This document shows, in pieces, positions 1 through 64,000 of a stretch of 64,000 nucleotides of DNA. The notes below the pieces were generated by a model. The model worked only from the letters and a program-made list of their open reading frames with translations. It was not told the DNA's origin and searched no databases. The stretch comes from Candidatus Omnitrophota bacterium (GTDB lineage: Bacteria; Omnitrophota; Omnitrophia; Omnitrophales; Aquincolibacteriaceae): contig JAYTHE010000040.1 of assembly GCA_043732705.1 (NCBI GenBank), positions 3,250-67,249 of the forward strand. Reading direction: 5' to 3'. Positions within the stretch are counted from its first letter, which is position 1, and each line of letters opens with the position of its first letter. The position numbers and the translations under genes are program-made.

Positions 1-331
1 AATTGATTATGGCTTGATGGAACCGCTTAAAGGAAAAATTCTTACTATCCCTCTTTCTGTTGGATGGAATGACGTAGGGAGCTGGTCGACATTATCTAAG
101 TTACTTCCGGCCAATAAAGAATATAATGTTTTACAAGGCAATGTTATCGCTGTCCGCAGCCGTGGCAATTTTGTGCGAACCTCTCAGAAGCCGATTGCGC
201 TTGTGGGTGTCCATAATATGGTTGTCGTTGACGCGGGAGATATCTTGCTTGTGTGTCCTAAGAGTGAAACTGAATCAATTCGCGACATGGTCCAAGAACT
301 TCAAAAACGCGGCATGAAGGAGTATTTATAA
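1..331 (+). CDS. Mannose-1-phosphate guanylyltransferase (GDP-mannose pyrophosphorylase), C-terminal part; the 5' end lies outside the window
   Basis: The translation ends ...LSVGWNDVGSWSTLSKL..., a nucleotidyltransferase C-terminal motif typical of ManC/GMPP. The ORF runs off the left edge. Confidence 0.55.
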   Translation, partial: IDYGLMEPLKGKILTIPLSVGWNDVGSWSTLSKLLPANKEYNVLQGNVIAVRSRGNFVRTSQKPIALVGVHNMVVVDAGDILLVCPKSETESIRDMVQELQKRGMKEYL

Positions 332-332
332 T

Positions 333-1118
333 ATGCACACGATGACAATTTTTCACGCGCTAATTTTCGGAGTTGTGGAAGGTGCTTCTGAATTTCTGCC
401 GATTTCATCTACCGCGCATTTAATTTTGACCGCAAAAATCTTAGGATTGAGACAGACGGATTTTTTAAAAAGCTTTGATATTGTGATCCAGCTAGGGGCA
501 ATTTTATCCGTGCTGGTTTTGTACTGGCGTTCTTTTTTGATGAATTGGGAAGAATTAAAGCGCGTGATTTGTGCTTTTATTCCCACAGCGATCGTAGGTT
601 TTTTTCTTTATAAGGTCGTTAAGAAATACTTCCTGGGTGACCTGCATCTTGTATTGGGATCGCTTTTTGTAGGCGGAGTTATTTTGATTCTTTTTGAGAA
701 ATTTAAATCAGGCGAAGATAATGACCCTTCCTGTGTTAACGACATTACTTACAAACAGGCCTTCCTTATCGGGCTATGCCAGGCAATAGCGGTTGTTCCC
801 GGAGTTTCCCGTTCAGCAGCGACGATTGTCGGCGGGGTATTGCTTGGGCTGGACCGCAAAACAGCCGTTGAGTTTTCTTTTTTATTGGCCGTGCCGACCA
901 TGGCGGCCGCAACCGGCCTTGACCTTGTCAAAAATGCCAATAGTTTTTCAATGGATCAGTTCGGGCTTTTGGCTGCGGGCTTTGTGCTGTCTTTTATCAT
1001 TGCTTTGATTTGTATCAAGGGACTTTTGCTGTTTATTAAAAATTATTCTTTTGTCGGTTTTGGGATTTACCGTATCGTCATTTCTGTTCTGTTTTGGCTC
1101 TTCCTGGTACGCTCCTGA
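333..1118 (+). CDS. uppP: Undecaprenyl-diphosphatase (UppP/BacA)
   Basis: 261-aa polytopic membrane protein. Its N-terminus (...GVVEGASEFLPISSTAHLIL...) is diagnostic of the UppP family. Confidence 0.85.
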   Translation: MHTMTIFHALIFGVVEGASEFLPISSTAHLILTAKILGLRQTDFLKSFDIVIQLGAILSVLVLYWRSFLMNWEELKRVICAFIPTAIVGFFLYKVVKKYFLGDLHLVLGSLFVGGVILILFEKFKSGEDNDPSCVNDITYKQAFLIGLCQAIAVVPGVSRSAATIVGGVLLGLDRKTAVEFSFLLAVPTMAAATGLDLVKNANSFSMDQFGLLAAGFVLSFIIALICIKGLLLFIKNYSFVGFGIYRIVISVLFWLFLVRS

Positions 1119-1198
1119 GCCTTTAGTCGGCTGTTACATCTGCCGATAAAAGGATATTCAATTTTGCCATCTTACTTTTTTAATGAAGGGGTGTTTTC

Positions 1199-3052
1199 AT
1201 GGATATTTCGGACAATAAAAATTTCAGTGAAGGTAAACGCAAAGCGCTTGATTTAGCGGAATCCGCACGTCAAAGCGATTGGACTCAGCCTAGTTTTGCC
1301 GCGGAACTTTTTAAAGGACGCATGGCATGGAACCTGGTCATGCCCTATCCGGCGCAGAATGCCGACGACAAAAAGATCGGCGACGCCATCATTAGCAAAA
1401 TCCGGGATGTGTTGGTTAAACATATTAATCCCGATGAAGTCGACCGTACCGGAATTATCACTGAGGAAGCATTAAAAGCGCTTTCTGATTGCGGCGCTTT
1501 CGCGATTAAAATTCCAAAAAAATACGGTGGCCTGGGTCTGACGCAGGTGAATTACAACCGCGTATTGCACTTTGTGGCAAGTTATTGTGCATCTACCGCG
1601 GTGTATCTCTCCGCGCATCAATCGATCGGTGTTCCGCAGCCTTTGATTGTTTTTGGAACCGAAGAACAAAAACAAAAGTTTTTACCGCGCTTTGCAACCG
1701 GATCAATTTCCGCTTTTGCTTTAACTGAACCGGATGTCGGCAGTGATCCTGCGAAAATGACAACCAAAGCGGTTCCCACAGAAGATGGTAAGCATTTCAT
1801 TATTAATGGCGACAAACTTTGGTGCACAAATGGTATTCGCGCCGACATTATGGTCGTGATGGCACAAACGCCGCCTAAAATTGTACATGGGAAATCACGC
1901 CAGCAAATCACCGCCTTTATTGTTGAGCGTTCCATGGGCGGTGTTGAAAACTTGCATCGTTGCGAATTTATGGGTTTAAAAGGTATCCAGAATGGGTTGA
2001 TTCGCTTTAAAGACGTCAAAGTACCGCGCGAAAACATCGTGGGCGGTGAAGGTCAGGGGCTTAAGATTGCTTTAACCACACTCAACACGGGCCGTTTAAC
2101 CATGCCCGCCGCTGTAACAGGCGCCTCCAAGTATTGCTTGCAGTCAGTTCTCGAATGGTCGAATGAACGCGTGCAATGGGGTTCAAAAATCGGAAAGCAT
2201 GAAGCCGTAGCATCTAAAATTGCGGCGATGACTTCGACGATTTTTGCGATGGAAGCAGTATCTGAAATTGCTTCGGTAATGGCTGACAAAAAAGAAACCG
2301 ACATCCGGCTTGAAGCGGCGATGGCGAAACTCGCCACGACCGAAGCTTCATGGAAAATTGTCGACGGCGCGGTTCAAATTCGCGGAGGCCGCGGTTATGA
2401 AACTGCGCGCTCACTTAAAGCCCGCGGCGAAAAACCTTGGGCAATTGAACGTGTGATGCGCGATGCGCGTATTAATACGATCATTGAAGGAACAAGCCAA
2501 ATCATGCGGCTTTTTATCGCGCGCGAAGCGATGGATATGCATGTCCGCAATATTATGTCGGTGATCGGTCCGCGCGTCAGTTTTTTTAAGCGTGTCGGTA
2601 ATTTTTTCAAAGCGTTCGCTTTTTACGCGGTGTGGTATCCGAAGCAATATTTGCCGGGAGCATCGGTTCCCTCAAATGTTCCAGGCCGGTTAGTCACGCA
2701 TTTTAAATTTATTGGCTGCACGGCTAAAAAGTTGGCGCGTAATCTTTTTCATGCCATGATGATTTACCAGACCAATCTGGAGGGGAAACAGCATTTGCTC
2801 GCTAAACTTGTGAATGTCGGAACGGATCTTTTTTCCATGTCATCAACGCTGGCGCGTGCGGTTTATCTATATAATCAAAACCCGAAAGACGACAGCGCTT
2901 TAGAACTTGCGGATCTCTTCTGTTTACAGGCCCGCGGCCGCGTAAGAAAACAGTTTCAGGGGCTTTTTTGCAATCGGGACAAGTTTGTTTATCAGGTGGC
3001 CCAAAATGCGCTTGAAGGCAAGTATAAGTGGCTTGAGTCCGATATCTTTTAA
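1199..3052 (+). CDS. Acyl-CoA dehydrogenase family protein (long form, 617 aa)
   Basis: Acyl-CoA dehydrogenase N-terminal, middle and C-terminal regions are recognisable (GGLGL, ...CTNGIRADIMVVMAQ..., ...IRGGRGYETA...), with an additional C-terminal extension. Confidence 0.75.
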   Translation: MDISDNKNFSEGKRKALDLAESARQSDWTQPSFAAELFKGRMAWNLVMPYPAQNADDKKIGDAIISKIRDVLVKHINPDEVDRTGIITEEALKALSDCGAFAIKIPKKYGGLGLTQVNYNRVLHFVASYCASTAVYLSAHQSIGVPQPLIVFGTEEQKQKFLPRFATGSISAFALTEPDVGSDPAKMTTKAVPTEDGKHFIINGDKLWCTNGIRADIMVVMAQTPPKIVHGKSRQQITAFIVERSMGGVENLHRCEFMGLKGIQNGLIRFKDVKVPRENIVGGEGQGLKIALTTLNTGRLTMPAAVTGASKYCLQSVLEWSNERVQWGSKIGKHEAVASKIAAMTSTIFAMEAVSEIASVMADKKETDIRLEAAMAKLATTEASWKIVDGAVQIRGGRGYETARSLKARGEKPWAIERVMRDARINTIIEGTSQIMRLFIAREAMDMHVRNIMSVIGPRVSFFKRVGNFFKAFAFYAVWYPKQYLPGASVPSNVPGRLVTHFKFIGCTAKKLARNLFHAMMIYQTNLEGKQHLLAKLVNVGTDLFSMSSTLARAVYLYNQNPKDDSALELADLFCLQARGRVRKQFQGLFCNRDKFVYQVAQNALEGKYKWLESDIF

Positions 3053-3190
3053 TAGGTTAAAGCTTAAAACTAAAATCTTAAAACCATAACTTAAGGCCTG
3101 ATAGCTGTCGAGCAGTTTTGGGTTTTGAGCTATGGTTTTTACTTTTGAGCTTTTATTTTTAAGTTGTCTTTGTGCTATAATTCTCGCCCT

Positions 3191-4885
3191 ATGACAGATG
3201 AAAAAAAGCTCTCAGCGAACGAACGCATCAAGACGGAAAGCCATTACCTGAAAGGTTCTTTGGCCGAAACCATGGCCCAAGACGTTGATCATTTTACTTC
3301 GGATGAAATTCAGCTGATCAAGTTCCATGGTTTTTATGAGCAGGATAATCGTGATGAGCGTGTGACTTTGGCCAAGGCCGGAAAGTCCAAGGCCTTCAGC
3401 ATGATGATTCGCTCGAAAATTCCGGGCGGCTTTTTAAATGCTGAGCAATATCTGGTGCATGACAAGATTGCGGATGATTTTGGTTTAGGGCATTTCCGCA
3501 TTACTGACCGTCAGGGGATTCAATTCCACGGTGTGCTAAAAAAGAACATTAAAGGCCTTTTCCGTGCTTTGAATCAAGTCAAGGTCACGACCATTGGTGC
3601 CTGCGGAGATGTGGTGCGCAATGTCATGTCACCCGCCGCGCCTTTTGTAAAATATCAGAAGCACGGACTTTTGGATTATACGCAAAAAGTTTCAGACCAG
3701 TTTTTATGGAAAAGCGGAACTTACGCAGAGTTGTGGTTGGACGGCAAAAAACTTGATTTAGACGGTGACCCGGAAAAAATCGAACCGATTTACGGGAAAA
3801 CTTATTTACCCCGTAAATTTAAAATCGCCATGGCTTTTCCCGGAGATAACAGCGTCGATGTTTACGCGCATGACATCGGAATTGTGCCTGAAATTCAAAA
3901 TGACCGGTTAACCGGCTTCAACATTCTGATTGGCGGCGGCTTAGGAATGACGCATGGCATTGCTACAACTTATCCGCGTGTTGCAACGCCGCTATGCTTT
4001 GTTAAGCCGGAAGAGCTGCTCGATATCACCAAAGCGATTGTGATTGCACAGCGTGATTTAGGCAATCGTGCTGACCGTAAAAACGCTCGCCTCAAATACA
4101 CGATTGATCGCTTGGGCGCGGATGTTTTCCGCAAAGAAGTTGAGAAACGCTTCGGCAAAAAAACCGAGGATATTCATCCTTTTTCATTTAATGAAATTGA
4201 ACATTATCACGGGTGGCATGATCAGGGCGACGGTAAGTGGTTCTTGGGAATATTTATTCAGAACGGCCGTGTCAAAGATGACGGAGCTTTTAAGCTGCGT
4301 ACGGCTTTGCGCACCATTGTTCAGAAATGGAAATGTAATGTTATTTTGACGCCGGAGCAGGATGTTTTGCTGTCCGGGTTTGAGGCTTCCCAAAAATTCG
4401 AGGTTGAAAATATTCTGAAAGCACATGGCGTGAAGCTTCCGGAAGAATGGGGAACAATCCATAAACATTCAATCGCCTGTCCGGCTTTGCCGACTTGCGG
4501 CCTTGCCATTAGTGAATCCGAAAGATCAATTCCTGCGACCTTGGATGAAATTTATACGAGCTTAAAAGAATTAGGTTTGGAGTCTGAAAAGATTAGCATT
4601 CGCCAAACCGGCTGCCCGAATGGCTGCGCGCGTCCTTATACAGCAGAAATTGGATTTGTGGGTAAAACAACCGGAACTTACAATATTTATCTTGCGGGCA
4701 GCCATTTAGGTGAACGCTTGAATCAGATTTTTCAAGAGAAAGTGCCCAATGCGGAGTTAGCAAAACGGTTAACGCCTGTTTTTAAAATGTTTAAGACGGA
4801 ACGGGCTCCCGGCGAAAGATTTGGGGATTTTTGCAAACGTAAAGGTATTGCCGCGCTGCAAGCCGCGGCGGCGGTGTCAGTATGA
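3191..4885 (+). CDS. Sulfite/nitrite reductase hemoprotein (siroheme 4Fe-4S family, CysI/NirA-like)
   Basis: The NIR_SIR ferredoxin-like and siroheme/4Fe-4S binding regions are present (...CPALPTCGLAISESER..., ...TGCPNGCARPY...). I chose the start at ATG 3191 (MTDEKK) because a TATAAT at 3175-3180 makes the upstream ATG at 3164 unlikely. Confidence 0.7.
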   Translation: MTDEKKLSANERIKTESHYLKGSLAETMAQDVDHFTSDEIQLIKFHGFYEQDNRDERVTLAKAGKSKAFSMMIRSKIPGGFLNAEQYLVHDKIADDFGLGHFRITDRQGIQFHGVLKKNIKGLFRALNQVKVTTIGACGDVVRNVMSPAAPFVKYQKHGLLDYTQKVSDQFLWKSGTYAELWLDGKKLDLDGDPEKIEPIYGKTYLPRKFKIAMAFPGDNSVDVYAHDIGIVPEIQNDRLTGFNILIGGGLGMTHGIATTYPRVATPLCFVKPEELLDITKAIVIAQRDLGNRADRKNARLKYTIDRLGADVFRKEVEKRFGKKTEDIHPFSFNEIEHYHGWHDQGDGKWFLGIFIQNGRVKDDGAFKLRTALRTIVQKWKCNVILTPEQDVLLSGFEASQKFEVENILKAHGVKLPEEWGTIHKHSIACPALPTCGLAISESERSIPATLDEIYTSLKELGLESEKISIRQTGCPNGCARPYTAEIGFVGKTTGTYNIYLAGSHLGERLNQIFQEKVPNAELAKRLTPVFKMFKTERAPGERFGDFCKRKGIAALQAAAAVSV

Positions 4886-5439
4886 GCGAACCTGTCGCGG
4901 TATTAACTGAGTTTACGCCGAACCCTAATTCGCTTAAATTTAATACCAACCGCGAAATTCTTGAGTCGGGAACGGCCTTTTTTTCGTCCTCTGAAAAAGC
5001 TTCGGGCGCGCCTTTAGCAAAGAAAATATTCGAGGCTGAAAATGTCGCCGAAGTTTTTATCGGTTCAGACTTTGTAACCGTGACACGCTCGGCTGAAGCG
5101 AAAAGCTGGGCAAAAATTATTTCTCAAGTTACTGAAATTATCCGCCTCCACTTAGAGTCAGGAGAGCCTTCTGTTATTGAAATGCCTTCCGCTCATGGAT
5201 CTGAGGGGAACTCCGAGATCGCGCAGAAGATCATTGAAATTTTAGATGAACGCATCCGGCCGGCCGTGGCGCGTGACGGCGGCGATATTATTTTTGACAG
5301 CTATGAAGACGGAATTGTGCGCTTGCATCTTCAGGGAGCTTGTTCGACCTGCCCCAGCTCGATTGCCACATTGAAAATCGGTGTCGAATCGATGCTGAAA
5401 GAATTAGTCCCCGAAGTCCGCGAAGTTATCCAAGTCTAA
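4882..5439 (+). CDS. NFU1-type Fe-S cluster scaffold protein (Nfu_N domain plus NifU C-terminal CxxC domain)
   Basis: N-terminal Nfu_N-like region; C-terminal ...GGDIIFDSYEDGIVRLHLQGACSTCPSS... is the NifU C-terminal domain. Its 4-bp overlap with the reductase gene suggests translational coupling. Confidence 0.7.
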   Translation: MSEPVAVLTEFTPNPNSLKFNTNREILESGTAFFSSSEKASGAPLAKKIFEAENVAEVFIGSDFVTVTRSAEAKSWAKIISQVTEIIRLHLESGEPSVIEMPSAHGSEGNSEIAQKIIEILDERIRPAVARDGGDIIFDSYEDGIVRLHLQGACSTCPSSIATLKIGVESMLKELVPEVREVIQV

Positions 5440-5454
5440 ACCACCTGAAAATCG

Positions 5455-5545
5455 TCAGCTTCTGCGTTGAACGCTGCACTTCCTTGTGCGGCGTATTTCT
5501 TTATACGCCTCCGCGGGCGTTTGCGTTTGCCTTGAATCTGATCGA
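5455..5545. repeat. Copy 1 of a roughly 85-nt intergenic element (copy 2 at 32925-33010)
   Basis: Shares CTTCCTTGTGCGGCGTAT...CGCCTCCGCGGGC...TTGCG...GCCTTG with the second copy. It contains the perfect hairpin GGCGTAT-TTCTTT-ATACGCC. Both copies start 15-25 nt after a +-strand stop codon. Confidence 0.45.
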
Positions 5546-5739
5546 TTTTGAGATGGTTTTCAATTAAGTGGAAGCGCTAGTCTGCATTTATGCCTTGCAT
5601 CGGAGCCTTTTAATGGCTAAACCCCCGTATAAAGAATTGACCTTAAAATAGTTTGCATGTTTGTGTCGTGATCACACCTTGAATTGATCGATTTTGAGCG
5701 ACTATAGTCTAGTGCTGCGCTTCTTAGGGAGCTTGAGAG

Positions 5740-6570
5740 TTAGGTTTTAGCGGGTTTTTGAACGGGTGGAAAAATATTCTCGCGTTCCAGAATGTAGACC
5801 AGGTGCTGATGCCGATCTTCCAGCCTTCGAGCCCAAATGGCACCCGCCAACCCCAGCATGAAAACAAAAAATTCAAATAAGTAAAAAAGCTTTTGCTCAT
5901 TTGAATTTTGCAGTAGAGACAGCTTCAATAAAAGTCTCGGCGCAAAACAAATCATTCCGCCGATCGCGGCGGTTGACGTAAAGAACAAACCTTCCCGGAT
6001 GGATGGCCGTAAAATTTGTAAGCCGCAAAAAATCATAAGCGCCGCGAGAAGCATGCCCGCAAAAATAAATATTTTTCCCAAGATCGGAAATTCGAGCGGA
6101 GTCAGCCCGATAAAATCATTCAGCGGCAATTCAAGAGTTTGCAGGCCTAAAGTTGTGAGTGTTGTTTTGACGGCAAATATAAACGCGGTAAACAGCAATA
6201 ATCCGCAGGCGATTTGTCGTTTTGACTGAGAGCCCAGCTGCGATTGAATCCATTGTCCCGCATGGGGTTCCCAATTTTCTGGGGGGTTGATAATGATCAT
6301 TCCCAGTGAGCAGGTAAAGTCGCTTCTTTCTTCGGAAAGATTGCGTGCGCGCAAGGTTTTGACTTCAAGCTCGAAGTTTTCTGTTTTCTTGGGCAGGCAA
6401 ATTTGCAGCACAAAACTGTCATTTTTCGAGAAGAGTTGCTGGCATGAAAGCTGAAACCCGGTGACACTCATATTGATTACGTTTACGGAGTGGCGCTCGC
6501 CTTCCGGTGTGACAAGTACCGCTTTAAAGCTCGTCGGGATTCTGATGCAGGCGCGTTTTTGATAACTCAT
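5740..6570 (-). CDS. PilZ-domain membrane protein (N-terminal PilZ, C-terminal transmembrane segments)
   Basis: RACIR...NMSVTGFQL matches the PilZ RxxxR / (D/N)xSxxG signature, followed by several hydrophobic helices. I chose the start at the internal Met (MSYQKR) rather than at the ORF-track start of 6666. Confidence 0.5.
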   Translation of the reverse strand: MSYQKRACIRIPTSFKAVLVTPEGERHSVNVINMSVTGFQLSCQQLFSKNDSFVLQICLPKKTENFELEVKTLRARNLSEERSDFTCSLGMIIINPPENWEPHAGQWIQSQLGSQSKRQIACGLLLFTAFIFAVKTTLTTLGLQTLELPLNDFIGLTPLEFPILGKIFIFAGMLLAALMIFCGLQILRPSIREGLFFTSTAAIGGMICFAPRLLLKLSLLQNSNEQKLFYLFEFFVFMLGLAGAIWARRLEDRHQHLVYILERENIFPPVQKPAKT

Positions 6571-6941
6571 CAATTCACCAGAGGTTTGGGATGGATTGAA
6601 CCCATTCCGGGCAAGAGTGTGACATGACGGATGCTTTTGATGAAGTGTCTTGGCAGGTACGCACAAAATAAGACAGCGCTATTTGGGCCGGCCCCCAGCG
6701 AAAAGCGAGTAAAAATAAAAGAGTGAGATAGGTGATACAAAAAAAAAGGCCTTTTTTGAGGCCTAGGGCGAGTTCTTTTTTTGTGTAAGGTTCACTTATT
6801 TTTAACATTTTGATTTTGCCGCTAAGTATTTAATCTCAGATTTCAGTCTTATTTTATCGGCAAATTGAGCCGATACAATAGTGGTTTATCAAAGCGAATG
6901 TGAAGCGGTCAGCGGCAGCATTCAAATGAGAGGGGAAACTT

Positions 6942-7118
6942 ATGACAGTTAAAAAGCTCAGAAGAATTAAGTCATCGCAAGTGCGTGTTTTTAAAATCAA
7001 AAATAGACGCGGTTTGGCAGGACTTTGTATGGATCATTTGACCGAAGGTTCGAGTCGGCCGCAGGTTTTGGCGCGTATGCAAAAGGCGCTTCGCCGTTCG
7101 GGATACGAACTAGCTTAA
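6942..7118 (+). CDS. Small basic hypothetical protein (58 aa), absent from the supplied ORF track
   Basis: ATG at 6942 preceded by GAGGGGAAACTT; translation MTVKKLRRIKSSQVRVFKIKNRRGLAGLCMDHLTEGSSRPQVLARMQKALRRSGYELA; stop TAA at 7116-7118. Confidence 0.25.
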   Translation: MTVKKLRRIKSSQVRVFKIKNRRGLAGLCMDHLTEGSSRPQVLARMQKALRRSGYELA

Positions 7119-7146
7119 GCTCGGGTAAAAATCCGGGCCGGATTGA

Positions 7147-7175
7147 TTGACAGGCTATCGCATCACCCCTAGAAT
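7147..7175 (+). promoter_or_regulatory. Sigma70-like promoter upstream of scpA (TTGACA, 17 nt spacer, TAGAAT)
   Basis: TTGACA at 7147-7152, a 17-nt spacer, then TAGAAT at 7170-7175, about 55 nt upstream of the scpA ATG. Confidence 0.4.
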
Positions 7176-7228
7176 AAGCCAGATTTTGTGGGGTTCGATC
7201 TATAAACTACCAGATATAGAAGCATGGC

Positions 7229-8170
7229 ATGTCCGATCTTCCTGATGACAACAATTTGAACATTCCGGCCGGTAATATTCCTCCGGAACTGCCGCTGGCT
7301 CCTATGGCCTCTGCGCCCGAAGCGCAGTCGGCAGTCGGCCCAACGCCGCCTCTTTCAGAAGAGCTGCAATCGCCGCTTCCTTTTCTTCCGACAGAGCGCT
7401 CTATCGCGATGCATGTCAAACTCGAAATTTATGACGGCCCCTTGGATTTACTGCTCGACCTGATCAAAAAAAATGAAATGGATATTTACAATATTCCCAT
7501 TTCAGAAATTACCCAGCAATACCTCCAATATTTGGAGACCTTAAAGAGCCTCGATCTTGAAGTTGCGGGAGAGTTTATCGTCATGGCTGCGACTTTGATT
7601 CATATCAAATCAAAAATGCTTTTACCGCAAATCGCTGAAGAAGAAGCGGATGATTCCGGGCTGGATCCGCGCAATGAACTTGTACGCAAGCTTTTGGAAT
7701 ATCAGGCTTTTAAAGAAGCCGCGCGCGAACTTGGATTTTTGCAAACGGAGCGCGGAAAAGTTTTTACGCGGCAGATTACCGATTATTATCTTTCCGACTT
7801 GAGCGCTGAAGACGTGGGAATCGATACCTTTAGTGCTAATTTTTATGATTTACTCGCCGCGTTTCAGAAAGTACTTTCGAAACACGGCCGCGAAGAGATG
7901 CACGAAGTTTATGAGCAGGTTGTTTCAATTGAAGAGAAAATTTCTTCAATTAAAAATTTATTGGCGGAGCGCAACACCGTGCGCTTTTTTGATTTATTTA
8001 CGGAACGCTGGACAAGGAATGAGTTGATTGCGACTTTTCTCGCGCTGCTTGAAATTGTGCGCATGAAAATCGCGGTTGTGAAACAAGACAGCCAGTTTGA
8101 AGATATTGTTTTGGAAAAACGTGAACAAACCGAATTTCAATTCGGCGCTGACAAATTAATAAATAATTAA
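7229..8170 (+). CDS. scpA: Segregation and condensation protein A (ScpA) with a proline-rich N-terminal extension
   Basis: ...LEIYDGPLDLLLDLIKKNEMDIYNIPISEITQQYLQYL... is the ScpA signature. The first roughly 60 aa are a low-complexity, Pro-rich extension. Confidence 0.85.
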   Translation: MSDLPDDNNLNIPAGNIPPELPLAPMASAPEAQSAVGPTPPLSEELQSPLPFLPTERSIAMHVKLEIYDGPLDLLLDLIKKNEMDIYNIPISEITQQYLQYLETLKSLDLEVAGEFIVMAATLIHIKSKMLLPQIAEEEADDSGLDPRNELVRKLLEYQAFKEAARELGFLQTERGKVFTRQITDYYLSDLSAEDVGIDTFSANFYDLLAAFQKVLSKHGREEMHEVYEQVVSIEEKISSIKNLLAERNTVRFFDLFTERWTRNELIATFLALLEIVRMKIAVVKQDSQFEDIVLEKREQTEFQFGADKLINN

Positions 8171-8236
8171 TCAGCGCCGTTCCTGCGAAAGCAGGAATCT
8201 AAGATCCCGGATCAAGTCCGGGATGACAGGGGAATT

Positions 8237-9220
8237 ATGAATCGAAATGATGCGGTCAAAGAAAAAGAGAAAGAAATGAAGCTTAAAGCGCTGCGCCGTG
8301 AACTTGACGAACAAATCGTTGAGCAGCTTGAAGCATCAGCATTGAGTGAGCAGCTTGAAACGGAACGCCAAACCGGCGTCGAGTCGCAGCAGCTATCTGA
8401 GGCTGATTTGCAGGATCCGGCCCGAGCAAAGCAAGTCATCGAGGCGCTGATCTTTGCTTCTTCCAAACCGATTACCGCGAATGAAATCCGTAAAGTCGCT
8501 AAATCGTTGACTCCCGGACAGATCAAGGAATACGCCGAGCAAATTCAGGTCGATTATCAAACGACGAATCGTCCGTTTGAATTGGTTGAAGTCGCGGGCG
8601 GTTATGAGATCGCGACCAAAAAAGAATTCGCGCCATGGATTTTTAAAATTGAACTTCAGAAGAAGGCCAAGCAGGCATCGCATTCTGCGTTGGAAACGCT
8701 TGCGATTCTGGCTTATAAGCAGCCGTTAACGCGCGCGGAAATCGAAGAATTACGCGGAGTGGACACAAGCGGTGTGATCGCGACTCTCTCGGAAAAAGAA
8801 TTCGTTAAAATTGTCGGCAAAAAGGAAGTGCCGGGGCGTCCTTTCCTTTATGGAACGACGGATAAGTTTCTTGAGCATTTTGGTTTGAATGATTTAACAG
8901 ATTTACCGAATATTGATGAAATCCGCGAACTTGTTTCCAAGTCGGTTAAAAAAGAAGAGTTGCTTTCAACTGCCAAGGTGGTTGAGGTTGCTCCGGGTGA
9001 CATCGTCGATGCAGCCGCTGAAGCGGTCAAGGCTGTTGATCCGATTGCCGATCGCAAAGAACGTGAACGCTTGTTGACCGAAATTACCGGAGAAATTGAA
9101 TCTGTGAATACCAAGGTAGACTTTCAATCTGAAATGCCACAAGCAGAAGCTCCTCAGTCCGAATCTGCTCCAAGTGAAAATAATGAAAAAGAAACTCCAG
9201 ACAATTCGCAAGCAAATTGA
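8237..9220 (+). CDS. scpB: Segregation and condensation protein B (ScpB) with acidic N- and C-terminal extensions
   Basis: ...VIEALIFASSKPIT...ELVEVAGGYEIATKKEFAPWI... is the ScpB winged-helix region. It sits directly downstream of scpA. Confidence 0.8.
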   Translation: MNRNDAVKEKEKEMKLKALRRELDEQIVEQLEASALSEQLETERQTGVESQQLSEADLQDPARAKQVIEALIFASSKPITANEIRKVAKSLTPGQIKEYAEQIQVDYQTTNRPFELVEVAGGYEIATKKEFAPWIFKIELQKKAKQASHSALETLAILAYKQPLTRAEIEELRGVDTSGVIATLSEKEFVKIVGKKEVPGRPFLYGTTDKFLEHFGLNDLTDLPNIDEIRELVSKSVKKEELLSTAKVVEVAPGDIVDAAAEAVKAVDPIADRKERERLLTEITGEIESVNTKVDFQSEMPQAEAPQSESAPSENNEKETPDNSQAN

Positions 9221-10328
9221 CCTGATCGATTCGAGAATTCTCGACCTGCTCGATCAGCGCATGCGCCATGTGCTTGCGATCGGCCACGAGAAATCCAAAA
9301 AAGGCGCGCCGGTTTACTCTCCTTCACGTGAAAAGCAGATTTTTAGTGCGCTTGAAAAGCGTGCGGCTAAAAGTCTTTTATCCGAAACCGCATTAAAAGC
9401 AATTTACCGCGAAATTATGTCGGCCGCGATCGCGCTTGAAAAGCCGGTTCAGATTTCTTATCTGGGGCCTGAGGCAACTTACACGCATCTTGCGTCACTT
9501 TCCAAGTTTGGCGCGAGCGTAACTTATACGCCTGCCGCGAATTTTCGTGAAGTATTCCGCGATGTGGAGCAGGGGCTTTCGGATTACGGCGTAATTCCGA
9601 TTGAAAACTCCATTGACGGAGCGGTAACGCATGCGCTTGATTTGTTGATCGATTCCGACCTTAAAATTTGTTCTGAAATTTATTTTGGGATTTCACATCA
9701 TTTAATGTCCAAGTCACCGATAAAAAAAATCAAGCGGGTTTATTCAAAGTCGGAAGTTTTCAGTCAATGCCGTTTGTGGCTTGAAAGAAACCTGCATGGT
9801 ATTGAACTTATTCCGACGGCTTCTTCCGCGGCGGCAGCGCAAAAAGTGAAGACCGAAAAAGGCGCTGCCGCGATCGGTTCTTCTTTGGCGGCGAAGCTCT
9901 ACGGCGTGCCGGTGCTTGCGAAGGGGATTCAGGATTTTTCCGAGAATGTGACGCGCTTTTTAGTGATCAGTAAAAATATCGCAGGACAAACAGGTGATGA
10001 TAAAACTTCGATTTTGGTTTCCGTAAAAGACAAGGTCGGAGCTTTGCATGAAATGATCGCGCCCTTCATGAAATACCGCGTCAATATGAGCAAAATTGAA
10101 TCGCGCCCTTCCAAAAAGAAAGCTTGGGAATATTATTTCTTCATTGATTTTGAAGGGCATATCCAAAATGCCCGTATTCAACGTCTGCTCGCCGAAGTTG
10201 AAAAGCATGCGCGCTTTATCAAAATTTTAGGGTCATTTCCCACAGCCGGTTACGCCGCAGGCGTGGAGGCAAAGGGATCAAGACGTCCGACGTCTCAAAC
10301 AGGACGGAATAAAGCAGCCGCAAGGTAA
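9174..10328 (+). CDS. pheA: Bifunctional chorismate mutase / prephenate dehydratase (P-protein) with a C-terminal ACT domain
   Basis: The N-terminus (...IRKQIDLIDSRILDLLDQR...) is a chorismate mutase domain; the middle is a prephenate dehydratase domain; an ACT domain follows. It overlaps the scpB 3' end by about 40 nt. Confidence 0.8.
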   Translation: MKIMKKKLQTIRKQIDLIDSRILDLLDQRMRHVLAIGHEKSKKGAPVYSPSREKQIFSALEKRAAKSLLSETALKAIYREIMSAAIALEKPVQISYLGPEATYTHLASLSKFGASVTYTPAANFREVFRDVEQGLSDYGVIPIENSIDGAVTHALDLLIDSDLKICSEIYFGISHHLMSKSPIKKIKRVYSKSEVFSQCRLWLERNLHGIELIPTASSAAAAQKVKTEKGAAAIGSSLAAKLYGVPVLAKGIQDFSENVTRFLVISKNIAGQTGDDKTSILVSVKDKVGALHEMIAPFMKYRVNMSKIESRPSKKKAWEYYFFIDFEGHIQNARIQRLLAEVEKHARFIKILGSFPTAGYAAGVEAKGSRRPTSQTGRNKAAAR

Positions 10329-10332
10329 TCCC

Positions 10333-11442
10333 ATGTCTTCACAGCCCGCTTTTAAAAAAAATATCGAAGCGATTCATCCTTACGAGCCCGGCAAACCTAT
10401 TAAAGAGGTTCAACGCGAGCTGGGTTTGAAGCACATTACGAAACTCGCTTCCAATGAAAATCCGCTCGGTGTTTCGCCGCTCGCGATGAAGGAAATGAAG
10501 CGTGTTTTGAAAGATTGTTTTCTTTATCCCGAAGGCGGTTGTCATGAAGTTCTGCATGCGCTTGCGGGCGAGTTAAAGCTTCCTCCCGAACAGATTATTT
10601 TCGGCAATGGTTCCAACGAAATCATCGAATTGGTTGGCCGCGGATTCCTTTCCGAGGGCGATGAGGTTATTTCCTCCGCAAGCTCATTTCTGGTTTATCC
10701 GATTTTGACACAGGCTTCGGGCGGAAAATATATCAGTGTCCCTATGACGCAGGACTATCGTTATGATTTGAAGGCTCTTGCGGAAGCCGTCACACCGAAA
10801 ACGAAAATTATTTTTATCGCAAACCCCAATAATCCGACGGGGACTTATGTGCGTGCCCGCGAAGTGGAGCGTTTTTTAAAACGTGTTCCGAGCCGTGTTG
10901 TTGTTTGTTTTGATGAGGCTTATTTTGATTTTGTGGACGCAAAAGATTTTCCAGACATTTTAAAGCTTGTTCGGGAAGGACACGGAAATGTTTTGCTGTT
11001 CCGTACTTTTTCAAAAGCTTATGGGCTTGCGGGCCTGCGTATCGGTTATGCCTGCGCGTCCAAGCAGATGATCAGTTACCTGCATAAAATCAGGCAGCCA
11101 TTTAATGTGAATATGGTGGCGCAGGCGGCGGCTTTGGGCGCGATACGTGATAAAGCATTCCGCAAGAAAACGCGTGAGATTACTTTTTTGGGCCGGCAGT
11201 TTTTAGCACAAACCTTTAAAAAATTTGGATTGGAGTTTCTGCCAAGCCAGGCTAATTTTATTTTGGTGAACGTCGGCCGTAACGGAAGGGAAGTCTGTAA
11301 AGCCTTTTTAAAAAAGGGAATTATTATTCGGGCTATGAATGCGTATGGTTTTGACGAGTGGGTTCGTGTGACAATCGGATTGCCCAAACAGAACCGGTTA
11401 TTTGTGAAGCGCCTGATTAAAATTTTGGGACTCAAAGCTTGA
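10333..11442 (+). CDS. hisC: Histidinol-phosphate / aromatic aminotransferase (class II PLP aminotransferase)
   Basis: 369 aa with ...FSKAYGLAGLRIGY... as the PLP-lysine region. It lies between pheA and tyrA. Confidence 0.75.
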   Translation: MSSQPAFKKNIEAIHPYEPGKPIKEVQRELGLKHITKLASNENPLGVSPLAMKEMKRVLKDCFLYPEGGCHEVLHALAGELKLPPEQIIFGNGSNEIIELVGRGFLSEGDEVISSASSFLVYPILTQASGGKYISVPMTQDYRYDLKALAEAVTPKTKIIFIANPNNPTGTYVRAREVERFLKRVPSRVVVCFDEAYFDFVDAKDFPDILKLVREGHGNVLLFRTFSKAYGLAGLRIGYACASKQMISYLHKIRQPFNVNMVAQAAALGAIRDKAFRKKTREITFLGRQFLAQTFKKFGLEFLPSQANFILVNVGRNGREVCKAFLKKGIIIRAMNAYGFDEWVRVTIGLPKQNRLFVKRLIKILGLKA

Positions 11443-12290
11443 GCTCTTCGTCGTTTAAAAAAATCGTCATCGTTGGATTGGGTTTAATGGGCGGTTCGCT
11501 AGCGGCCGCAATTAAGAAAAAATTTCCGTATGCGAAAATTACCGGAGTGGCCCGCCGCAAAGCTACGCTTGATTTTGCCCGCCGTAAAAAATGGATCCAT
11601 GAAGGTTTTCTTTCCGTGCGTGAAGCGTTGACGGATGTCGATCTTGTTGTGATTTGTACGCCTGTTGACTTAACCAAGAAAATTTTGCAGGAAGTCGACC
11701 GTTATGCTTCAAAAGAAATTCTTGTTACTGATATCGGCAGTGTCAAAGCCCCGGTAAGTATTTTTGCTAAAAAGAAAAAATGGAAGCATGTCCGATTCAT
11801 CGGGGCGCATCCGATGGTGGGGTCGCATGAAAAGGGAATTGAATCTGCGCGTGCTGATTTATATTCCAAAGGCATCACGATTTTAACCGGCACTCAAAAC
11901 CAGACCGGCTTTAAAAAGGTTTCTGAGTTTTGGAGAAGTTTATCCAACAAAGTGCTTGTGATGAGCCCGGTTCAACATGATGAAAAGGTGGCTGAAATTA
12001 GTCATTTGCCGCATTTACTTTCGGTGTGTTTAGCTGAAACTCCGGCAGACGCTTCTTATGCGATTGCGGGAACGGGTTTTCGCGATACCTCGCGGCTTGC
12101 GCAAGGTGATGCTTCGGTTTGGACACCTATTTTTTTACAGAATAAAAAGGCCGTCCTTGCCGCCCTTCGATCATTTCATAGCAATCTTGATCATTTTGAA
12201 AAAGCATTAAAATCCCAGAGTCCTGCCAAATTAAACAAAATTCTCAAGCAGGCGTCTAGCCGAAGACGAGCACTTTCTCCTCTCAAATAG
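11439..12290 (+). CDS. tyrA: Prephenate/arogenate dehydrogenase
   Basis: N-terminal Rossmann motif IVIVGLGLMGGSLA and a PDH-family body. It overlaps hisC by 4 bp. Confidence 0.75.
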   Translation: MSSSSFKKIVIVGLGLMGGSLAAAIKKKFPYAKITGVARRKATLDFARRKKWIHEGFLSVREALTDVDLVVICTPVDLTKKILQEVDRYASKEILVTDIGSVKAPVSIFAKKKKWKHVRFIGAHPMVGSHEKGIESARADLYSKGITILTGTQNQTGFKKVSEFWRSLSNKVLVMSPVQHDEKVAEISHLPHLLSVCLAETPADASYAIAGTGFRDTSRLAQGDASVWTPIFLQNKKAVLAALRSFHSNLDHFEKALKSQSPAKLNKILKQASSRRRALSPLK

Positions 12291-12379
12291 TCTTGTCCCA
12301 AGCAGTGATATTTTTCTTGCTTCACTGCCATATTTCTCTTGCTCCGTAAGGGGATTCGCATATAATTCCCGCTCACACA

Positions 12380-12614
12380 AAGCCATAGGTTTTGTGGTCG
12401 GCTGCGTCAAAAGACGCAGAGGCGAACCCGGTTGTGTCGAAAGACGCAGAGGGAGATAACAATATCAACAAACATTTGGAATCCGGATGGTCCGGGTTCA
12501 TAGAGTTAAACTGTTTTCCGATGCGGCAATCGCAAAGGGGAAAATCCGGTTGCCCGTTTTAAATGGGCAGAGGAAAAATAAAACAGGGCTCTGCAACAGG
12601 AGAAATCAATTAAC
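12380..12614 (+). promoter_or_regulatory. Structured 5' leader of rpsA with a repeated AAAGACGCAGAGG motif and several hairpins
   Basis: CTGCGTC-AAAA-GACGCAG perfect hairpin (12403-12420) and a second GAAAGACGCAGAGGG copy (12440-12455). CCGGA-TGGT-CCGGG at 12482-12495 and TGCCC-GTTTTAAAT-GGGCA at 12550-12568. A TATAAT lies at 12360-12365. Confidence 0.3.
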
Positions 12615-14168
12615 ATGTCAACAGCTACATTCGCAGAACTTTTCGAAAAATCCACATCGAGCCTTGCCGAAGGATCCTTAGTTAAAGGAACTATCGTCGC
12701 CATTAAAAACAACCAAGTCATGGTTGATATTGGCTACAAGGCAGAAGGTCTTTTAGATATTAATGAATTCGCGCTTCCTGAAGACGCCGTCATCGGCTCT
12801 GAAGTTGAAGTTCTGTTTGAATCGTTTGATGATAAAAATGGTTTGTCCGTTGTTTCGAAGCGCAAGGCGGATCGTCAGCGCACATGGAATGAAATTCTTT
12901 CGACAGCTCAAGAAGGCACAATCGTTGACGGCCGCATCACACGCAAAGTTCGCGGCGGATTGATGGTTGACGTCGGTATGGACGCTTTCTTGCCCGCATC
13001 ACTTTTAGACGTGAAGCCTGTTCGCAATGTGGATGCATTGCTTGGCCTCCGCAGCAAATTTGTAATCGTTAAAATTAATCATAAGCGCAAAAACATCGTT
13101 GTTTCACGCAAAGACTTCCTTGAAAAAGAACGCCATGTATTGCGTTCCGAACGTCTCAGCAAATTGAACGTTAATGATGTTGTTAAGGGTAAAGCGAAGA
13201 ACATTACTGATTTCGGCGTATTCGTTGATCTCGGTGATATTGACGGCTTGCTTCACATCACCGATATGTGCTGGGGACGTATTTCGCATCCTTCCGAAAT
13301 GGTGAAGGTTGGCGAAGAAATCGAAGTGATCGTCATCGGTGTTGACCGCGAGAAGAATAAAGTTTCTCTCGGCCTCAAACAAAAATCCAAGGATCCTTGG
13401 GTTCTTGTTGATGACAAATATTCTATTGGCAACCAAGTGCATGGCCGCGTAGTAAATATTCTTCCTTACGGGGCTTTCGTTGAACTTGAGCCTGGCATTG
13501 AAGGCCTTGTGCATATCAGCGAACTTAGCTGGACCAAGCGCGTTGCGCATCCGAGCGAAATCCTCAAAGTGGGCGATATGCTGGATGTTGTGATTTTGAG
13601 CCTCGACAAAGATAATCGTAAGATTTCTTTGGGTGCAAAACAGACGCAAGAAAATCCTTGGAAAAAAGCTGCTGATAAATATAACGTCGGCGACCGCGTA
13701 AAAGGCAAAGTCCGCAATCTTGTTGATTATGGCGCTTTCATCGAACTTGAAGACGGCATTGACGGACTTCTGCATGTTTCTGATATGTCTTGGACGCAGA
13801 AAATTCAAAAGGCCGCGGACTTTCTTAAGAAGGGCGATGAGCTTGAGCTGATGGTGTTGACTGTGGATACTGAAGCTCAGAAGATTTCGCTCGGACTGAA
13901 GCAAATGTCGGTTGATCCTTGGAATGATTTGACGAAAGACCTGCTCGCTGGCAATGAAATCAATGGAAAAGTATCCCGCGTTGTGAACTTTGGAATGTTT
14001 GTGGAACTTGAAAACGGCCTCGAAGGCCTCGTTCACATTTCCGAAATCTCCGATGCGAAGGCACAGGCTGATGTTGAATCACGTTACAAAGCCGGTCAGG
14101 ATGTTGCTTGCACCGTATTGAACGTTGACAAAGAAGGCCGCAAAATCAGCCTTGCGCTGAAGAAATAA
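12615..14168 (+). CDS. rpsA: 30S ribosomal protein S1 (multiple S1 RNA-binding domains)
   Basis: 517 aa with repeated S1 domains (...DFGVFVDLGDIDGLLHITD..., ...YGAFVELEPGIEGLVHISE..., ...YGAFIELEDGIDGLLHVSD...). Confidence 0.85.
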   Translation: MSTATFAELFEKSTSSLAEGSLVKGTIVAIKNNQVMVDIGYKAEGLLDINEFALPEDAVIGSEVEVLFESFDDKNGLSVVSKRKADRQRTWNEILSTAQEGTIVDGRITRKVRGGLMVDVGMDAFLPASLLDVKPVRNVDALLGLRSKFVIVKINHKRKNIVVSRKDFLEKERHVLRSERLSKLNVNDVVKGKAKNITDFGVFVDLGDIDGLLHITDMCWGRISHPSEMVKVGEEIEVIVIGVDREKNKVSLGLKQKSKDPWVLVDDKYSIGNQVHGRVVNILPYGAFVELEPGIEGLVHISELSWTKRVAHPSEILKVGDMLDVVILSLDKDNRKISLGAKQTQENPWKKAADKYNVGDRVKGKVRNLVDYGAFIELEDGIDGLLHVSDMSWTQKIQKAADFLKKGDELELMVLTVDTEAQKISLGLKQMSVDPWNDLTKDLLAGNEINGKVSRVVNFGMFVELENGLEGLVHISEISDAKAQADVESRYKAGQDVACTVLNVDKEGRKISLALKK

Positions 14169-14186
14169 CTTCAAGGCAATTTTCGA

Positions 14187-15434
14187 GTGAATTCTACGGG
14201 TGGACGCCGAGTCGTCGTAACAGGACTCGGCGTCCTTTCTTCTCTGGGGGTTGGTAAAGAGGCTTTTTGGGATGGCCTTGCCAACGGCCGCAACGGAATC
14301 TCCCTCATCACCGCATTTGATACCGCTGAATTTACAACCCGTTTCGCGGGTGAAATTAAGAATTTTGATCCCGCTGCTTATCTTCACGTTAAACAAATCA
14401 AACGTATGGACCGCACTTCTCAATTTGCGGTTGCCGCTTCCAAAATGGCTGTGCAGGATTCCGGAATTGATTTTCAAAAAATGGGCCATGAACGGGTCGG
14501 TGTTGTGATCGGAACAGCTATGGCGGGCCATGGATATATTCTCGATCAGCACACGACCTTGATGAATAAAGGCCCGATGCGCATTAATCCTTTTACCGCG
14601 CTGGCCGGTTTTCCTGACGCATGCGCCGGCAATGTCTCCATAGAACTTGGACTCACAGGCCCGAGCTTTTCAATTTCAACCGCATGTTCTTCCGCATCCG
14701 ACGCGATGGGCTATGCCTTTGAATCCATCCGTTCCGGCAAGCTCGACGCGCTTTTAATGGGCGGTGCGGAAGCATCGATTTATCCCGGAATTTTAGCGGC
14801 ATTTTGCGTCGCGCGTGCCATGTCCACGCGCAATGAGAGTCCTGAAACGGCTTCACGCCCTTTTAGTTTGGATCGCGACGGATTCGTTTTGGGCGAAGGC
14901 GCGGGAATGTTTGTTTTAGAAGAATATGAAAGTGCGAAGGCCCGCAGTGCGCATATTTACGCCGAAGTTTTGGGCGCGGGAATGACTTGCGACGCCTATC
15001 ATATGGTCGCTCCCGATCCTGAAGGCAAACAAGCGGTGCGCGCGATGCGCATGGCTTTGGATACTGCGCGCACGGAACTTGATGAAATTGATTATATTAA
15101 CGCGCATGGAACTTCCACACCGCTCAATGACAAAACAGAAACATTAATTATCAAAAAAGTTTTTGGTGAACAGGCTTATAAAATTCCGCTAAGCTCGACA
15201 AAGTCAATGATCGGGCATTTGATCGGCGCGGCCGGAGCAGTAGAAACAATCGCGACGATTCTCGCCATGGATAAGCAGGTGATTCCGCCGACGCGCAATT
15301 ATTCCGTGAAAGACCCTGAATGTGATTTGGATTATGTTCCGCACACAGCTCGTCCCGCGAAAATTAAAAGAGTTATGAAAAACTCCTTCGGCTTCGGTGG
15401 GAAAAACTCGATTTTAGTTTTGGGAAAAGTTTAA
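14187..15434 (+). CDS. fabF: 3-oxoacyl-[ACP] synthase II (KAS II)
   Basis: ...VVVTGLGVLSSLG... N-terminus, the active-site region ...SISTACSSASDA..., and ...NAHGTSTPLND... / ...NSFGFGGKNS... C-terminal motifs. Confidence 0.85.
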   Translation: MNSTGGRRVVVTGLGVLSSLGVGKEAFWDGLANGRNGISLITAFDTAEFTTRFAGEIKNFDPAAYLHVKQIKRMDRTSQFAVAASKMAVQDSGIDFQKMGHERVGVVIGTAMAGHGYILDQHTTLMNKGPMRINPFTALAGFPDACAGNVSIELGLTGPSFSISTACSSASDAMGYAFESIRSGKLDALLMGGAEASIYPGILAAFCVARAMSTRNESPETASRPFSLDRDGFVLGEGAGMFVLEEYESAKARSAHIYAEVLGAGMTCDAYHMVAPDPEGKQAVRAMRMALDTARTELDEIDYINAHGTSTPLNDKTETLIIKKVFGEQAYKIPLSSTKSMIGHLIGAAGAVETIATILAMDKQVIPPTRNYSVKDPECDLDYVPHTARPAKIKRVMKNSFGFGGKNSILVLGKV

Positions 15435-15449
15435 AACTTTTTGATTAAG

Positions 15450-15487
15450 GAAAGAGCTTCCGTCTGCTCAGACAGTTGTGTCCTTTC
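15450..15487 (+). repeat. 3' hairpin element carrying the loop motif TCTGCTCAGACAGTTG (family also at 57584-57599 and 59678-59695)
   Basis: GAAAG...CTTTC arms enclose TCTGCTCAGACAGTTG, 16 nt after the fabF stop codon. Confidence 0.3.
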
Positions 15488-15660
15488 GGCGCAAAACTCG
15501 CATCCGTAAATTTCTTTCTTAAATCAAAACTAAAATCTCATTGGTAGGCTTTTAATCGTGCTCGTTTCGCTTTCGCTCAACATCACACTGTTAAAGAATG
15601 GCTCGTGAAGCTCGCCTGGTTTTTAGCCGGGACTGACCCCAATGCTCTTTGGCTTAGAAT

Positions 15661-16515
15661 TTAAAGTATCTCTACTTCTTCAATCTCTCCGGCCTCCGGT
15701 CTCCGGTCTCCGGTCTGGCGCTGTCCTCGGATAATTCCGCGTTTGGATTCTTCGATAAACTTCACAAAATGTTTAGATTCAGGGCTTTTGCATTCCTTTT
15801 TAATTTCTTCCAAGGCTTGAGTGACATTTAATCCCGAGCGGTACAGCAATTTAAAAGCATGTTTGATTTCTGTGCGAGTTTCCAGATTAATCCTTGCGCG
15901 GCGCATACCCACGACATTTAAACCTTGTGCGATTCCCGGCCGGCCGCCGCACATGATGTAAGGCGGGATATCTTTATTGAAAGCGGATAAAGCAGAAACC
16001 ATCGCAAGCGTTCCGATACGTGAGAATTGATGGAAGCCGGTCATGCCCGAAAGAAAAGCTTTGTCTTCAACATGGCAATGGCCGGTGAGTGAAGCTTGAT
16101 TGACCATAATGATGTTATTTCCTAAAACACAATTATGCGCGATATGGCAATAAGCCATGATGTAATTTTCATTTCCGATTACAGTCGAGGTTCCGGGTTC
16201 GGTGCCGCGGTGAATGCTCACAAATTCACGAATGACATTCTTGTTTCCGATTTTTGTAAAGGTAGGCTCATTTTTAAATTTAAGATCCTGAGGCTCATGT
16301 CCAATAACAGCATGCATATGGATGGTGTTGCCATCACCAATTTCAGTGCCGTGACAAAGCGTGGCGCCGTGTAAAATTTTATTATTCGACCCGATTTTGA
16401 CACCGCTCGCAATAATCGTATTTGGCCCGATTTCATTCCCATTTCCAATCATGACATTTTTACCGATGATTGAGAGAGGGTGAATCTGGTTGGATTGAAT
16501 TGAGGTTTGCATGCC
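15661..16515 (-). CDS. lpxA: UDP-N-acetylglucosamine O-acyltransferase (LpxA) with a roughly 20-aa C-terminal tail extension
   Basis: Left-handed beta-helix hexapeptide repeats throughout, and the C-terminal helical domain ...KHAFKLLYRSGLNVTQALEEI... I chose the start at the internal Met (MQTSIQSNQIHPLSIIG) rather than at the ORF-track start of 16581. Confidence 0.85.
   Translation of the reverse strand, partial: GMQTSIQSNQIHPLSIIGKNVMIGNGNEIGPNTIIASGVKIGSNNKILHGATLCHGTEIGDGNTIHMHAVIGHEPQDLKFKNEPTFTKIGNKNVIREFVSIHRGTEPGTSTVIGNENYIMAYCHIAHNCVLGNNIIMVNQASLTGHCHVEDKAFLSGMTGFHQFSRIGTLAMVSALSAFNKDIPPYIMCGGRPGIAQGLNVVGMRRARINLETRTEIKHAFKLLYRSGLNVTQALEEIKKECKSPESKHFVKFIEESKRGIIRGQRQTGDRRPEAGEIEEVEIL
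15694..15717. repeat. Tandem heptanucleotide repeat (CTCCGGT, three perfect units plus a partial fourth) inside the 3' tail of lpxA
   Basis: CCTCCGGTCTCCGGTCTCCGGTCTGG read directly; it encodes ...TGDRRPEAGE... in the LpxA C-terminal extension. Confidence 0.8.
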
Positions 16516-16853
16516 GCAAATTATAGAGGGGAAGGCAACAGGCGAAAAGCTCAATCTAATCACTTGGCGAATATGCATCAATATTGGCGTTATAGTAGTG
16601 ATATTGTTAGTGACTAGAGAGAAGAGAACGATTGCTCAAATATAAAAGCTTTTATCATTGATTAACTTACATGATCAATATTGACCAAATTCATATTTAA
16701 GTCATTTAAATATAATAGGTTGCGAACATAAAATCACAGTGTCTATTCTTGCAATTCTAAAAGTCGCCTGCTATATTCCTAAGGTCGATTAAAAACTATT
16801 CACGCGAAATCATAAATAGAGCTCATATAACAGTCATTTTTGCAGGGGAAATA

Positions 16854-19800
16854 ATGTTTCAATTAAAAAATAAGACTGTTCGCGCATCAGTCGCTGTATT
16901 TACTGCAGTTTGTCTTTCATTTACACAGGCTGCAATTTCAGCGCCTATTTTTTCGGCGTCCGCTCCCGCCGAAGTATCTTTGCCCGATTCACTTCGCCTT
17001 GACCGGGCGGTGGCATTGAAAGTCCCGAGCGCAATCGCAACCATTGAAAAACTTCAGCCCGGTAACGGTAAAACAATTTTTCACATTCAAACCGCTCACG
17101 GACATTATCAGGCTCAGCAAAATATTAATTTGCTTCTCAAAGATCTTGAAAAAAATTACGGTGTCAAAACGGTTTTGGTTGAGGGTAGTTCGAATCCACT
17201 TAATCCCGAAATTATTAACTTTTTCCCCAAAGATCATGAGAAAACCATGCGCGTTGTTGATTTGCTTACGCGCAAAGCGATTTTAAAAGGTTCTGAAATT
17301 TATTTGCTTGAGTCCGGAAAAGCCCGCGGGTTTGGCATTGAAGATGAGGTCGCTTACAATCAAAACCTGCAAGACTTCGCTTTGGTCATTCGCGCGCGTG
17401 AAGAAAGTAAACAGTTTCTTGATAACCTCGAGCAAAGCATTGAAAGGCTTTCCGCGGTTTATCTCAGCACGAATTTGCGCTCGTTTTTAAAGCAAGTTGA
17501 AAGAAAAGAAACCGGTAATATTCCGTTTGATGCTTATTTGCAGCAGCTTAAAATTGCCGCAAAAAAATATGCCGAAATTGACCTTGCTGATCCGGCCTGG
17601 CAATTGCTGTGGCCCATGCTGACGCGTGTTTTTACGATTGAAAAACTCGAAAAGAAAATCGATGCGGTACAGTTTGATCAGCAGAAAAAAGATTTTCTCA
17701 CCGCCATTAAACCGTATACCGCCGTGGAGATTCCTCGGGAGTGGGCGAAGAACTCTCCCGAGGTGGCGCAGCGGGTTTCAGTCTATGAAGAAGTTAAAAG
17801 CCTCCTGGATTTAAAAGACTTAAGCGCTAAGCTTCCTGATCCGGACACGTCAATTCTTTTTGAAAACCTTGTGAAGTCCTTGCCCGCTAACTTCAACTAT
17901 GCCCGCTTTTCTTCCGTGACTTCCTTCTGCGGTATCTTGATGATCAAAAGTGAAATCAAGGCTGACGTGTTAACTGCTGAAATTTCAAAAATGGAAGATC
18001 AAATCACCGATAAGCTTGCTGAAAAGAAAACAGCCAAGGAACTTGTTGCCGTTCTTAAAGATTACCGCATGCTTCAAAAGCTTTTTTCGCTTGAGCTTGC
18101 GCCTTCTGATTATGAAGTAATCGCGGGATCGGAGACCGGCGGCCGGAGGCCCGAGAGCATTCAGCCATCTGTTCTTGCTAATCGACTTCAAACTCTTGGG
18201 GCTTCGGCCTCCAGCCTTCCAGCTAAACAAGTTCGCGGAGTTAAATTTAACCACGTCAAAGAATTAGATAGTTTGTTCAACCAAGCGTTGAAATTTTATG
18301 CCGGCGCGCGCCTTCGTGATGGAAAAATGCTCGCACGTATCGAAGAACGTTTAAAAGAAACCCATGCCGACAAAGTGGCTGTTATCACGGGCGGTTTTCA
18401 CTCTGAACCTTTTGCGAAATATTTTGAGCAGCGCGGCTATAACTATGCTTTGATGACCCCGAAAATTACTACCGTTGACGCCGAAGGGCGTAATGACTAT
18501 TTGAATGCCATGATGATGCTGGCAACCGCACAGCGATTGCAGGCTCGGAGGCTCGAGGCCCGAGGCCCGAGAACTGAATCCGCCACCATTGAAGGCAAGA
18601 GTGTGGCTGCAATGGATGCAGTAGAGCTCAGTTTACTTGCTAAGCCTGTTTCCGAAATTGTACGCAGCGAGCCGTCACTTAGTGTTGAAGCAACCGCGGT
18701 GCGTGCCCTCTGGTCAACCGAAAAATCTTCTTTACATTCTGCTTCTTCTTCAGCATCAAGCACGACAAGAGCAACAGCACGCGTTGAAATTACTGGCGCC
18801 CGCTCCGAAATGCGCGTTTCCGAATTTCCTAAGCTTGGGGAAATACCGCTGGAAGTTGATGCCTCTCAAGCAGAAAAGCAGGTTTTTATTGGTAAAGAGG
18901 AATGGCTTGGCGACCGTGAAAATTTGCAGCCGATTTTCATTCAAGGCAGAGGCTATTTGGCGATTATAGTAACTGGACCCGGGAAGTGGAAAGACAATGT
19001 AATAACCTCATTTTTCATTTCATATGATGCTGGCGGAAAAATCAACAACGTGGTTTCTCTTCCCGGCGGTAGTTTTCATGCGAAATCTAAACAAATCGAC
19101 GTGAAAGTTTCTGTGATCGATGAGTTTGCAACTGCGACCGATGTTCAGCTTTGGGTGACTTTAAAAAATCGCAAAGCCCGTATATTTCGAATTAAGGAAG
19201 ATAAGGGGGGCGAATTTGCCCTTTACAAAGCGCTTAAAGCTTTAATCACTTCCCAAAAGCGGACAGTTTCGGTAGCTGATGGAAATGCTGGAATCAAAAA
19301 AGCAAAATCTCAAATTGTGGACGCATTAAAAAACTTAGAAAGTAATCCCACTTACCAACAAGCGCAAAGACTGTCCCACTCCAAAACTGCGCCGAAACAG
19401 CGTTCAGAACGGGTCATCACCGATTACCAGCGAACGGTGCGAGGACTTGCGCTACTTCCTTCTCGCTCCGAAGCGCGCAAATTTTCCGACGTCGCTCGTT
19501 TTGTCGTCGGGAAGTTTGTTAATGCGGTGATGATTACAGGCCTAGCTGTGGCGGAAATCGTGAGAATAACTTTTTTGTCTTTTTTGATGCTGTCCTTCGC
19601 TTACGTGGCGAGAGAAAGAGCTCAAGGACCCAATAAAACTCCTCTTCAGAATAATGAGGCTGTTCGTGGGAATGTGGTTAATCTGGAGATAATCGGCCGC
19701 CACCGCTCCGAAATGCGGCCATTTATACATCCCGAGAGGATTTCTAATGATTTAGATTTGCTAACGGCTGTGCAAGCTTCAAGAGAGTATCAATCTCTCG

Positions 19801-22800
19801 ATAAGGGTGATGAGTTTTTCGTTTCCTTCTACTTGGGGCATGACCTTGTGGGCTGGATTAGAGCGCGGCGCGAGAAGGGCGAGCAACCTTGGCTTAGCAG
19901 TTACAACCGTCGCAACGATCCTGAACATAAAATGATAGGTTCCATGGCTAGGGATGCCGAAGAAAAATATGTCAGCGGCGGGAATCAAATCAACGAACTC
20001 ATTAATTTAATGCATGAAGAATCGGTCGCTCGGAAGCCGCATATTTATTTGTCAGACGAACATCCCCTGGTTCGCTACAGTAAAAAACGCCAAGCAATAG
20101 TAACTAAAACAATTGCAAGGCTTCAAAGCGCAGAAGCTGGGTTATTAGCTTTGAAAGCACAGCTGGATCGGTCAGTTGACGCACGGCAACCTGAGCCGGA
20201 AAAATTCGATCAAGAGCGATTCAATAGCGCTGCCACAGAAAGATTGGTTCAAAAATTTATTCAGCCTGCCATCGAAAATTTAAAGCTGGGCAAGTTGTCC
20301 GATGCATGGAAGTTGATTCAAACTGCAATTGGTTTGATGAACGATACAAACGGGCTGGAAAGCGGCGATGGATTGAGGGTGATTCAGTTACTTCGTGCGA
20401 CCCGAAACGCAATCAGTATATTTGCTGATAAGTACGGCGAGATAGTTCTAGAAGCAGATATGCGCGCTGAAACTGCTGAAGCTCGCTCCGAAGTGCGAAC
20501 AGTCACGCTAAGAGTTTTAACGGCGGCTATTATGGGATTCGCATTTTCTGCGATTGCGGAGCAAAAACCCGTGGCGCCGCCCGTGCTGCGTGCTGCTACG
20601 GACACGGATCCTCAATTGCTACGCAAAATCGAAGCAGTTCTTCGCCAGCCCATGCCCACTGGAAACTCAGCAGGTGCTATCCAAAGTCGAAAAAATTTAG
20701 AGACTGCCAAGGAAGCAGCGCTTAAAGAGTTGGCCGGAATCTCCAATCCCTCTGCTCTTTATGGATTATTGGCGGCACTTTTAGGAGATAAAAATCATCC
20801 CGCTTCATTGAAAGCGTTAGTTGCGGAAACGCTTAAAAAGGGTTTAGAAGCGCCGCAGTCCTCTTCTACGGTCAACGCGGTATTGAAGATTTTGTTTCAA
20901 ATTGCAAAGGATAAAAATAACCCGAATAGGACGCAAGCCATTGGAGTGCTTTCTCAAGCCGCTGAAAAGCAACGAGCGGTCATCGGTGAATTTGGAATGA
21001 GGGAAGTCAGGCTCATAATCGATGGTGCTGATAAAGAAGCTGCAGCCAAGCGTAATCTCCTTATCGCCGAACAGGAAAAAATCATCCGTGCCGTTAACCC
21101 AGCAGATAAGGAAGCCTGGGAAAAAAGAAAGAATGCACTTCTTGTTTTGCGCGGCTTCGTAGAAGATCCGGCTTTTACGCCGGGAGACAGAAGCAACATT
21201 CTCAAGCTTGTTGTTGGCTATTTGATAAGTGCTCCCGATGCAGTCGATCAACAGAAAGGAAAAGATCAAAATGGCCCTTGGGCTAAAGTAGCTGCAGCTC
21301 AGGTTCTTGAGTCAATTGGCGGAAATGAGGCTCGTGACGCTTTAAATCAATTTGTCACTGATCCGGCGCAAGATCCAAAGGTTAAAGCGGATGACGCTTT
21401 CCAGAAGGTTCTTAAAAAATTCTCAGGCCGCTCCGAAATGCGCACGCCTGAAATTACAAACGTTCGCTTTGTTTTGCCCAGCAAGATTCAGGGGAATCAA
21501 GTTCGATCTGCGGCAGCTTACGCGGTTGAAGAGGGATTACTAACGGGAACTGAGTCGTGGTGGCAAGAAATTCATACGCGGGGCAATTTAGATTTGACTC
21601 AACGCATTCTAAATGATTCGCCCAAGTTTTCGTATGAGGAATTATCGAGGTTCGCGCGCGCTTTGCCACCAGCCACGGCTTATGTCGTCGTCGTGAGAAA
21701 AGGAGATTTTGAACAAGCTAAAGAATTTTTATCGATCAAGCGGCCGATGATTTTTTTGGTTGAAGATAAAGCCGATGAAGAGGGATTGAGGAATTTAGCG
21801 ATTAAGCAGTCGGTTGCACATCTTGTTTCAGTAGCTTATGTTTCTGATTGGAAAAAAGAAAATGTTGCGTCGCTTGTGCGCGAAGAATTAGACCGAGTCG
21901 ATGGCCGTGATTTAGTGCCCCGTTTAGACCGAGTAAATATTTATTTGTCCGGGCATCTGTTAGATAGTACTAATGAAGGAAACGCACGGGCCATGCTGGC
22001 GGACAAAGGTGGGTTGTTGCGGGAGCGAGTTGGGAGTTTAGCTCGTTATTATAGATTGTATGGAGGGCAAATAAAAAGTCCTCTAAAAAGCTGGGCTGAC
22101 TTTGATGTTGCAGCAGGTAAAAATTCTCTTGAAATTATTCGTTCCGAATCGCGAGCAACTGTAACAGAAATTGAGTTTACGGGAGAAGTTCTGGTTCCCT
22201 GGCGTATCGAACTAAAATTAAAGGACGGGAAATCGGTTGAGCTTAAACTGAATCAGGAAAATAAGGCAGCGGCCAAAAAGATGTTCGCTCAAAGCTTACC
22301 TATCAGACCGCTTGTTTATACAATCAATGATGCTAGTTCAGGCACAAATTTCGGAAGTATTCAAATGAATCTTAATGAGAATCCTAAAGATCTTACAGAG
22401 AAAAATCAAATAAGCGACATCCGTATCGTTAAAGATTCCGTGGCCGTGTCTGGAAACAATACCCTTGTTAAAGAAGTGAAAGCATGGTTGGAAAGTTTTG
22501 AAAAAGAGAAGCAGGCCTTTGAGGGTAAGAGCTTAAAGCTTTCTCCTTTTCAAGTTGACGATATTCCTCTCGAAACGAAATTTCATCCGGTAACCCATAG
22601 CCTTATATCAGCTCGATTAAATTTTAGAGGGAATAATCCGGTTCAAGTGGGACTTGAGGCTGATTCTGCAAGTCTTGTGGCGATGTCAAGCGCAGGCGCT
22701 GAGCCGCGCGAAACAAGAATAACTTTTGATGTGACTGTTAGAAAACCGCTTACTTTGCCGCAGCCCGTGGGAAAAATTCATGCTACCGCTCGTGTCAGCA

Positions 22801-25800
22801 CAAATGGTTTTACATTAGATGAAGTTCGTAAAACGCAAACAAATCCTGCGGCCGTTGATGCGCAGGGCATTGTTTCTACGGCTGCGGCATGGCTTGCAAC
22901 TGAAGATCTTAGCGAGAGCAATCCAAGACTCCAGCCGGCCCCCGCCCGCTCCGAAGTGCGGGGCGATGCAACCCAACCTGTTGGCGGAAATCTTTTTACT
23001 AGACCCATGCCCCGGCGTGATGCTCTTAAGACGGCGGGTTTGCTTGGATTGATATCAGCTTTGGGCAGAACACATGTCATCGGCGCAACGGGTGATGTTT
23101 GGTTTGGTGATTCAAATTCGGCAAATCTTGCTTACACGAGCGAGCAATTTGTTAACACCGCAGATGGACGTACTTTTTGGATTTTTGTTGCGAAGCAGAA
23201 TATTCAATTTCAAACCAAACCTGATTTGCAGAACGCTGCTTGGTCTCCCTTATCTGGCACGCTTGCGGATGGAAATGTGGCCGTTATTGAACTGCCTAAA
23301 AGTGCTAATGGCAAAACAGGTTTTGGGCGCGTTGCTCGCGCTACGACGCCATCTCAGAATCAAAGACAGGCAATAACCCAGCTAAGTAATTCCAAGCCTT
23401 TGCCGTCGGAAGTACAAACAATTTTGAATTCAAAGGCTTACGCGGGCAAGAAAGTGACTGTTGTCCAACGCTCCGAAGTGAGGGGAACAGTTTTTCAAAT
23501 TGTAGATGCGTTTGAGGTATCGAAAACAGAAGCGAATTCCGAAAGTGGAGCCTATGCTGGCCCTTACTTATTGCCATTTTTGGAGCGAATGCCGGAACGG
23601 TTCAAATTTTATAAAGCGCTTCCTCAAAGTATTAATTTTGTTCACCCTATGGATGAGACCGATATTGGAGCCGTCAATTTTTTTGCCTCCATTAACACGG
23701 CATCGAAAGTGGATACAAGCAGTCTAGGTGCGGTGAAGGCAAGACGGTTCAAATTTGAAGATGAGTTCGTCGGAAAAGAAATGCTTTTTGTTTACGATAC
23801 TACAGCACAAGAAATCCATTCTATTTTCGCCCTTGATTCCAGAAACAGAATCGTAGGGGGAATCATGTTTAAGAAGTTACCAAGCGATATACTCAAACCC
23901 GAACGGCCATTTCCATTGGATCCAATTATGACGCAGGCTCTTGACCATGCCGGAGAGAGCCGGGTGCCTGCTAAAATTAAGTATAGTCCTCAAACAAAAG
24001 ATTTGGAGATTGAGTTTAATACTGTGGCTGAGCCCGAGCAGCAAGTTGGGCCATCTCTGCCTGACGCTATTTTAAAATTTAATTCTGGGTACGAAGGATT
24101 CACGGATAAGCCCATCGATTCAGCCGATGGAGCGCATGAATTTACTTTTGACACCATTGCAATAGCGGCACAGGGCCTGGATGAGCTTATTGAAAGCATT
24201 GCCCAATTAGAGGGTAATGAGGGTGTAAGTAGTGTTTACGAAAGAATCAAGGCACCACAGGGACGGATCTCTTTAATTTTTGATTCAAAAAATAATCTTT
24301 TAGCAATTCAATCTGGTGCGGCGGGAGCTAAAGCACGAGATGCTATTGTTTTTGAAAAGAAATCGGGTGCGATCTCCGAAGTTGTGGCGCGATCGAGCGC
24401 GATGGCACAAACCTTAACTGTTTTACCTACCGTTCCTGCGCCGATCAAAGGCTTATTTGGTTTTAGTGGAAAAGATCACTGGATTACTTTTACTGCGCGC
24501 TCGGAAGCTCGTTCTCAAACCGGTGGAGCCGTACGTAACGAATGGAAAATTTCGACGAAAGGTCGTTTTTCTGCCATAAGCCCCACAGGGAAAATGATTT
24601 CATTGGGTGAACGTTCGCCGTTTGAGCGTGTTGTTGAGAAAAGAGTAATTGGAGACAAGCTGATTGTAGTTACGCAAGATCCCAACCAAAAAAATTTGCG
24701 AGTTTTTAATCGGGAGGGGAAAGCTCTTCAGTTAGGTGAGTTTAATGTTATTTATGCTTTTAAGGAGTACCGCGTTGTTGGTGGTGATCGGTTAATCGTT
24801 CGCATGCGGGACGCCGGCTCCCTTTTTATTTATGATTTGGCAGACGGATCTCAAATACCTTTGGATGGCCACCCTGCTATTCGTGATAGCGGATCCATTT
24901 TGACAAATGAAATGGACGTGCGTGGCAATACTGTTTATGCCCTACATGACGGTAGTTGGTATGGTTATTCAATTCGAACCGGAAAATTAGTTAGGGATGG
25001 GCATCCGACCAAACGTGGCACAGCCTATATACCAACCGGGCTAGATATTGCTTGTTACGGTGTCATCGCAGCAATGATTGCGATTGGCTCGCTTCTTATA
25101 CCCTTAGCACATCCGAATGGGGTCAATTTTGCAGCGACCCTAGCTCAAATTGTTTCCCGCTCCGAAGCGCGGCTGTACACAAATCATGGTGGTAATGAGC
25201 CGCTTAAGCAGTTCCAAGAAGATGTTCAAGCTGGAAAAATTTCTCGTGGTAGCTGGCTTGAAGTCCGGCTCAGCAGAATTGCCGCCGTCCAAAAAGGACA
25301 ATTCGAGGGTTTCGAAAACGGGCAGCTGATACTCAAAGATAGCCGTTTCAATCCTCCCGCGATGAATGAACATTTTAATCTCAAAGAAATTGAAGCCATC
25401 GTCGTGAGGGGGCAATACGAGCATTACTTCAATATTGGGAAGAGTTTGGCAATATTTTTAATCCCGCTGTTCCTCTCTTTCGTCATAGCTTATAAATATA
25501 ATCTTCATCGAATGGGGATGGCTGTTTCGGCCACGATAGCTGTGGTTGCTAGTTTTATTTTGTCGCGTTTTCTCCCCGCTTCTGCTCCAGTGGAAGTTGT
25601 TGCTGTCGCAGAAAAAATTAAGGATATCATTGCCAAGCGTTTGGGCGCCAACCCAGAGGTTGTGACGGAAGACGCTCAGCTTGTCGAAGGTTTGAATGCC
25701 GATTCCTTGGATCTTATCGAGCTTATTAATAAAATTGAATCGCAATTCAAGATAGATATTTCAGATGCTGAAGCAGAAAGACTTGCCACAGTCGGTGATT

Positions 25801-28800
25801 ATATTCAACTTGTACAAAAAAAACTCGCCCGCTCCGAAGCGCGAGAAGATTATCGTCCTCAAAAACCAGGTGAAGAAAAACCGGCGCCGGGTATGTTCGG
25901 TCAAACACGCGTATTTGGCCGCTCCGAAATGCGGGAAATTCTCGCAGCATTTCCGACGGAATCACCGACGCACGTCGATTTTGAAAGACTATTTGCCGCC
26001 TACTTGAGCGATGTTTATACAGCTTGGAAAATTGACGGCGATGACATTAAAGATAAAGCCGATCGCGCATATGTGAAGCAGATGGCATTGCAGCATTTGC
26101 GCCAAAGATTTTTAGGCACAGGCACGGTCGATCCGAATGGGCCGAAGGCACCTTTGCATATTCGCCGTAATAAGGGATCGCTGAACGTGGTTTCAGCCGA
26201 AGGTAATGCCGTAGTCACTTCGCAGTTAACCTATAATGAATTGCGCGAAGCGGGCGCGTATAAGCGTTCTGACCTTGATACTGATCCTAGAAGAGATGAG
26301 TATCTTAAGGCTGCTTCAGGAGCTTGGGTTACTTGGAATACATTGGATGGCGGCATCGGCGAAAGTTTAATGCGTGAAGAATGGTTGCTGAATAAGGGGC
26401 TGAGGATGCGCTTGAAGGATATTCTCTCTCAAGCTGAGCAAGCGGATACGAAATATCAAGGTCCATTGGCGGCGCTTAAGCAAGCTGAAGAAAATGGTGA
26501 AACCGAAGAAATTATTAAAGCGCTGCGCGAAATTGAAAAATTAGCCGGTTATGCAGATCCGCTTCAATTGAAAATGGGCGCAAAAGGGACGGATCTTGGC
26601 CGCTCGGAAACGATTCGCGGTAATCAATATTTTGTTGGTGATGCGGAAAGACGTTTGCTCTTAATCGCGGATATTGCGACCAAGAGAAAATTCGGGAAAA
26701 TTGCCTTTCAGCCGTTTGTGAATTATCAATCCGCAGAATCTTATGTAAATCTTATGCAGCAGCCCTATCTATGGGATGTGATTGAAGGTAGTGAACATCC
26801 CCGGACTTATCAGCAAGCTCTCGAAGATGCCGGAGTTGAGATTAAAACACCGCTTGAACAGCAAGATTTGCCTAAATTTGAAATTGAAGACGGTGCGAAG
26901 GCCGGGCTTCCGACTTTGGATTCAAAAGTGCAAGATAAAGGCCAGCCGGGCGGACATGGACAATGGGGCGCTTTTTATATGATGGATTTCACCGAAATTG
27001 CTCCGCCAGATAATGGTTTTCATAATGTGCGCTTTTTTGGTAACGGTGACAACAATCATGGAAATCCCGAGCCGATTGTCGTTGGTTTTGCTATCGTTCA
27101 AAAGAAACCCATTTTGAAAATTACGACACCTGCTACCGCGATTGATACGAAGGGCGGAAAAGAAACCCTGCGTCTCATTCAACTTAAGGAACGGGTGACC
27201 AGAGTTTTGGATCAATGGGAAGAAATTGGCGCTAAAAACGCGGGACAAATTGACTTATTTTACAAAGCAGGGCAGCGCGGCGGTTTTGGCGAACAGGGCC
27301 GGCAGCATTTCAACACCAACTTGTTCGTATTTGATGAAGAGCAAATGCATCCGATTTTAAGAAAAATGCGTGAAATTGTCGGTGAGGATGAATTTTTAGA
27401 TGCGGTTATGCCGCTGTTGTTTGATAAAAGTGATAAAGCCAAAACTATTGACGGTAAAAAATTCGTATCGATGGACTCAGCCATTGGATATGTCATTCAT
27501 AATTTGAATACGTTTTACAGCACCGATCCACGGCTTGAAGAATTGCGCCGGGAATACGGCCCGCAATTGCTTTATTACATGGATTATGATCGTGGTATTT
27601 TTGCGCCCAAAAAGAAGGCCGAAGATCAATACCTGCAAGAGCGTACGGATTATTATGGTCCTTTTGATGAGGAGGCTAAAAATTTCCATGATGCCGAACC
27701 CGGGCTGACACCACCGGGGTTTGATGTTACCGATCCGGTCGAAAAAGACAGCAAAAAAGCCGATTCAAAATTTTGGGGCGAAGTGCAGCATTGGAATGAT
27801 TCGTTTGGAATATCGCGTGTCAGAAAAATGCAATCACTGAAGGTTGAAGGGCGTGTGACGATTCGCAATGCCGAGTATGTCGGGGATGTCGTGATTATCA
27901 ATCGTTTTGGCCGTGAAGACAAAACAAAACCCGCCAAACGCGTTATTTTAAGCAATGGTGTTTATTTCGAACAATTGAAAGCACTCGGTTATTGGGCCGA
28001 AGATCATTTGCTCTTAGAGAATGTGACAATCACGATTGATGAAAGTGGAATTCTGTCGACAAAACCAACCCGCTCCGAAATCCGGAATTTGGATGAGCTA
28101 TTAGCTGAATTGAATAAAGCCGTTCGAGCACCTCTGAATTACAGAGGTGCCGATGCTATGCCGCCAACGACAACGCTAGTCGCACTTGCGCCTAATTTGA
28201 ATGTTGTTATTCAAGTGAGGGATGGAGTTGGCACATCGAGAACAGTGCTTACTTATACTTTAGGAGCAAGAGAATTAGAAACAAGAAATGTATTGCCTGG
28301 CGGACGAAACGCACAGAGCTTCCCTATTGGCGGCGTGGCGTCGTATACCGTTAATTTTCAATTGCCTGCGGCTGACGATGCGAAGGTCGTGGCAGATGCG
28401 CTTAAGCGCGGGTTGCCTCAGTTCGTGACTGGCGATTTTAACGTAGTGCCAGCAGGCAATTCCGGAAGCATCGCCATTACTTTTACACCGAAACGCACAC
28501 AACGTACCGAGTTGATTGAAGCCGCTATTCCTCAAGTTATGGAAGCAATCTATCAGCTGGCGAGGTCAAGAGGGCGGAAAGTCGTAGATTATCAGTTGGT
28601 GGGCTATTCCGGTATCGTATCGAAACAGACATACGGTGCAATGGACCGCTTTCCGGTTACTTTTTCCGCCGAAACCGAACAAATAAGACAAGTGGTTCGC
28701 GCGGCGCTTGATAAAATTTTAGATCATTATGCTGATGGCAGGGTTGAATCCATTGAGGTGAAATTGCAAGATGACGCGCTCACAACAAGCGAGACCCCGT

Positions 28801-30635
28801 CTATCGCCATTGTTTTGAAAACCCGCTCTGAACTGCGGGATCTTAAGTCTGAGCCAATTTTGCTTGGAAAATTCACCCCATTTCTTATCGCTGGCGAAAC
28901 GGAGGACCCTCTCGCAATTACACCTCAGCTGGATGAGTCAAAGCAGGCTGTTGGAAATTTACAGTTTCGCAAAGTCCACTTGGGCAATTTGTCAGCTACA
29001 GCTATCGAAGAAATTAGAGATGCACTGGGACAATCAGGCCTGGACCGCGGTCATCAGGCGTTTTTTGAAAGTAATGCAAGCGGACTTGAAAAAGTTGACG
29101 CCGTAATTCGCAGCGATGGACTTTTAACTGCTTTGATCGGAAAGCAAGCGGGACATGGCGCTGTAACGCATATTGAGTTTGCGGTTCCCCTCGTTTATGT
29201 CGGAGAATATACAGTTCGGCTTGGTTATCCATCACATGGAACTTTAACAATTCCAATTGCGAGTGTTGTCAAAATTGACACAGCGGGTGGCATCATAAAT
29301 ATCGTTGCAATTGAGCCCGTGACGTCTGCCGCACGCTCCGAATTGCGGCTTCAATTGGCAGACAATACTAATCCGCAGGTACGCGCAATTGTTAAACCAT
29401 CCCTCGTTAAAGCTAGAGTAACAACTCCGGATCAATTTAATGTTCCAATTGCTGCAGGGCAAAGTATTGCAGATTCTGTGCAATCGTTTGTCTCAACTAA
29501 TTATGGACATCAAAACTTGAATGATTTGCTTGCTAACACAGGTTCCACGGGTATTAAAGTTACCTTTTTAAATTCCAAGAAAGGAATACTGTTCAGTACG
29601 GAGCTTCATTCAGATCCTTCACCAGCGGGACGAGGTACTCAATATACCGTTCTCAATTCATTTGGCACAAGAAAACCAAACATGATTACGAGCGTTTTAA
29701 TTGAAGTTGTGCGCAGCGAATTGCGCGAGCAAGTTTCGCAAAGACAGTCATCTGTTGAAACGCTCAGCGAAATTTTGCTCGATTTTAAAGCCGGAATTCT
29801 GCCTTATAATGAACTTGTCGATTTATTGAAGGGTTCGCCTGCCCAGGTTTTATTGGATGCCGCAAAGGCTGCCGGAATTGATTTGAAGCTGCCCGGCAGT
29901 ATCGATAACAGCACAGAGGATGTGCTTTCCGCGCTTTTCCCAGTGGACTTAAATGAGGCGATTACAATCAATGTTCCAAAAATTACGGTGCGTGTCAATA
30001 ATGAAAAACCGACTTCGAAGAATATTACGGGAGCGGTGATTCAATCGGCAGAGACGGTGATTGCGATGAAAAAGCAAGCTCCTCAAGCGTTGATTGCACA
30101 TTTGCGCGCTTTAAGTGAAAGAGAATTTTTGGATTTGGCGATTTCGGATAAGCCCGGTGCCGAATCTAAATTTGACTCTGCGTTGAAACAGTTTTTAGGC
30201 TCGGCAGCCGCCGGTGTTCCAAGTCTTGAGGAAAGAAAAATATTGTTTGGGAAAATTCGGCTCCATACAAAAGCAAGCCTGGCTGCTTTTGTTAAAGATC
30301 AAGGCGGGGCAGTTGCAATTATGCTGACAGGCCATAACGACGAAATTTTTACCAGTCTCCAAGGCGGTTTTCGCTTTAAAGTGAAAGGCGCGAAAGGCAA
30401 AGCTCTTTCTGGAAAGGCCTTTTTTGCCATGCCGGTTGTCAGTGTCGGCGCCGCAAAAGTTATGGCGAATATACGCGGTGTTGATGTTTCAATTGCCAAC
30501 TCGGCTATCCCAACGTACTTTAAAGCGCTTGATATGCAGGTTAACCGTGATAGTGACGGAGCGTTTGTATTCAGTGCGATCGCCCAACTTCTGCAGGCCA
30601 TTTTTAACGCTCAATACATCGGAACCATGGCTTAG
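16854..30635 (+). CDS. Giant secreted/membrane multidomain protein (4593 aa). It carries a signal peptide and at least four predicted transmembrane segments. Recognisable regions are a ChaN/Tiki-like N-terminal region, HEAT-like repeats, a beta-propeller-like region, an ACP-like domain and a UDP-sugar-pyrophosphorylase-like domain. A periodic RSE-hydrophobic-R motif recurs throughout.
   Basis: A single uninterrupted ORF in the six-frame track with the N-terminal signal peptide MFQLKNKTVRASVAVFTAVCLSFTQAAISA. Domain calls are from my reading of motifs (see findings). Confidence 0.8.
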   Translation: MFQLKNKTVRASVAVFTAVCLSFTQAAISAPIFSASAPAEVSLPDSLRLDRAVALKVPSAIATIEKLQPGNGKTIFHIQTAHGHYQAQQNINLLLKDLEKNYGVKTVLVEGSSNPLNPEIINFFPKDHEKTMRVVDLLTRKAILKGSEIYLLESGKARGFGIEDEVAYNQNLQDFALVIRAREESKQFLDNLEQSIERLSAVYLSTNLRSFLKQVERKETGNIPFDAYLQQLKIAAKKYAEIDLADPAWQLLWPMLTRVFTIEKLEKKIDAVQFDQQKKDFLTAIKPYTAVEIPREWAKNSPEVAQRVSVYEEVKSLLDLKDLSAKLPDPDTSILFENLVKSLPANFNYARFSSVTSFCGILMIKSEIKADVLTAEISKMEDQITDKLAEKKTAKELVAVLKDYRMLQKLFSLELAPSDYEVIAGSETGGRRPESIQPSVLANRLQTLGASASSLPAKQVRGVKFNHVKELDSLFNQALKFYAGARLRDGKMLARIEERLKETHADKVAVITGGFHSEPFAKYFEQRGYNYALMTPKITTVDAEGRNDYLNAMMMLATAQRLQARRLEARGPRTESATIEGKSVAAMDAVELSLLAKPVSEIVRSEPSLSVEATAVRALWSTEKSSLHSASSSASSTTRATARVEITGARSEMRVSEFPKLGEIPLEVDASQAEKQVFIGKEEWLGDRENLQPIFIQGRGYLAIIVTGPGKWKDNVITSFFISYDAGGKINNVVSLPGGSFHAKSKQIDVKVSVIDEFATATDVQLWVTLKNRKARIFRIKEDKGGEFALYKALKALITSQKRTVSVADGNAGIKKAKSQIVDALKNLESNPTYQQAQRLSHSKTAPKQRSERVITDYQRTVRGLALLPSRSEARKFSDVARFVVGKFVNAVMITGLAVAEIVRITFLSFLMLSFAYVARERAQGPNKTPLQNNEAVRGNVVNLEIIGRHRSEMRPFIHPERISNDLDLLTAVQASREYQSLDKGDEFFVSFYLGHDLVGWIRARREKGEQPWLSSYNRRNDPEHKMIGSMARDAEEKYVSGGNQINELINLMHEESVARKPHIYLSDEHPLVRYSKKRQAIVTKTIARLQSAEAGLLALKAQLDRSVDARQPEPEKFDQERFNSAATERLVQKFIQPAIENLKLGKLSDAWKLIQTAIGLMNDTNGLESGDGLRVIQLLRATRNAISIFADKYGEIVLEADMRAETAEARSEVRTVTLRVLTAAIMGFAFSAIAEQKPVAPPVLRAATDTDPQLLRKIEAVLRQPMPTGNSAGAIQSRKNLETAKEAALKELAGISNPSALYGLLAALLGDKNHPASLKALVAETLKKGLEAPQSSSTVNAVLKILFQIAKDKNNPNRTQAIGVLSQAAEKQRAVIGEFGMREVRLIIDGADKEAAAKRNLLIAEQEKIIRAVNPADKEAWEKRKNALLVLRGFVEDPAFTPGDRSNILKLVVGYLISAPDAVDQQKGKDQNGPWAKVAAAQVLESIGGNEARDALNQFVTDPAQDPKVKADDAFQKVLKKFSGRSEMRTPEITNVRFVLPSKIQGNQVRSAAAYAVEEGLLTGTESWWQEIHTRGNLDLTQRILNDSPKFSYEELSRFARALPPATAYVVVVRKGDFEQAKEFLSIKRPMIFLVEDKADEEGLRNLAIKQSVAHLVSVAYVSDWKKENVASLVREELDRVDGRDLVPRLDRVNIYLSGHLLDSTNEGNARAMLADKGGLLRERVGSLARYYRLYGGQIKSPLKSWADFDVAAGKNSLEIIRSESRATVTEIEFTGEVLVPWRIELKLKDGKSVELKLNQENKAAAKKMFAQSLPIRPLVYTINDASSGTNFGSIQMNLNENPKDLTEKNQISDIRIVKDSVAVSGNNTLVKEVKAWLESFEKEKQAFEGKSLKLSPFQVDDIPLETKFHPVTHSLISARLNFRGNNPVQVGLEADSASLVAMSSAGAEPRETRITFDVTVRKPLTLPQPVGKIHATARVSTNGFTLDEVRKTQTNPAAVDAQGIVSTAAAWLATEDLSESNPRLQPAPARSEVRGDATQPVGGNLFTRPMPRRDALKTAGLLGLISALGRTHVIGATGDVWFGDSNSANLAYTSEQFVNTADGRTFWIFVAKQNIQFQTKPDLQNAAWSPLSGTLADGNVAVIELPKSANGKTGFGRVARATTPSQNQRQAITQLSNSKPLPSEVQTILNSKAYAGKKVTVVQRSEVRGTVFQIVDAFEVSKTEANSESGAYAGPYLLPFLERMPERFKFYKALPQSINFVHPMDETDIGAVNFFASINTASKVDTSSLGAVKARRFKFEDEFVGKEMLFVYDTTAQEIHSIFALDSRNRIVGGIMFKKLPSDILKPERPFPLDPIMTQALDHAGESRVPAKIKYSPQTKDLEIEFNTVAEPEQQVGPSLPDAILKFNSGYEGFTDKPIDSADGAHEFTFDTIAIAAQGLDELIESIAQLEGNEGVSSVYERIKAPQGRISLIFDSKNNLLAIQSGAAGAKARDAIVFEKKSGAISEVVARSSAMAQTLTVLPTVPAPIKGLFGFSGKDHWITFTARSEARSQTGGAVRNEWKISTKGRFSAISPTGKMISLGERSPFERVVEKRVIGDKLIVVTQDPNQKNLRVFNREGKALQLGEFNVIYAFKEYRVVGGDRLIVRMRDAGSLFIYDLADGSQIPLDGHPAIRDSGSILTNEMDVRGNTVYALHDGSWYGYSIRTGKLVRDGHPTKRGTAYIPTGLDIACYGVIAAMIAIGSLLIPLAHPNGVNFAATLAQIVSRSEARLYTNHGGNEPLKQFQEDVQAGKISRGSWLEVRLSRIAAVQKGQFEGFENGQLILKDSRFNPPAMNEHFNLKEIEAIVVRGQYEHYFNIGKSLAIFLIPLFLSFVIAYKYNLHRMGMAVSATIAVVASFILSRFLPASAPVEVVAVAEKIKDIIAKRLGANPEVVTEDAQLVEGLNADSLDLIELINKIESQFKIDISDAEAERLATVGDYIQLVQKKLARSEAREDYRPQKPGEEKPAPGMFGQTRVFGRSEMREILAAFPTESPTHVDFERLFAAYLSDVYTAWKIDGDDIKDKADRAYVKQMALQHLRQRFLGTGTVDPNGPKAPLHIRRNKGSLNVVSAEGNAVVTSQLTYNELREAGAYKRSDLDTDPRRDEYLKAASGAWVTWNTLDGGIGESLMREEWLLNKGLRMRLKDILSQAEQADTKYQGPLAALKQAEENGETEEIIKALREIEKLAGYADPLQLKMGAKGTDLGRSETIRGNQYFVGDAERRLLLIADIATKRKFGKIAFQPFVNYQSAESYVNLMQQPYLWDVIEGSEHPRTYQQALEDAGVEIKTPLEQQDLPKFEIEDGAKAGLPTLDSKVQDKGQPGGHGQWGAFYMMDFTEIAPPDNGFHNVRFFGNGDNNHGNPEPIVVGFAIVQKKPILKITTPATAIDTKGGKETLRLIQLKERVTRVLDQWEEIGAKNAGQIDLFYKAGQRGGFGEQGRQHFNTNLFVFDEEQMHPILRKMREIVGEDEFLDAVMPLLFDKSDKAKTIDGKKFVSMDSAIGYVIHNLNTFYSTDPRLEELRREYGPQLLYYMDYDRGIFAPKKKAEDQYLQERTDYYGPFDEEAKNFHDAEPGLTPPGFDVTDPVEKDSKKADSKFWGEVQHWNDSFGISRVRKMQSLKVEGRVTIRNAEYVGDVVIINRFGREDKTKPAKRVILSNGVYFEQLKALGYWAEDHLLLENVTITIDESGILSTKPTRSEIRNLDELLAELNKAVRAPLNYRGADAMPPTTTLVALAPNLNVVIQVRDGVGTSRTVLTYTLGARELETRNVLPGGRNAQSFPIGGVASYTVNFQLPAADDAKVVADALKRGLPQFVTGDFNVVPAGNSGSIAITFTPKRTQRTELIEAAIPQVMEAIYQLARSRGRKVVDYQLVGYSGIVSKQTYGAMDRFPVTFSAETEQIRQVVRAALDKILDHYADGRVESIEVKLQDDALTTSETPSIAIVLKTRSELRDLKSEPILLGKFTPFLIAGETEDPLAITPQLDESKQAVGNLQFRKVHLGNLSATAIEEIRDALGQSGLDRGHQAFFESNASGLEKVDAVIRSDGLLTALIGKQAGHGAVTHIEFAVPLVYVGEYTVRLGYPSHGTLTIPIASVVKIDTAGGIINIVAIEPVTSAARSELRLQLADNTNPQVRAIVKPSLVKARVTTPDQFNVPIAAGQSIADSVQSFVSTNYGHQNLNDLLANTGSTGIKVTFLNSKKGILFSTELHSDPSPAGRGTQYTVLNSFGTRKPNMITSVLIEVVRSELREQVSQRQSSVETLSEILLDFKAGILPYNELVDLLKGSPAQVLLDAAKAAGIDLKLPGSIDNSTEDVLSALFPVDLNEAITINVPKITVRVNNEKPTSKNITGAVIQSAETVIAMKKQAPQALIAHLRALSEREFLDLAISDKPGAESKFDSALKQFLGSAAAGVPSLEERKILFGKIRLHTKASLAAFVKDQGGAVAIMLTGHNDEIFTSLQGGFRFKVKGAKGKALSGKAFFAMPVVSVGAAKVMANIRGVDVSIANSAIPTYFKALDMQVNRDSDGAFVFSAIAQLLQAIFNAQYIGTMA
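18542..18572. repeat. GC-rich tandem 7-8 nt repeat (GGCTCGGA GGCTCGAG GCCCGAG GCCCGAG) inside the giant gene
   Basis: Read directly; it encodes ARRLEARGPRTE. A related GC-rich block GGAGACCGGCGGCCGGAGGCCCGAGAGC lies at 18131-18158. Confidence 0.7.
25608..25826 (+). other. Acyl-carrier-protein-like domain embedded in the giant protein (phosphopantetheine-attachment DSL motif)
   Basis: AEKIKDIIAKRLGANPEVVTEDAQLVEGLNADSLDLIELINKIESQFKIDISDAEAERLATVGDYIQLV matches the ACP consensus (LGxDSLD...ELV...E..F...I.D......TVGD..DYI). The candidate Ser codon TCC is at 25704-25706. Confidence 0.6.
25921..28067 (+). other. UDP-sugar pyrophosphorylase (UDPGP family)-like domain embedded in the giant protein
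   Basis: ...VTWNTLDGGIGESLMRE... (about 26343) resembles the UDPGP G-rich loop (LNGGLGTSMG). ...GQPGGHGQW... (26946) matches the PGGHGD motif. The C-terminal part resembles the left-handed beta-helix tail of UGPase. Confidence 0.5.
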
Positions 30636-30654
30636 TTTTCTCCGTTTTTAAAGC

Positions 30655-30695
30655 CCGCTGCCTCGAAAGGGTGGCGGGTTTTTTATTTTCCACGG
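30655..30695 (+). terminator. Rho-independent terminator after the giant gene
   Basis: AAAGCCCGCTGCCTCGAAAGGGTGGCGGGTTTTTTATTTT: a GC-rich stem followed by a T-run, 20 nt after the stop codon. Confidence 0.5.
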
Positions 30696-30745
30696 CTGTG
30701 TTAGAATACCGCGCCTTAAAACTGACCTTTTGAAATGGGGATTTT

Positions 30746-31954
30746 GTGTTCAAAACGGCCGAAGAACAACTTCAAATTATTGGCGAAGGCCTTGTTGATT
30801 TAATTTCGCGTGATGAGCTGATTAAGAAGCTCGAATATTCGCGTTCCAAGAATAAGCCTTTGCGCGTCAAGTATGGCGCCGACCCCTCCGCTCCGGATTT
30901 GCATTTAGGGCATACCGTGCCTTTACGTAAATTACGCCAATTTCAAGATTTAGGGCATCAAGTGGTTTTTATTATTGGTGATTTTACGGCTCGCATCGGC
31001 GATCCTTCCCACAAATCGGATACGCGTCCCATGTTGTCCGAAGAACAAATCCAGCAAAACGCGCTGACTTATCAAGAGCAGGTTTTTAAAATTCTCGATA
31101 AGTCCAAAACCGAAGTGCGTTATAACTCAGAATGGCTCGCGAAAATGAACGCGGCCGACTTTCTCACTTTGACTTCCAAATATACGGTGGCGCGGCTTTT
31201 AGAGCGAGATGATTTTAAAAAGCGTTATGAATCAGGCCGGCCGATTGCGCTGGTTGAATTTATGTATCCGATGCTGCAAGGCTGGGATTCCGTTATCGTC
31301 AAGGCGGACATTGAAATCGGCGGAACCGACCAAACTTTTAATCTTCTGGTCGGGCGCGAATTGCAAAGCCGCGAAGGCATGTCACAGCAAATCGTGATTA
31401 CCTTGCCGATTATAGAAGGCACCGACGGCGTTCAAAAAATGTCAAAAAGTTTAGGGAATCATATTGGCGTGATGGATACCCCGCGTGAGATGTTCGGAAA
31501 AATTATGTCGATTCCGGACAACATGATCGAGCGTTATTACCGTTATTTAAGCGCTTTGCCGAAGACCGCTATTGAAGTGGCCGCGGCGGATTTAAAATCT
31601 GGCGTTAATCCGCGCGATATCAAAGCGCGGCTGGGCGAGCGCATGGTGGAGCTTTTTCATTCTTCGCAAGCGGCGGCTGACGCACATCAGGAATTCAACG
31701 AGATTTTTAAGAATAAAGGCCTGCCGGATGAAATTCCCGAATTCAAAATTAAAGAAGATATGGATTTAATTTCACTGCTTGTGCATTGCGGGTTAGCGCC
31801 GTCCAAATCGGAAGCGCGCCGCGCTTTGGATGCCGGAGCCGTAAAAGTCAATCAGGAAAAAGTTTCGGACATGAAATTGGTACTTGATTTAACCGCTCCG
31901 GTGATTCTTCAGAATGGTAAACGAAAATTTGCACGTCTCGTGCGAGCATCTTAA
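30746..31954 (+). CDS. tyrS: Tyrosyl-tRNA synthetase with a C-terminal S4 domain
   Basis: HLGH (...[10 protein letters not shown]...) and KMSKS (...[11 protein letters not shown]...) class I motifs, with an S4-like C-terminus. Confidence 0.9.
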
Positions 31955-31956
31955 GA

Positions 31957-32898
31957 ATGTCATCAATCCTTCAAGTCGATCAGGTTTCTAAAAAATTCGC
32001 GTCACTGCAAGCCGTTAAAGATTTAACGCTTTCACTTTCTTCCGGAGAAATTGTCGGATTTTTAGGGCCCAACGGCGCAGGCAAGACAACGGCGATGCGC
32101 ATGATATGCGGTTTTTTCCCGCCCTCGTCGGGACGAATCCTGATTGACGGAATTGATATCAGCAGGGATCCTAAATCCGCCAAAAAATTAATCGGTTATT
32201 TGCCCGAGACAGTCAGTCTATACGGCGATATGCGTGTAAGTGAATATCTGCATTTTGTCGCGGCGGTTAAAGGCGTGGGCTTTTTGGCGCGCGGCAAGCA
32301 GGTCGATGAGAAAATAGAGCAATGCGGTTTGGGTGAGGTGCGCAAGCGTTTGATTGGGCGCCTGTCCAAGGGCTTTAAACAGCGTGTCGGCTTGGCGCAG
32401 GCACTTTTGGGTGACCCAAAACTTTTGATTTTGGATGAACCAACCTCGGGGCTTGATCCGAAGCAGATTTCTGAAATTCGCGCGCTGATTCATAGTTTGA
32501 AATCGGGTCGTGCGCTTTTATTTTCGACGCATATTCTTCCGGAAGTCACCATGTTGTGTAACCGGGTTGTAATGCTCAACAAAGGCCGCGTTTTAGCAAG
32601 CGGGACAGTTGAGGAATTAGAAGCACATTTGTCCGAAGATTTTCAAATTCAAATCACTATTTTAGGCCGCGCCAAGACTTCGGAAGCGGTTGCAGTGCTT
32701 GAAAAAATTGAAGGCCTCAAGGATATCAATTTTATTATTTCAGAAGGCGAGCAAGTCATGATGACTTGCCGGGCGCCGGTACAGCTCGAATTCCGCAATG
32801 TGATCACGGAAAAACTTTCCAAGCATGGAATCGCGGTGATTGAAATTAAGCGTGAACAATTGACACTTGAAGAAATATTCCTGAGGCTTTTAAAGTGA
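31957..32898 (+). CDS. ABC transporter ATP-binding protein
   Basis: Walker A GPNGAGKTT, ABC signature LSKGFKQRV, Walker B LLILDEPTSGLD. Confidence 0.85.
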   Translation: MSSILQVDQVSKKFASLQAVKDLTLSLSSGEIVGFLGPNGAGKTTAMRMICGFFPPSSGRILIDGIDISRDPKSAKKLIGYLPETVSLYGDMRVSEYLHFVAAVKGVGFLARGKQVDEKIEQCGLGEVRKRLIGRLSKGFKQRVGLAQALLGDPKLLILDEPTSGLDPKQISEIRALIHSLKSGRALLFSTHILPEVTMLCNRVVMLNKGRVLASGTVEELEAHLSEDFQIQITILGRAKTSEAVAVLEKIEGLKDINFIISEGEQVMMTCRAPVQLEFRNVITEKLSKHGIAVIEIKREQLTLEEIFLRLLK

Positions 32899-32924
32899 GC
32901 AATTCGCTGAAAAAAGTCATCTGC

Positions 32925-33010
32925 TGTGTTACAAACTTCGCTTCCTTGTGCGGCGTATTACCGTGTGCGCCTCCGCGGGCACTTGTTTGCGCCTTGCAGC
33001 TGAACATTTT
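32925..33010. repeat. Copy 2 of the roughly 85-nt intergenic element (copy 1 at 5455-5545)
   Basis: CTTCCTTGTGCGGCGTAT...CGCCTCCGCGGGC...TTGCGCCTTG, shared with copy 1. It starts about 27 nt after the ABC ATPase stop codon. Confidence 0.45.
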
Positions 33011-33034
33011 TGAACAAATTGGGCGTAAAAAAAT

Positions 33035-33808
33035 ATGAAAAATATTTTATTTTTAGCGCGCAAAGAATTTTCATCTTATTTTCACACCTGGACCGGTGTG
33101 TTTGTGACGCTTTTCTTTTTTCTCGTCTCCGGTCTTTTTTTTGCATTGCTTATGTTGGGATACGCTAAATTCTCAATGAATCCTGGCATGCAGATGGAGG
33201 AGATGGGTTTAAATCAAACCGACTATATTTTTGGCTCGTTTTATATGAATTTATCGACTTTGCTTATTTTTATCATCCCCATTTTGACGATGCGCGGGTT
33301 CGCCGAAGAGCGGCGCGACCAAACGCTTGAACTATTATTTACTTACCCGTTGTCTGACTTTGAAATTGTCATGGGAAAGTTCCTAGGGCAGGTTTGGATG
33401 TTTGAATTATTGGCCGTACCGCTTTTGGGTTACGGCTTGGTCGCGCAAATGGCCGGCGCAGAGTTTGACTGGCGCGTGGTTTTTCTCGCGTTTCTGGGGT
33501 TTTGGATGCTCGGGCTTTGCTATTTGTCGCTTGGATTTTTTATTTCAAGTTTGACGAAAAGTCCCGTGCTTTCGGCCGTTTCCACATTCGGAGTTTTTCT
33601 TGTTTTTTGGGTTTTGGAATGGGCGGCCAAAGTTTCTGACGGGCGGCTGGCGTTGATTTTTCAGGAAATTTCACCTTTGGATCATTACCGTTACTTCACC
33701 TTGGGGCAGCTCCATTTTCAACATTTGGTTTATTTTGTCATCGCAACACTGTTCTTTTTAACATTGTCGGTGCTCTCAATCTCAACCCGTAATTGGAAAA
33801 GCTCTTAA
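33035..33808 (+). CDS. ABC-2 type transporter permease
   Basis: 257 aa with six hydrophobic helices, directly downstream of the ABC ATPase gene. Confidence 0.7.
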   Translation: MKNILFLARKEFSSYFHTWTGVFVTLFFFLVSGLFFALLMLGYAKFSMNPGMQMEEMGLNQTDYIFGSFYMNLSTLLIFIIPILTMRGFAEERRDQTLELLFTYPLSDFEIVMGKFLGQVWMFELLAVPLLGYGLVAQMAGAEFDWRVVFLAFLGFWMLGLCYLSLGFFISSLTKSPVLSAVSTFGVFLVFWVLEWAAKVSDGRLALIFQEISPLDHYRYFTLGQLHFQHLVYFVIATLFFLTLSVLSISTRNWKSS

Positions 33809-33864
33809 GGTGAACTGTGAATAGTGAATTGTGGATAGTAAATTCCAAAACAAAGGCGAGCATA

Positions 33865-33916
33865 CCTGTCCACCTCCGGGAGGTGGCCAGATGTCCACCT
33901 CCCGGAGGTGGACAGG
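33865..33916. promoter_or_regulatory. Perfect 22-bp inverted repeat (7-nt spacer) that contains a Shine-Dalgarno sequence and an ATG
   Basis: CCTGTCCACCTCCGGGAGGTGG-CCAGATG-TCCACCTCCCGGAGGTGGACAGG read directly. The left arm contains GGGAGGTGG five nt before the ATG at 33891. Confidence 0.7.
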
Positions 33917-35279
33917 TGGGAAAGAGTTTCAAATGAAACAGCTTTGGTATCGTTTTCAATTTCTATTGATTACATTGCTTCTGACCGCGAGCGTGGTGCT
34001 GGGTTATTTAGTGGTTCGAAAAATTGACTGGCACTATGACGTGACGCGTGAGAAGGTCCATTCGCTTCCCGATGAAACTGCGCGCGTGCTGCAAGAGCTT
34101 GCCGCAAAACCGGTTGAGGTTGTTGCTTTTTATCCGAAAGATGATCCGTCACGCGAAGCTTTGACGATTTTTCTTAAACAATGCCAGGCCGCTCACGCGC
34201 GCTTTCAATTTAATTTGTATGACCCCATTCGCCGCCCCAAACTGGCGGAAGAATATCGCGTCGAACAAAATTATACAACCGTCATCCGGTCCGCAGGGCA
34301 TGAGGAGCGTATTTATAATTTTACGGAAGAGACATTCACTAACGCGCTTTTCCGCCTCGCGCATCCGCGGAAATTGGATGTTTGCTTTGTAACCGGGCAT
34401 CAAGAGTTAAATATTAAAAGTAATGAACGGAACGGGGCCATGACTTTTGCCCGGAATCTTCAAAATGGCGAAGTAAGTATTCATTCAATTGTGCTTGCGC
34501 GCGACGGAGTTCCGGATTCCTGTAATGTTACGGTCATGGCCGGTCCGCATACCGAACCCGCGCCGGACGAATTTGAAAAACTCCGCAAAGCTTTCGAAAA
34601 AGGGCGCAGTCTTATTTTTTTAATTGATCCGATGGATTTAGGCGTGGGAAGAAAGTTTATCGACTTTTTTAAGGCGTTTGGAGTTGTAATGGGTGAAAAT
34701 GTCTTGGTTGATAAAGCGAGCCGGGTTGTGGGCGGAGATTTTTTAATGCCCGCAGTCACAACTTATGCAAAGCATGAATCGATGAAGCGCATGACTGACC
34801 CGACTTTTTTCCCCGTCACGCGAACAGTCCAACCTTCGACTGATATTCCGCAGGGCTTGGAAGTTTCACCGCTTGCCATCACCAATGACAGCAGTTGGGC
34901 GGAATCTGACCTGGCGCTGCTTGAAGACGGAAAAGCAGCGTTTGATGCGAAACATGATATTGCCGGACCTTTGCCCCTTGCCGTAGCCGTTGAAAAAAAG
35001 CCGAACGGCGGACGCATGGTAATTGTCGGTGACAGCGATTTTTTAACAAATGGATATTTGGCCATTTCTCAAAATCTCGACTTTGCGGTTGAGATTTTAA
35101 AATGGGCGGGCCGCGACAGCCGGTTTATTCATGTCCGGCCGCGCCGCACACCTTTTAAGCCGCTTTTGCTCAAAGAATATCAACGGCAAGGGCTGTTGGT
35201 ACTGGTATTGGGCATGTATCCGCTCGCGCTTTTTATTCCGATTAGTATTTATCTTTTTATTCGCTCGAGAACCGCATGA
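33891..35279 (+). CDS. GldG-like ABC-transporter-associated protein (N-terminal membrane anchor, large extracytoplasmic domain, C-terminal transmembrane segment)
   Basis: Architecture and conserved blocks (...VAFYPKDDP..., ...VTGHQE..., ...IVGDSDFLTN...) match the GldG / ABC-type uncharacterized transport system family. The start is ambiguous (ATG 33891 inside the inverted-repeat spacer, or ATG 33933). Confidence 0.6.
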   Translation: MSTSRRWTGGKEFQMKQLWYRFQFLLITLLLTASVVLGYLVVRKIDWHYDVTREKVHSLPDETARVLQELAAKPVEVVAFYPKDDPSREALTIFLKQCQAAHARFQFNLYDPIRRPKLAEEYRVEQNYTTVIRSAGHEERIYNFTEETFTNALFRLAHPRKLDVCFVTGHQELNIKSNERNGAMTFARNLQNGEVSIHSIVLARDGVPDSCNVTVMAGPHTEPAPDEFEKLRKAFEKGRSLIFLIDPMDLGVGRKFIDFFKAFGVVMGENVLVDKASRVVGGDFLMPAVTTYAKHESMKRMTDPTFFPVTRTVQPSTDIPQGLEVSPLAITNDSSWAESDLALLEDGKAAFDAKHDIAGPLPLAVAVEKKPNGGRMVIVGDSDFLTNGYLAISQNLDFAVEILKWAGRDSRFIHVRPRRTPFKPLLLKEYQRQGLLVLVLGMYPLALFIPISIYLFIRSRTA

Positions 35280-36289
35280 AGTTCAGGACAACGTTGTTTT
35301 TTGTCGTTTTATTTTTCGGCGTGTTGGCGCTGTATCTTTCACAAACAAAACAAGAATCCGTGCGCGTTGAACAAGTTAAAAAAACAAGCGATGATTTTAA
35401 AGTTCAAGTCGAAGAAAAATTGCCCGAGCTTAAAAAAGATCAGAAAGTGAACTTTATTCAAGTTCAGGAAATGAATAAAGAGGAAACATTTTGGCTTGAG
35501 AAGCAGGACACCGTCTGGCAAATTGTTTATCCCGTCAGAACACCGGCGGACCAGGCTATGGCACAGGGTATGGCGGGTATGGTCAAGCTGGCTCTCAATC
35601 AAAAGCTTTTGCGCCCGGAGGGCGCGTGGGCGGATTATGGGCTGGATCACCCGGATATTAAAATCGGCGTGGGAACTACAGACGATCCGGAAAGGCATTT
35701 TCTCTATCTTGGTAAGGCGGCTCCGATGGGCGCCGGAGTTTTTGCGCGCTGGGATGACAAAAACGCTTACTTTATTTTGCCCCAAGCGCTGAAATCAGCT
35801 TTTCAAAAAAGCTTGTATGAGATGCGCGAGAAACGTGTTTTTATGACGCCGATGCCCAAAATGGACCGCGTTTATATTGAAATCGGTGATCAGACTTTTG
35901 ATTGGACGCTGAGAAACGGGTCCTGGTATTGGATGGAGCCGCTTGATTTAATCGGAAAAACCATGGCGGAAGATCAAATGATGGCCGTGATCCAGATTCT
36001 TTCCAAGCTTTACGTGAAAGAATTTATCGATGATTCAACGAGTGATATTTATGCTGCGGGTATCAGTATGATTTCAGACCGAATTCAGATTCGCTCAGGC
36101 ACAAATACCGAAACTGTTTATTTCGGAAAAGAAGCGTCGCTTAAAACAGCTTATTACGCTCACCGTGAAAATGAAAAAACATTATTTTTAATCGATCAAA
36201 CCAAAGTGATTGAGATTTTAGAATTATTGGATGCTCTTGATAAAGTGAATCATCCTGCCGCGGTTGCGATGCAAAAATTGCAGGCTTGA
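35276..36289 (+). CDS. Hypothetical membrane-anchored protein (DUF4340-like partner of GldG)
   Basis: N-terminal transmembrane helix; position downstream of the GldG-like gene with a 4-bp overlap. I recognise no catalytic motif. Confidence 0.45.
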   Translation: MKFRTTLFFVVLFFGVLALYLSQTKQESVRVEQVKKTSDDFKVQVEEKLPELKKDQKVNFIQVQEMNKEETFWLEKQDTVWQIVYPVRTPADQAMAQGMAGMVKLALNQKLLRPEGAWADYGLDHPDIKIGVGTTDDPERHFLYLGKAAPMGAGVFARWDDKNAYFILPQALKSAFQKSLYEMREKRVFMTPMPKMDRVYIEIGDQTFDWTLRNGSWYWMEPLDLIGKTMAEDQMMAVIQILSKLYVKEFIDDSTSDIYAAGISMISDRIQIRSGTNTETVYFGKEASLKTAYYAHRENEKTLFLIDQTKVIEILELLDALDKVNHPAAVAMQKLQA

Positions 36290-36306
36290 AAACCTTGGGG
36301 TCCTGA

Positions 36307-36987
36307 TTGATGTCGATTCAAAAAGAACTCTTTGACATTCGAAATCGCATGAGTCGCGCTGCTTCCGCGCGAAGCGTCGAATTGATTGCGGTGACAAAAA
36401 CATTGAGCCCTCATATCATTCGCAGCGCGTATGCCTTAGGCTTGCGTGACTTTGGTGAGAATAAGGTTCAAGAGTTTTTAGAAAAATACGACGTTCTTCC
36501 GGGAGACATTCGCTGGCATATGATCGGCAGGCTTCAAACGAACAAAGTGAAAGATGTTTTAGGGAAAATAGCCTTGATTCATTCGCTGGATCGTCTTGAA
36601 CTGTATGACAAGCTGGACGCGGAAGCCCGCAAGCGCAAAACAGGGAATGTGGAATGTCTTTTGCAGGTGAATATCAGCGGGGAAGCTTCCAAGGCGGGCT
36701 TAGCCGCGTGTGAAATAGACGGGTTTTTAACTCAATTGAAGCCCGATTCGCCGGTTCAAATCAAAGGCTTGATGACCATCGCACCTTTGACGGAGAATAA
36801 GAATGAGATTCGAAATGTTTTTCGCGTCGCAAAGACGTTATTTGAAAAGCTAAAAAAAGAATACGCGCAGTTTGATTGGAAGTATCTTTCGATGGGAATG
36901 TCAGGTGATTTTGAAATTGCGATCGAAGAAGGCGCGACGATGGTCAGAATCGGAACGGCTTTGTTTGGCGAGCGTCAAAAGCAATAA
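36307..36987 (+). CDS. yggS: YggS-family pyridoxal phosphate homeostasis protein
   Basis: ...IELIAVTKT... with the PLP lysine, and ...GMSGDFEIAIEEGATMVRIGTALFG... at the C-terminus. Confidence 0.8.
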   Translation: MMSIQKELFDIRNRMSRAASARSVELIAVTKTLSPHIIRSAYALGLRDFGENKVQEFLEKYDVLPGDIRWHMIGRLQTNKVKDVLGKIALIHSLDRLELYDKLDAEARKRKTGNVECLLQVNISGEASKAGLAACEIDGFLTQLKPDSPVQIKGLMTIAPLTENKNEIRNVFRVAKTLFEKLKKEYAQFDWKYLSMGMSGDFEIAIEEGATMVRIGTALFGERQKQ

Positions 36988-36999
36988 CCGGAGTTTTAT

Positions 37000-37803
37000 A
37001 TGCGAATTACAAAAAAAATCGGATTGATCGGCTGCGGCAATATGGGGTCGGCGATTTTAGCGGGCGCCTTTCAGAATAAAATTTGCAATCCTTCACAGGT
37101 GTGGGTCGCCGATAAAATGGCCGGTAAGGTTCGTGCTTTCAGCAAAAAGAATAAATGCCGCGCGGCGCGAGATGCGGCCGAAGCAGTTCAAAAGACGGAT
37201 ATTATTTTACTCGCCGTCAAGCCGCAAGATTTAGCCGAAACCGCGGCCTCAATCAAGCCGTTTCTTCATTCACGCAAAACGGTGATTTCCATTCTTGCCG
37301 GAGTGAAACTTGCCGGCCTTAAAAAGCATTTAGGCGCGGCAGTTGTGGTGCGGGCAATGCCGAATCTGGGCGCTCAGGTCGGTGCTTCGGTGACGGCGCT
37401 TTGTTCTCAAAAAAAAGAATCGTTAAAATCGGCTCAAATCCTTTTTTCCGCCTGCGGCAGTGTGGTGGTTTTGAATGAAAAATATTTTGATGTGGTGACT
37501 GCGGTCAGCGGCAGCGGTCCGGCGTATTTCTTTTTGATGATGGAATTATTGGCTGATTTTGCGCGTAAAAACGGCATGGATGAGAAATCCGCGCGGCAGC
37601 TTGCAGTTCAAACTGCGTTGGGAGCGGGACGTTTAGCGGCCCTTAGTTCCGAGCCGCCGGCGGTATTAAGAGCGCGCGTCACATCGAAGAAGGGTACAAC
37701 GCATGCGGCATTATCCGTGTTAAAATACCGCAAGTTTCCAAAAATATTTTTTGCCGCGTTGCAAGCCGCAGTCAAGCGTAGCCAGCAATTAAGCAAACGG
37801 TAA
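37000..37803 (+). CDS. proC: Pyrroline-5-carboxylate reductase
   Basis: N-terminal Rossmann motif IGLIGCGNMGSAI and a P5CR body. It sits in the yggS-proC-yggT arrangement. Confidence 0.8.
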   Translation: MRITKKIGLIGCGNMGSAILAGAFQNKICNPSQVWVADKMAGKVRAFSKKNKCRAARDAAEAVQKTDIILLAVKPQDLAETAASIKPFLHSRKTVISILAGVKLAGLKKHLGAAVVVRAMPNLGAQVGASVTALCSQKKESLKSAQILFSACGSVVVLNEKYFDVVTAVSGSGPAYFFLMMELLADFARKNGMDEKSARQLAVQTALGAGRLAALSSEPPAVLRARVTSKKGTTHAALSVLKYRKFPKIFFAALQAAVKRSQQLSKR

Positions 37804-37893
37804 CAAATTGCAATCTTCAATACTGTGGAATATTGCAATCTTCGATGAGCTTAGATTGCGAAGTCGTAATATACGATTGGGAGACAAATAGAC

Positions 37894-38190
37894 ATGTTTA
37901 TTTTTGGTGAAATTTTGAATGGAATCGCTTTTATTATTAATGCGATTGTCACGGTATTGATGTGGATCATCATTGTGCATGCTGTTTTAACCTGGCTTTT
38001 AAGCCCTTTTCATCCCTATGTGCAAATGCTCAACCAAGCTGCGGAACCGGTGTTGAAGCCTTTTCGCCGCTTGCCGCTGACCATTGGCAATATTGACTTT
38101 ACTCCGCTGGTTGCCGTCATTGTTTTGAACGTTGTCAAAAATATTTTACTTCGTCTGATCATGATCGGTTCTCAGTATTTCGGAACTTAA
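37894..38190 (+). CDS. yggT: YggT-family membrane protein
   Basis: 98 aa with two transmembrane helices; conserved synteny with yggS and proC. Confidence 0.65.
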   Translation: MFIFGEILNGIAFIINAIVTVLMWIIIVHAVLTWLLSPFHPYVQMLNQAAEPVLKPFRRLPLTIGNIDFTPLVAVIVLNVVKNILLRLIMIGSQYFGT

Positions 38191-38207
38191 GATTTTTATT
38201 CCTAATC

Positions 38208-39056
38208 ATGCCCGCAAAACCCAATCAAAAAACTAAAAATCCAACGCTTGCCCACATTGACGCTTGTGTCCGTGTCATCCGTAAGAAGACGGATTTTGTT
38301 CCTGAGTTTTGCTGTGTACTTGGAACCGGATTGGGCCATTTAGCAAAACAGGTCAAAGTGGACACGGCTTTTGAATACCGTAAGCTGCCGCACTTCCCCG
38401 TAACAACCGTTGAGTCGCATCGCGGACAGTTGATCTTAGGCGAATTGGAAGGACGGCGCATGGCGATGTTGGAAGGCCGCTTTCATCTTTATGAAGGTTA
38501 TTCCGCCGCGGAAGTCGTTTTTCCGGCGCGTGTTTGCCGTTTTCTTGGCGCAAAAAGCATGATTGTGACGAATGCGGCGGGCGGTTTAAATCCGGCTTAT
38601 AAAAGCGGCGATATCATTGCCATTCATGACCACATTAATTTTTTAGGAGTGAATCCTTTGACGGGCCCGAATGATGAGCGCATCGGGCCGCGCTTTCCCG
38701 ATATGTCCGAACCTTACACGAAAGATTTTTTAAAAACCGCACAAGCTGCGGCGAAAAGTTTAAAATTAACCCTGCATGAGGGGATTTATCTCGCTATTGC
38801 GGGACCAAACCTTGAAACTCGCGCAGAATATCGTATGATAAGAAACTTTGGAGCCGATTTGGTTGGCATGTCAACTGTTCCGGAAGTGATTGCCGCCGTG
38901 CATGCGGGAATGAAAGTTTTGGGGTTGAGCGTGATTACGGATGTTTGTGACCCGGATCATTTGAAAGCGGTTGATATTCGTGAAATTATTCGTGTTGCCA
39001 ATGCGTCGGGCCCGAAATTAGATCAATTGATTCGTAGATTTTTAAAGCTGGTTTGA
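38208..39056 (+). CDS. Purine nucleoside phosphorylase / MTA phosphorylase family (PNP_UDP_1)
   Basis: ...VLGTGLGHLA..., ...GRFHLYEGYS..., ...MIVTNAAGGLNP... and ...VGMSTVPEVIAA... blocks are typical of PunA/MTAP-type phosphorylases. Confidence 0.7.
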   Translation: MPAKPNQKTKNPTLAHIDACVRVIRKKTDFVPEFCCVLGTGLGHLAKQVKVDTAFEYRKLPHFPVTTVESHRGQLILGELEGRRMAMLEGRFHLYEGYSAAEVVFPARVCRFLGAKSMIVTNAAGGLNPAYKSGDIIAIHDHINFLGVNPLTGPNDERIGPRFPDMSEPYTKDFLKTAQAAAKSLKLTLHEGIYLAIAGPNLETRAEYRMIRNFGADLVGMSTVPEVIAAVHAGMKVLGLSVITDVCDPDHLKAVDIREIIRVANASGPKLDQLIRRFLKLV

Positions 39057-41983
39057 AAATGGAAACTCCGAAAAAAAGTTATAAAGAGACGCTCAACTTG
39101 CCTGATACGCCCTTCGCGATGAAGGCGAGTCTTGCGATGCGCGAGCCCGGTATGCTTGCCGGTTGGGAAAAAGAAGGCCTCTATAAACGTATTCGCGCGA
39201 AATCCGCCGGCCAGCCTAAGTATGTTTTGCATGACGGCCCGCCTTATGCCAACGGCCAAATTCACATTGGGCATGCTCTCAATAAAACGCTCAAAGATAT
39301 TATTGTTAAGTTTGAGACGATGCGCGGTTTTGACGCTAAGTATGTACCGGGTTGGGACTGCCATGGTTTGCCGATCGAAGTGCAATGCTTAAAAGAACTG
39401 GGTAAAAGCAAAGATGAAGTTAATCCCGCCGAATTTCGCAAAGAAGCGCGTAAATACGCGGAGAAGTATATCGCGATTCAAAAAGAAGAATTCAAGCGCC
39501 TTGGAATTTTCGGTGACTGGGACCACCCGTATTTAACGATGAATTTCGGATATCAAACTAAGATTGCCGAAGCCTTTTTTACGCTGTATGAAAAGGAATA
39601 TATTTTCCGCGGAGAAAAACCGGTTTATTGGTCTACGGGTTGTGAGACCGCGTTGGCTGAGGCCGAATTAGAATATCAGGATAAAGTTTCCAAAGCTATT
39701 TTCGTCAAATTTCCGATACGTGAATTGGGTGCGAAGCAGCTGAAGTATTTGCAGGACGCAGGCACTAACCCCAAGCATCCGGTTTCACTGTTGATTTGGA
39801 CGACTACGCCCTGGACTTTACCGGCCAATGTCGGCGTGGCAGTCAATGCGGAGATGGAATATGGAATTTATGAATTTCTTAATCACGAAATTTATATTTT
39901 TTCAAAAAATCTGGAAGAACGGTTAAAGGGTAAACTCAGCTGGGCGGAATTTAAGTGTTTGCGCACTTTAAAAGGCGAAGCATTGCAAAAACTTTTTCCG
40001 AATTATGGCCACCCTTTTCTTGAGCGGGAGGGCAAGGTGATTCTCGCGGATTATGTGTCCGATGCTGAAGGAACAGGGCTGGTCCATATTGCTCCCGGTC
40101 ACGGCGAAGAAGACTATGTTTACGGACATTTAAAAAATAGTCTCGAAATTCTTTCGCCCGTGGACCATCGCGGACGGTTTACGGATAACTTTGGGCCCGA
40201 GTTGCAAGTGAAGGGTATTAATGTTTTTCAGGCGAATGACACGATTATCGAATATTTGAAAAAATATAATTTGCTACTTGGGGTTGAAAATCACGAGCAT
40301 TCTTACCCGTATTGCTGGCGTTCCAAGACGCCTGTGATCGTGCGTGCGACGCCGCAATGGTTTATGAAAATCGATCATGATGACTTGCGTAAAAAAATGC
40401 TTCACGCAGTTTACGGTGAAATTAAATTTACTCCGGACTGGGGCGTGAACCGTATCGGCGGCATGCTGGAAACACGGCCTGAATGGTGTCTGTCCCGCCA
40501 GCGTCTTTGGGGCGTTCCGATCCCGCTCGCAATCTGTGAAGATTGCGCCGCGCCGCATATGAATGAAGGTTTTAAAAACCGGGTGCTTGCGGCATTTAAA
40601 GAAAAAGGCGCGGATGCTTGGTTCCAGCCTTATCTTTCCTCTGCGCCTGGGGCGCAACCGGTTGAGTCCGCCGCACATTTTTTAGGGGAAGGAGCAGTTT
40701 GTGTTTCCTGCGGCTCCAAAAAACTGCGGCTTGAAAAAGATATTCTCGATGTTTGGTTTGATTCAGGCTCAAGCCATTATGCAGTTTTGCGCGAAGACCC
40801 GGAACTTCATTATCCCGCGGATCTTTATCTTGAAGGCTCGGACCAACATCGCGGCTGGTTTCAAAGTTCACTGACTGTGGCCATGGGGCTTTCCGGAGAA
40901 GCGCCTTTTAAAGGGGTGTTAACGCATGGATTTGTCATGGACGGCGCGGGTAAGAAAATGTCCAAATCGGCCGGAAATGTTGTTCTGCCGCAAAAGGTGA
41001 TTCAAGAATATGGCGCGGATATTTTGCGTCTCTGGGTGTCTTCCTGCGATTATCAATTTGACGTGCGTCTTTCTTATGAAATGTTGAAACAGCTTGCGGA
41101 TGCTTACCGTAAAATTCGAAATACGCTGCGATACATGCTCGCGAATCTTTTTGATTTTAAAGCGGCGACAGACACGGTCGCGGATGAAGATATGCATCCG
41201 CTTGACCGCTGGGCGGTGGGGCGCGTCAGGGAACTTGCGGGCCGGGTTACTGAAAGTTATTCCAGCTTCGGTTTTAATCAGGTTTATCGCGAAATTTATC
41301 ATTTTTGTGTCACAGAATTGAGCGCGTATTATTTTGATGTTTTGAAAGACACGCTGTATGTGCCTTCTCCGAACGCCTGGATTCGCCGTTCCGCGCAGAC
41401 AGCTTTATATGAAATTTACGGAACTTTAGTGAAACTGATTGCGCCGATTCTTGTTTTTACGGCAGATGAAGCTTGGCGAGTGCTTCCGGTGGATCAGATG
41501 CAGTCAGTGCATGAAAGCAGCTGGCCGTCAGCCGCGACGGATAAGGAACCTTCGGATAAAGATTGGGATTGGATCCGGGAATTACGGGACGCGGCTGCGC
41601 CTTTTTTAGAAGCGCAGCGTGAAGCAAAAGTTATTTCCGCGAACCTTGAAGCGCAAGTCAGGCTTTTTTCATCTGATCAGGAAGTTCAGGCTTTGATAAA
41701 AAAATACGCGAAAGAATTGCCGCGTATTTTAGTGGTTTCGCGCGTGGAAATTGCCTCGGATGTTTGGGAGGGCGCCGGTTCCGCAAAAGTAAATTGGAAA
41801 TGTTTAGGGCGCGAAACCGATTTGGTTATTTCCGCGGCGCATGCGGGCGGAAAAAAGTGTGTTCGCTGCTGGACCTATCACGAGGAATTGGGTGAAAATG
41901 CCGAGCATCCCGAGATTTGTGTGCGCTGTACGAGTGCCCTAGCGGGCCTGGATCAAAAGCTGGGAACAGGCGAATCACGATAA
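39053..41983 (+). CDS. ileS: Isoleucyl-tRNA synthetase (type 1, C-terminal zinc-binding region)
   Basis: HIGH motif (...NGQIHIGHALNK...), KMSKS (...KKMSKSAGNVV...), and a C-terminal CxxC...CxxC. Confidence 0.9.
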   Translation: MKMETPKKSYKETLNLPDTPFAMKASLAMREPGMLAGWEKEGLYKRIRAKSAGQPKYVLHDGPPYANGQIHIGHALNKTLKDIIVKFETMRGFDAKYVPGWDCHGLPIEVQCLKELGKSKDEVNPAEFRKEARKYAEKYIAIQKEEFKRLGIFGDWDHPYLTMNFGYQTKIAEAFFTLYEKEYIFRGEKPVYWSTGCETALAEAELEYQDKVSKAIFVKFPIRELGAKQLKYLQDAGTNPKHPVSLLIWTTTPWTLPANVGVAVNAEMEYGIYEFLNHEIYIFSKNLEERLKGKLSWAEFKCLRTLKGEALQKLFPNYGHPFLEREGKVILADYVSDAEGTGLVHIAPGHGEEDYVYGHLKNSLEILSPVDHRGRFTDNFGPELQVKGINVFQANDTIIEYLKKYNLLLGVENHEHSYPYCWRSKTPVIVRATPQWFMKIDHDDLRKKMLHAVYGEIKFTPDWGVNRIGGMLETRPEWCLSRQRLWGVPIPLAICEDCAAPHMNEGFKNRVLAAFKEKGADAWFQPYLSSAPGAQPVESAAHFLGEGAVCVSCGSKKLRLEKDILDVWFDSGSSHYAVLREDPELHYPADLYLEGSDQHRGWFQSSLTVAMGLSGEAPFKGVLTHGFVMDGAGKKMSKSAGNVVLPQKVIQEYGADILRLWVSSCDYQFDVRLSYEMLKQLADAYRKIRNTLRYMLANLFDFKAATDTVADEDMHPLDRWAVGRVRELAGRVTESYSSFGFNQVYREIYHFCVTELSAYYFDVLKDTLYVPSPNAWIRRSAQTALYEIYGTLVKLIAPILVFTADEAWRVLPVDQMQSVHESSWPSAATDKEPSDKDWDWIRELRDAAAPFLEAQREAKVISANLEAQVRLFSSDQEVQALIKKYAKELPRILVVSRVEIASDVWEGAGSAKVNWKCLGRETDLVISAAHAGGKKCVRCWTYHEELGENAEHPEICVRCTSALAGLDQKLGTGESR

Positions 41984-43531
41984 ATGTCATATCATCTGAG
42001 ATCAACTAAAGCCGTCTTAATTCGGAAAATAATGGTCGGGGCGGCTTTCTCTCTTTTCAGTATTCTTGCTTTGCACGGGCTGGTGGATCTTAAGCTGATT
42101 TCTTTTAAAGCTGAATACCGTTATTTAATTGATACTGTCATTGCGATTTTAGCGACTGTTGCGACAATTTTTGTGAAACCGGTGGATCGTGCCGCAAAAC
42201 GGGTCTTGCGTGATTATATGCTGCGCCGTGAATGTTATGCCCATATCGCGCTTTTGGACTTGGTGGAAGAACTGCAATCCATTTTGCAATTGCGTGAAGT
42301 TGCCAATCTCGTTGTGAATTCTTTTGCCGAGGCTTTTCATCTTAAAACAACAGCGTTGTTTGTTTTTCGACGCGAAGAAGACGCTTTTGAGGCGGTTTCA
42401 GCGCATGGCTGGCCGGCTTCCGAACTTCGCCGCATCAGACTTTCCAACCATAGTTTGCTCGCGGATATTTTACGACAAACCGGGGAACATACGCTGACAC
42501 GCAATGTATTGATTAAATCGGTGAGCTGGCAGGATGCGAATAATCTGGAGAACGATTTCAACTCGATTCGCGCGGGTTGGGTTCTGCCGTTCTTTTTCAA
42601 AGAAGAACTTTTGGGATTTATGGCTTTGGGGTCGGACTCACCGGACCGTGTTTTTGAAAAGGCAGATTTTGAATTTTTCCTGCGGTTTGCCAGGAAAATT
42701 TCAATTTGCCTAAAAAACGCGATGGAAGTTGAAACTCTTATTGCCCGTAACGATGAGCTTCAGGGGGAGCAGTCGCAGCGGTTTCAGGTTTCCAAGTTAA
42801 AAGCCGTTTCGCAGCTTGCGGAAGGGCTGGCGCATGAAATTCATAATCCATTGGCGATTATCTCCGGAAAAGCCCAGGTTTTACTCTTTAAAAAGGGAGA
42901 AGTGGACTGGGAAAAGCGCGTCGAAGAGGCCCTGACAGTCATGATTCAGCAATCGAAGCGGGCGGCCGATATTATACGGAAGGTGTTGACCTCGGTCCGT
43001 GATTCACAGGCTCCGCCGCGGGAACTCGATCTGAAGCAAATTGCTATGGAGACTGCCGAGCTTTTGCGTTATCAAGCGGCGCTTAAACAAATTGAAGTGA
43101 CGATTCATGCCGAAGAAAATTTACTGTTTTATGCGAATCCCGGTGATATTTATGAAATATTTTCAAATTTTATTTTAAACGGCGTAGAGATGCTCGGATC
43201 AAGCGGATGGGTTAAAATAGATATGCACCGGACCCGCAATGAAGACGCCGTTGAAATTTGGGTGACCGACAGCGGCCGCGGATTGCATCCGGAAATGCTC
43301 GATCAAATTTTTGATCCTTTTTTTAAAACACGTCATGAAGCGTTAGGTTTGGGTCTTTTTGCAGCGAAGCAGATCGTGCACCGCTATGGCGGAAGTATTC
43401 GCGCTGAGAGCCGGATCGGCGAAGGCATTAGATTTCAAATTCAATTGCCGCTGCGGCGCGCGGTTGAACGGGTTGTGGTAGAAACAAAGACTGAATTAGA
43501 GTCGCCGGAAACGGCGCGAGGAAGGAAATAA
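41984..43531 (+). CDS. Sensor histidine kinase (membrane and GAF-like N-terminal region, HisKA, HATPase_c)
   Basis: H-box ...LAEGLAHEIHNPLAII...; N, G1 and G2 boxes (...NFILNGVEM..., ...DSGRGL..., ...GLGLFAAK...). Confidence 0.75.
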   Translation: MSYHLRSTKAVLIRKIMVGAAFSLFSILALHGLVDLKLISFKAEYRYLIDTVIAILATVATIFVKPVDRAAKRVLRDYMLRRECYAHIALLDLVEELQSILQLREVANLVVNSFAEAFHLKTTALFVFRREEDAFEAVSAHGWPASELRRIRLSNHSLLADILRQTGEHTLTRNVLIKSVSWQDANNLENDFNSIRAGWVLPFFFKEELLGFMALGSDSPDRVFEKADFEFFLRFARKISICLKNAMEVETLIARNDELQGEQSQRFQVSKLKAVSQLAEGLAHEIHNPLAIISGKAQVLLFKKGEVDWEKRVEEALTVMIQQSKRAADIIRKVLTSVRDSQAPPRELDLKQIAMETAELLRYQAALKQIEVTIHAEENLLFYANPGDIYEIFSNFILNGVEMLGSSGWVKIDMHRTRNEDAVEIWVTDSGRGLHPEMLDQIFDPFFKTRHEALGLGLFAAKQIVHRYGGSIRAESRIGEGIRFQIQLPLRRAVERVVVETKTELESPETARGRK

Positions 43532-43533
43532 AT

Positions 43534-43905
43534 ATGACTAAACGTTTGCTTGTTGTGGATGATGAAGAAGAAATTTGTGATTTTTTAAAATCTTTTTTTG
43601 AGGATCGCCAGTACATTGTTGAAACTGCGCATTCCGGTGTGCAAGCTTTGGAGAAAGTGCGGAAGTTTAATCCCCATATTATTCTCTTGGACATTCAAAT
43701 GCCGGAAATGGACGGAATGAAAGCCCTGAAAATTATTAAGCAGGAAAACCCTCAGATTAAAGTGATCATGGTGACGGCGGTCGAAACGCAGGAAAAAATT
43801 GAAGAGTCCATGCGTTTAGGTGCGGATAATTATATTACCAAGCCGCTCAGCTTGGAATATCTTGAGAATGATGTTCAAGAGAAATTAAAAGGTTTGATTC
43901 AATAA
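43534..43905 (+). CDS. Single-domain response regulator (CheY-like receiver)
   Basis: LLVVDDEEE...; the phospho-acceptor Asp lies in ...IILLDIQMPEMDG...; conserved ...KPL... Lys. Confidence 0.8.
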   Translation: MTKRLLVVDDEEEICDFLKSFFEDRQYIVETAHSGVQALEKVRKFNPHIILLDIQMPEMDGMKALKIIKQENPQIKVIMVTAVETQEKIEESMRLGADNYITKPLSLEYLENDVQEKLKGLIQ

Positions 43906-43985
43906 GGTAAATAGCCGCGTGCGCAGTGTTCGGCCATTCTTTTGTTCTGGCGCGAGGTTATTTTAGTTTCAAGCTATAGGCTTCA

Positions 43986-45221
43986 ATGAACTACGAACAA
44001 GTTCTGCGTGATGTTGCGAAAATGATGGTGCGGCTCAAAAAGCCGACACGTCTATTGAAAATGATCACGCGTTTTATTGACAAGAACTTCGATCTTGATC
44101 ACACCTCAATTGTTATTTGGGAGGCCTCCCGCTCGCGGTATACGTTTGTGGACTCCAAGGGGACTTTGCGTATTCCTGCCGGATTTGTCCGCTTTGACCG
44201 TGATCATCCGCTGATTGCCTGGTTTTCTAAAAGCGCCCGGAACGGAAAAGCATCGCGTGATTACTTATTGAGATCGGATCTCGAAGAACGGATCGAAAAA
44301 AATAAAAAAAATAATCCGGATTCAATCCGTTCTTTTCAAATTGTTCTGAACGCGATGAGCATGATGAAAGCGGAAGTCGTGATTCCGGGTTACTTTAAAA
44401 ATGATTTGCTGGGCGTCCTTTTGCTTGGGGCGAAGAAAAGTAAAGGTCAGTTTGACTCCCGCGAAATTAGTTTTTTCCAAACTTTGGTTCAAGATTGTTC
44501 CATGGCAGTCAAAACAACCGAGTATCACCAAAGTCTTTTGGAGCGCACGCAGCAATTAGAGTCGCAGCTGCAGGAAATTGAAAGCCTGCGCGCGCGCGAG
44601 CAAAAACGCTATTATGAAATTATCCGCTCGCTCGCGCAGCAAGTGAACGCGAAAGATCCTTACACCTTCGGCCATATCGGGCAGGTTGAGCGCCTGGGTG
44701 TGATTACGGGCAAAGAGCTGGGAATGGACATGAGCGGACGAGGAAAGGATATTTTATCCGCCGGCCTTTTGCTACATGATGTCGGAAAAATTGGAATCCC
44801 GGACCATATTCTCAATAAACCCGCCAGACTCGATTCGGAAGAATGGGAAATCATGAAGACCCACGTTGAAAAAGGCGCGCAGATTTTAGAGCCGCTGACG
44901 GATTTTAAAGAGGTCCGCGATATTGTCTTTGCGCATCATGAACGTTGGGACGGCACAGGGTATCCACGGGGGTTAGCGGGGGAAAAAATTCCCGTGGGCG
45001 CGAGAATTGTGTGTGTGGTAGATGCTTTTCATGCCATTGTTTCAACCCGTTGTTATTCCAAAGGCAGGCCGATTGAAACCGCTTTTGAGGAGCTAAGGCG
45101 CTGTGCAGGCACTCAATTTGACCCCCGGGTCGTGGAAGCCTTTATTTCGGCTTTAACCAAAGAAATGAAGCGCCGGGGAACCGGCTTTTTTTACGATACG
45201 GAAACCCGTCATTCGGCTTAA
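43986..45221 (+). CDS. HD-GYP domain phosphodiesterase with an N-terminal GAF-like sensor
   Basis: ...LLHDVGKIGIPD... and ...HHERWDGTGYPRGL... are the HD and GYP signatures. Confidence 0.8.
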   Translation: MNYEQVLRDVAKMMVRLKKPTRLLKMITRFIDKNFDLDHTSIVIWEASRSRYTFVDSKGTLRIPAGFVRFDRDHPLIAWFSKSARNGKASRDYLLRSDLEERIEKNKKNNPDSIRSFQIVLNAMSMMKAEVVIPGYFKNDLLGVLLLGAKKSKGQFDSREISFFQTLVQDCSMAVKTTEYHQSLLERTQQLESQLQEIESLRAREQKRYYEIIRSLAQQVNAKDPYTFGHIGQVERLGVITGKELGMDMSGRGKDILSAGLLLHDVGKIGIPDHILNKPARLDSEEWEIMKTHVEKGAQILEPLTDFKEVRDIVFAHHERWDGTGYPRGLAGEKIPVGARIVCVVDAFHAIVSTRCYSKGRPIETAFEELRRCAGTQFDPRVVEAFISALTKEMKRRGTGFFYDTETRHSA

Positions 45222-45252
45222 TTTGAGCGCGCTTTTTCTCTCGTAAAACTCC

Positions 45253-45281
45253 TTGCTTGCCCCATAGCCTCTCTGTATAAT
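45253..45281 (+). promoter_or_regulatory. Sigma70-like promoter (TTGCTT, 17 nt spacer, TATAAT) upstream of the dksA-like gene
   Basis: TTGCTT at 45253-45258, a 17-nt spacer, TATAAT at 45276-45281. A GGAGG Shine-Dalgarno sequence lies 8 nt before the ATG at 45319. Confidence 0.45.
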
Positions 45282-45318
45282 CTGCCCGCCTTGTAACCTT
45301 TGTTTTGGAGGAGTATTT

Positions 45319-45810
45319 ATGCCGAACAAGAAAAAAGCTAAGAAACCCGTAAAAGCCGTTAAAAAAGTGGTTTCTAAAGCGGCACGTCCAGTTGCAGCCA
45401 AAAAACCCGCTGCGCCTGCTATTTCTCCTTCGAAGGTTAAAACTGACCTTTCCAAGAAAGACTTAGCCTTTTATAAGGATGTTCTCCTCGATTTGCGCAC
45501 AAAAATTGTGGGCGATTTAAATCATCTTGAAAATGATTCGCTCAAGAAAAGCACCGAAGAAATGACCGGCGACCATGCCGATGTCATCGATACGGCGCAA
45601 GATGAATTCGACCGTGAATTTGTGCTCAGCCTTGCCGCGAATGAACAGCAGATTTTAAATAAAATTGACGTTGCTTTACACAAAATTGAAGACGGCACTT
45701 ACGGTGTTTGTGAAAAATACGGTACCCCGATTCCCAAAAAGCGCTTGCTGGCTATGCCTTATGCGATTATGTCTTTGAAGGCCCAGGAAGAGCAGGAGAA
45801 GGGCCTATAA
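45319..45810 (+). CDS. DksA/TraR-family protein with a lysine/alanine/proline-rich histone-H1-like N-terminal tail and a degenerate zinc finger
   Basis: The C-terminus ...KIEDGTYGVCEKYGTPIPKKRLLAMPYA... aligns to the DksA/TraR finger, but only one Cys is retained. The N-terminal 45 aa run KKAKKPVKAVKKVVSKAARPVAAKKPAAPA. Confidence 0.55.
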   Translation: MPNKKKAKKPVKAVKKVVSKAARPVAAKKPAAPAISPSKVKTDLSKKDLAFYKDVLLDLRTKIVGDLNHLENDSLKKSTEEMTGDHADVIDTAQDEFDREFVLSLAANEQQILNKIDVALHKIEDGTYGVCEKYGTPIPKKRLLAMPYAIMSLKAQEEQEKGL

Positions 45811-46250
45811 TCGTTTTTTATCTTGTCGCGGCGGGAAGCTTTATTCTCGACCGCATCAGCAAGCTGCTTGTTCTTCATTATCTGTCCGGTTCGATTCCTG
45901 TCATTCCGAATATTTTCCATCTGACGCTTGTGCATAATCAGGGAATTGCCTTCGGACTTTTTTCCCAAATGAAATGGGCATTGCTGATCGTTGTCTCGGT
46001 CAGTCTTTTCCTCATCGGATGGATGGCGCATCGTCCCGCATTTCAAAACTTGCGCGATCAATGGGTTTTTGGTTTGATCTTGGGTGGCGCGTTCGGAAAT
46101 TGGGTGGATCGTATTCAATACGGAGCTGTTGTGGATTTTTTAGATTTTAGAATTTGGCCGGTTTTTAATCTTGCCGACTCTGCGATTTCAATCGGAGTCG
46201 GAATTTATATTTTATATCTCTTTCGAGATTCTTTTAGAAGGCGTTCGTAA
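45810..46250 (+). CDS. lspA: Lipoprotein signal peptidase II (start codon unresolved; no ATG/GTG/TTG in the required N-terminal region)
   Basis: ...FILDRISKLLVLHYL...NIFHLTLVHNQGIAFGLF...FGNWVDR...VVDFLDF...FNLADSAISIGVG... matches LspA. The conserved first transmembrane helix is encoded in frame between 45813 and 45929, upstream of the first ATG at 45930. Confidence 0.65.
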   Translation: MVFYLVAAGSFILDRISKLLVLHYLSGSIPVIPNIFHLTLVHNQGIAFGLFSQMKWALLIVVSVSLFLIGWMAHRPAFQNLRDQWVFGLILGGAFGNWVDRIQYGAVVDFLDFRIWPVFNLADSAISIGVGIYILYLFRDSFRRRS

Positions 46251-46419
46251 GCAGCGCTCGAGAATGGGTCGGTTTGATAACGAGCCGAAGCAAGAAAGAT
46301 GAGGAGTCCATACTAAAATCAGGTATGGACGACGAGTATGACGCAGCTGCAGGCCGTTAGCAAAGGACCACTTTCCGAGGGATGTTTATGAATGGCTTCT
46401 TTTTACATAAGGCGGATGC

Positions 46420-47337
46420 ATGAGTCAGCAGTGGACGGTGGAATTAAATGATGCCGGCTTCAGGCTCGATGTTTTTCTCGCCGGAAGACTGAAAGGTGAA
46501 CATTCTCGTTCACAATTACAAATTGCCATACGCGAAGGGGCGGTTCTCGTTAACGATAAAACTGCCAGCACGCATTACGCGGTTAAGATCGGTGATGTGG
46601 TTGAGCTTAAACCTTTTGAAGTCGAAGAAGGCCATCCGCAGGCCGAAAACATCGCGTTGGATATCCGCTATGAAGATGCGGATTGTTTGGTGGTTTATAA
46701 ACCGGCGGGGCTTGTTGTTCATCCCGCACCGGGCAATCCGTCAGGGACCTTGGTGAACGCACTCTTGGCGCATGTCAAAGACTTAGGCACGGTAGGGCAA
46801 GTTGAACGTCCCGGTATTGTGCATCGTCTTGATAAAGATACTTCGGGCTTGCTTGTAGTCGCCAAAAATAAAAAGGCCCATGCTAATCTTTCCAAACAAT
46901 TCAAAGAACATACGATTGACCGTGTTTACTACGCGATTGTGCGCGGCATTGTGCAGCATGACGAGGGCAAATGTGAAGAACCCGTCGGCCGCGCTTTTAT
47001 GAGCCGTAAAAAAGTGGTGATTAAGCAAACCGGCGGAAAAGACGCACTGACTTTTTTTAAAGTCTTGAAGCGTTTCAACAATGCCAGCTTTGTGGAAGTG
47101 CGTCTACAAACCGGGCGCACGCATCAAATCCGCGTACATTTCAAACACATGGGGCATCCTGTTTACGGCGACGCAACTTATGGCTATCCCTCGCGCTTAA
47201 TTAACCGTCAGGCATTGCACGCGGCGGTTATCGGCTTTGAGCATCCGCGCACGGGGAAACTTGTCCACATCAAATGTGATATGCCCGAAGATATGCAATT
47301 GCTGCTCAAAGCGATTGCGACCGAAGAAAAGGCATGA
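46420..47337 (+). CDS. rluD: RluA-family 23S rRNA pseudouridine synthase (RluD-like) with an N-terminal S4 domain
   Basis: S4 domain (...RLDVFLAGRL...) and catalytic ...HRLDKDTSGLLVVAK... with the Asp. Confidence 0.85.
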   Translation: MSQQWTVELNDAGFRLDVFLAGRLKGEHSRSQLQIAIREGAVLVNDKTASTHYAVKIGDVVELKPFEVEEGHPQAENIALDIRYEDADCLVVYKPAGLVVHPAPGNPSGTLVNALLAHVKDLGTVGQVERPGIVHRLDKDTSGLLVVAKNKKAHANLSKQFKEHTIDRVYYAIVRGIVQHDEGKCEEPVGRAFMSRKKVVIKQTGGKDALTFFKVLKRFNNASFVEVRLQTGRTHQIRVHFKHMGHPVYGDATYGYPSRLINRQALHAAVIGFEHPRTGKLVHIKCDMPEDMQLLLKAIATEEKA

Positions 47338-48197
47338 TCAGAAAAGTAAAAATTTTTCTTGAGATGATTAAGTTCGAACACTCCTTGTTCGCACTGCCAT
47401 TCGCTTACCTTGGAATGATCCTCGCCGCGCGCGGCTGGCCGGGTTGGGGGAAATTTTTATGGATTACGCTCGCCATGGTTTCTTTCCGCACGATGGCGAT
47501 GGCTGCCAACCGCCTGGTGGATGAATCCGTCGATGCCTTAAATCCGCGCACGGCCTCACGCGCGCTTCCGGCCGGACTTTTAAAACGCCCTTTTGTTTGG
47601 CGGGCTGCTTTTTTTTCGTTTGTCCTTTTCCAATTAGCCTGTTGGAAATTGGGGCCGCTTTGCTTGCGTTTATCCGTGGTGCCATTCCTCTTAGCGTGGA
47701 TTTATCCCTATCTCAAGCGGGTGACCTTGGCCTGCCACTTTCTGCTCGGTTTGGTACTTGGAATAGCTCCTTATGGCGCTTGGCTTGGAGTGCGGCCGGA
47801 GCTCTCGTGGACGCCCGGTTTTTTAATGCTCGGAATCCTCTTTTGGGTGGCCGGATTTGATATAATTTACGCTCTGTTGGACTTGGACTTTGACCGACAA
47901 AAAGGGCTGCATTCGGTGCCGGCTAAGCTGGGCGATAAGAACGCCCGGGTTTTAGCGCGGGTGTTGCACGGTTTAACTTTAATTTTTTGGATTGCCGCGG
48001 GAGTTTCCGCGGAATTGGGACCGATTTATTTTTCAGGATTATTGATCGCGGCTGTTTTGATGCTGCGCGAGCATATTCTCGTGCGGCGCGATACTGACCC
48101 GGTTAAAATGAACAGATCATTTTTTAAGCTGAATGCTTGGATCAGTGCGGTTATTTTTTTCGCGGCGGTGATTGATTTGGGAGGGGGGATCAAATGA
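47334..48197 (+). CDS. UbiA-family aromatic prenyltransferase (probable menaquinone/futalosine-pathway MqnP type)
   Basis: Polytopic membrane protein with the Asp-rich motifs ...NRLVDESVD... and ...DIIYALLDLDFD...; followed by a UbiX-like gene. Confidence 0.65.
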   Translation: MIRKVKIFLEMIKFEHSLFALPFAYLGMILAARGWPGWGKFLWITLAMVSFRTMAMAANRLVDESVDALNPRTASRALPAGLLKRPFVWRAAFFSFVLFQLACWKLGPLCLRLSVVPFLLAWIYPYLKRVTLACHFLLGLVLGIAPYGAWLGVRPELSWTPGFLMLGILFWVAGFDIIYALLDLDFDRQKGLHSVPAKLGDKNARVLARVLHGLTLIFWIAAGVSAELGPIYFSGLLIAAVLMLREHILVRRDTDPVKMNRSFFKLNAWISAVIFFAAVIDLGGGIK

Positions 48198-48808
48198 AGC
48201 CTTGGATTGTCGGCATTACGGGAGCAAGCGGAATCCGCTTTGCCGCGCGCTTGATACAAGTTTTAAATCATTCCGGCCGCCGGATTCATTTAGTGATGTC
48301 CGAACCCGCACGCCTGACCATGAAAGAAGAGCTTGGTATTGTTTTACCCTCGCTTTCTGCCGAAGACTTTGCGCGCGCTTTTCAAATCGAAAATCCCGCA
48401 TTGATTGAAATTCATCATCCAAAAGATTTTACCGCACCAATCGCGAGCGGTTCTTATCCCGTTGAAGGCATGGTAGTGATTCCCTGCAGTATGGGGACTT
48501 TGGGGGCCGTCGCGAACGGGCTTTCTCAGAATTTAATTCATCGTGCGGTGGACTGCGTCATCAAAGAAAACCGCCGGCTGGTGCTCGTGCCGCGTGAAAC
48601 GCCGTTTTCAGCGATTCATTTGGAAAACATGTTAAAGCTCGCGCGCCTTGGGGTGCGTATTGTTCCGCCGATTCCCGGATTTTATTCGGGCGAAAAGACT
48701 ATCGAAGACGTGGTCGATTTTGTGGTCGGAAAAGTTTTGGATCAAATGGATATTCCGCACGCGCTTTTTCCCCGCTGGACCGGCCTTAAAAATTCCGCAA
48801 ATATTTAA
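48194..48808 (+). CDS. ubiX: UbiX-family flavin prenyltransferase (MqnL-like)
   Basis: ...IVGITGASGIRFAARL... N-terminal flavoprotein motif and a UbiX/Pad1 body. Confidence 0.8.
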   Translation: MKPWIVGITGASGIRFAARLIQVLNHSGRRIHLVMSEPARLTMKEELGIVLPSLSAEDFARAFQIENPALIEIHHPKDFTAPIASGSYPVEGMVVIPCSMGTLGAVANGLSQNLIHRAVDCVIKENRRLVLVPRETPFSAIHLENMLKLARLGVRIVPPIPGFYSGEKTIEDVVDFVVGKVLDQMDIPHALFPRWTGLKNSANI

Positions 48809-48817
48809 AGGTTTTCT

Positions 48818-49717
48818 ATGACAGAGCAGGTCTTAGTAAAATCAAAACTTAAAATCGGAAAAATCAAATATCTTAACTGTCTGCCTTATTACGCAGGTTT
48901 AGAGGCGGGTGATACGCTTCAATTTGAAAGCGGTACACCTGCGCAAATCAATCAGTTGATGCGGGAGGGCAAAATCGATTCCGCACCGATTTCTTCGATG
49001 GAGTATTTACAGAATCCGCGGGATTATTTGCTTTTTCCCGATTTAGGAATCGCGAGCCGCGAATATGTGCGCAGCGTTACGCTTTTCTCAAAGAAAAAAA
49101 TTGAGGATTTGAACGGCGCGGATATCGCCGTCACTGAGGAGAGTTTAACGTCTGTGCATTTGCTGAATTTGTTGCTGCGTGATAAATATAAAATTCAAGC
49201 GATGCTGGATCCGATGCCGTCCAATCCCAAAGCGATGCTGGAAAAGCATGATGCCGCGCTTTTGATCGGAAACGACGCGCTTTTGGCGCAGCCTAAAAAA
49301 TTTATCCACCGGTATGACCTCGGTAATCTTTGGTTTGATTGGCAGAAGCTGCCTTTTGTTTATGCGGTTTGGGCCGTGCGCCGTGAAGCAGTGCTTGCGA
49401 GTCAATCCGCTGTCGGAGAATTTTACCATGCTCTCAAGGAGCGTTTTTTGTATAATAGCGCGCATCTTTCCGAATGCATTCACAAGCATTGCTCAATCGG
49501 GGAATTTGACCGCCTTGAACCCAAGATACACGGTTATTTAAGCGGGCTGATTTATCAATTGGATGATACCTGCTGGCAGGGGTTTAAAAAATTCGCTGAG
49601 CGATTATATTTAACCTCTGCGCTAAAAACGCAACCGGAATTTGAATTTGTGGCAGTTGATAAAGGTTCTGTGCCGGTTGGGCGAAGCCCAGAGAAAAAAG
49701 AAAATGAAATACGATAA
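48818..49717 (+). CDS. MqnA-like protein (chorismate dehydratase of the futalosine pathway), putative
   Basis: ...KIGKIKYLNCLPYYAGL... N-terminus resembles the MqnA family (periplasmic-binding-protein-like fold). Its position between a UbiX-like and a radical SAM MqnC/E-like gene supports the call. Confidence 0.5.
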   Translation: MTEQVLVKSKLKIGKIKYLNCLPYYAGLEAGDTLQFESGTPAQINQLMREGKIDSAPISSMEYLQNPRDYLLFPDLGIASREYVRSVTLFSKKKIEDLNGADIAVTEESLTSVHLLNLLLRDKYKIQAMLDPMPSNPKAMLEKHDAALLIGNDALLAQPKKFIHRYDLGNLWFDWQKLPFVYAVWAVRREAVLASQSAVGEFYHALKERFLYNSAHLSECIHKHCSIGEFDRLEPKIHGYLSGLIYQLDDTCWQGFKKFAERLYLTSALKTQPEFEFVAVDKGSVPVGRSPEKKENEIR

Positions 49718-50789
49718 ATTGGACGACATCTTGGAGAAACGCGTTAACGGCGAAAGACTTTCGCTTGAAGAAGGTGTTTCGCTTTATGCATGCGACCTTT
49801 TGCGGTTGGGCCGCGCCGCGCATCGCGTCAAAGAACAAATGCATCCTGATAAGCGGGTGACATTTATCGTCGACCGTAATATCAGCTATACCAATGTTTG
49901 TGTTGTCGATTGTGACTTCTGCGCTTTTTACCGTCCGCCCGGCCATGCCGAAGGTTACACGATGACGCATGAAGAAGTTTTTAAAAAAATCGAAGAGTTA
50001 GTTGCGCTTGGCGGAACCCAGGCCCTGATTCAAGGCGGCGTGAATCCGGCTTTGCCGATTGAGTACTACATCGATTTAATCCGTGCGGTTCGGCAGAAAT
50101 ATCCGACGGTGCATGTGCATTCTTTTTCGGTGGTGGAAATGGATATGATCGCGCGCAAGAATCGTATTCCTTTGCCCGACCTTTTTAAGAAATTCAAAGA
50201 AGCGGGTTTAAACTCCATGCCGGGCGGCGGCGCTGAAATTTTAGTTGAACGCGTACGCAAAATTATCAGCCCCAAAAAAGCCACCACAGAAAAATGGATT
50301 GATGTGATGCGGATTGCGCATGAAGCCGGCCTTAAAACCACCGCAACCATGGTGGTGGGGCATGTCGAGACCATTTCCGAACGCATTGAACATATGCTTG
50401 TGATTCGCGACTTGCAGGACAAAACCAAGGGCTTTCGTGCTTTTATTCCTTGGACGATGTCGCCGAATTGTACACCCCGCATGAAGCATCTCAAGCAAAC
50501 CGGCGGCGAGGATTATTTGAAGACGGTCGCGATTTCACGTTTGATGCTCGACAATATTGAGCATTTGCAAAGCGGCTGGCTCACCGAAGGCCTTAAGCTC
50601 GGGCAAATCGCGCTGGCATTCGGCTGCGATGATATGGGCGGAACTTTAATTGAAGACAAAGTTTTGGAACCAACCGGCATCGATGCAACACAAACCACCC
50701 GGGAAGATTTAATCCGCTTGATCAAAGAGGCGGGGTATACGCCGGTGCAAAGAGACACGAATTACCAGACAGTACAAATTTTTAATTAG
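49704..50789 (+). CDS. Radical SAM enzyme of the MqnC/MqnE family (futalosine pathway)
   Basis: CVVDCDFCAF (CxxxCxxC) radical SAM cluster motif, and N-terminal ...GERLSLEEGVSLY... typical of MqnC/MqnE. I chose the start at ATG 49704 (MKYDKLDD). Confidence 0.65.
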   Translation: MKYDKLDDILEKRVNGERLSLEEGVSLYACDLLRLGRAAHRVKEQMHPDKRVTFIVDRNISYTNVCVVDCDFCAFYRPPGHAEGYTMTHEEVFKKIEELVALGGTQALIQGGVNPALPIEYYIDLIRAVRQKYPTVHVHSFSVVEMDMIARKNRIPLPDLFKKFKEAGLNSMPGGGAEILVERVRKIISPKKATTEKWIDVMRIAHEAGLKTTATMVVGHVETISERIEHMLVIRDLQDKTKGFRAFIPWTMSPNCTPRMKHLKQTGGEDYLKTVAISRLMLDNIEHLQSGWLTEGLKLGQIALAFGCDDMGGTLIEDKVLEPTGIDATQTTREDLIRLIKEAGYTPVQRDTNYQTVQIFN

Positions 50790-50944
50790 CAAACACTTAA
50801 TTCCAAACTCTAAATCCTAATATCTGAATTCTAAATACACTCAAAATCACAATGCTTCAAATTTCTAAACGCTTTAGTGTTTTGACTTTGGGCATTGGAA
50901 TTTATTTAGAAGTTAGTGTTTAGAGTTTAGGATTTTAATAATTT

Positions 50945-51661
50945 ATGACTCAAATATTAAAAGCACAAAATTTAGCTTCGCCTGACAAAGAATTTATCCG
51001 CGATGCTTTTGACTCCATTGCGCCGAAGTATGATTTTCTCAATACCGTGCTCAGCTTTAAGTTGGATGAGGCTTGGCGCCGCCGCGCGCGCGATTTAGTT
51101 TTGGAACCCGCGCAACAGGCGATTCTCGATTTGGGAATTGGATCCGGTAAGTTTTTAGAGTGTTTTCTTCAAGCACGGACTTGGAAAAAGGCCGTCGGAC
51201 TTGATTTTTCAGCGAATATGTTAGCCGTAGCACGCGAACATTTGCCCCAGGAAGTGACCTTGGTTCAGGGTGATTTTCATGACTTGCCTTTTGCGCGCGC
51301 CGAGTTTGATTTAGTTGTTTCCGCTTTTACTTTGCGCAGCGTGAAGGATATGCCGCGTTTTTTGAGCCAAGTATTCAAAATCCTGACGCCCGGAGGGCGA
51401 GCTGCATTTTTGTGCCTAACGCGCCCGCAGGCTTGGTGGGCGAAGCTGCTTTTTTATCCCTATCTCAAACTTTATTTGCCGGTTGTGGGCTGGATTTTTT
51501 CCGGCAGACTCAAAGCTTATCAATTTCTTTCCGAATCGATCGCATCCTTTCAAGAGCCGCAAAAAACAGCCGCGGAAATGCGCGATACCGGTTTTACGGA
51601 ATTGCAAGTCCACGCTTTTACTTTTGGTGCGGCGACGCTGATCATTGGCCGTAAACCATGA
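50945..51661 (+). CDS. ubiE: Demethylmenaquinone / ubiquinone C-methyltransferase
   Basis: ...FDSIAPKYDFLNTVLSF... N-terminal UbiE/MenG signature and SAM-binding ...LDLGIGSG... Confidence 0.8.
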   Translation: MTQILKAQNLASPDKEFIRDAFDSIAPKYDFLNTVLSFKLDEAWRRRARDLVLEPAQQAILDLGIGSGKFLECFLQARTWKKAVGLDFSANMLAVAREHLPQEVTLVQGDFHDLPFARAEFDLVVSAFTLRSVKDMPRFLSQVFKILTPGGRAAFLCLTRPQAWWAKLLFYPYLKLYLPVVGWIFSGRLKAYQFLSESIASFQEPQKTAAEMRDTGFTELQVHAFTFGAATLIIGRKP

Positions 51662-52155
51662 TCATGGATTCTAACTACGAAAAAAAGATTTTAGAGCTAG
51701 GTTTGATTTTGCCTGACCCCGCGAAACCGGGCGGTATTTACCAGCCGGTTGTATTTTCGGGCGCATGGGCGCATTTAAGCGGACAGCTTCCGCGTGGCAT
51801 AGGCGGAACATTGATGACGGGCCGGGTTGGTAAAGATGTTGATCTGAAACAGGCGCAGGAAGCCGCACGAGCAGCGGCATTAAATATAATTTCGATTGTC
51901 CGTAATCTCATCGGCTTTGACCGTTTCAAAAAATTTGTAAAAGTTACGGGGTATGTCAACGCTGACCCTTCTTTTTATGATTTTTCCGCCGTGATGAACG
52001 GCGCCTCCGAACTGTTGGGTTTAGTATTCGGTGAAGCGGGAGTGCATGCGCGTACTTCGGTTGGGGTTGCAAGCCTGCCTTTGAATGCCATTATTGAAAT
52101 TGATGCCGTGATTCAAGTCAAACCTTCTGATACCGGCCGCAAATCTTTATCATAA
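51658..52155 (+). CDS. RidA/YjgF-family protein
   Basis: 165 aa; the C-terminal ...ARTSVGVASLPLNAIIEIDAV... matches the RidA family. Confidence 0.7.
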   Translation: MIMDSNYEKKILELGLILPDPAKPGGIYQPVVFSGAWAHLSGQLPRGIGGTLMTGRVGKDVDLKQAQEAARAAALNIISIVRNLIGFDRFKKFVKVTGYVNADPSFYDFSAVMNGASELLGLVFGEAGVHARTSVGVASLPLNAIIEIDAVIQVKPSDTGRKSLS

Positions 52156-53030
52156 TGAAAAAAGTGATTCTTTTTTTACTTTCGTTTGCGCTTGTGCTGG
52201 CTCTCGCAGTGATTCTTTCGCCGTTGATTTATCCGCACTTCCATTTTAAGTTTGAACGCATTTTTAACCGCATAGTGATGATCGGTGTTTTGGTTTGCGT
52301 CGCGGTTTTTGTACGTATTCGTAAAGAAACTTTTATTCAATATGGCTTGGCCTGGGAAAAAGAGAGCTTGCGCCAGCTTTTGGCGGGTTTTATCACTACC
52401 GTTGCTGTGCTTTCACTTTACGTGGTATTTCAAAAGCTTTTCGGCGAAGCCGTAGTTTCTTTTCAAAATATTGGAATAGGGAAATGGATTTCCCGGATTA
52501 TTTTGGCGGCATTAACGGGGTTATTGATAGGGGCAATCGAAGAGTTCTTTTTCAGAGGAACGGTGTTTAATGCCTGCCGGTGGCTCTGGGCTTCGCCCAA
52601 TCGCAATTACAAAACAGGCTTGGCGGCGAGTCTATTTGTAACGAATATTTTTTATGCAATTGTGCATTTTGTGCATGCCAAAAGGCCTTTTGTTGATTCA
52701 ACGCCTGATTTTCACGATAGTTTAAAATTATTAGCCGCGCCGCTGGCTTCTTTTTCAGAGATAGGGCAGTTTTGGCCGGGGTTAGTCGGACTCTTGATTT
52801 TTGGGCTCATGCTCAACGGACTGTATCTTCGCACCAAATCGCTTTATGCTTCGATTGGCCTGCATGCCGGCGCTGTTTTCTTTATTAAAACCGATGGTTT
52901 GCTTGTCAATTTTGGTTCGCATAATCTTTTATGGGGTTCCGGAAAAATGTACGACGGCATCATGGGTTGGGCCGCACTTGCCGCTCTTTACGGGGTCCTG
53001 ATTCTTTTTACTAAGAAGTCCGAACATTAA
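52155..53030 (+). CDS. CPBP-family intramembrane metalloprotease (CAAX protease-like)
   Basis: ...GAIEEFFFRG... (the EExxxR motif), ...FYAIVHFVH... and a second His motif in a polytopic membrane protein. Confidence 0.7.
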   Translation: MKKVILFLLSFALVLALAVILSPLIYPHFHFKFERIFNRIVMIGVLVCVAVFVRIRKETFIQYGLAWEKESLRQLLAGFITTVAVLSLYVVFQKLFGEAVVSFQNIGIGKWISRIILAALTGLLIGAIEEFFFRGTVFNACRWLWASPNRNYKTGLAASLFVTNIFYAIVHFVHAKRPFVDSTPDFHDSLKLLAAPLASFSEIGQFWPGLVGLLIFGLMLNGLYLRTKSLYASIGLHAGAVFFIKTDGLLVNFGSHNLLWGSGKMYDGIMGWAALAALYGVLILFTKKSEH

Positions 53031-53035
53031 TTTAC

Positions 53036-54169
53036 ATGCTTTATTTTGACTATAACGCTACGACACCGCTGGACCCAGAAGTTTTGGATGCTATGCTGCC
53101 TTTTCTGAAGGAGCATTATGGCAATCCTTCCAGCCTGCATTCCGCGGGCCGCATACCCGCAAAAGGTTTGCGCGATGCGCGCCGCGATTCTGCCAAACTG
53201 ATCGGTGCTTTGCGCGAGGAAGAAATTATTTTTACAAGCGGCGGTACGGAAAGCAATACTGCTGCCATTCGAGCCGCTCTGGCTGCATTGCCCGAAAGAA
53301 AAGAAATTATAACGAGCTGCGTCGAGCATTCGAGCGTTTTAAAACTTTGCCGCGAGCTTGCTCAGCACGGCTATAAAGTCCATGAGGTTGGCGTGGATGA
53401 TCAGGGGCGCCTTGAAACGGATGTGTTTTTTGAAGTGCTTTCCAATAAAACAGCCCTGGTCGCTCTCATGCTTTCGAATAATGAAACCGGCGTTTATTTT
53501 CCGCTGGAATCACTGGGCGAAAAAATCCGTGAGGCAGGCGCAATTTATTTTGTTGATGCCGTTCAGTCTGCGGGAAAAATGGAAGTGAATGCCGCTAAAC
53601 TCGGATGCGATTTTCTTTCACTTTCATCGCATAAACTTTATGGTCCCAAAGGTTCCGGAGTTTTATATCACCGCAAAGCCGCGCCTTTCAGCGCGCTTGT
53701 TTGGGGCGGCTCGCAGGAACGTAAACGCCGCGGCGGAACGGAAAATGTTCCGGGGATTGTTGGAACCGGAAAGGCCTGCGAAATCGCGATGAAGCATCTC
53801 GTCGAAGAACAAAAAAGACTTCTCGTTTTGCGTGATCAATTTGAAACCAAGCTTCAAAATAAAATTTCCGGTGTTTGTGTGCATGGCGCCGCAGCGGAAA
53901 GACTTGTAAATACCAGTAATATGGCTTTTGAAGGAGTGGATGCGGAAGCTTTGCTTGCGGCATTGGATCAGAAAGAAATTTGTGTTTCATCGGGCTCCGC
54001 TTGCATGAGCGGTGCGGGCAGTCCCTCGCATGTGATCAAGGCTATGGGTTTTCCGGACGCGCATGCGCGCTCAACCTTGCGTTTTAGCTTCGGACGGTTT
54101 ACAAAGTTGGAAGAAATTGATATTTTAATTTCAGAACTTATTTTCGCGCTGGAAAGAATCAGAGGATAA
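53036..54169 (+). CDS. Cysteine desulfurase (class V aminotransferase, NifS/IscS-like)
   Basis: ...FTSGGTESNT..., the PLP-Lys region ...SLSSHKLYGPKG..., and the active-site Cys in ...SSGSACMSG... Confidence 0.85.
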   Translation: MLYFDYNATTPLDPEVLDAMLPFLKEHYGNPSSLHSAGRIPAKGLRDARRDSAKLIGALREEEIIFTSGGTESNTAAIRAALAALPERKEIITSCVEHSSVLKLCRELAQHGYKVHEVGVDDQGRLETDVFFEVLSNKTALVALMLSNNETGVYFPLESLGEKIREAGAIYFVDAVQSAGKMEVNAAKLGCDFLSLSSHKLYGPKGSGVLYHRKAAPFSALVWGGSQERKRRGGTENVPGIVGTGKACEIAMKHLVEEQKRLLVLRDQFETKLQNKISGVCVHGAAAERLVNTSNMAFEGVDAEALLAALDQKEICVSSGSACMSGAGSPSHVIKAMGFPDAHARSTLRFSFGRFTKLEEIDILISELIFALERIRG

Positions 54170-54174
54170 AGATT

Positions 54175-55200
54175 ATGACGAGTGGAGATTTAAATCAGCA
54201 AAGTGTTTTGAAAGTTTTGCAATCCGTCGAAGACCCGGTGCAGGCTAAAAACCTGGTTGTGCTTGGCATGATTCGCGAAGTCGAAGTGGATCATGGCGCG
54301 GTATTTGTGCATTTACAATCCGCGCAAAATGATGCGGGTTATCTTCAAAAATTAAAAGCTGCCGTTGAATCCGCCGTCAAGGCTGCCGGAGCTGCAACGG
54401 TTCAGGTTCAAATCTCGCAGGGAAAATCAGTGGGGGTGACGGAAGATAAAACCCAGGACTCTGCAGGGATTCGTCATGTTGTGACCGTTGGTGCGGGCAA
54501 AGGCGGAGTCGGAAAATCAACGGTTTCGGTTAACCTCGCGCTTGCGCTTCATGCCAAAGGTTTTAAAGTTGGAATTATGGATGGAGATATTTACGGACCG
54601 AATTTACCGCTCATGCTTGGGATTCCGGACGGCACAAAGCCGCGTGTTTCAGCAGAAAGCAAATTGATTCCGATCGAAGCACATGGCATTAAAGTTATTT
54701 CAATCGGATTGCTGGTTGCCAAAGATCAGCCCATGGTTTGGCGTGGGCCGATGCTGCATAGCGCTGTTCAGCAATTTCTTCAAAAAGTGGAATGGGGTCA
54801 GCTTGATTTTCTGGTGGTGGATTTGCCGCCCGGGACAGGCGATATTCAGCTTTCACTTGTGCAATCTACAAAAATATCAGGCGCAGTTGTTGTTTCAACT
54901 CCGCAAGAAGTCGCGCTTGAAGACGTCCGTAAAGCAGTTGTCATGTTTAATCATTTAAAAGTTCCTGTGCTGGGCATGGTTGAGAATATGACAGGCGATA
55001 TTTTTGGGCGGGGCGGAGCGGAAAAGGCCGCGAATCAATTGCAAATTCCATTTCTCGGAACCGTAGAGTTAGACGCGAAAATCCGCATTGCTGGTGACTC
55101 CGGAAATCCGATTTTGATTGCGCATCCCGAAAGTCAAGCTGCGAAGCAATTCACGCAAATCGCGGACAAAGTCATCGCATCAGTAGCCCAACCTGCTTGA
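54175..55200 (+). CDS. apbC: Mrp/NBP35-family Fe-S cluster carrier ATPase (ApbC) with an N-terminal DUF59/MIP18 domain
   Basis: Deviant Walker A ...VGAGKGGVGKSTVS...; the CxxC-equivalent region; an N-terminal MIP18-like 100 aa. Confidence 0.85.
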   Translation: MTSGDLNQQSVLKVLQSVEDPVQAKNLVVLGMIREVEVDHGAVFVHLQSAQNDAGYLQKLKAAVESAVKAAGAATVQVQISQGKSVGVTEDKTQDSAGIRHVVTVGAGKGGVGKSTVSVNLALALHAKGFKVGIMDGDIYGPNLPLMLGIPDGTKPRVSAESKLIPIEAHGIKVISIGLLVAKDQPMVWRGPMLHSAVQQFLQKVEWGQLDFLVVDLPPGTGDIQLSLVQSTKISGAVVVSTPQEVALEDVRKAVVMFNHLKVPVLGMVENMTGDIFGRGGAEKAANQLQIPFLGTVELDAKIRIAGDSGNPILIAHPESQAAKQFTQIADKVIASVAQPA

Positions 55201-55266
55201 GAACGGGCTTGAGGGGCCCTTGCTTAGTCTTTGATTTACGGTTAGTTTTAATTGAGGGAGGGCTTT

Positions 55267-56190
55267 ATGCGCCATATCAATATGGATTTGGTCCGTGTTA
55301 CTGAAGCCGCCGCCATCGCAGCATCGGCCTGGATCGGCAGCGGTGACAAAATTTCAGCGGATAAAGCCGCGACTGAAGCCATGCGCCATCGCCTCAATCA
55401 AATGGATTTTGCGGGAAGGATTGTCATTGGTGAGGGAATCAAAGACAAAAGTCCTGGCCTCTTCGAAGGCGAAAAGCTCGGTAAACTTCAACGTAACCCT
55501 GATTCTGAATATTATGAACTCGCGGTAGATCCGATTGATGGTACGCGCCCAACCGTAACTGCCGGGCCTGAAGCTATGAGTGTGCTTGCCGTAGCGGAAC
55601 ACAAAGCTCTTTTTTCAACACCCGAGTTTTATATGAATAAACTCGCTTACGGCTCGCAAATCGCGGCCAAAACCAAACTCAATATCGCGGATCCGCTTTC
55701 GAAAATTGTGCAGCAGGTTTCAGCGGCACTCAACAAAGAAACTTCTAAAATCACCGTTTGCATGCTCGACCGTCCGCGGCATGAAAAATGGATCACCGAA
55801 CTCCGTAGTTTGGGTGTACGCATTAAATTGATTCAAGACTGCGACGTTTCCGGTTCGATTGCAGCCTGTTTGCCGTTTAGCGGTATTGATTTTCTTTATG
55901 GTGTTGGCGGCGCTCCGGAAGGCGTGATTTCGGCTTGCGCGATTAAATGTTTGCGCGGTGGATTTCAGGCGCAAGTCATTAATAAAGAAACTGTCAAATT
56001 CACGGACGGAAAAATTTACGAATCCGAGGATTTGGTACGCGGCCCCTGTGCTTTTGTTGCGACAGGAATTACTACAGGCAGTCTTTTAAAAGGCGTCAGA
56101 TATAAAGGCCAATTTCCCGAAACCCATTCCGTCTTTATGCGTTCGGAATCCTCGACCATTCGCTGGATGACTACTTACCACGGAAATTAA
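55267..56190 (+). CDS. glpX: Fructose-1,6-bisphosphatase class II
   Basis: ...RVTEAAAIAASAWIGSGDK..., ...DPIDGTRPT... and an overall GlpX-like sequence. I chose the start at MRHINMDL. Confidence 0.85.
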   Translation: MRHINMDLVRVTEAAAIAASAWIGSGDKISADKAATEAMRHRLNQMDFAGRIVIGEGIKDKSPGLFEGEKLGKLQRNPDSEYYELAVDPIDGTRPTVTAGPEAMSVLAVAEHKALFSTPEFYMNKLAYGSQIAAKTKLNIADPLSKIVQQVSAALNKETSKITVCMLDRPRHEKWITELRSLGVRIKLIQDCDVSGSIAACLPFSGIDFLYGVGGAPEGVISACAIKCLRGGFQAQVINKETVKFTDGKIYESEDLVRGPCAFVATGITTGSLLKGVRYKGQFPETHSVFMRSESSTIRWMTTYHGN

Positions 56191-56279
56191 TATTCTCAGA
56201 CGGTCTTCTTCAAAAGTAAAATTTTTTTATTTATTAACATCTGCTTGCTTCGTCAAAGATTAGCAGAGAGAATAAGTCA

Positions 56280-56972
56280 ATGATTTATACCACCCTGCTT
56301 TTTTTTACATTTTTCTCAGCATTATTTTCACCGCTTGCATTGGCGGCGGACGATAAGCCGCTTCTGCCGGAAATTTACTTGAACGGAAAAATTCAAAATC
56401 CGACGGTTCAGGAACTGGGTGGCATAGGTACAAGGCCATTGCGGCTCTTGGTTGAAAAAAACAACAAGGCTCATGGGGATGAATTAATTCAAGTTTATGC
56501 CATGGGAACGCGTGAAGGCGATTATTTTAGAATAGCATTAGTTCCTCCTGCGCCCGGTACCCGCGTAACGCTTTACAAATTAATAAAAAATCCGGATGGT
56601 GACCGCTTTTTTACACTGCCCATTTCAATTTATTACGGCGAAAAAGGAGAGGCGGCTTATCATGAGAAAATCGCGCCGTATATATCGGAATATCTGATCA
56701 TTGCTTTTGAGCAAACAGAGTCGCCCGGTAAAAAAAGCAATAATCAACTTTATTTTGAAGAGCGCGCGAGAAACTTGGCCGTTAAATCCATTAAACCCAA
56801 TATCAAACTTTCGTCTTTAAAATTAAAAATGAAAGATGTCGCGAGCCAAGAGAAGTCTTTTACCTATGACGCGCAGGAATTGATCGACCGGTTTATTAAT
56901 CCCCAAAGAATTTTTGTGGTCAGGCTTTGGAAAGATGAACGCGTTGTTAATCCGGCACAGGACTCATTATGA
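56280..56972 (+). CDS. Hypothetical secreted protein
   Basis: N-terminal signal peptide (...FSALFSPLALAADD...). I recognise no motif. Confidence 0.4.
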   Translation: MIYTTLLFFTFFSALFSPLALAADDKPLLPEIYLNGKIQNPTVQELGGIGTRPLRLLVEKNNKAHGDELIQVYAMGTREGDYFRIALVPPAPGTRVTLYKLIKNPDGDRFFTLPISIYYGEKGEAAYHEKIAPYISEYLIIAFEQTESPGKKSNNQLYFEERARNLAVKSIKPNIKLSSLKLKMKDVASQEKSFTYDAQELIDRFINPQRIFVVRLWKDERVVNPAQDSL

Positions 56973-57562
56973 CGCAGGCTTATTCCTTGGTGAATTTGCA
57001 GCAGGGAACTTCTGATTGGCTGAATTGGCGTTTTGAAGGCATCGGTGCGTCGGACGCGCCCGCGATTATGGGCGAAAACCCCTGGAAAAGCCGGTCGCGG
57101 CTGATGAAGGAAAAGCGCGAAAGAAAAAAAGTAAAGTTGAATGCGGCCATGATTCGCGGAACTGAACTTGAGCCCGAAGCGCGCCAATGTTACGAGAAAA
57201 AATTTGGAATTGCTGTCCCTCCCGCATGTTTGCAAAGTTTAGCACACACCTGGATGCGCGCGAGTGTGGATGGAATGACGCCATGCGGCAGTAAGGTGAT
57301 CGAAATTAAATGCGGTGAGGGTGCTTATTGGAACTCGGCTGCTTCGGGTGTTGTGCCCGTCTACTATATGGGGCAATTACAGCATATTCTTTCTGTTACG
57401 GGTTTGCAGACGATAGATTACTGGTGTTATGTGCCGTCTAAACCCGAAATTCATATCGAAGTTGAGCGTGATGAGTTGTATATCGCGCGTCTCATCGAAA
57501 TGGAAAAGTTGTTTTGGCATGAATTGTCTGAAAGCCGGATTTTTGAGACGAAAGTTGATTGA
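56969..57562 (+). CDS. YqaJ-like phage-type exonuclease domain protein (PD-(D/E)xK)
   Basis: ...WLNWRFEGIGASDAPAIMGENPWKSRSRLMKEK... closely mirrors the YqaJ/lambda-exonuclease family N-terminus (GIGGSDAAAILG..SP..TP..LW..K). Confidence 0.55.
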   Translation: MTQAYSLVNLQQGTSDWLNWRFEGIGASDAPAIMGENPWKSRSRLMKEKRERKKVKLNAAMIRGTELEPEARQCYEKKFGIAVPPACLQSLAHTWMRASVDGMTPCGSKVIEIKCGEGAYWNSAASGVVPVYYMGQLQHILSVTGLQTIDYWCYVPSKPEIHIEVERDELYIARLIEMEKLFWHELSESRIFETKVD

Positions 57563-57572
57563 ATTAAAAACT

Positions 57573-57640
57573 AGCTCGTTAAATCTGCTCAGACAGCGGA
57601 AGCTTCGCTCCGAACTCGCAGCTTAAACGAGCTGTTTTTG
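57573..57640 (+). terminator. Long stem-loop followed by a T-run after the YqaJ-like gene; its loop carries the TCTGCTCAGACAG motif
   Basis: AGCTCGTT (57573-57580) pairs with AACGAGCT (57626-57633), followed by GTTTTTG. The loop contains TCTGCTCAGACAGCGG and CGCTCCGAACTCGC. Confidence 0.45.
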
Positions 57641-57756
57641 TTCATTCATGCCCTGGTGGGTAGAGGCTAGAAGCGGTTAAACGCTTTTGCGTTTCCTGTT
57701 TTAAAAACTCCCGGGGTTCGGCAAAGCTGATCCCCGGGAGTTGAGATGGTAAAAAA

Positions 57757-58422
57757 ATGAATGAAATTAAAATCGATAAGCTTGTTAGATCCAAACGCAG
57801 ATCGATCGCGCTCAGCATTGCGCCCGATGCGACCCTTGTCGTGCGGGCGCCGCTTGCGGTATCTTTGAAATATATTGAAGCTTTAGTTGAGAAACAAAAA
57901 GTCTGGATTTATAAAAAGAAGCAATTAGCTTTGCGAAACGGCCCGGTCAAATCCAAGCAATTTATAAATGGCGAAGAATTTTTGTTTCTGGGTGAAACCT
58001 ATAAACTAAAAATTCAAGACTGCTGGGAAATTGAATTAAAAGACGAACTGATTTTTCCGGAAAGATATCTGGTCAAAGCAAAGACGAGAATCATTGCTTG
58101 GTATAAAGAACAAGCCTTCGAAAAAATTACCGAAAGCGCCGCGCACTATAGCCGGATTTCGGGCTGGAAATATAAAACAATTAATATTACCAGCGCGAAA
58201 GGGCGCTGGGGCTCATGCAGCGCAAGCGGTTCGATTAATTTCAGCTGGAAATTGATTATGGCGCCTTTTGACGTGGTTGAATACGTGGTGGTGCATGAAT
58301 TGGCGCATGTTACCGAGAAAAATCATTCCCCGCGGTTTTGGAATAAAGTAAAAAATATTTTACCTGATTATAAGATTCAGGAAAAGTGGCTCAAGGAAAA
58401 TGGTAAAAATTTAATCCTGTAA
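57757..58422 (+). CDS. DUF45 / YgjP-family metal-dependent hydrolase (zincin-like)
   Basis: ...VVEYVVVHELAHVTEKNHSPRFW... is the HExxH motif characteristic of the YgjP/DUF45 family. Confidence 0.7.
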   Translation: MNEIKIDKLVRSKRRSIALSIAPDATLVVRAPLAVSLKYIEALVEKQKVWIYKKKQLALRNGPVKSKQFINGEEFLFLGETYKLKIQDCWEIELKDELIFPERYLVKAKTRIIAWYKEQAFEKITESAAHYSRISGWKYKTINITSAKGRWGSCSASGSINFSWKLIMAPFDVVEYVVVHELAHVTEKNHSPRFWNKVKNILPDYKIQEKWLKENGKNLIL

Positions 58423-58544
58423 TTTTATGGAAAAATGTAAAAACTGCAGCGAAGAGTTTGAGGAAGATTTAAGCGATGAAGGGCTTTGTGAAGATTGCGC
58501 GGACGAAGCCGGGCAAGCCGCTGAAGAATTGCAGGGCGAGGAAG

Positions 58545-59009
58545 ATGATGTTTGAAATTTATGTTGATGCGGATGCTTGTCCCGTAAAGCAGGAAGTGAT
58601 TAAGGTTGCAAAACGCTATCAACTGCCGGTGACTTTTGTTTCAAACTCCTGGATGACCATTCCCAACTCAGAAGGAACAAAACTCGAAGTCGTCGAAAGC
58701 AAACAGCTTGATGCCGCGGATGATTGGATTGTGGAGCATGTTAAAAAAAATGATATCGTGATTACCGCGGATATTCCGTTAGCTTACCGTTGCGTGAAAA
58801 TCGGCGCGCAGGTTTTGGGTTTAAGCGGGCGTATTTTTACGGAAGCTAATATCGGACAGGTTTTGGCGATGCGCGATTTAATGTCGGGTTTGCGTGAATC
58901 GGGAGAAGTTTCGGGCGGCGGCCCGGCGCCTTTTCAACCGCAGGACCGCTCGAAGTTTTTGCATAGTTTGGATCAGATTATTCAAACAGTTAAACGCAGC
59001 GAGGGTTAA
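58545..59009 (+). CDS. YaiI/YqxD-family protein (UPF0178, DUF188)
   Basis: ...IYVDADACPVK... N-terminus and ...ITADIPLA... block. I chose the start at the internal MMFEIYVD. Confidence 0.6.
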   Translation: MMFEIYVDADACPVKQEVIKVAKRYQLPVTFVSNSWMTIPNSEGTKLEVVESKQLDAADDWIVEHVKKNDIVITADIPLAYRCVKIGAQVLGLSGRIFTEANIGQVLAMRDLMSGLRESGEVSGGGPAPFQPQDRSKFLHSLDQIIQTVKRSEG

Positions 59010-59408
59010 ATGAACGATGAAATTGAAAACATTTTAAAATCATCCAAAGTGATCGCTGTTGTTGGGATTTCGGCGAAGCCTGGACGGGCAAGCGGGCATG
59101 TCGCGGAATATTTACTGGAGCATGGTTACAAAATTATCCCCGTGAATCCACAAATTGAAACCTGGCAGGGAATGAAGGTTTATCCGGATTTAAAGGCAAT
59201 CCCGGAAAAAGTCGACTTGGTGGATATTTTTAGGAAGCCGGAAGATGTTCTGCCAATTGTTGACGAAGCGATTGGCATCGGAGCGAAAGCTGTTTGGATG
59301 CAACTAGGGATTGTCAACGAAGCGGCCGCTGAACGAGCCCGCAAAGCCGGGTTAAAAGTAGTTATGGACCGCTGCACATTAATTGAGCATCAAAAGTTAT
59401 TAGGATAA
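59010..59408 (+). CDS. CoA-binding domain protein (YccU-like)
   Basis: ...IAVVGISAKPGRASG... Rossmann-like CoA-binding N-terminus; 132 aa. Confidence 0.65.
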   Translation: MNDEIENILKSSKVIAVVGISAKPGRASGHVAEYLLEHGYKIIPVNPQIETWQGMKVYPDLKAIPEKVDLVDIFRKPEDVLPIVDEAIGIGAKAVWMQLGIVNEAAAERARKAGLKVVMDRCTLIEHQKLLG

Positions 59409-59411
59409 CCT

Positions 59412-59648
59412 ATGGATTTCAAAGCAAAAATTCAAAAAGGTATTTACGAACATTATAAAGGTAACCGCTATGAAGTGATTGATCTTGGTTTTCATACCGA
59501 AGCCCGTGAGCCCGTCGTCATCTACAAGGCGCTTTACAAAGGTGATTTTCCTGATGGCACGCTTTGGGTAAGGCCGCTGGCGATGTTTCAAGAAAATATT
59601 TCCGTGAACGGTAAATCAATCCCGCGCTTTCGATTAATAAATTCTTGA
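59412..59648 (+). CDS. DUF1653-family small protein
   Basis: ...YEHYKGNRYEVI...EPVVIYKALY...LWVRPLAMF... matches DUF1653. Confidence 0.55.
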   Translation: MDFKAKIQKGIYEHYKGNRYEVIDLGFHTEAREPVVIYKALYKGDFPDGTLWVRPLAMFQENISVNGKSIPRFRLINS

Positions 59649-59664
59649 AAGTATTCATTTAAAA

Positions 59665-59700
59665 AATGGACTTAGATCTACTCAGACAGTTGCGTCCATT
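59665..59700 (+). repeat. 3' hairpin element: AATGGAC ... GTCCATT stem with the loop motif TCTACTCAGACAGTTGC
   Basis: Read directly. It begins 17 nt after the DUF1653 stop codon. Same loop-motif family as 15450-15487 and 57584-57599. Confidence 0.35.
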
Positions 59701-59928
59701 GGCTCAGAACTGTTATGTAAAGTGTCCACTATTTTTTTAAAAAAGACCGAACGTTGAAAACAAGGAAAATCTGAACGCACTGGTATTCGTGGCACAGCGT
59801 AAGCTGTCGCACTGAAATATGTTTCGTTAAATCAGTACCGGCTCTCTAACTCGCAAACGACCCAAAGGTCTGTTCTGAGCACGAGGCGTGCCGAAGACTG
59901 CAGGGATCCCAGATTTGCTTGTAGTGTT

Positions 59929-60285
59929 TTATCTTATTTCGTAAGGCCTTTGTTCTTTTAAAACGACATAGATTCGAGCTGTTAGTTTTCGAGCGACGGC
60001 AGTAATAGCGATTTGAGCGCCGCTCTGTTGATTACGTTTAGCTTTGATGCGGTGATAGAAATTTGCCAGTTCTTTATCTTTACGAATGGTAATCCAGGTG
60101 GCTTCGATGAGAAGCCCGCGGAGAACGCGATCACCTAGATGGCTAATGCGCCCCCGTCGGACGTTATCGCCGGTGGAACTTTCTCTTGGAACAAGACCCA
60201 CAGAAAGCGCCAAGTTCACGAACATTGCGAAGGTTTGCCGGATCCCCGATACGTGCGAGCAGAGCTGGTGCGATAACCGGCCCAA
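59929..60285 (-). pseudogene. IS110-family transposase, C-terminal fragment only (remnant)
   Basis: ...VGLVPRESSTGDNVRRGRISHLGDRVLRGLL...FYHRIKAKRNQQSGAQIAITAVARKLTARIYVVLK... matches the IS110 C-terminal Transposase_20 domain (VPRExSSG..R.GRISK.GN..LR..L). No N-terminal DEDD catalytic domain or terminal inverted repeats are present. Confidence 0.6.
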
Positions 60286-60536
60286 TGCCGGGAATGGATT
60301 CTAAAAGTTTGAGATGGTTGTAAATTAAGGACTCGGTCCGGCAGAGGAGCGAAGCTGCTTGAATCCGGCCTTGTTTTTTTTTAGCTCTGGGCTGCGTCCA
60401 ATCGCGCTAAAATCCGGATAATCCTCTTACATTGCTTTGCGCAAAAAGTGCAACCGCGTGCTTTCCGCGCCTAAAGCAACCGCCCTGAACATCCGATAAT
60501 ATAGGGTCGCAAATTTTGCGCGGGAGAGGTGCCTTT

Positions 60537-61346
60537 ATGTACGAATCATTCTTTGGTTTAAAAGAGTCGCCGTTTAATGTTACGCCTGATCCGCGCTTTG
60601 TCTATTTCAGCAAGCATCACCAGGAAGCGCTTTCCGCCATGCGTTACGGTGTTGAATACCGCCGTGGCTTTATTCAGGTGACCGGCGAAATCGGCGCCGG
60701 CAAAACAACGCTTTCACGCGCCCTTTTGGCCCAGCTCGGAGATGATGTTCACAGCGCGCTGATTCTCAATCCCAAACTATCTGATTTGGAACTTTTACAG
60801 ACAATCGTCGAAGATTTTGGTTTGAAGCCGGCTTCCAAAAAACGTAAGGCCTATTTTGATGCGTTGAATAAGTTTTTGCTCGAAGAAACGCAAAAAGGAA
60901 AAAACGCCGTCATCATCATTGATGAAGCCCAGCTTTTGACGCCGCGTTCGCTTGAGCAAATCCGCTTGCTTTCCAACCTCGAAACACCGAGTCAGAAACT
61001 TTTACAAATTATTTTAATCGGCCAGCCGGAGCTTAAAGATTTGATCGCGAGACCGGATTTGACGCAATTACGGCAGCGTATTACAGTGCGGTTTCATTTG
61101 CCCGCACTTTCGCACGAAGAAGTGGGGAATTATCTCGAGCAGCGCCTGCGGGTCGCAGGACTGACGGAAAAAGTCTTTTTGCAAGATGCGGTGCATATGA
61201 TTTCCGAATTTTCAGGCGGTATTCCGCGCGTGATCAATGTTTTGGCGGATCGTGCTATGCTAGGTGCCTATGCAAAGGGTATTAAAGAGGTGGACGCCGC
61301 TTTGGTTGAATGCGCGGCCGCAGATTTAGAAGGAGTTGCCGCATGA
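60537..61346 (+). CDS. ExeA/GspA-like AAA ATPase
   Basis: MYESFFGLKESPFN... N-terminus and Walker A GEIGAGKTTL, typical of the ExeA/MshM family. Confidence 0.65.
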   Translation: MYESFFGLKESPFNVTPDPRFVYFSKHHQEALSAMRYGVEYRRGFIQVTGEIGAGKTTLSRALLAQLGDDVHSALILNPKLSDLELLQTIVEDFGLKPASKKRKAYFDALNKFLLEETQKGKNAVIIIDEAQLLTPRSLEQIRLLSNLETPSQKLLQIILIGQPELKDLIARPDLTQLRQRITVRFHLPALSHEEVGNYLEQRLRVAGLTEKVFLQDAVHMISEFSGGIPRVINVLADRAMLGAYAKGIKEVDAALVECAAADLEGVAA

Positions 61347-61918
61347 GTTTGATTCAAGAAGCGCTTAATAAAACACATAATCGCGTTTCCGTTGCGCCTG
61401 AAAAAAAACAGTCTTTTCCCAAATCTCAGCCGCATATCGATGCTTTAAAGGGGTTGGGCGCGCTGGACCGCGAGGTTGAAAAAAAGATTTTTGAACTTCC
61501 TAAAAGAGAGCCGCGCAAAGTTGAATCAAAAAAACATCCGTTGGTTTTGGGATTGCTATTAGTTGTGCTGTTCGCAAGCGGCTTGATGTTTTGGGCGCAA
61601 AAGCATTTGGAAACGGAACCGGTTCCGCCGCTTACAGTGGCGATTGAACGGCATTCCATTCCTTCGAAAACAAACGCTGAAATGGCGGCGATTAATCAAG
61701 GTCTTGTCCAACCGGCCTTGAGTTCATCGGATGCGCGCGGACTTTTTTTTCTTTCCGGCATTGCATGGGGAGGGGCTCAGCCTTACGCGGTCATTAATGG
61801 ACAAATTTTACGCGCCGGTGAAATGGTAGAAAAAAAAGCTATTCTGCAAACGATCGAACGCGACCGTGTTACTTTAGATTATCGCGGCGAACTCATTCAA
61901 CTCGCAATTAAGCGCTAA
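61343..61918 (+). CDS. Membrane-anchored protein, possibly GspB/ExeB-like partner of ExeA
   Basis: A single transmembrane helix (...LVLGLLLVVLFASGLMFW...) and gene order after an ExeA-like ATPase. It is preceded by an AGGAG Shine-Dalgarno sequence. The functional call is weak. Confidence 0.35.
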   Translation: MSLIQEALNKTHNRVSVAPEKKQSFPKSQPHIDALKGLGALDREVEKKIFELPKREPRKVESKKHPLVLGLLLVVLFASGLMFWAQKHLETEPVPPLTVAIERHSIPSKTNAEMAAINQGLVQPALSSSDARGLFFLSGIAWGGAQPYAVINGQILRAGEMVEKKAILQTIERDRVTLDYRGELIQLAIKR

Positions 61919-62052
61919 GTACAGTCCAGCCATAGGCAGTTTCCCCATGGCTGCTCATTCATAAGCGGGCGTTTGTTCTAAGTCCTCTTTATAATTTCGT
62001 CATTTTGCGATATATCTCTGATGCCTAAATATGCTAATATTGCATATATATT

Positions 62053-62877
62053 ATGAATATAATGTTAAAGTGGGTTTTGACTTCAGCCGGGATTGTCACA
62101 GGTGCCGTCGCCGCCCAACATACCGGCTTCTGTTTTGAGGGTTGGACACCGGTTTTATGCGGTGCAGGGTTTGCATTGCTTTTAATTTCCGGAAATTTAA
62201 AAACTAGACTCATTTTTATTTTTGTCTTCGCGTTTCTTTATGGCTTGTCGGCTGTTGCTCTCGATCGTGATCATTTCACGCATGTTGCGTGGCGCAGCCC
62301 CAAAAAAATAATTATTTTAAGCGGAGAAGTGACTTCCTTTCCGGAAAGAGCAGGGCCACAATGGAAATGGGAATTTAAAGTGTATGAGTTCAGAATGGAA
62401 GCAGGTGAGTGGCGCAAAGCAGCCGGGCGCGTTGAGGTTTCAGTTCCGGCGGTCGAAATTCCGCCGCTGATCGGGGACAAGCTCATTATCAAAGGCCAGA
62501 TTCAGTTTCCCGCCGAGGATAGTCCGGGAGCCTCTTGGAAGCGCCGTCGGTTTTTTCTGAATAATATTCAAGCAGAGATTCGCGTTAAAAAATTCGGTGA
62601 CATTGTTTTTACGGGTTGGAATCCGTGGTTCTTTCCTCTGCGAAACTTGCAATTGATTCGAGAATTGGGAAGCGCTCAAATCGAAAAGCTTTATTCCGTC
62701 GAACAAAGTGCGGTGATCTGCGCATTGCTGTTGGGGCTGCGCATGCCCGATCCAAAACTGCGCATGGTTTTCTCCAAAACCGGGACATCGCAGGTACTTG
62801 CAGGAGCCAACAGGGGAATTTTTGACAGCGCATTTTCAAGTCACTTTACCGCCACGGCATTTACTAAAACCTATTAA
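62053..62877 (+). CDS. ComEC/Rec2 N-terminal (DUF4131-like) fragment; truncated relative to full-length ComEC
   Basis: N-terminal transmembrane helices, an OB-like middle, and ...VFSKTGTSQVLAG... resembling the start of the competence domain (TGTSHLLAISG). The ORF ends after 274 aa, whereas typical ComEC exceeds 700 aa. Confidence 0.4.
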   Translation: MNIMLKWVLTSAGIVTGAVAAQHTGFCFEGWTPVLCGAGFALLLISGNLKTRLIFIFVFAFLYGLSAVALDRDHFTHVAWRSPKKIIILSGEVTSFPERAGPQWKWEFKVYEFRMEAGEWRKAAGRVEVSVPAVEIPPLIGDKLIIKGQIQFPAEDSPGASWKRRRFFLNNIQAEIRVKKFGDIVFTGWNPWFFPLRNLQLIRELGSAQIEKLYSVEQSAVICALLLGLRMPDPKLRMVFSKTGTSQVLAGANRGIFDSAFSSHFTATAFTKTY

Positions 62878-63058
62878 GAGGAAAGGGGTTAGAACAAATT
62901 TAGGAAACAAAAACAATGTGGTTCATGCCTACTTTGGACTTCCTCAAGAAGTGTGGAAAAGTCTCGAAAATAGGGTCAAAAATGGCCCTAAAAGCCGTTC
63001 TCATATTTCTCGAGAATCGCTAGATTTATACTTTTTTAAGTTGAAAAAGGCGCGACCG

Positions 63059-63232
63059 ATGAGAACTCTTCAAACATGCGAAAAAAGCTCTCCGGTTGGC
63101 CTTAAAACAATTTCTGTAACGATCCGCAAGGATCAAGACCAGTTGCTAAGAATCTTTGCGGAAAAGACTGGTAAAAACATAAGCCAGTTAGGGAGAGAGG
63201 CCTTAGAGGCATACCTTGAAACCAAACTATAG
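63059..63232 (+). CDS. Ribbon-helix-helix (CopG/antitoxin-like) small DNA-binding protein
   Basis: ...KTISVTIRKDQDQLLRIFAEKTGKNISQLGREALEAYLE... has the beta-strand, helix, helix pattern of RHH proteins. It may start further upstream at GTG 62918. Confidence 0.4.
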   Translation: MRTLQTCEKSSPVGLKTISVTIRKDQDQLLRIFAEKTGKNISQLGREALEAYLETKL

Positions 63233-63448
63233 GACAAAAGGTGCCCAATTATATTGAACTTACGCTATTTTTTGGTCCAGATTCCCCAGACGCTATAGGG
63301 TTCACAAGGGGATGCTAGTTCTGGTGAAAAAATTAAATAAATACTCATTTATTTTTGCGGAGCAGATTGATCATCTGAAAAGCATATCAACTGCGACACA
63401 ATTTTGAATTAAATCATAAGATTTTCAGCTTGATTGAGGTTGGTATGA

Positions 63449-63769
63449 ATGCTATCGTTTCTGCAAATGATTAAGCATAAATTCCCAATAACAATTTTAG
63501 CCATTGTGATCTTGGTGGGCATTGTTAATTCTGTTGTGATTGAGCCTGCTATTTGTCTTGCACATGAAGACGCCGTTTCTCAGCAACAGCAAAACGATCC
63601 ATGCTGTGTAATTTGCCATCCTATGTATCATCAGGCAATCATGCCCTCGGCTGTTAGTCCCATTTTTACGATGACTCATTTTGTTAACTCTGAAAGACAA
63701 CCTAAGTTTTTTCTTTTAGAAGTACCGACCCGCTCAATCTTTCACCCCCCTTTGCGTTTTAGTTTTTGA
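63449..63769 (+). CDS. Small membrane-anchored Cys/His-rich protein, possibly a metal-binding accessory of the downstream efflux system
   Basis: N-terminal transmembrane helix, then ...AHEDAVSQQQQNDPCCVICHPMYHQAIMP...; it lies immediately upstream of a TolC-like gene. Confidence 0.3.
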   Translation: MLSFLQMIKHKFPITILAIVILVGIVNSVVIEPAICLAHEDAVSQQQQNDPCCVICHPMYHQAIMPSAVSPIFTMTHFVNSERQPKFFLLEVPTRSIFHPPLRFSF

Positions 63770-63828
63770 CGCGGCCCGTCTGTCTGTTTGCGGTTTTTAG
63801 CCATTTCTTTAACGTTTAAAAATTGACC

Positions 63829-64000
63829 ATGAAAAAACTCTTTTTTACATTTTCCGTTTTGCTTTTATTTGGAGTGTCCACTGCTCTCGCCATGCAAGCG
63901 GCGAATCAGCAGGATTTGTCTCTTTATCAGGCGTTGCGCATTGCTTTTTCCCATAACCCGAAAATGATGGAAGCGCGTAAAGAAATTGATGCTTCAAAAG
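63829..64000 (+). CDS. Outer-membrane efflux protein (TolC/CzcC family), N-terminal part; the 3' end lies outside the window
   Basis: Signal peptide MKKLFFTFSVLLLFGVSTALA followed by ...LSLYQALRIAFSHNPKMMEARKEIDASK, the typical start of OEP/TolC family proteins. Confidence 0.5.
   Translation, partial: MKKLFFTFSVLLLFGVSTALAMQAANQQDLSLYQALRIAFSHNPKMMEARKEIDASK

Follow-up and report, generated by a model that had tools for sequence, protein, structure and literature searches.

The closest described relatives of the module reported here are the eukaryote-type UDP-glucose pyrophosphorylases (UGPases; PF01704), with solved structures from T. brucei (3gue), L. major (2oef), human (UGP2, 3r2w) and Arabidopsis (1z90), to which it is just 13-18% identical; UDP-sugar pyrophosphorylase (USP) and UDP-GlcNAc pyrophosphorylase (UAP1/AGX1), other clades of PF01704, are clearly more distant from it. 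Bacterial GalU-type UGPases and other NTP_transferase-family enzymes (RmlA, GlmU, AGPase) share the reaction and the Rossmann-like nucleotidyltransferase core of the eukaryote-type enzymes. In its setting the module resembles the giant multi-enzyme proteins of the Omnitrophota, which share its phylum-level origin and string metabolic domains, including those of sugar metabolism, along long ORFs. A preprint covering proteins of at least 10 kaa assigns PGM, starch-synthase, GT1 and ROK-kinase domains to a sugar-metabolism module of these giants (10.64898/2026.06.07.730766), and another, covering still larger 'giant' proteins, suggests post-translational cleavage and states that the cleavage points are unknown (bioRxiv 10.1101/2023.11.21.568195). 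Text searches of the two preprints turned up neither a UDPGP-type module nor RSExR, nor a recurring boundary motif of any other sequence, nor a TIKI-like module at the N-terminus, and a literature search found RSExR unmentioned in published papers. In architecture only, a further likeness is to MARTX toxins and viral polyproteins, in which short recurring sites set apart the functional modules of a long precursor that also carries its protease in cis; the TIKI fold of the first segment of our giant is shared by the MARTX effector RRSP. However, the giant has no sequence relation to the MARTX repeats or cysteine protease domain, its cargo is of a housekeeping type (UGPase-like and ACP domains, with acetate kinase and PGM in relatives), and its processing is putative.

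The module is of bacterial (Omnitrophota/PVC) origin and, unlike the UGPases, is not free-standing, being part of a 4,593-aa protein encoded in the window, that is, the entire stretch of 64,000 nucleotides of Candidatus Omnitrophota DNA that was analysed. Public collections contain an identical protein (P0003), and the close relatives of the giant all come from Omnitrophota MAGs. The layout, in window coordinates, is as follows:

16854..30635, + strand: giant ORF, 4,593 aa, carrier of the module, divided by 16 RSExR motifs into 17 segments
16854..18800, + strand: segment 1, aa 1-649, an N-terminal hydrophobic helix and then a TIKI/TraB/EreA-superfamily-like hydrolase module
25602..25823, + strand: acyl carrier protein (ACP) domain of the AcpP type, about aa 2917-2990, C-terminal part of segment 11 (Pfam, NCBIfam)
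25830..25844, + strand: RSEAR motif, aa 2993-2997, followed by a 25-aa Pro-rich spacer and then RSEMR(3023)
25920..25934, + strand: RSEMR, N-terminal bracket of the module, aa 3023-3027 (motif scan)
25935..28070, + strand: UDPGP-superfamily (UGPase-like) module, aa 3028-3739, 712 aa (relatives, PDB profile, structure)
28071..28085, + strand: RSEIR, C-terminal bracket of the module, aa 3740-3744, at the end point of the free-standing relative P0002

An earlier note on this DNA had placed the bracketed unit at 25921-28067; the unit is real, but that start is one base off the codon phase, a translation of 25921-28067 runs into stop codons, and the correct limits are 25935-28070. The four peptides that it quoted all share a single reading frame, that of the 4,593-aa ORF: GAWVTWNTLDGGIGESLMRE at aa 3156-3175 (nt 26319-26378), KGQPGGHGQWGAFYM 206 aa past it at aa 3362-3376 (nt 26937-26981), FVSMDSAIGYVIHNL at aa 3537-3551 and VEGRVTIRNAEYVGDVVIINRFG at aa 3664-3686. 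The ACP-like domain said to adjoin the module is likewise genuine, matching Pfam PP-binding at 1.4e-11 and NCBIfam TIGR00517 (acyl_carrier) at 74.1 bits, above the equivalog cutoff of 70.45; the serine of its DSL motif is aa 2951, within NADSLDLIEL (aa 2948-2957), and it is separated from the RSEAR at aa 2993 by the residues LA. A Pfam domain search found no recognisable enzyme domains in most segments around the UGPase-like module. The protein had been described as a secreted, membrane-spanning giant. Several membrane segments are indeed present in addition to the N-terminal hydrophobic helix, but a secreted location of the module itself is not borne out: because no hydrophobic segment intervenes between the module and the ACP domain, a cytoplasmic location is the better inference.

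Standard domain libraries miss the module when its own sequence is used. The proposed check with PF01704 gave no match even at E <= 10, placing it below the Pfam gathering threshold, which is an operational and not a biological criterion, and NCBIfam gave no UDPGP match (E <= 0.01). Its relatives establish the connection. A free-standing protein of 717 aa (P0002) is 33% identical to the module over 97% of its length and matches PF01704 at 5.4e-11 (42.3 bits against a GA of 22), and 33 of 40 aligned relatives pass that model. A profile of the family searched against PDB matched 16 sequences, all of them eukaryote-type UGPases (best E = 1.3e-22). The module also shows the three-domain fold of an N-terminal domain, a Rossmann-like catalytic core and a C-terminal beta-helix, the last of which, noticed earlier by resemblance, is supported by alignment to UGPases and by modelled strands at module residues 632-711. 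These lines of evidence support the original assignment to the UDPGP superfamily, of which the module is a real but very divergent member. The accompanying remark that the family is uncommon in bacteria does not hold for uncultured bacteria, in which it is not rare: a word-indexed protein search returned 2-4 relatives per query, and the exhaustive search needed to reach the family recovered at least 318 clusters at 50% identity.

The domains and active-site elements of the module are:

25935..26324, + strand: N-terminal domain, mostly helical, module residues 1-130 (model secondary structure)
26343..26360, + strand: G-rich nucleotide-binding loop LDGGIG, aa 3164-3169, equivalent to TbUGP Gly85/Gly86 (PMC3270307; alignment to 8c0b)
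26361..26582, + strand: 74-residue insertion splitting the nucleotide-binding loop, between G142 and invariant K217 (model, alignment)
26583..26585, + strand: invariant Lys in GAKGTD, module K217, giant K3244 (40/40 and 125/125 modules)
26946..26963, + strand: PGGHGQ motif, with H341 (giant H3368) equivalent to TbUGP His192 (His in 144/145 modules)
27042..27053, + strand: NGDN motif, module 370-373, equivalent to TbUGP/LmUGP N219-G220-D221-N222 by alignment (TbUGP numbers by SEQRES index; Gly221 in the numbering of the paper)
27144..27158, + strand: sugar-binding loop DTKGG, module 404-408, with K406 and G408 corresponding to TbUGP Lys256 and Gly258 (alignment)
27219..27221, + strand: E429, giant E3456, equivalent to TbUGP Glu281 (conserved in 40/40 and 138/147)
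27309..27320, + strand: FNTN motif, module 459-462, with N460 equivalent to TbUGP Asn303 (alignment)
27600..27614, + strand: FAPKK, containing K560, giant K3587 (conserved in 40/40 and 138/138)
27717..28070, + strand: C-terminal beta-helix-like domain, module 595-712 (modelled strands; alignment to the UGPase C-terminal domain)

Both hallmark motifs reported at about 200 aa from each other are present, although the second reads PGGHGQ and not PGGHGD. Relative to UGPase the module has GGIGES in place of GGLGTSMG, and its His motif ends in Q in place of D (GHGQ versus GHGD). Of the family consensus L-x-G-G-x-G-T-x-M-G...K, the first part is retained as LDGGIG, in which G140 and G142 are invariant in the family alignment, whereas other residues stand in place of T-x-M-G, and K217, the presumed end-of-loop Lys and probable equivalent of the Lys of the TbUGP NB-loop, follows the loop at a distance of 74 residues. 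The insertion, which sets the module apart from UGPases, contains three helices in the model (module residues 148-203). Elsewhere in the family the interruption spans 9-37 residues in most members, and 62 and 93 in two others. The best explanation is that the module defines a separate bacterial subfamily in which the nucleotide-binding loop is interrupted between GGxG and its terminal Lys. Because of GGIGES, GHGQ and the 74-residue insertion, its specificity for the nucleotide or the sugar, or its regulation, could differ from that of UGPase.

Orthologues conserve the active-site residues, the catalytic Lys among them, which is the point on which the earlier note had suggested a check. K560 aligns with the catalytic Lys377 of TbUGP, Lys380 of LmUGP and Lys367 of potato UGPase, and every uridine, phosphate and glucose contact listed for TbUGP, including those of Glu281 with glucose OH-2 and of Asn303 with OH-4, has a counterpart in the module (PMC3270307). 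Contact positions are 93-100% conserved in up to 148 modules, except for Q309 (103/138), G340 (109/144) and D372 (145 modules, with Asp in 126 and Glu in 15); within the same NGDN motif N370 is kept in 143/145, and in the sugar-binding loop K406 is kept in 141/147 and G408 in 146/147.

The explanation that we favour as a whole, with a probability of roughly 0.7, is that the module is an enzyme of the UDPGP superfamily, highly divergent and catalytically intact, which makes a UDP-hexose, and that in its clade of giants RSExR motifs mark the boundaries of every functional unit. The enzyme would transfer UMP from UTP onto a gluco-type hexose-1-phosphate, releasing pyrophosphate and forming a UDP-hexose that is probably UDP-glucose. 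If the module works as TbUGP does, the alpha-phosphate would be bound by K560, the beta-phosphate by H341 and K406, the uracil and ribose by Q309 and the G-loop, and the sugar by E429, N460 and G408; the conservation of Q309 and of these three sugar contacts suggests, at the level of sequence, a specificity for UTP and Glc-1-P. The reaction would be cytoplasmic, with the module and the adjoining ACP domain on one side of the membrane, and its UDP-sugar product may feed glycan synthesis. Domain searches that covered the giant and the remainder of the window found neither a glycosyltransferase nor a PGM. Among relatives, a phosphoglucomutase occurs in the same polypeptide in P0135 (Pfam PGM_PMM I-III), and P0028 is named phosphoglucomutase by IMG. 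The free-standing P0002 adjoins a uracil phosphoribosyltransferase; homologues of the other segments of the giant were not found among its neighbours.

Comparison of the giants with each other singles out the same module. It is their most conserved part, 58-67% identical between Omnitrophota giants, and apart from one C-terminal segment shared with P0067 only the module and segment 1 are conserved, the other segments giving no match between those giants at blastp E < 0.01. Because this identity was kept while the other segments diverged past that threshold, the module is under purifying selection. Giants complete at the N-terminus begin with a TIKI-family hydrolase-like module. Segment 1 shows the alpha/beta TIKI fold, and its invariant H82 and E110 are 28 residues apart, the same spacing as in Bcr135 (H85/E113) and RRSP (H3902/E3930); H516, in TGGFH, is nearly invariant, and the first Glu of the 2His/2Glu motif is not evident. 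It is likely that the UGPase-like and TIKI-like modules are what these giants are built around.

The two RSExR motifs noticed around the module are confirmed as RSEMR and RSEIR, and the motif is far more frequent in the giant ORF than chance would allow (16 observed against 0.07 expected from composition, Poisson p ~3e-32). It is absent from 14,310 aa of other ORFs in the window and from the ORFs on either side of three related giants (about 21,800 aa). In the window its codons are nearly always CGC TCC GAA NNG CGN, while four related genomes use varied synonymous codons, including both AGY and TCN for serine; since synonymous codons vary in this manner the constraint is at the level of the peptide, and the same variety rules out a nucleotide or RNA signal such as a small hairpin. 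The x codon is ATG, GTG or TTG in 9 of the 16 motifs of the giant, and internal translation starts at this position are ruled out by the CTT, TTA, GCN and AAT used there in relatives. The 9-mer CGCTCCGAA recurs at 57606, in a small ORF ending RSELAA (stop); as ARAGORN and Rfam found no tmRNA or other RNA family in the window, a tmRNA link of this 9-mer was treated as a chance match.

RSExR recurs at the boundaries of autonomous units, at positions matching the ends of free-standing enzymes. Every related RSExR giant whose sequence reaches upstream beyond the module has a motif 89-141 aa before the G-loop, the C boundary of our module (RSEIR) coincides with the C-terminus of P0002, and in P0135 the motif bounds a PGM unit and an acetate-kinase unit. 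In a syntenic orthologue the downstream motif lies about 200 aa further on, and hence the C-terminal bracket of the module is not fixed. In other lineages the place of RSExR at this module boundary is taken by other short motifs (GARL, SEAR), and exact 4-mer enrichment recovered boundary motifs in just some of the non-RSExR giants. Of 43 motifs, 13 are followed within 30 aa by the start of a hydrophobic, signal- or anchor-like stretch, where 9.3% would be expected (p ~1e-4).

What these boundaries do can be read in two ways. It is quite conceivable, if short of probable, that RSExR motifs are not cleavage sites and that the giant is an uncut beads-on-a-string multi-enzyme, with RSExR as a conserved motif of linkers, for docking or for modification. 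Multi-domain giant proteins that stay uncleaved are well known, the Ser flanked by Arg in RSExR could be a site of modification, and the mobility of the downstream bracket in orthologues is consistent with such a role. Against this, the motif-bounded units match whole free-standing enzymes (the UGPase-like C-terminus, the ACP C-terminus, acetate kinase and PGM), hydrophobic stretches follow the motif more often than expected, and the Tat-like RRDALK signal at aa 2053 of the giant would need a free N-terminus. The replacement of RSExR by GARL or SEAR elsewhere is as expected if sites co-evolve with a protease, and the N-terminal position of the TIKI-family hydrolase-like module also argues against an uncut protein. 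These observations raise the tentative possibility that the giant is a true bacterial polyprotein, whose precursor would be cut at RSExR into separate proteins by the TIKI-like hydrolase or by a protease acting in trans, the sites of other lineages having co-evolved. If so, cleavage would free the UGPase-like enzyme, an ACP tethered to the membrane and a dozen or so fast-evolving proteins, among them some that bear Sec- or Tat-type signals of their own.

With regard to the chemistry, the same fold and mechanism might serve other substrates (GlcNAc-1-P, Gal-1-P or uronic acid-1-P, or ATP or GTP), as in USP or UAP, or the loop insertion might have created a new specificity. We regard this as unlikely, since the family profile matched exclusively UGPases in PDB, with neither USP nor UAP at E <= 0.01, and since the contacts to glucose OH-2 and OH-4 (E429, N460, G408) and to uracil (Q309) are all present in the module. 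It is highly improbable that the module is a pseudoenzyme or scaffold, in which the UGPase fold acts as a binding or structural unit of a giant envelope-associated protein. The hydrophobic helix and membrane segments of the giant and the scarcity of recognisable enzyme domains around the module would suit such a role, and an insertion of this size in the nucleotide-binding loop could make catalysis impossible. Nevertheless, the catalytic and contact residues are all kept, at 93-100% for most positions, across about 140 diverged modules, and the module is more conserved than any other part of the giants; because of the conservation of these residues across diverged modules an active enzyme is expected, and not a scaffold. 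Finally, the view that the two short glycine-rich motifs arose by chance in an unrelated fold, for which the lack of a direct Pfam or NCBIfam match to the module itself might speak, is refuted by the relatives, the PDB profile and the structure.

The catalytically intact, UDP-hexose-forming enzyme that we favour represents a bacterial subfamily of the eukaryote-type UGPase fold with its active site intact, which standard domain libraries had missed in the sequence of the module. The Omnitrophota giants were already known for phosphoglucomutase, hexokinase/ROK kinase and starch-synthase/GT1 domains, and the module is a candidate for the step of nucleotide-sugar activation in them. Together with the TIKI-like module it constitutes a conserved core, the remaining ~70% of the giants having diverged beyond recognition save for one segment. 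The RSExR brackets furnish a concrete and testable rule for where the giants may be cut; should the giant be a polyprotein, RSExR would be the missing rule for the cleavage points of Omnitrophota giant proteins.

A single ORF of 4,593 codons, at 16854..30635 on the + strand of the window, encodes the giant protein in an ordinary chromosomal neighborhood, with the gene order ScpA/B, PheA, HisC, TyrA, ribosomal protein S1, FabF, LpxA, giant, TyrRS and ABC transporter, and with IleRS and menaquinone genes farther downstream. Giants bearing the UGPase-like module are found without interruption in several independent assemblies, and P0008, a relative of 4,489 aa, is found at the syntenic locus of another assembly, which rules out an assembly artefact as the origin of the ORF. 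Toward the 3' end of this otherwise housekeeping region, genes for a YqaJ-like viral recombinase domain, a YgjP-like metallopeptidase and an AAA_22 ATPase (56969-61346) may be a mobile-element remnant. The module between two RSExR motifs that an earlier note had described stands as regards its peptides and brackets, but its start and end were off the codon phase by one base; in frame, the features are:

nt 25920-25934, + strand (aa 3023-3027): RSEMR, N-terminal bracket of the module
nt 25935-28070, + strand: UGPase-like module, 712 residues, between RSEMR and RSEIR
nt 28071-28085, + strand (aa 3740-3744): RSEIR, C-terminal bracket of the module

All four peptides quoted in that note lie in frame (aa 3156-3175, 3362-3376, 3537-3551 and 3664-3686). 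Its G-rich loop is present, as LDGGIGES, whereas the His motif reads PGGHGQ and not PGGHGD; in both motifs the module differs from canonical UGPases.

The enzyme is of a known kind, and the module represents a divergent, new bacterial form of it. A search of Pfam for PF01704 (UDPGP) in the module gave no match even at E <= 10, and an NCBIfam search gave none; the proposed UDPGP-family identity is borne out instead by relatives, profiles and structure. A word-indexed protein search with the module recovered a partial Omnitrophota protein (58% identity), which also bears RSExR motifs, and P0002, a free-standing relative of 717 aa that is 33% identical across 97% of the module length and scores above threshold against PF01704 (5.4e-11, 42 bits; gathering score 22). 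When 1.84 billion representatives were searched exhaustively with a profile, 318 clusters came up at E <= 0.001 (207 at E <= 1e-30), with many of the relatives lying within proteins of 2-8 kaa and many free-standing at ~600 aa. PF01704 is passed by 33 of 40 aligned family members, and the 40-sequence profile matched 16 distinct PDB sequences, all 16 being eukaryote-type UDP-glucose pyrophosphorylases (best E = 1.3e-22); these alignments cover the catalytic core and also the C-terminal beta-helix, to which a likeness had been suspected from the sequence. An AlphaFold2 model built from the same alignment is confident (mean pLDDT 87.5, pTM 0.89), and its structural comparison with PDB by Foldseek has UGPases as the top 33 matches (E 6.6e-22 to 1e-16), beyond which come USP (~5e-12) and UAP1 (2.5e-10 or weaker). 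Taken together, these profile and model-based results place the module in the UDPGP superfamily, nearest to the UGPase clade; its identity to solved UGPases is 13-18%. Its nearest relatives (58-65% identity) all come from Omnitrophota MAGs; a further one, at 34%, comes from a Planctomycetales MAG. Two UGPase-like modules per polypeptide are seen in P0022, P0028, P0032, P0083 and P0105.

The contacts of T. brucei UGPase (TbUGP) to UDP-glucose listed in PMC3270307 were mapped onto the module by HMMER alignments (SEQRES index = paper numbering minus 1), and every one has a counterpart in the window sequence.

TbUGP contacts to UDP-glucose (PMC3270307) and their counterparts (module numbering)
Gly85/Gly86, uracil stacking: G139/G140
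Gly191, uracil stacking: G340
Gln163, uracil: Q309
Gly221, ribose: G371, in NGDN
His192, beta-phosphate: H341
Lys256, beta-phosphate: K406
Lys377, alpha-phosphate, catalytic, equivalent to potato Lys367: K560
Gly258, glucose OH-4: G408
Asn303, glucose OH-4: N460
Glu281, glucose OH-2: E429

Among up to 148 family modules, with a denominator that varies by position, the catalytic lysine K560 is conserved in 138/138, as are K217 (125/125), D404 (147/147), H341 (144/145), N370 (143/145), K406 (141/147), G408 (146/147), E429 (138/147), N460 (146/148) and N462 (147/148). Judged from the alignment, such conservation is typical of an active enzyme, and the module's predicted substrates are UTP and a gluco-type hexose-1-phosphate. 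The last loop glycine, G142, is separated from the invariant K217 by 74 residues, as against 9-37 in most of the subfamily, and in TbUGP the whole nucleotide-binding loop spans just Lys82-Lys97 (PMC3270307); in the AlphaFold2 model the insertion forms three helices (residues 148-203).

Beside the module lies an AcpP-type ACP (TIGR00517, 74.1 bits against an equivalog cutoff of 70.45), preceded by two hydrophobic helices (aa 2861-2907):

nt 25173-25829, + strand (aa 2774-2992): segment of the housekeeping-type AcpP domain

The FabF gene is found just upstream of the giant (14187-15434), and P0008 shows no PP-binding match. No hydrophobic segment separates the ACP domain from the module, and both ACP function and the requirement for UTP favor the cytoplasm, so that the earlier description of the giant as secreted does not apply to the module, which would be cytoplasmic. 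Its role would be to supply nucleotide sugars to glycan synthesis, because phosphoglucomutase (PGM) is fused with the module in relatives, the published sugar-metabolism domains of Omnitrophota giants comprise PGM, ROK kinase, starch synthase and GT1 (10.64898/2026.06.07.730766), and on the P0002 locus L001 a uracil phosphoribosyltransferase gene (2-499; Pfam 9e-55) directly precedes that of P0002 (715-2868). No consumer enzyme for the product is visible within the window.

RSExR occurs 16 times in the giant, against 0.07 expected by composition, dividing it into 17 segments:

Starts 1-8, + strand: nt 18801, 19464, 19704, 20484, 21429, 22140, 22947, 23469
Starts 9-16, + strand: nt 24498, 25158, 25830, 25920, 28071, 28824, 29334, 29712

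The motif is absent from the other ORFs of the window (14,310 aa) and from the flanking ORFs of three related giants (~21,800 aa); the brackets are not due to chance. Among the matches listed, 13 of 150 relatives have at least two copies (largest counts 12-22), and every RSExR giant with sequence upstream of the module has one at its N boundary, 89-141 aa before the G-loop. The units so delimited correspond to whole enzymes: the C-terminal end of P0002 coincides exactly with the start of RSEIR, the ACP ends shortly before RSEAR (aa 2993), and in P0135 (L005 10001-27691, 5,896 aa) an entire acetate kinase (Pfam 5e-110) and a phosphoglucomutase each sit in an RSExR-delimited segment of their own, within the polypeptide that also contains the UGPase-like module.

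The RSExR codons of the window are nearly fixed as CGC TCC GAA (CGC for the first Arg 15/16, TCC 13/16, GAA 16/16), far more uniform than the codon usage of the ORF. In four other genomes they vary synonymously, TCN and AGY serine included, and selection therefore acts on the peptide; the local uniformity possibly stems from gene conversion or local codon preference. Giants of other lineages lack RSExR and have other over-represented short motifs at the module boundaries: GARL at 1398 with a module start at 1403 in P0015, GARL at 1157 and ARLA at 1783 flanking the module 1170-1779 in P0026, and SEAR at 2025 with a module start at 2024 in P0030. A hydrophobic signal- or anchor-like stretch starts <=30 aa after RSExR in 13/43 cases (9.3% expected, p ~1e-4). 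Internal to the giant are a Tat-signal-like PRRDALKTAGLLGLISALG (aa 2053-2071, window 23010-23066), one of these stretches, 16 residues past RSEVR(2032), and a Sec-signal-like TVTLRVLTAAIMGFAFSAIA (aa 1216-1239, window 20499-20570), directly past RSEVR(1211). Outside the giant, the 9-mer CGCTCCGAA has a single copy, located in an intergenic region (57606-57626) within a small ORF that terminates in ...RSELAA*. Such an ending is reminiscent of a tmRNA tag, but neither ARAGORN nor Rfam detects a tmRNA or any other RNA family, and the copy is probably a chance match.

Unexpectedly, a segment-by-segment comparison leaves just two parts conserved across the giants, the N-terminal TIKI/TraB/EreA-like segment (25-60% identity; aa 1-649) and segment 13, the UGPase-like module (58-67% in close giants), to which the last segment (17) is added in one relative. 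The remaining segments have no blastp match at E < 0.01 in related giants, P0008 included, and are evolving very fast; HEAT_2 (aa 1216-1525) is the sole Pfam match within them. About 70% of the giant (window 18816-25919, 28086-30632) is without detectable similarity among giants, and the ORF is nonetheless open.

The RSExR units, codons, signals and lineage-specific motifs together fit a predicted polyprotein, which would be processed proteolytically, possibly by the TIKI-like module. A serious alternative is that the giant stays uncleaved, as a beads-on-a-string protein. For polyprotein processing, the 2023 preprint on Omnitrophota giants states the cleavage points as unknown (10.1101/2023.11.21.568195); a text search of it and of the 2026 preprint (10.64898/2026.06.07.730766) found no UDPGP-type module, boundary motif or TIKI-like module, and a literature search for RSExR found no mention. 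The more novel lead is the architecture itself, a conserved TIKI-like and UGPase-like pair with hypervariable segments between and lineage-specific boundary motifs, for which proteolytic processing may be the mechanism.

Follow-up and report, generated by a model that had tools for sequence, protein, structure and literature searches.

A lineage-specific palindromic hairpin in the permease-gldG spacer of an Omnitrophota operon, and the reading frame that crosses it

Does a hairpin that buries a Shine-Dalgarno (SD) sequence and a start codon regulate the gene that follows it, or does the gene start somewhere else? This question is raised by a near-perfect palindrome in the spacer between an ABC-2 permease gene and a gldG-like gene in a 64-kb stretch of DNA from a Candidatus Omnitrophota bacterium; the whole of that stretch is called the window below. 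In the initial annotation the palindrome was read as a device that occludes the ribosome-binding site of gldG, possibly by translational coupling or as a thermosensor. As a fallback it was proposed that gldG starts at ATG 33933 and that the hairpin is a structural or stability element within the operon.

The genes around the hairpin form a tightly packed operon on one strand, in the order tyrS, ABC ATPase, ABC-2 permease, GldG-like, DUF4340 protein, yggS and proC. A canonical terminator is found at 30650-30682, upstream of tyrS, and the remainder of the window consists of housekeeping genes. Among the named homologues, the nearest ones come from Candidatus Omnitrophota MAGs. The C-terminus of the permease, NWKSS followed by the stop, agrees with that of the relatives, and the 90% cluster of this protein has three further members. 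The coordinates of the features discussed here are collected in Table 1.

Table 1. Features at and around the palindrome (positions in the window).
Feature	Coordinates	Strand	Basis or remark
Near-perfect 54-bp palindrome (hairpin)	33864-33917	.	Repeat finder, folding
Left arm CCTGTCCACCTCCGGGAGGTGG	33865-33886	+	Holds unit 1 and SD-like GGGAGGTGG
SD-like GGGAGGTGG in left arm	33878-33886	+	Sequence
Loop CCAGATGT, 8 nt	33887-33894	+	Contains ATG 33891-33893
Right arm	33895-33916	+	Exact reverse complement of left arm, 22/22
Copy of the ~110-nt hairpin-forming repeat, 47-codon ORF	32895-33038	+	Sequence, ORF analysis
ABC-2 family permease gene, 257 aa, stop TAA 33806-33808	33035-33808	+	Pfam PF12679/PF12698/PF01061
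Five tandem heptamers GTGAAYW directly 3' of the permease stop	33810-33844	+	TRF period 7/14
39-codon bridging ORF VNSELWIVNSKTKASIPVHLREVARCPPPGGGQVGKSFK, then stop	33817-33936	+	Predicted; frame analysis, shuffle null 0.035
Purine-rich SD-like GGGAAAGAG, 6 nt upstream of ATG 33933	33918-33926	+	Sequence
GldG-like ABC-transporter auxiliary gene, 448 aa, start MKQLWYRFQF	33933-35279	+	Pfam PF09822/PF23357

The core of the palindrome is the 22/22 inverted repeat at 33865-33916 that had been described before, and its arms are indeed exact reverse complements. The symmetry reaches outward to A33864/T33917 and, with one mismatch, inward, where the repeat finder reports 26-nt arms that are 96% complementary and lie 2 nt apart. 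The loop had been given as 7 nt; it is 8 nt long, as T33894 had been counted into the right arm. The burial of GGGAGGTGG in the hairpin and the position of ATG 33891 in the loop are as first stated. The arms had also been called nearly palindromic, and this is correct: unit 1 (33867-33889) is a perfect 8+1+8 palindrome, while unit 2 (33892-33914), which overlaps the right arm, is a perfect 11+1+11 palindrome. TRF offers an alternative reading of the same sequence as two tandem 25-bp units, and each unit of this period is a palindrome of the form TGTCCACCTCC-S-GGAGGTGG(A/C)CA. The core sequence of the element is CCACCTCCSGGAGGTGG. The flanks of the palindrome show no palindromy.

As RNA, the hairpin is predicted to fold with a free energy of -52.3 kcal/mol at 37 C, with -22 kcal/mol at 80 C and with -9.4 kcal/mol at 100 C. 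The units folded alone give -14 kcal/mol (unit 1) and -17 kcal/mol (unit 2), and the DNA hairpin of the palindrome is predicted at -31 kcal/mol. In its 161-nt context the fold has a z-score of -6.0, and none of 200 shuffled sequences folds as well. Further, when all 25,576 sliding 60-nt segments on both strands of the 64 kb are folded the hairpin comes out on top with -53.9 kcal/mol. The background of these folds has a mean of -10.7 kcal/mol (sd 4.4), and the second best, at -32.9 kcal/mol, is 21 kcal/mol weaker. The hairpin is the best local fold in the window. Chance is no explanation for the palindrome, since a sequence of 64 kb should contain only ~7e-8 perfect inverted repeats of at least 22 bp that are separated by a short loop.

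Two familiar identities were considered for such a structure and rejected. An intrinsic (Rho-independent) terminator should show up in the terminator scan, which does not list the hairpin, and no T-run or U-tract is found 3' of the stem, which is followed by GTGGGAAAGAG. A known RNA family is rejected as well: nothing in Rfam 15 matches at or above the gathering score anywhere in the window, and the sub-threshold matches are generic-hairpin ones, to miRNA precursor models.

Whether the hairpin can hide the start of gldG depends on where that start is. ATG 33891 is in frame with gldG, and GGGAGGTGG is well spaced from it. The only database protein that is identical to the window product, P0001 (462 aa), begins MSTSRRWTGGKEFQ-MKQLWY, which means that its start was called at ATG 33891 in the loop. 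The resulting N-terminal extension of 14 aa is found in P0001 only among the homologues. All twelve close homologues (P0002-P0013, 68-87% identity) are 449-451 aa long and begin with MKQLWY or MRQIWY, corresponding to ATG 33933, and more distant homologues begin with M(K/R)QF(F/L)LKFQ. Moreover, in three relatives (L005, L006 and L068) the permease stop and the gldG start share the sequence ATGA, and a TGATG overlap is present at the gldG start of the outgroups L086 and L087. In several relatives an N-terminal extension is thus impossible, since the start already overlaps the permease stop.

From these data we conclude that the functional start of gldG is ATG 33933, with GGGAAAGAG as its own SD-like sequence. 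This motif abuts the 3' base of the stem and resembles in style the SD-like motifs before other genes of the window; beginning one base 3' of the stem, it is not occluded by the helix. The start that is sequestered, 33891, is different from the conserved start 33933, which lies outside the helix. The use of ATG 33891 in the P0001 model is probably a start mis-call, caused by a strong GGAGG that happens to lie in the palindrome. GGGAGGTGG and ATG 33891 are by-products of the palindrome, and GGAGGTGG merely complements CCACCTCC. With 12/12 close homologues starting at the equivalent of ATG 33933, the idea that the hairpin occludes the gldG ribosome-binding site is largely refuted. The fallback, a true start at 33933 with the hairpin as a structural or stability element inside the operon, agrees with the homologue N-termini and fits the evidence.

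Next, we compared the permease-gldG junction of the window with those of 12 relatives at 50-87% identity. It had been proposed to look for conservation of the hairpin upstream of gldG orthologues, and none is seen: the palindrome is absent from 12/12 of the relatives' junctions, even at 85-87% protein identity, and the hairpin is represented by one sequence only. What the relatives have at this place varies widely. The two genes overlap in L086 and L087 (50-51% identity, spacer -1) and in L005, L006 and L068 (78% identity, spacer -4), and they are 6 nt apart in L083 (70% identity). Spacers with unrelated content are found in L084 (68% identity, 40 nt) and L070 (77% identity, 49 nt), and an AT-rich, equally unrelated one in L004 (72% identity, 105 nt). 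A hairpin-forming repeat of ~110 nt sits in the spacers of L001 (87% identity, 142 nt) and L003 (72% identity, 157 nt), and a different REP doublet lies in that of L067 (85% identity, at least 134 nt). The spacer of the window, with its 54-bp palindrome, is 124 nt.

Some of these inserts are repeated elsewhere. The ~110-nt repeat has two copies in the window. In the relatives' version of this operon a REP-like unit, ATTCCCGCGnAGGCGGGAAT, is multicopy. L067 has the REP doublet GTCATTCCCGCGCAGGCGGGAATCCAG...CTGGATCCCCGCCTGCGCGGGGATGAC; L001 and L005 contain several copies of the unit of this doublet, and the window contains none. What the window and L067 have in common is limited to the ~20 nt that immediately precede the ATG, and homology between the palindrome and the L067 doublet was rejected, as the local alignment (21/31) is not significant (p 0.03-0.06).

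The overlap in the outgroups and in several relatives indicates that the ancestral permease-gldG junction was a direct overlap. Judged from this comparison the relatives' spacers are independent, derived insertions with unrelated contents. On the same grounds the palindrome arose after the split from the relatives at 85-87% identity, and it is, as far as these junctions tell, a recent, lineage-specific addition to a junction that once had no spacer.

A multicopy REP-like repeat, present at many unrelated loci, had been named as the finding that would speak against a dedicated role at gldG. The searches do not bring up such a repeat. Within the source genome the copy count covers 64 kb, and there a 17-mer core with up to 3 mismatches matches the two arms only (0.07 expected), i.e. 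one locus. No partial copies of the spacer were found when the whole of it was compared by blastn-short with the window and the relatives. Species-representative genomes totalling 596 Gb, a set that does not include the source genome, were scanned with a 19-mer and gave 60 isolated single matches, mostly in high-GC genomes, with 0 in Omnitrophota and 0 doublets. The JGI metagenomes (20-mer scan) contain five single matches and the IMG/VR viral contigs (17-mer scan) seven, the latter coding in context, and there is no doublet in either collection. Six-frame translations of the palindrome have no match among 5.8 billion protein clusters. Further, no Y1/RAYT transposase (Y1_Tnp) is present among the 48 ORFs of the window, where the sole transposase-like match is a fragment of an IS110-family transposase at 59929-60285.

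The spacer contains more than the palindrome. Through the heptamers that follow the permease stop, each of the three frames receives GTG starts as well as TGA stops, and as a dispersed motif these heptamers occur nowhere else in the window. One of these starts, GTG 33817, lies 9 nt past the permease stop and opens a 39-codon frame that crosses the palindrome and ends at TGA 33934-33936, overlapping the gldG start as ATGA. It is preceded by an SD-like TAAGGTGA, which overlaps the permease stop and is only a modest SD. A comparable ORF is found in 3.5% of shuffled versions of this spacer (p ~0.035). The palindrome is open in all three sense frames, and the stops of the spacer are confined to the heptamer region; the bridging ORF of the window is on its own weak evidence, because the palindrome has no sense-frame stops. 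The promoter scan lists no promoter-like site inside the spacer, and the nearest one, at 33735-33764, is within the permease gene.

The distance between the permease stop and the stem, 57 nt, bears on how translation could be coupled here. A ribosome that terminates on the permease gene cannot open a hairpin 57 nt downstream, so coupling of the simple kind that was suggested initially does not hold. An alternative coupling, through the 39-codon bridging ORF across the hairpin, is possible.

Bridging ORFs recur among the relatives. In the permease-gldG spacers they have 49 codons in L001, 54 in L003, 18 in L070 and 15 in L084, in each case with 4-nt overlaps at both ends. In L004 the ORF is 34 codons long, and its stop lies 7 nt before the start. 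In L067 the equivalent frame, as far as it can be read, is open through the REP doublet up to the contig end. Further examples come from between the ATPase and permease genes, in the window as well as in L003 and L004, and from a single tyrS-ATPase spacer. The ORF of the ~110-nt repeat copy at 32895-33038 in the window (Table 1) bridges the ABC ATPase stop, with a GTGA overlap, and the permease start, with an ATGA overlap.

When the ~110-nt repeat family is entered once, a bridging ORF is present in 7/8 independent short spacers while 1.6 are expected (Poisson-binomial P ~5e-6); this probability is to be read with criteria for "bridging ORF" that were defined post hoc and a shuffle null that ignores the coding ancestry of inserts. 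The start-to-start distance is 2 mod 3 in all seven spacers that have an ORF from the upstream stop to the downstream start, and 1 mod 3 at the permease-gldG junction of L004. The ORF-forming copies of the ~110-nt repeat (n=4) measure 144, 153, 165 and 150 nt, each length being divisible by 3. This repeat was also considered as a small-protein family; it has no Pfam match and its sole match in the protein database is the L003 copy itself, so it is not an established protein family. As controls, the other same-strand spacers of the window have no bridging ORF (0/12). Against the pattern, three long, REP-rich spacers of relatives (L001 A-P, 397 nt; L001 G-D, 234 nt; L005 A-P, 346 nt) have none either.

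The recurrence of these frames suggests a ribosome relay that would preserve translational coupling across an insert. The pattern is suggestive of a rule by which inserts at the formerly overlapping junctions would be tolerated when a translated frame passes ribosomes on to the following start; the palindrome would then be a passenger, at most a gate, inside such a frame.

The reading that we favour, with a confidence only slightly above even, is that the palindrome is young and lineage-specific, is not the ribosome-binding site of gldG, and forms a passive helix that is crossed by a 39-codon frame which would restore the coupling. Its origin may have been an inverted duplication by template switching or a REPIN-like insertion. 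The two arms are exact reverse complements of each other, and this holds even for the central base, which is asymmetric (G against C); an inverted copy explains the element with one mismatch, while a direct tandem duplication needs three later changes. Since the inverted copy needs the fewest changes, a one-step template switch is as plausible as transposition. A single event of template switching has been described as sufficient to produce a perfect hairpin (PMC10710096).

In the mRNA the helix would be a constitutive, passive structure. GGGAGGTGG and ATG 33891 would be locked in the helix of -52 kcal/mol or else in the unit 1 hairpin of -14 kcal/mol, which would keep them silent although they drew the automatic gene caller. 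Ribosomes on the putatively translated 39-codon frame would melt the helix open and begin again at gldG, and this reinitiation would restore the coupling that was lost upon the insertion of the spacer. When it is not read through, the helix might crowd the gldG SD; structures upstream of an SD can change initiation more than 100-fold (PMC3936740). The helix may also stop 3' exonucleases or undergo cleavage by RNase III, either of which would favour the upstream, ATPase/permease part of the transcript. Intercistronic hairpins are known to shape the decay of operon mRNAs, for instance of malEFG (PMC5927463).

A more far-reaching version of this reading gives the relay frame a general role. In this Omnitrophota clade, junctions that were ATGA overlaps in the ancestor would be repeatedly colonised by hairpin-forming inserts (the ~110-nt repeat, REP doublets, the palindrome) and these would be tolerated only with a relay frame, which opens at or beside the upstream stop and closes on the start of the next gene so that ribosomes unwind the insert. 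The palindrome would then gate GldG synthesis, making it dependent on ribosomes that come from the permease gene. We regard this version as doubtful.

Several other explanations can be set against the young palindrome crossed by a bridging frame. It is very unlikely that the hairpin is a translational regulator, a thermosensor or another melt-to-open switch that hides the SD and ATG 33891 and tunes the permease:GldG stoichiometry. The good spacing of the in-frame ATG from GGGAGGTGG and the start of P0001 at 33891 would fit such a switch. However, the 14-aa extension that it requires is seen in no homologue and excluded in several by the ATGA overlap, the SD is already paired by unit 1 alone (-14 kcal/mol), the permease stop is 57 nt away from the stem, and the structure is not conserved in the relatives. 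Known RNA thermometers are marginally stable. At -52 kcal/mol at 37 C and -9 kcal/mol at 100 C, where the helix is still folded in silico, the hairpin is not a thermosensor, and the thermosensor-like element of the initial annotation is rejected on energy. We consider it unlikely, though far less so, that the palindrome is a REPIN-type mobile element, i.e. a REP doublet moved by a RAYT, multicopy elsewhere in the source genome, that landed here by chance and has no dedicated function. Two inverted imperfect-palindrome units that form one long, extragenic hairpin are the architecture of a REPIN, the relatives' operon carries ATTCCCGCGnAGGCGGGAAT as a true multicopy REP-like unit, and the same junction is occupied by a doublet in L067 and by the ~110-nt repeat in L001 and L003. 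Yet there is neither a second copy nor a comparably stable hairpin in the 64 kb, the 596 Gb of genomes, the JGI metagenomes and IMG/VR give isolated single-unit matches and no doublet, the 5.8 billion protein clusters contain no translated copy, and the 48 ORFs of the window include no Y1 transposase. The size does not fit well either, with units 8 nt apart and 54 bp in total compared to 89 bp for the Pseudomonas REPIN (PMC3337134).

An element selected for mRNA decay or processing, of the malE-malF REP, puf or Correia type and with no role for translation through the hairpin, would stabilise the tyrS-ATPase-permease mRNA or be cut by RNase III, lowering GldG and the DUF4340 protein relative to the transporter core. 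This is quite unlikely in our view. A very stable stem without U-tract in a tightly packed same-strand operon is what one would look for, relatives have acquired hairpin-forming inserts independently at this junction, and there is precedent in ABC-transporter operons (PMC5927463) as well as from Correia elements, which bind RNase III and are cleaved or protected (PMC2649163). On the other hand, the hairpin is absent even from relatives with 85-87% protein identity, a direct overlap suffices in the outgroups and in several relatives, and the protective structures of E. coli are conserved between genera (PMC5927463), unlike this one. At the level of DNA, the palindrome could be two tandem 23-bp operators, TGTCCACCTCC-N-GGAGGTGGACA, 25 bp apart, for a dimeric regulator, or a recombination or cruciform site; the two near-identical palindromic units with their 25-bp period and the DNA hairpin of -31 kcal/mol would suit it. 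This is extremely unlikely, given that the spacer has no listed promoter-like site (the nearest being inside the permease gene), that the motif is found nowhere else in the window and not in the relatives, and that no regulator gene is adjacent. Finally, the gldG-like protein cluster has one member from one contig, as would an assembly or amplification artefact of a metagenome-assembled contig. Such an artefact is scarcely credible: the palindrome is just 54 bp in a contig of 67 kb, the genes to either side of it are intact, its flanks are not palindromic, and relatives carry real inserts at the same junction.

Our preferred reading remains a young palindrome, a passive helix crossed by a bridging frame. 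A switch that sequesters the ribosome-binding site would, if true, be an elegant form of regulation, but the evidence speaks against it. What the locus does illustrate is that a GGAGG-bearing palindrome beside an ATG can mislead an automatic gene caller, here to a 462-aa model instead of the conserved 448-aa protein. It also documents, for an uncultured phylum, how a junction that was once an overlap turned into a hot spot at which hairpin-forming inserts of unrelated sequence gather. The bridging frame in nearly all short inserts suggests a testable rule, namely that operons tolerate insertions as long as coupling is kept. If true, this rule would tie selfish palindromic repeats to the control of operon stoichiometry, and the recurrent bridging-ORF pattern of the junction inserts is a more interesting lead than the hairpin itself.

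It remains to compare the palindrome with systems that are already known. Riboregulators that sequester the SD include the ROSE and fourU thermometers. The window hairpin is similar to these in that an SD-like GGAGG is paired to CCUCC with a start codon close by. It differs in being beyond the meltable range (-52 kcal/mol), in that the hidden start is not the conserved one, and in that the structure is not conserved.

REPINs are doublets of REP sequences that form hairpins and are mobilised by RAYT transposases (Bertels & Rainey, PMC3337134, PMC3116915). The palindrome shares with them that two inverted, short, imperfect palindromes make up one long near-perfect hairpin, and that it is extragenic (33808 to 33933) and lineage-specific. 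In contrast to REPINs it is single-copy in all searched data, and no RAYT is encoded in the 64-kb window. A 5' GTAG-type tetranucleotide defines the REP family, and the palindrome has no such tetranucleotide. Its units are almost adjacent within 54 bp, whereas the Pseudomonas GI REPIN measures 89 bp (PMC3337134).

Protective intercistronic hairpins are represented by the REP between malE and malF and by the puf stem-loop (Dar & Sorek 2018, PMC5927463), and barriers of the malE-malF type are 75-91% conserved in enterobacteria (PMC5927463). Like these, the palindrome is a stable stem-loop without U-tract between cistrons of an ABC transporter that could block 3'-5' exonucleases and set stoichiometry. 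However, those structures are conserved between related species, while the window hairpin is absent from all relatives; further, its place is between the genes for the permease and for an auxiliary subunit and not, as in malE-malF, after the gene for a binding protein. Correia/NEMIS elements of Neisseria are MITEs whose inverted repeats fold in the mRNA and bind RNase III (PMC2649163). The palindrome resembles them as a palindromic insert that is co-transcribed with its flanking genes, both of these being predictions here, with a duplex length that would suit RNase III. Correia elements are 100-150 bp long and multicopy, with terminal repeats and target duplications (PMC2649163), none of which is seen here.

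Template-switch (quasipalindrome) mutations have been documented mainly in E. coli reporters and eukaryotic genomes (PMC10710096, PMC7202029). The likeness to these lies in a lineage-specific, perfectly complementary inverted repeat. With regard to its surroundings, the palindrome touches on translational coupling, in which overlapping stop and start codons (ATGA) allow termination-reinitiation. The ancestral junction is of this kind (ATGA/TGATG), and the 39-codon ORF likewise closes with an ATGA at the start of gldG; the difference is that the putative intermediate mini-ORF would have to traverse a very stable hairpin. In general, the palindrome is of a kind that is already known, an extragenic palindromic hairpin in an operon spacer, which in this case is lineage-specific and single-copy in the searched data.

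When the junctions of the ABC operon are compared between the window (31957-36289) and its relatives (contigs L001-L006, L068 and L083-L087), spacers differ greatly in length at every junction among close relatives, with overall extremes of -4 and 397 nt; in the outgroups every junction is overlapping. This clade's ABC operon is a hot spot of small insertions. The coordinates of the features discussed are collected in the table below.

Repeats, folds and reading frames in the window and on contigs of relatives
Feature	Sequence	Position	Orientation
Five tandem heptamers GTGAAYW, immediately 3' of the permease stop	window	33810-33844	
~110-nt repeat	window	32895-33038; 5445-5551	sense
~110-nt repeat	L003	1918-2070; 2840-3004	sense
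~110-nt repeat	L001	2855-3004	sense
REP-like units	L001	~1739-1793, ~4500	also minus-strand matches
REP-like units	L005	~871-928, ~2003, ~2132	also minus-strand matches
REP-like units	L067	27-93	
Database model P0001, gldG-like gene	window	33891-35279	
4,593-aa ORF	window	16854-30635	+
Canonical terminator	window	30650-30682	
Stable fold, AACTCCCGGGGTTCGGC / GCTGATCCCCGGGAGTT	window	57691-57750	+
118-aa ORF	window	59929-60285	-

The heptamers, which occur nowhere else in the window, provide all three frames with a GTGA, a start overlapping a stop. In sequence they are similar to (A/G)TGAAAC at the start of gldG, and they may have arisen by slippage as copies of the former junction.

All five copies of the ~110-nt repeat lie in sense orientation, with stop and start codons directly adjoining them. 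The RNAalifold consensus of the five is one long hairpin of 38 pairs, 14 of which show compensatory changes. Four of the five can also be read as an ORF of 47-54 codons that overlaps the gene on either side by 4 nt, and the lengths of these four copies are all multiples of 3. The predicted peptides share the motif LKK[VF]xCxV..SCGV..TPP..L..AL.L..FE; the repeat has no match in Pfam or Rfam, and the sole database protein matching the peptide is the L003 copy itself.

In the relatives' versions of the operon, a REP-like unit, ATTCCCGCG(A/C)AGGCGGGAAT, is multicopy, frequently arranged as inverted doublets and reading in one frame as VIPAQAGIQ; none is found in the 64-kb window. Two contigs end close upstream of gldG, L067 within 134 nt and L069 within 42 nt, and look as if the assemblies had broken at a repeat.

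The public model of the gldG-like gene (P0001, 462 aa) takes the ATG within the loop of the hairpin as its start; all relatives agree on a 448-449-aa protein from 33933. The start of P0001 is likely a mis-annotation, caused by the GGAGG of the palindrome.

Elsewhere in the window, the clearest canonical terminator in a scan of 30500-38500 follows the single 4,593-aa ORF. The second most stable local fold (-32.9 kcal/mol) falls within the 194 nt that separate a YqaJ-like recombinase gene from a YgjP-like gene, the latter starting just downstream of it. The match of the 118-aa ORF is confined to Transposase_20, the C-terminal domain of the IS116/IS110/IS902 family, and the ORF is probably a truncated insertion sequence; no link between it and the hairpin at 33864-33917 was found. 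Family members are known to target REP-like palindromes.
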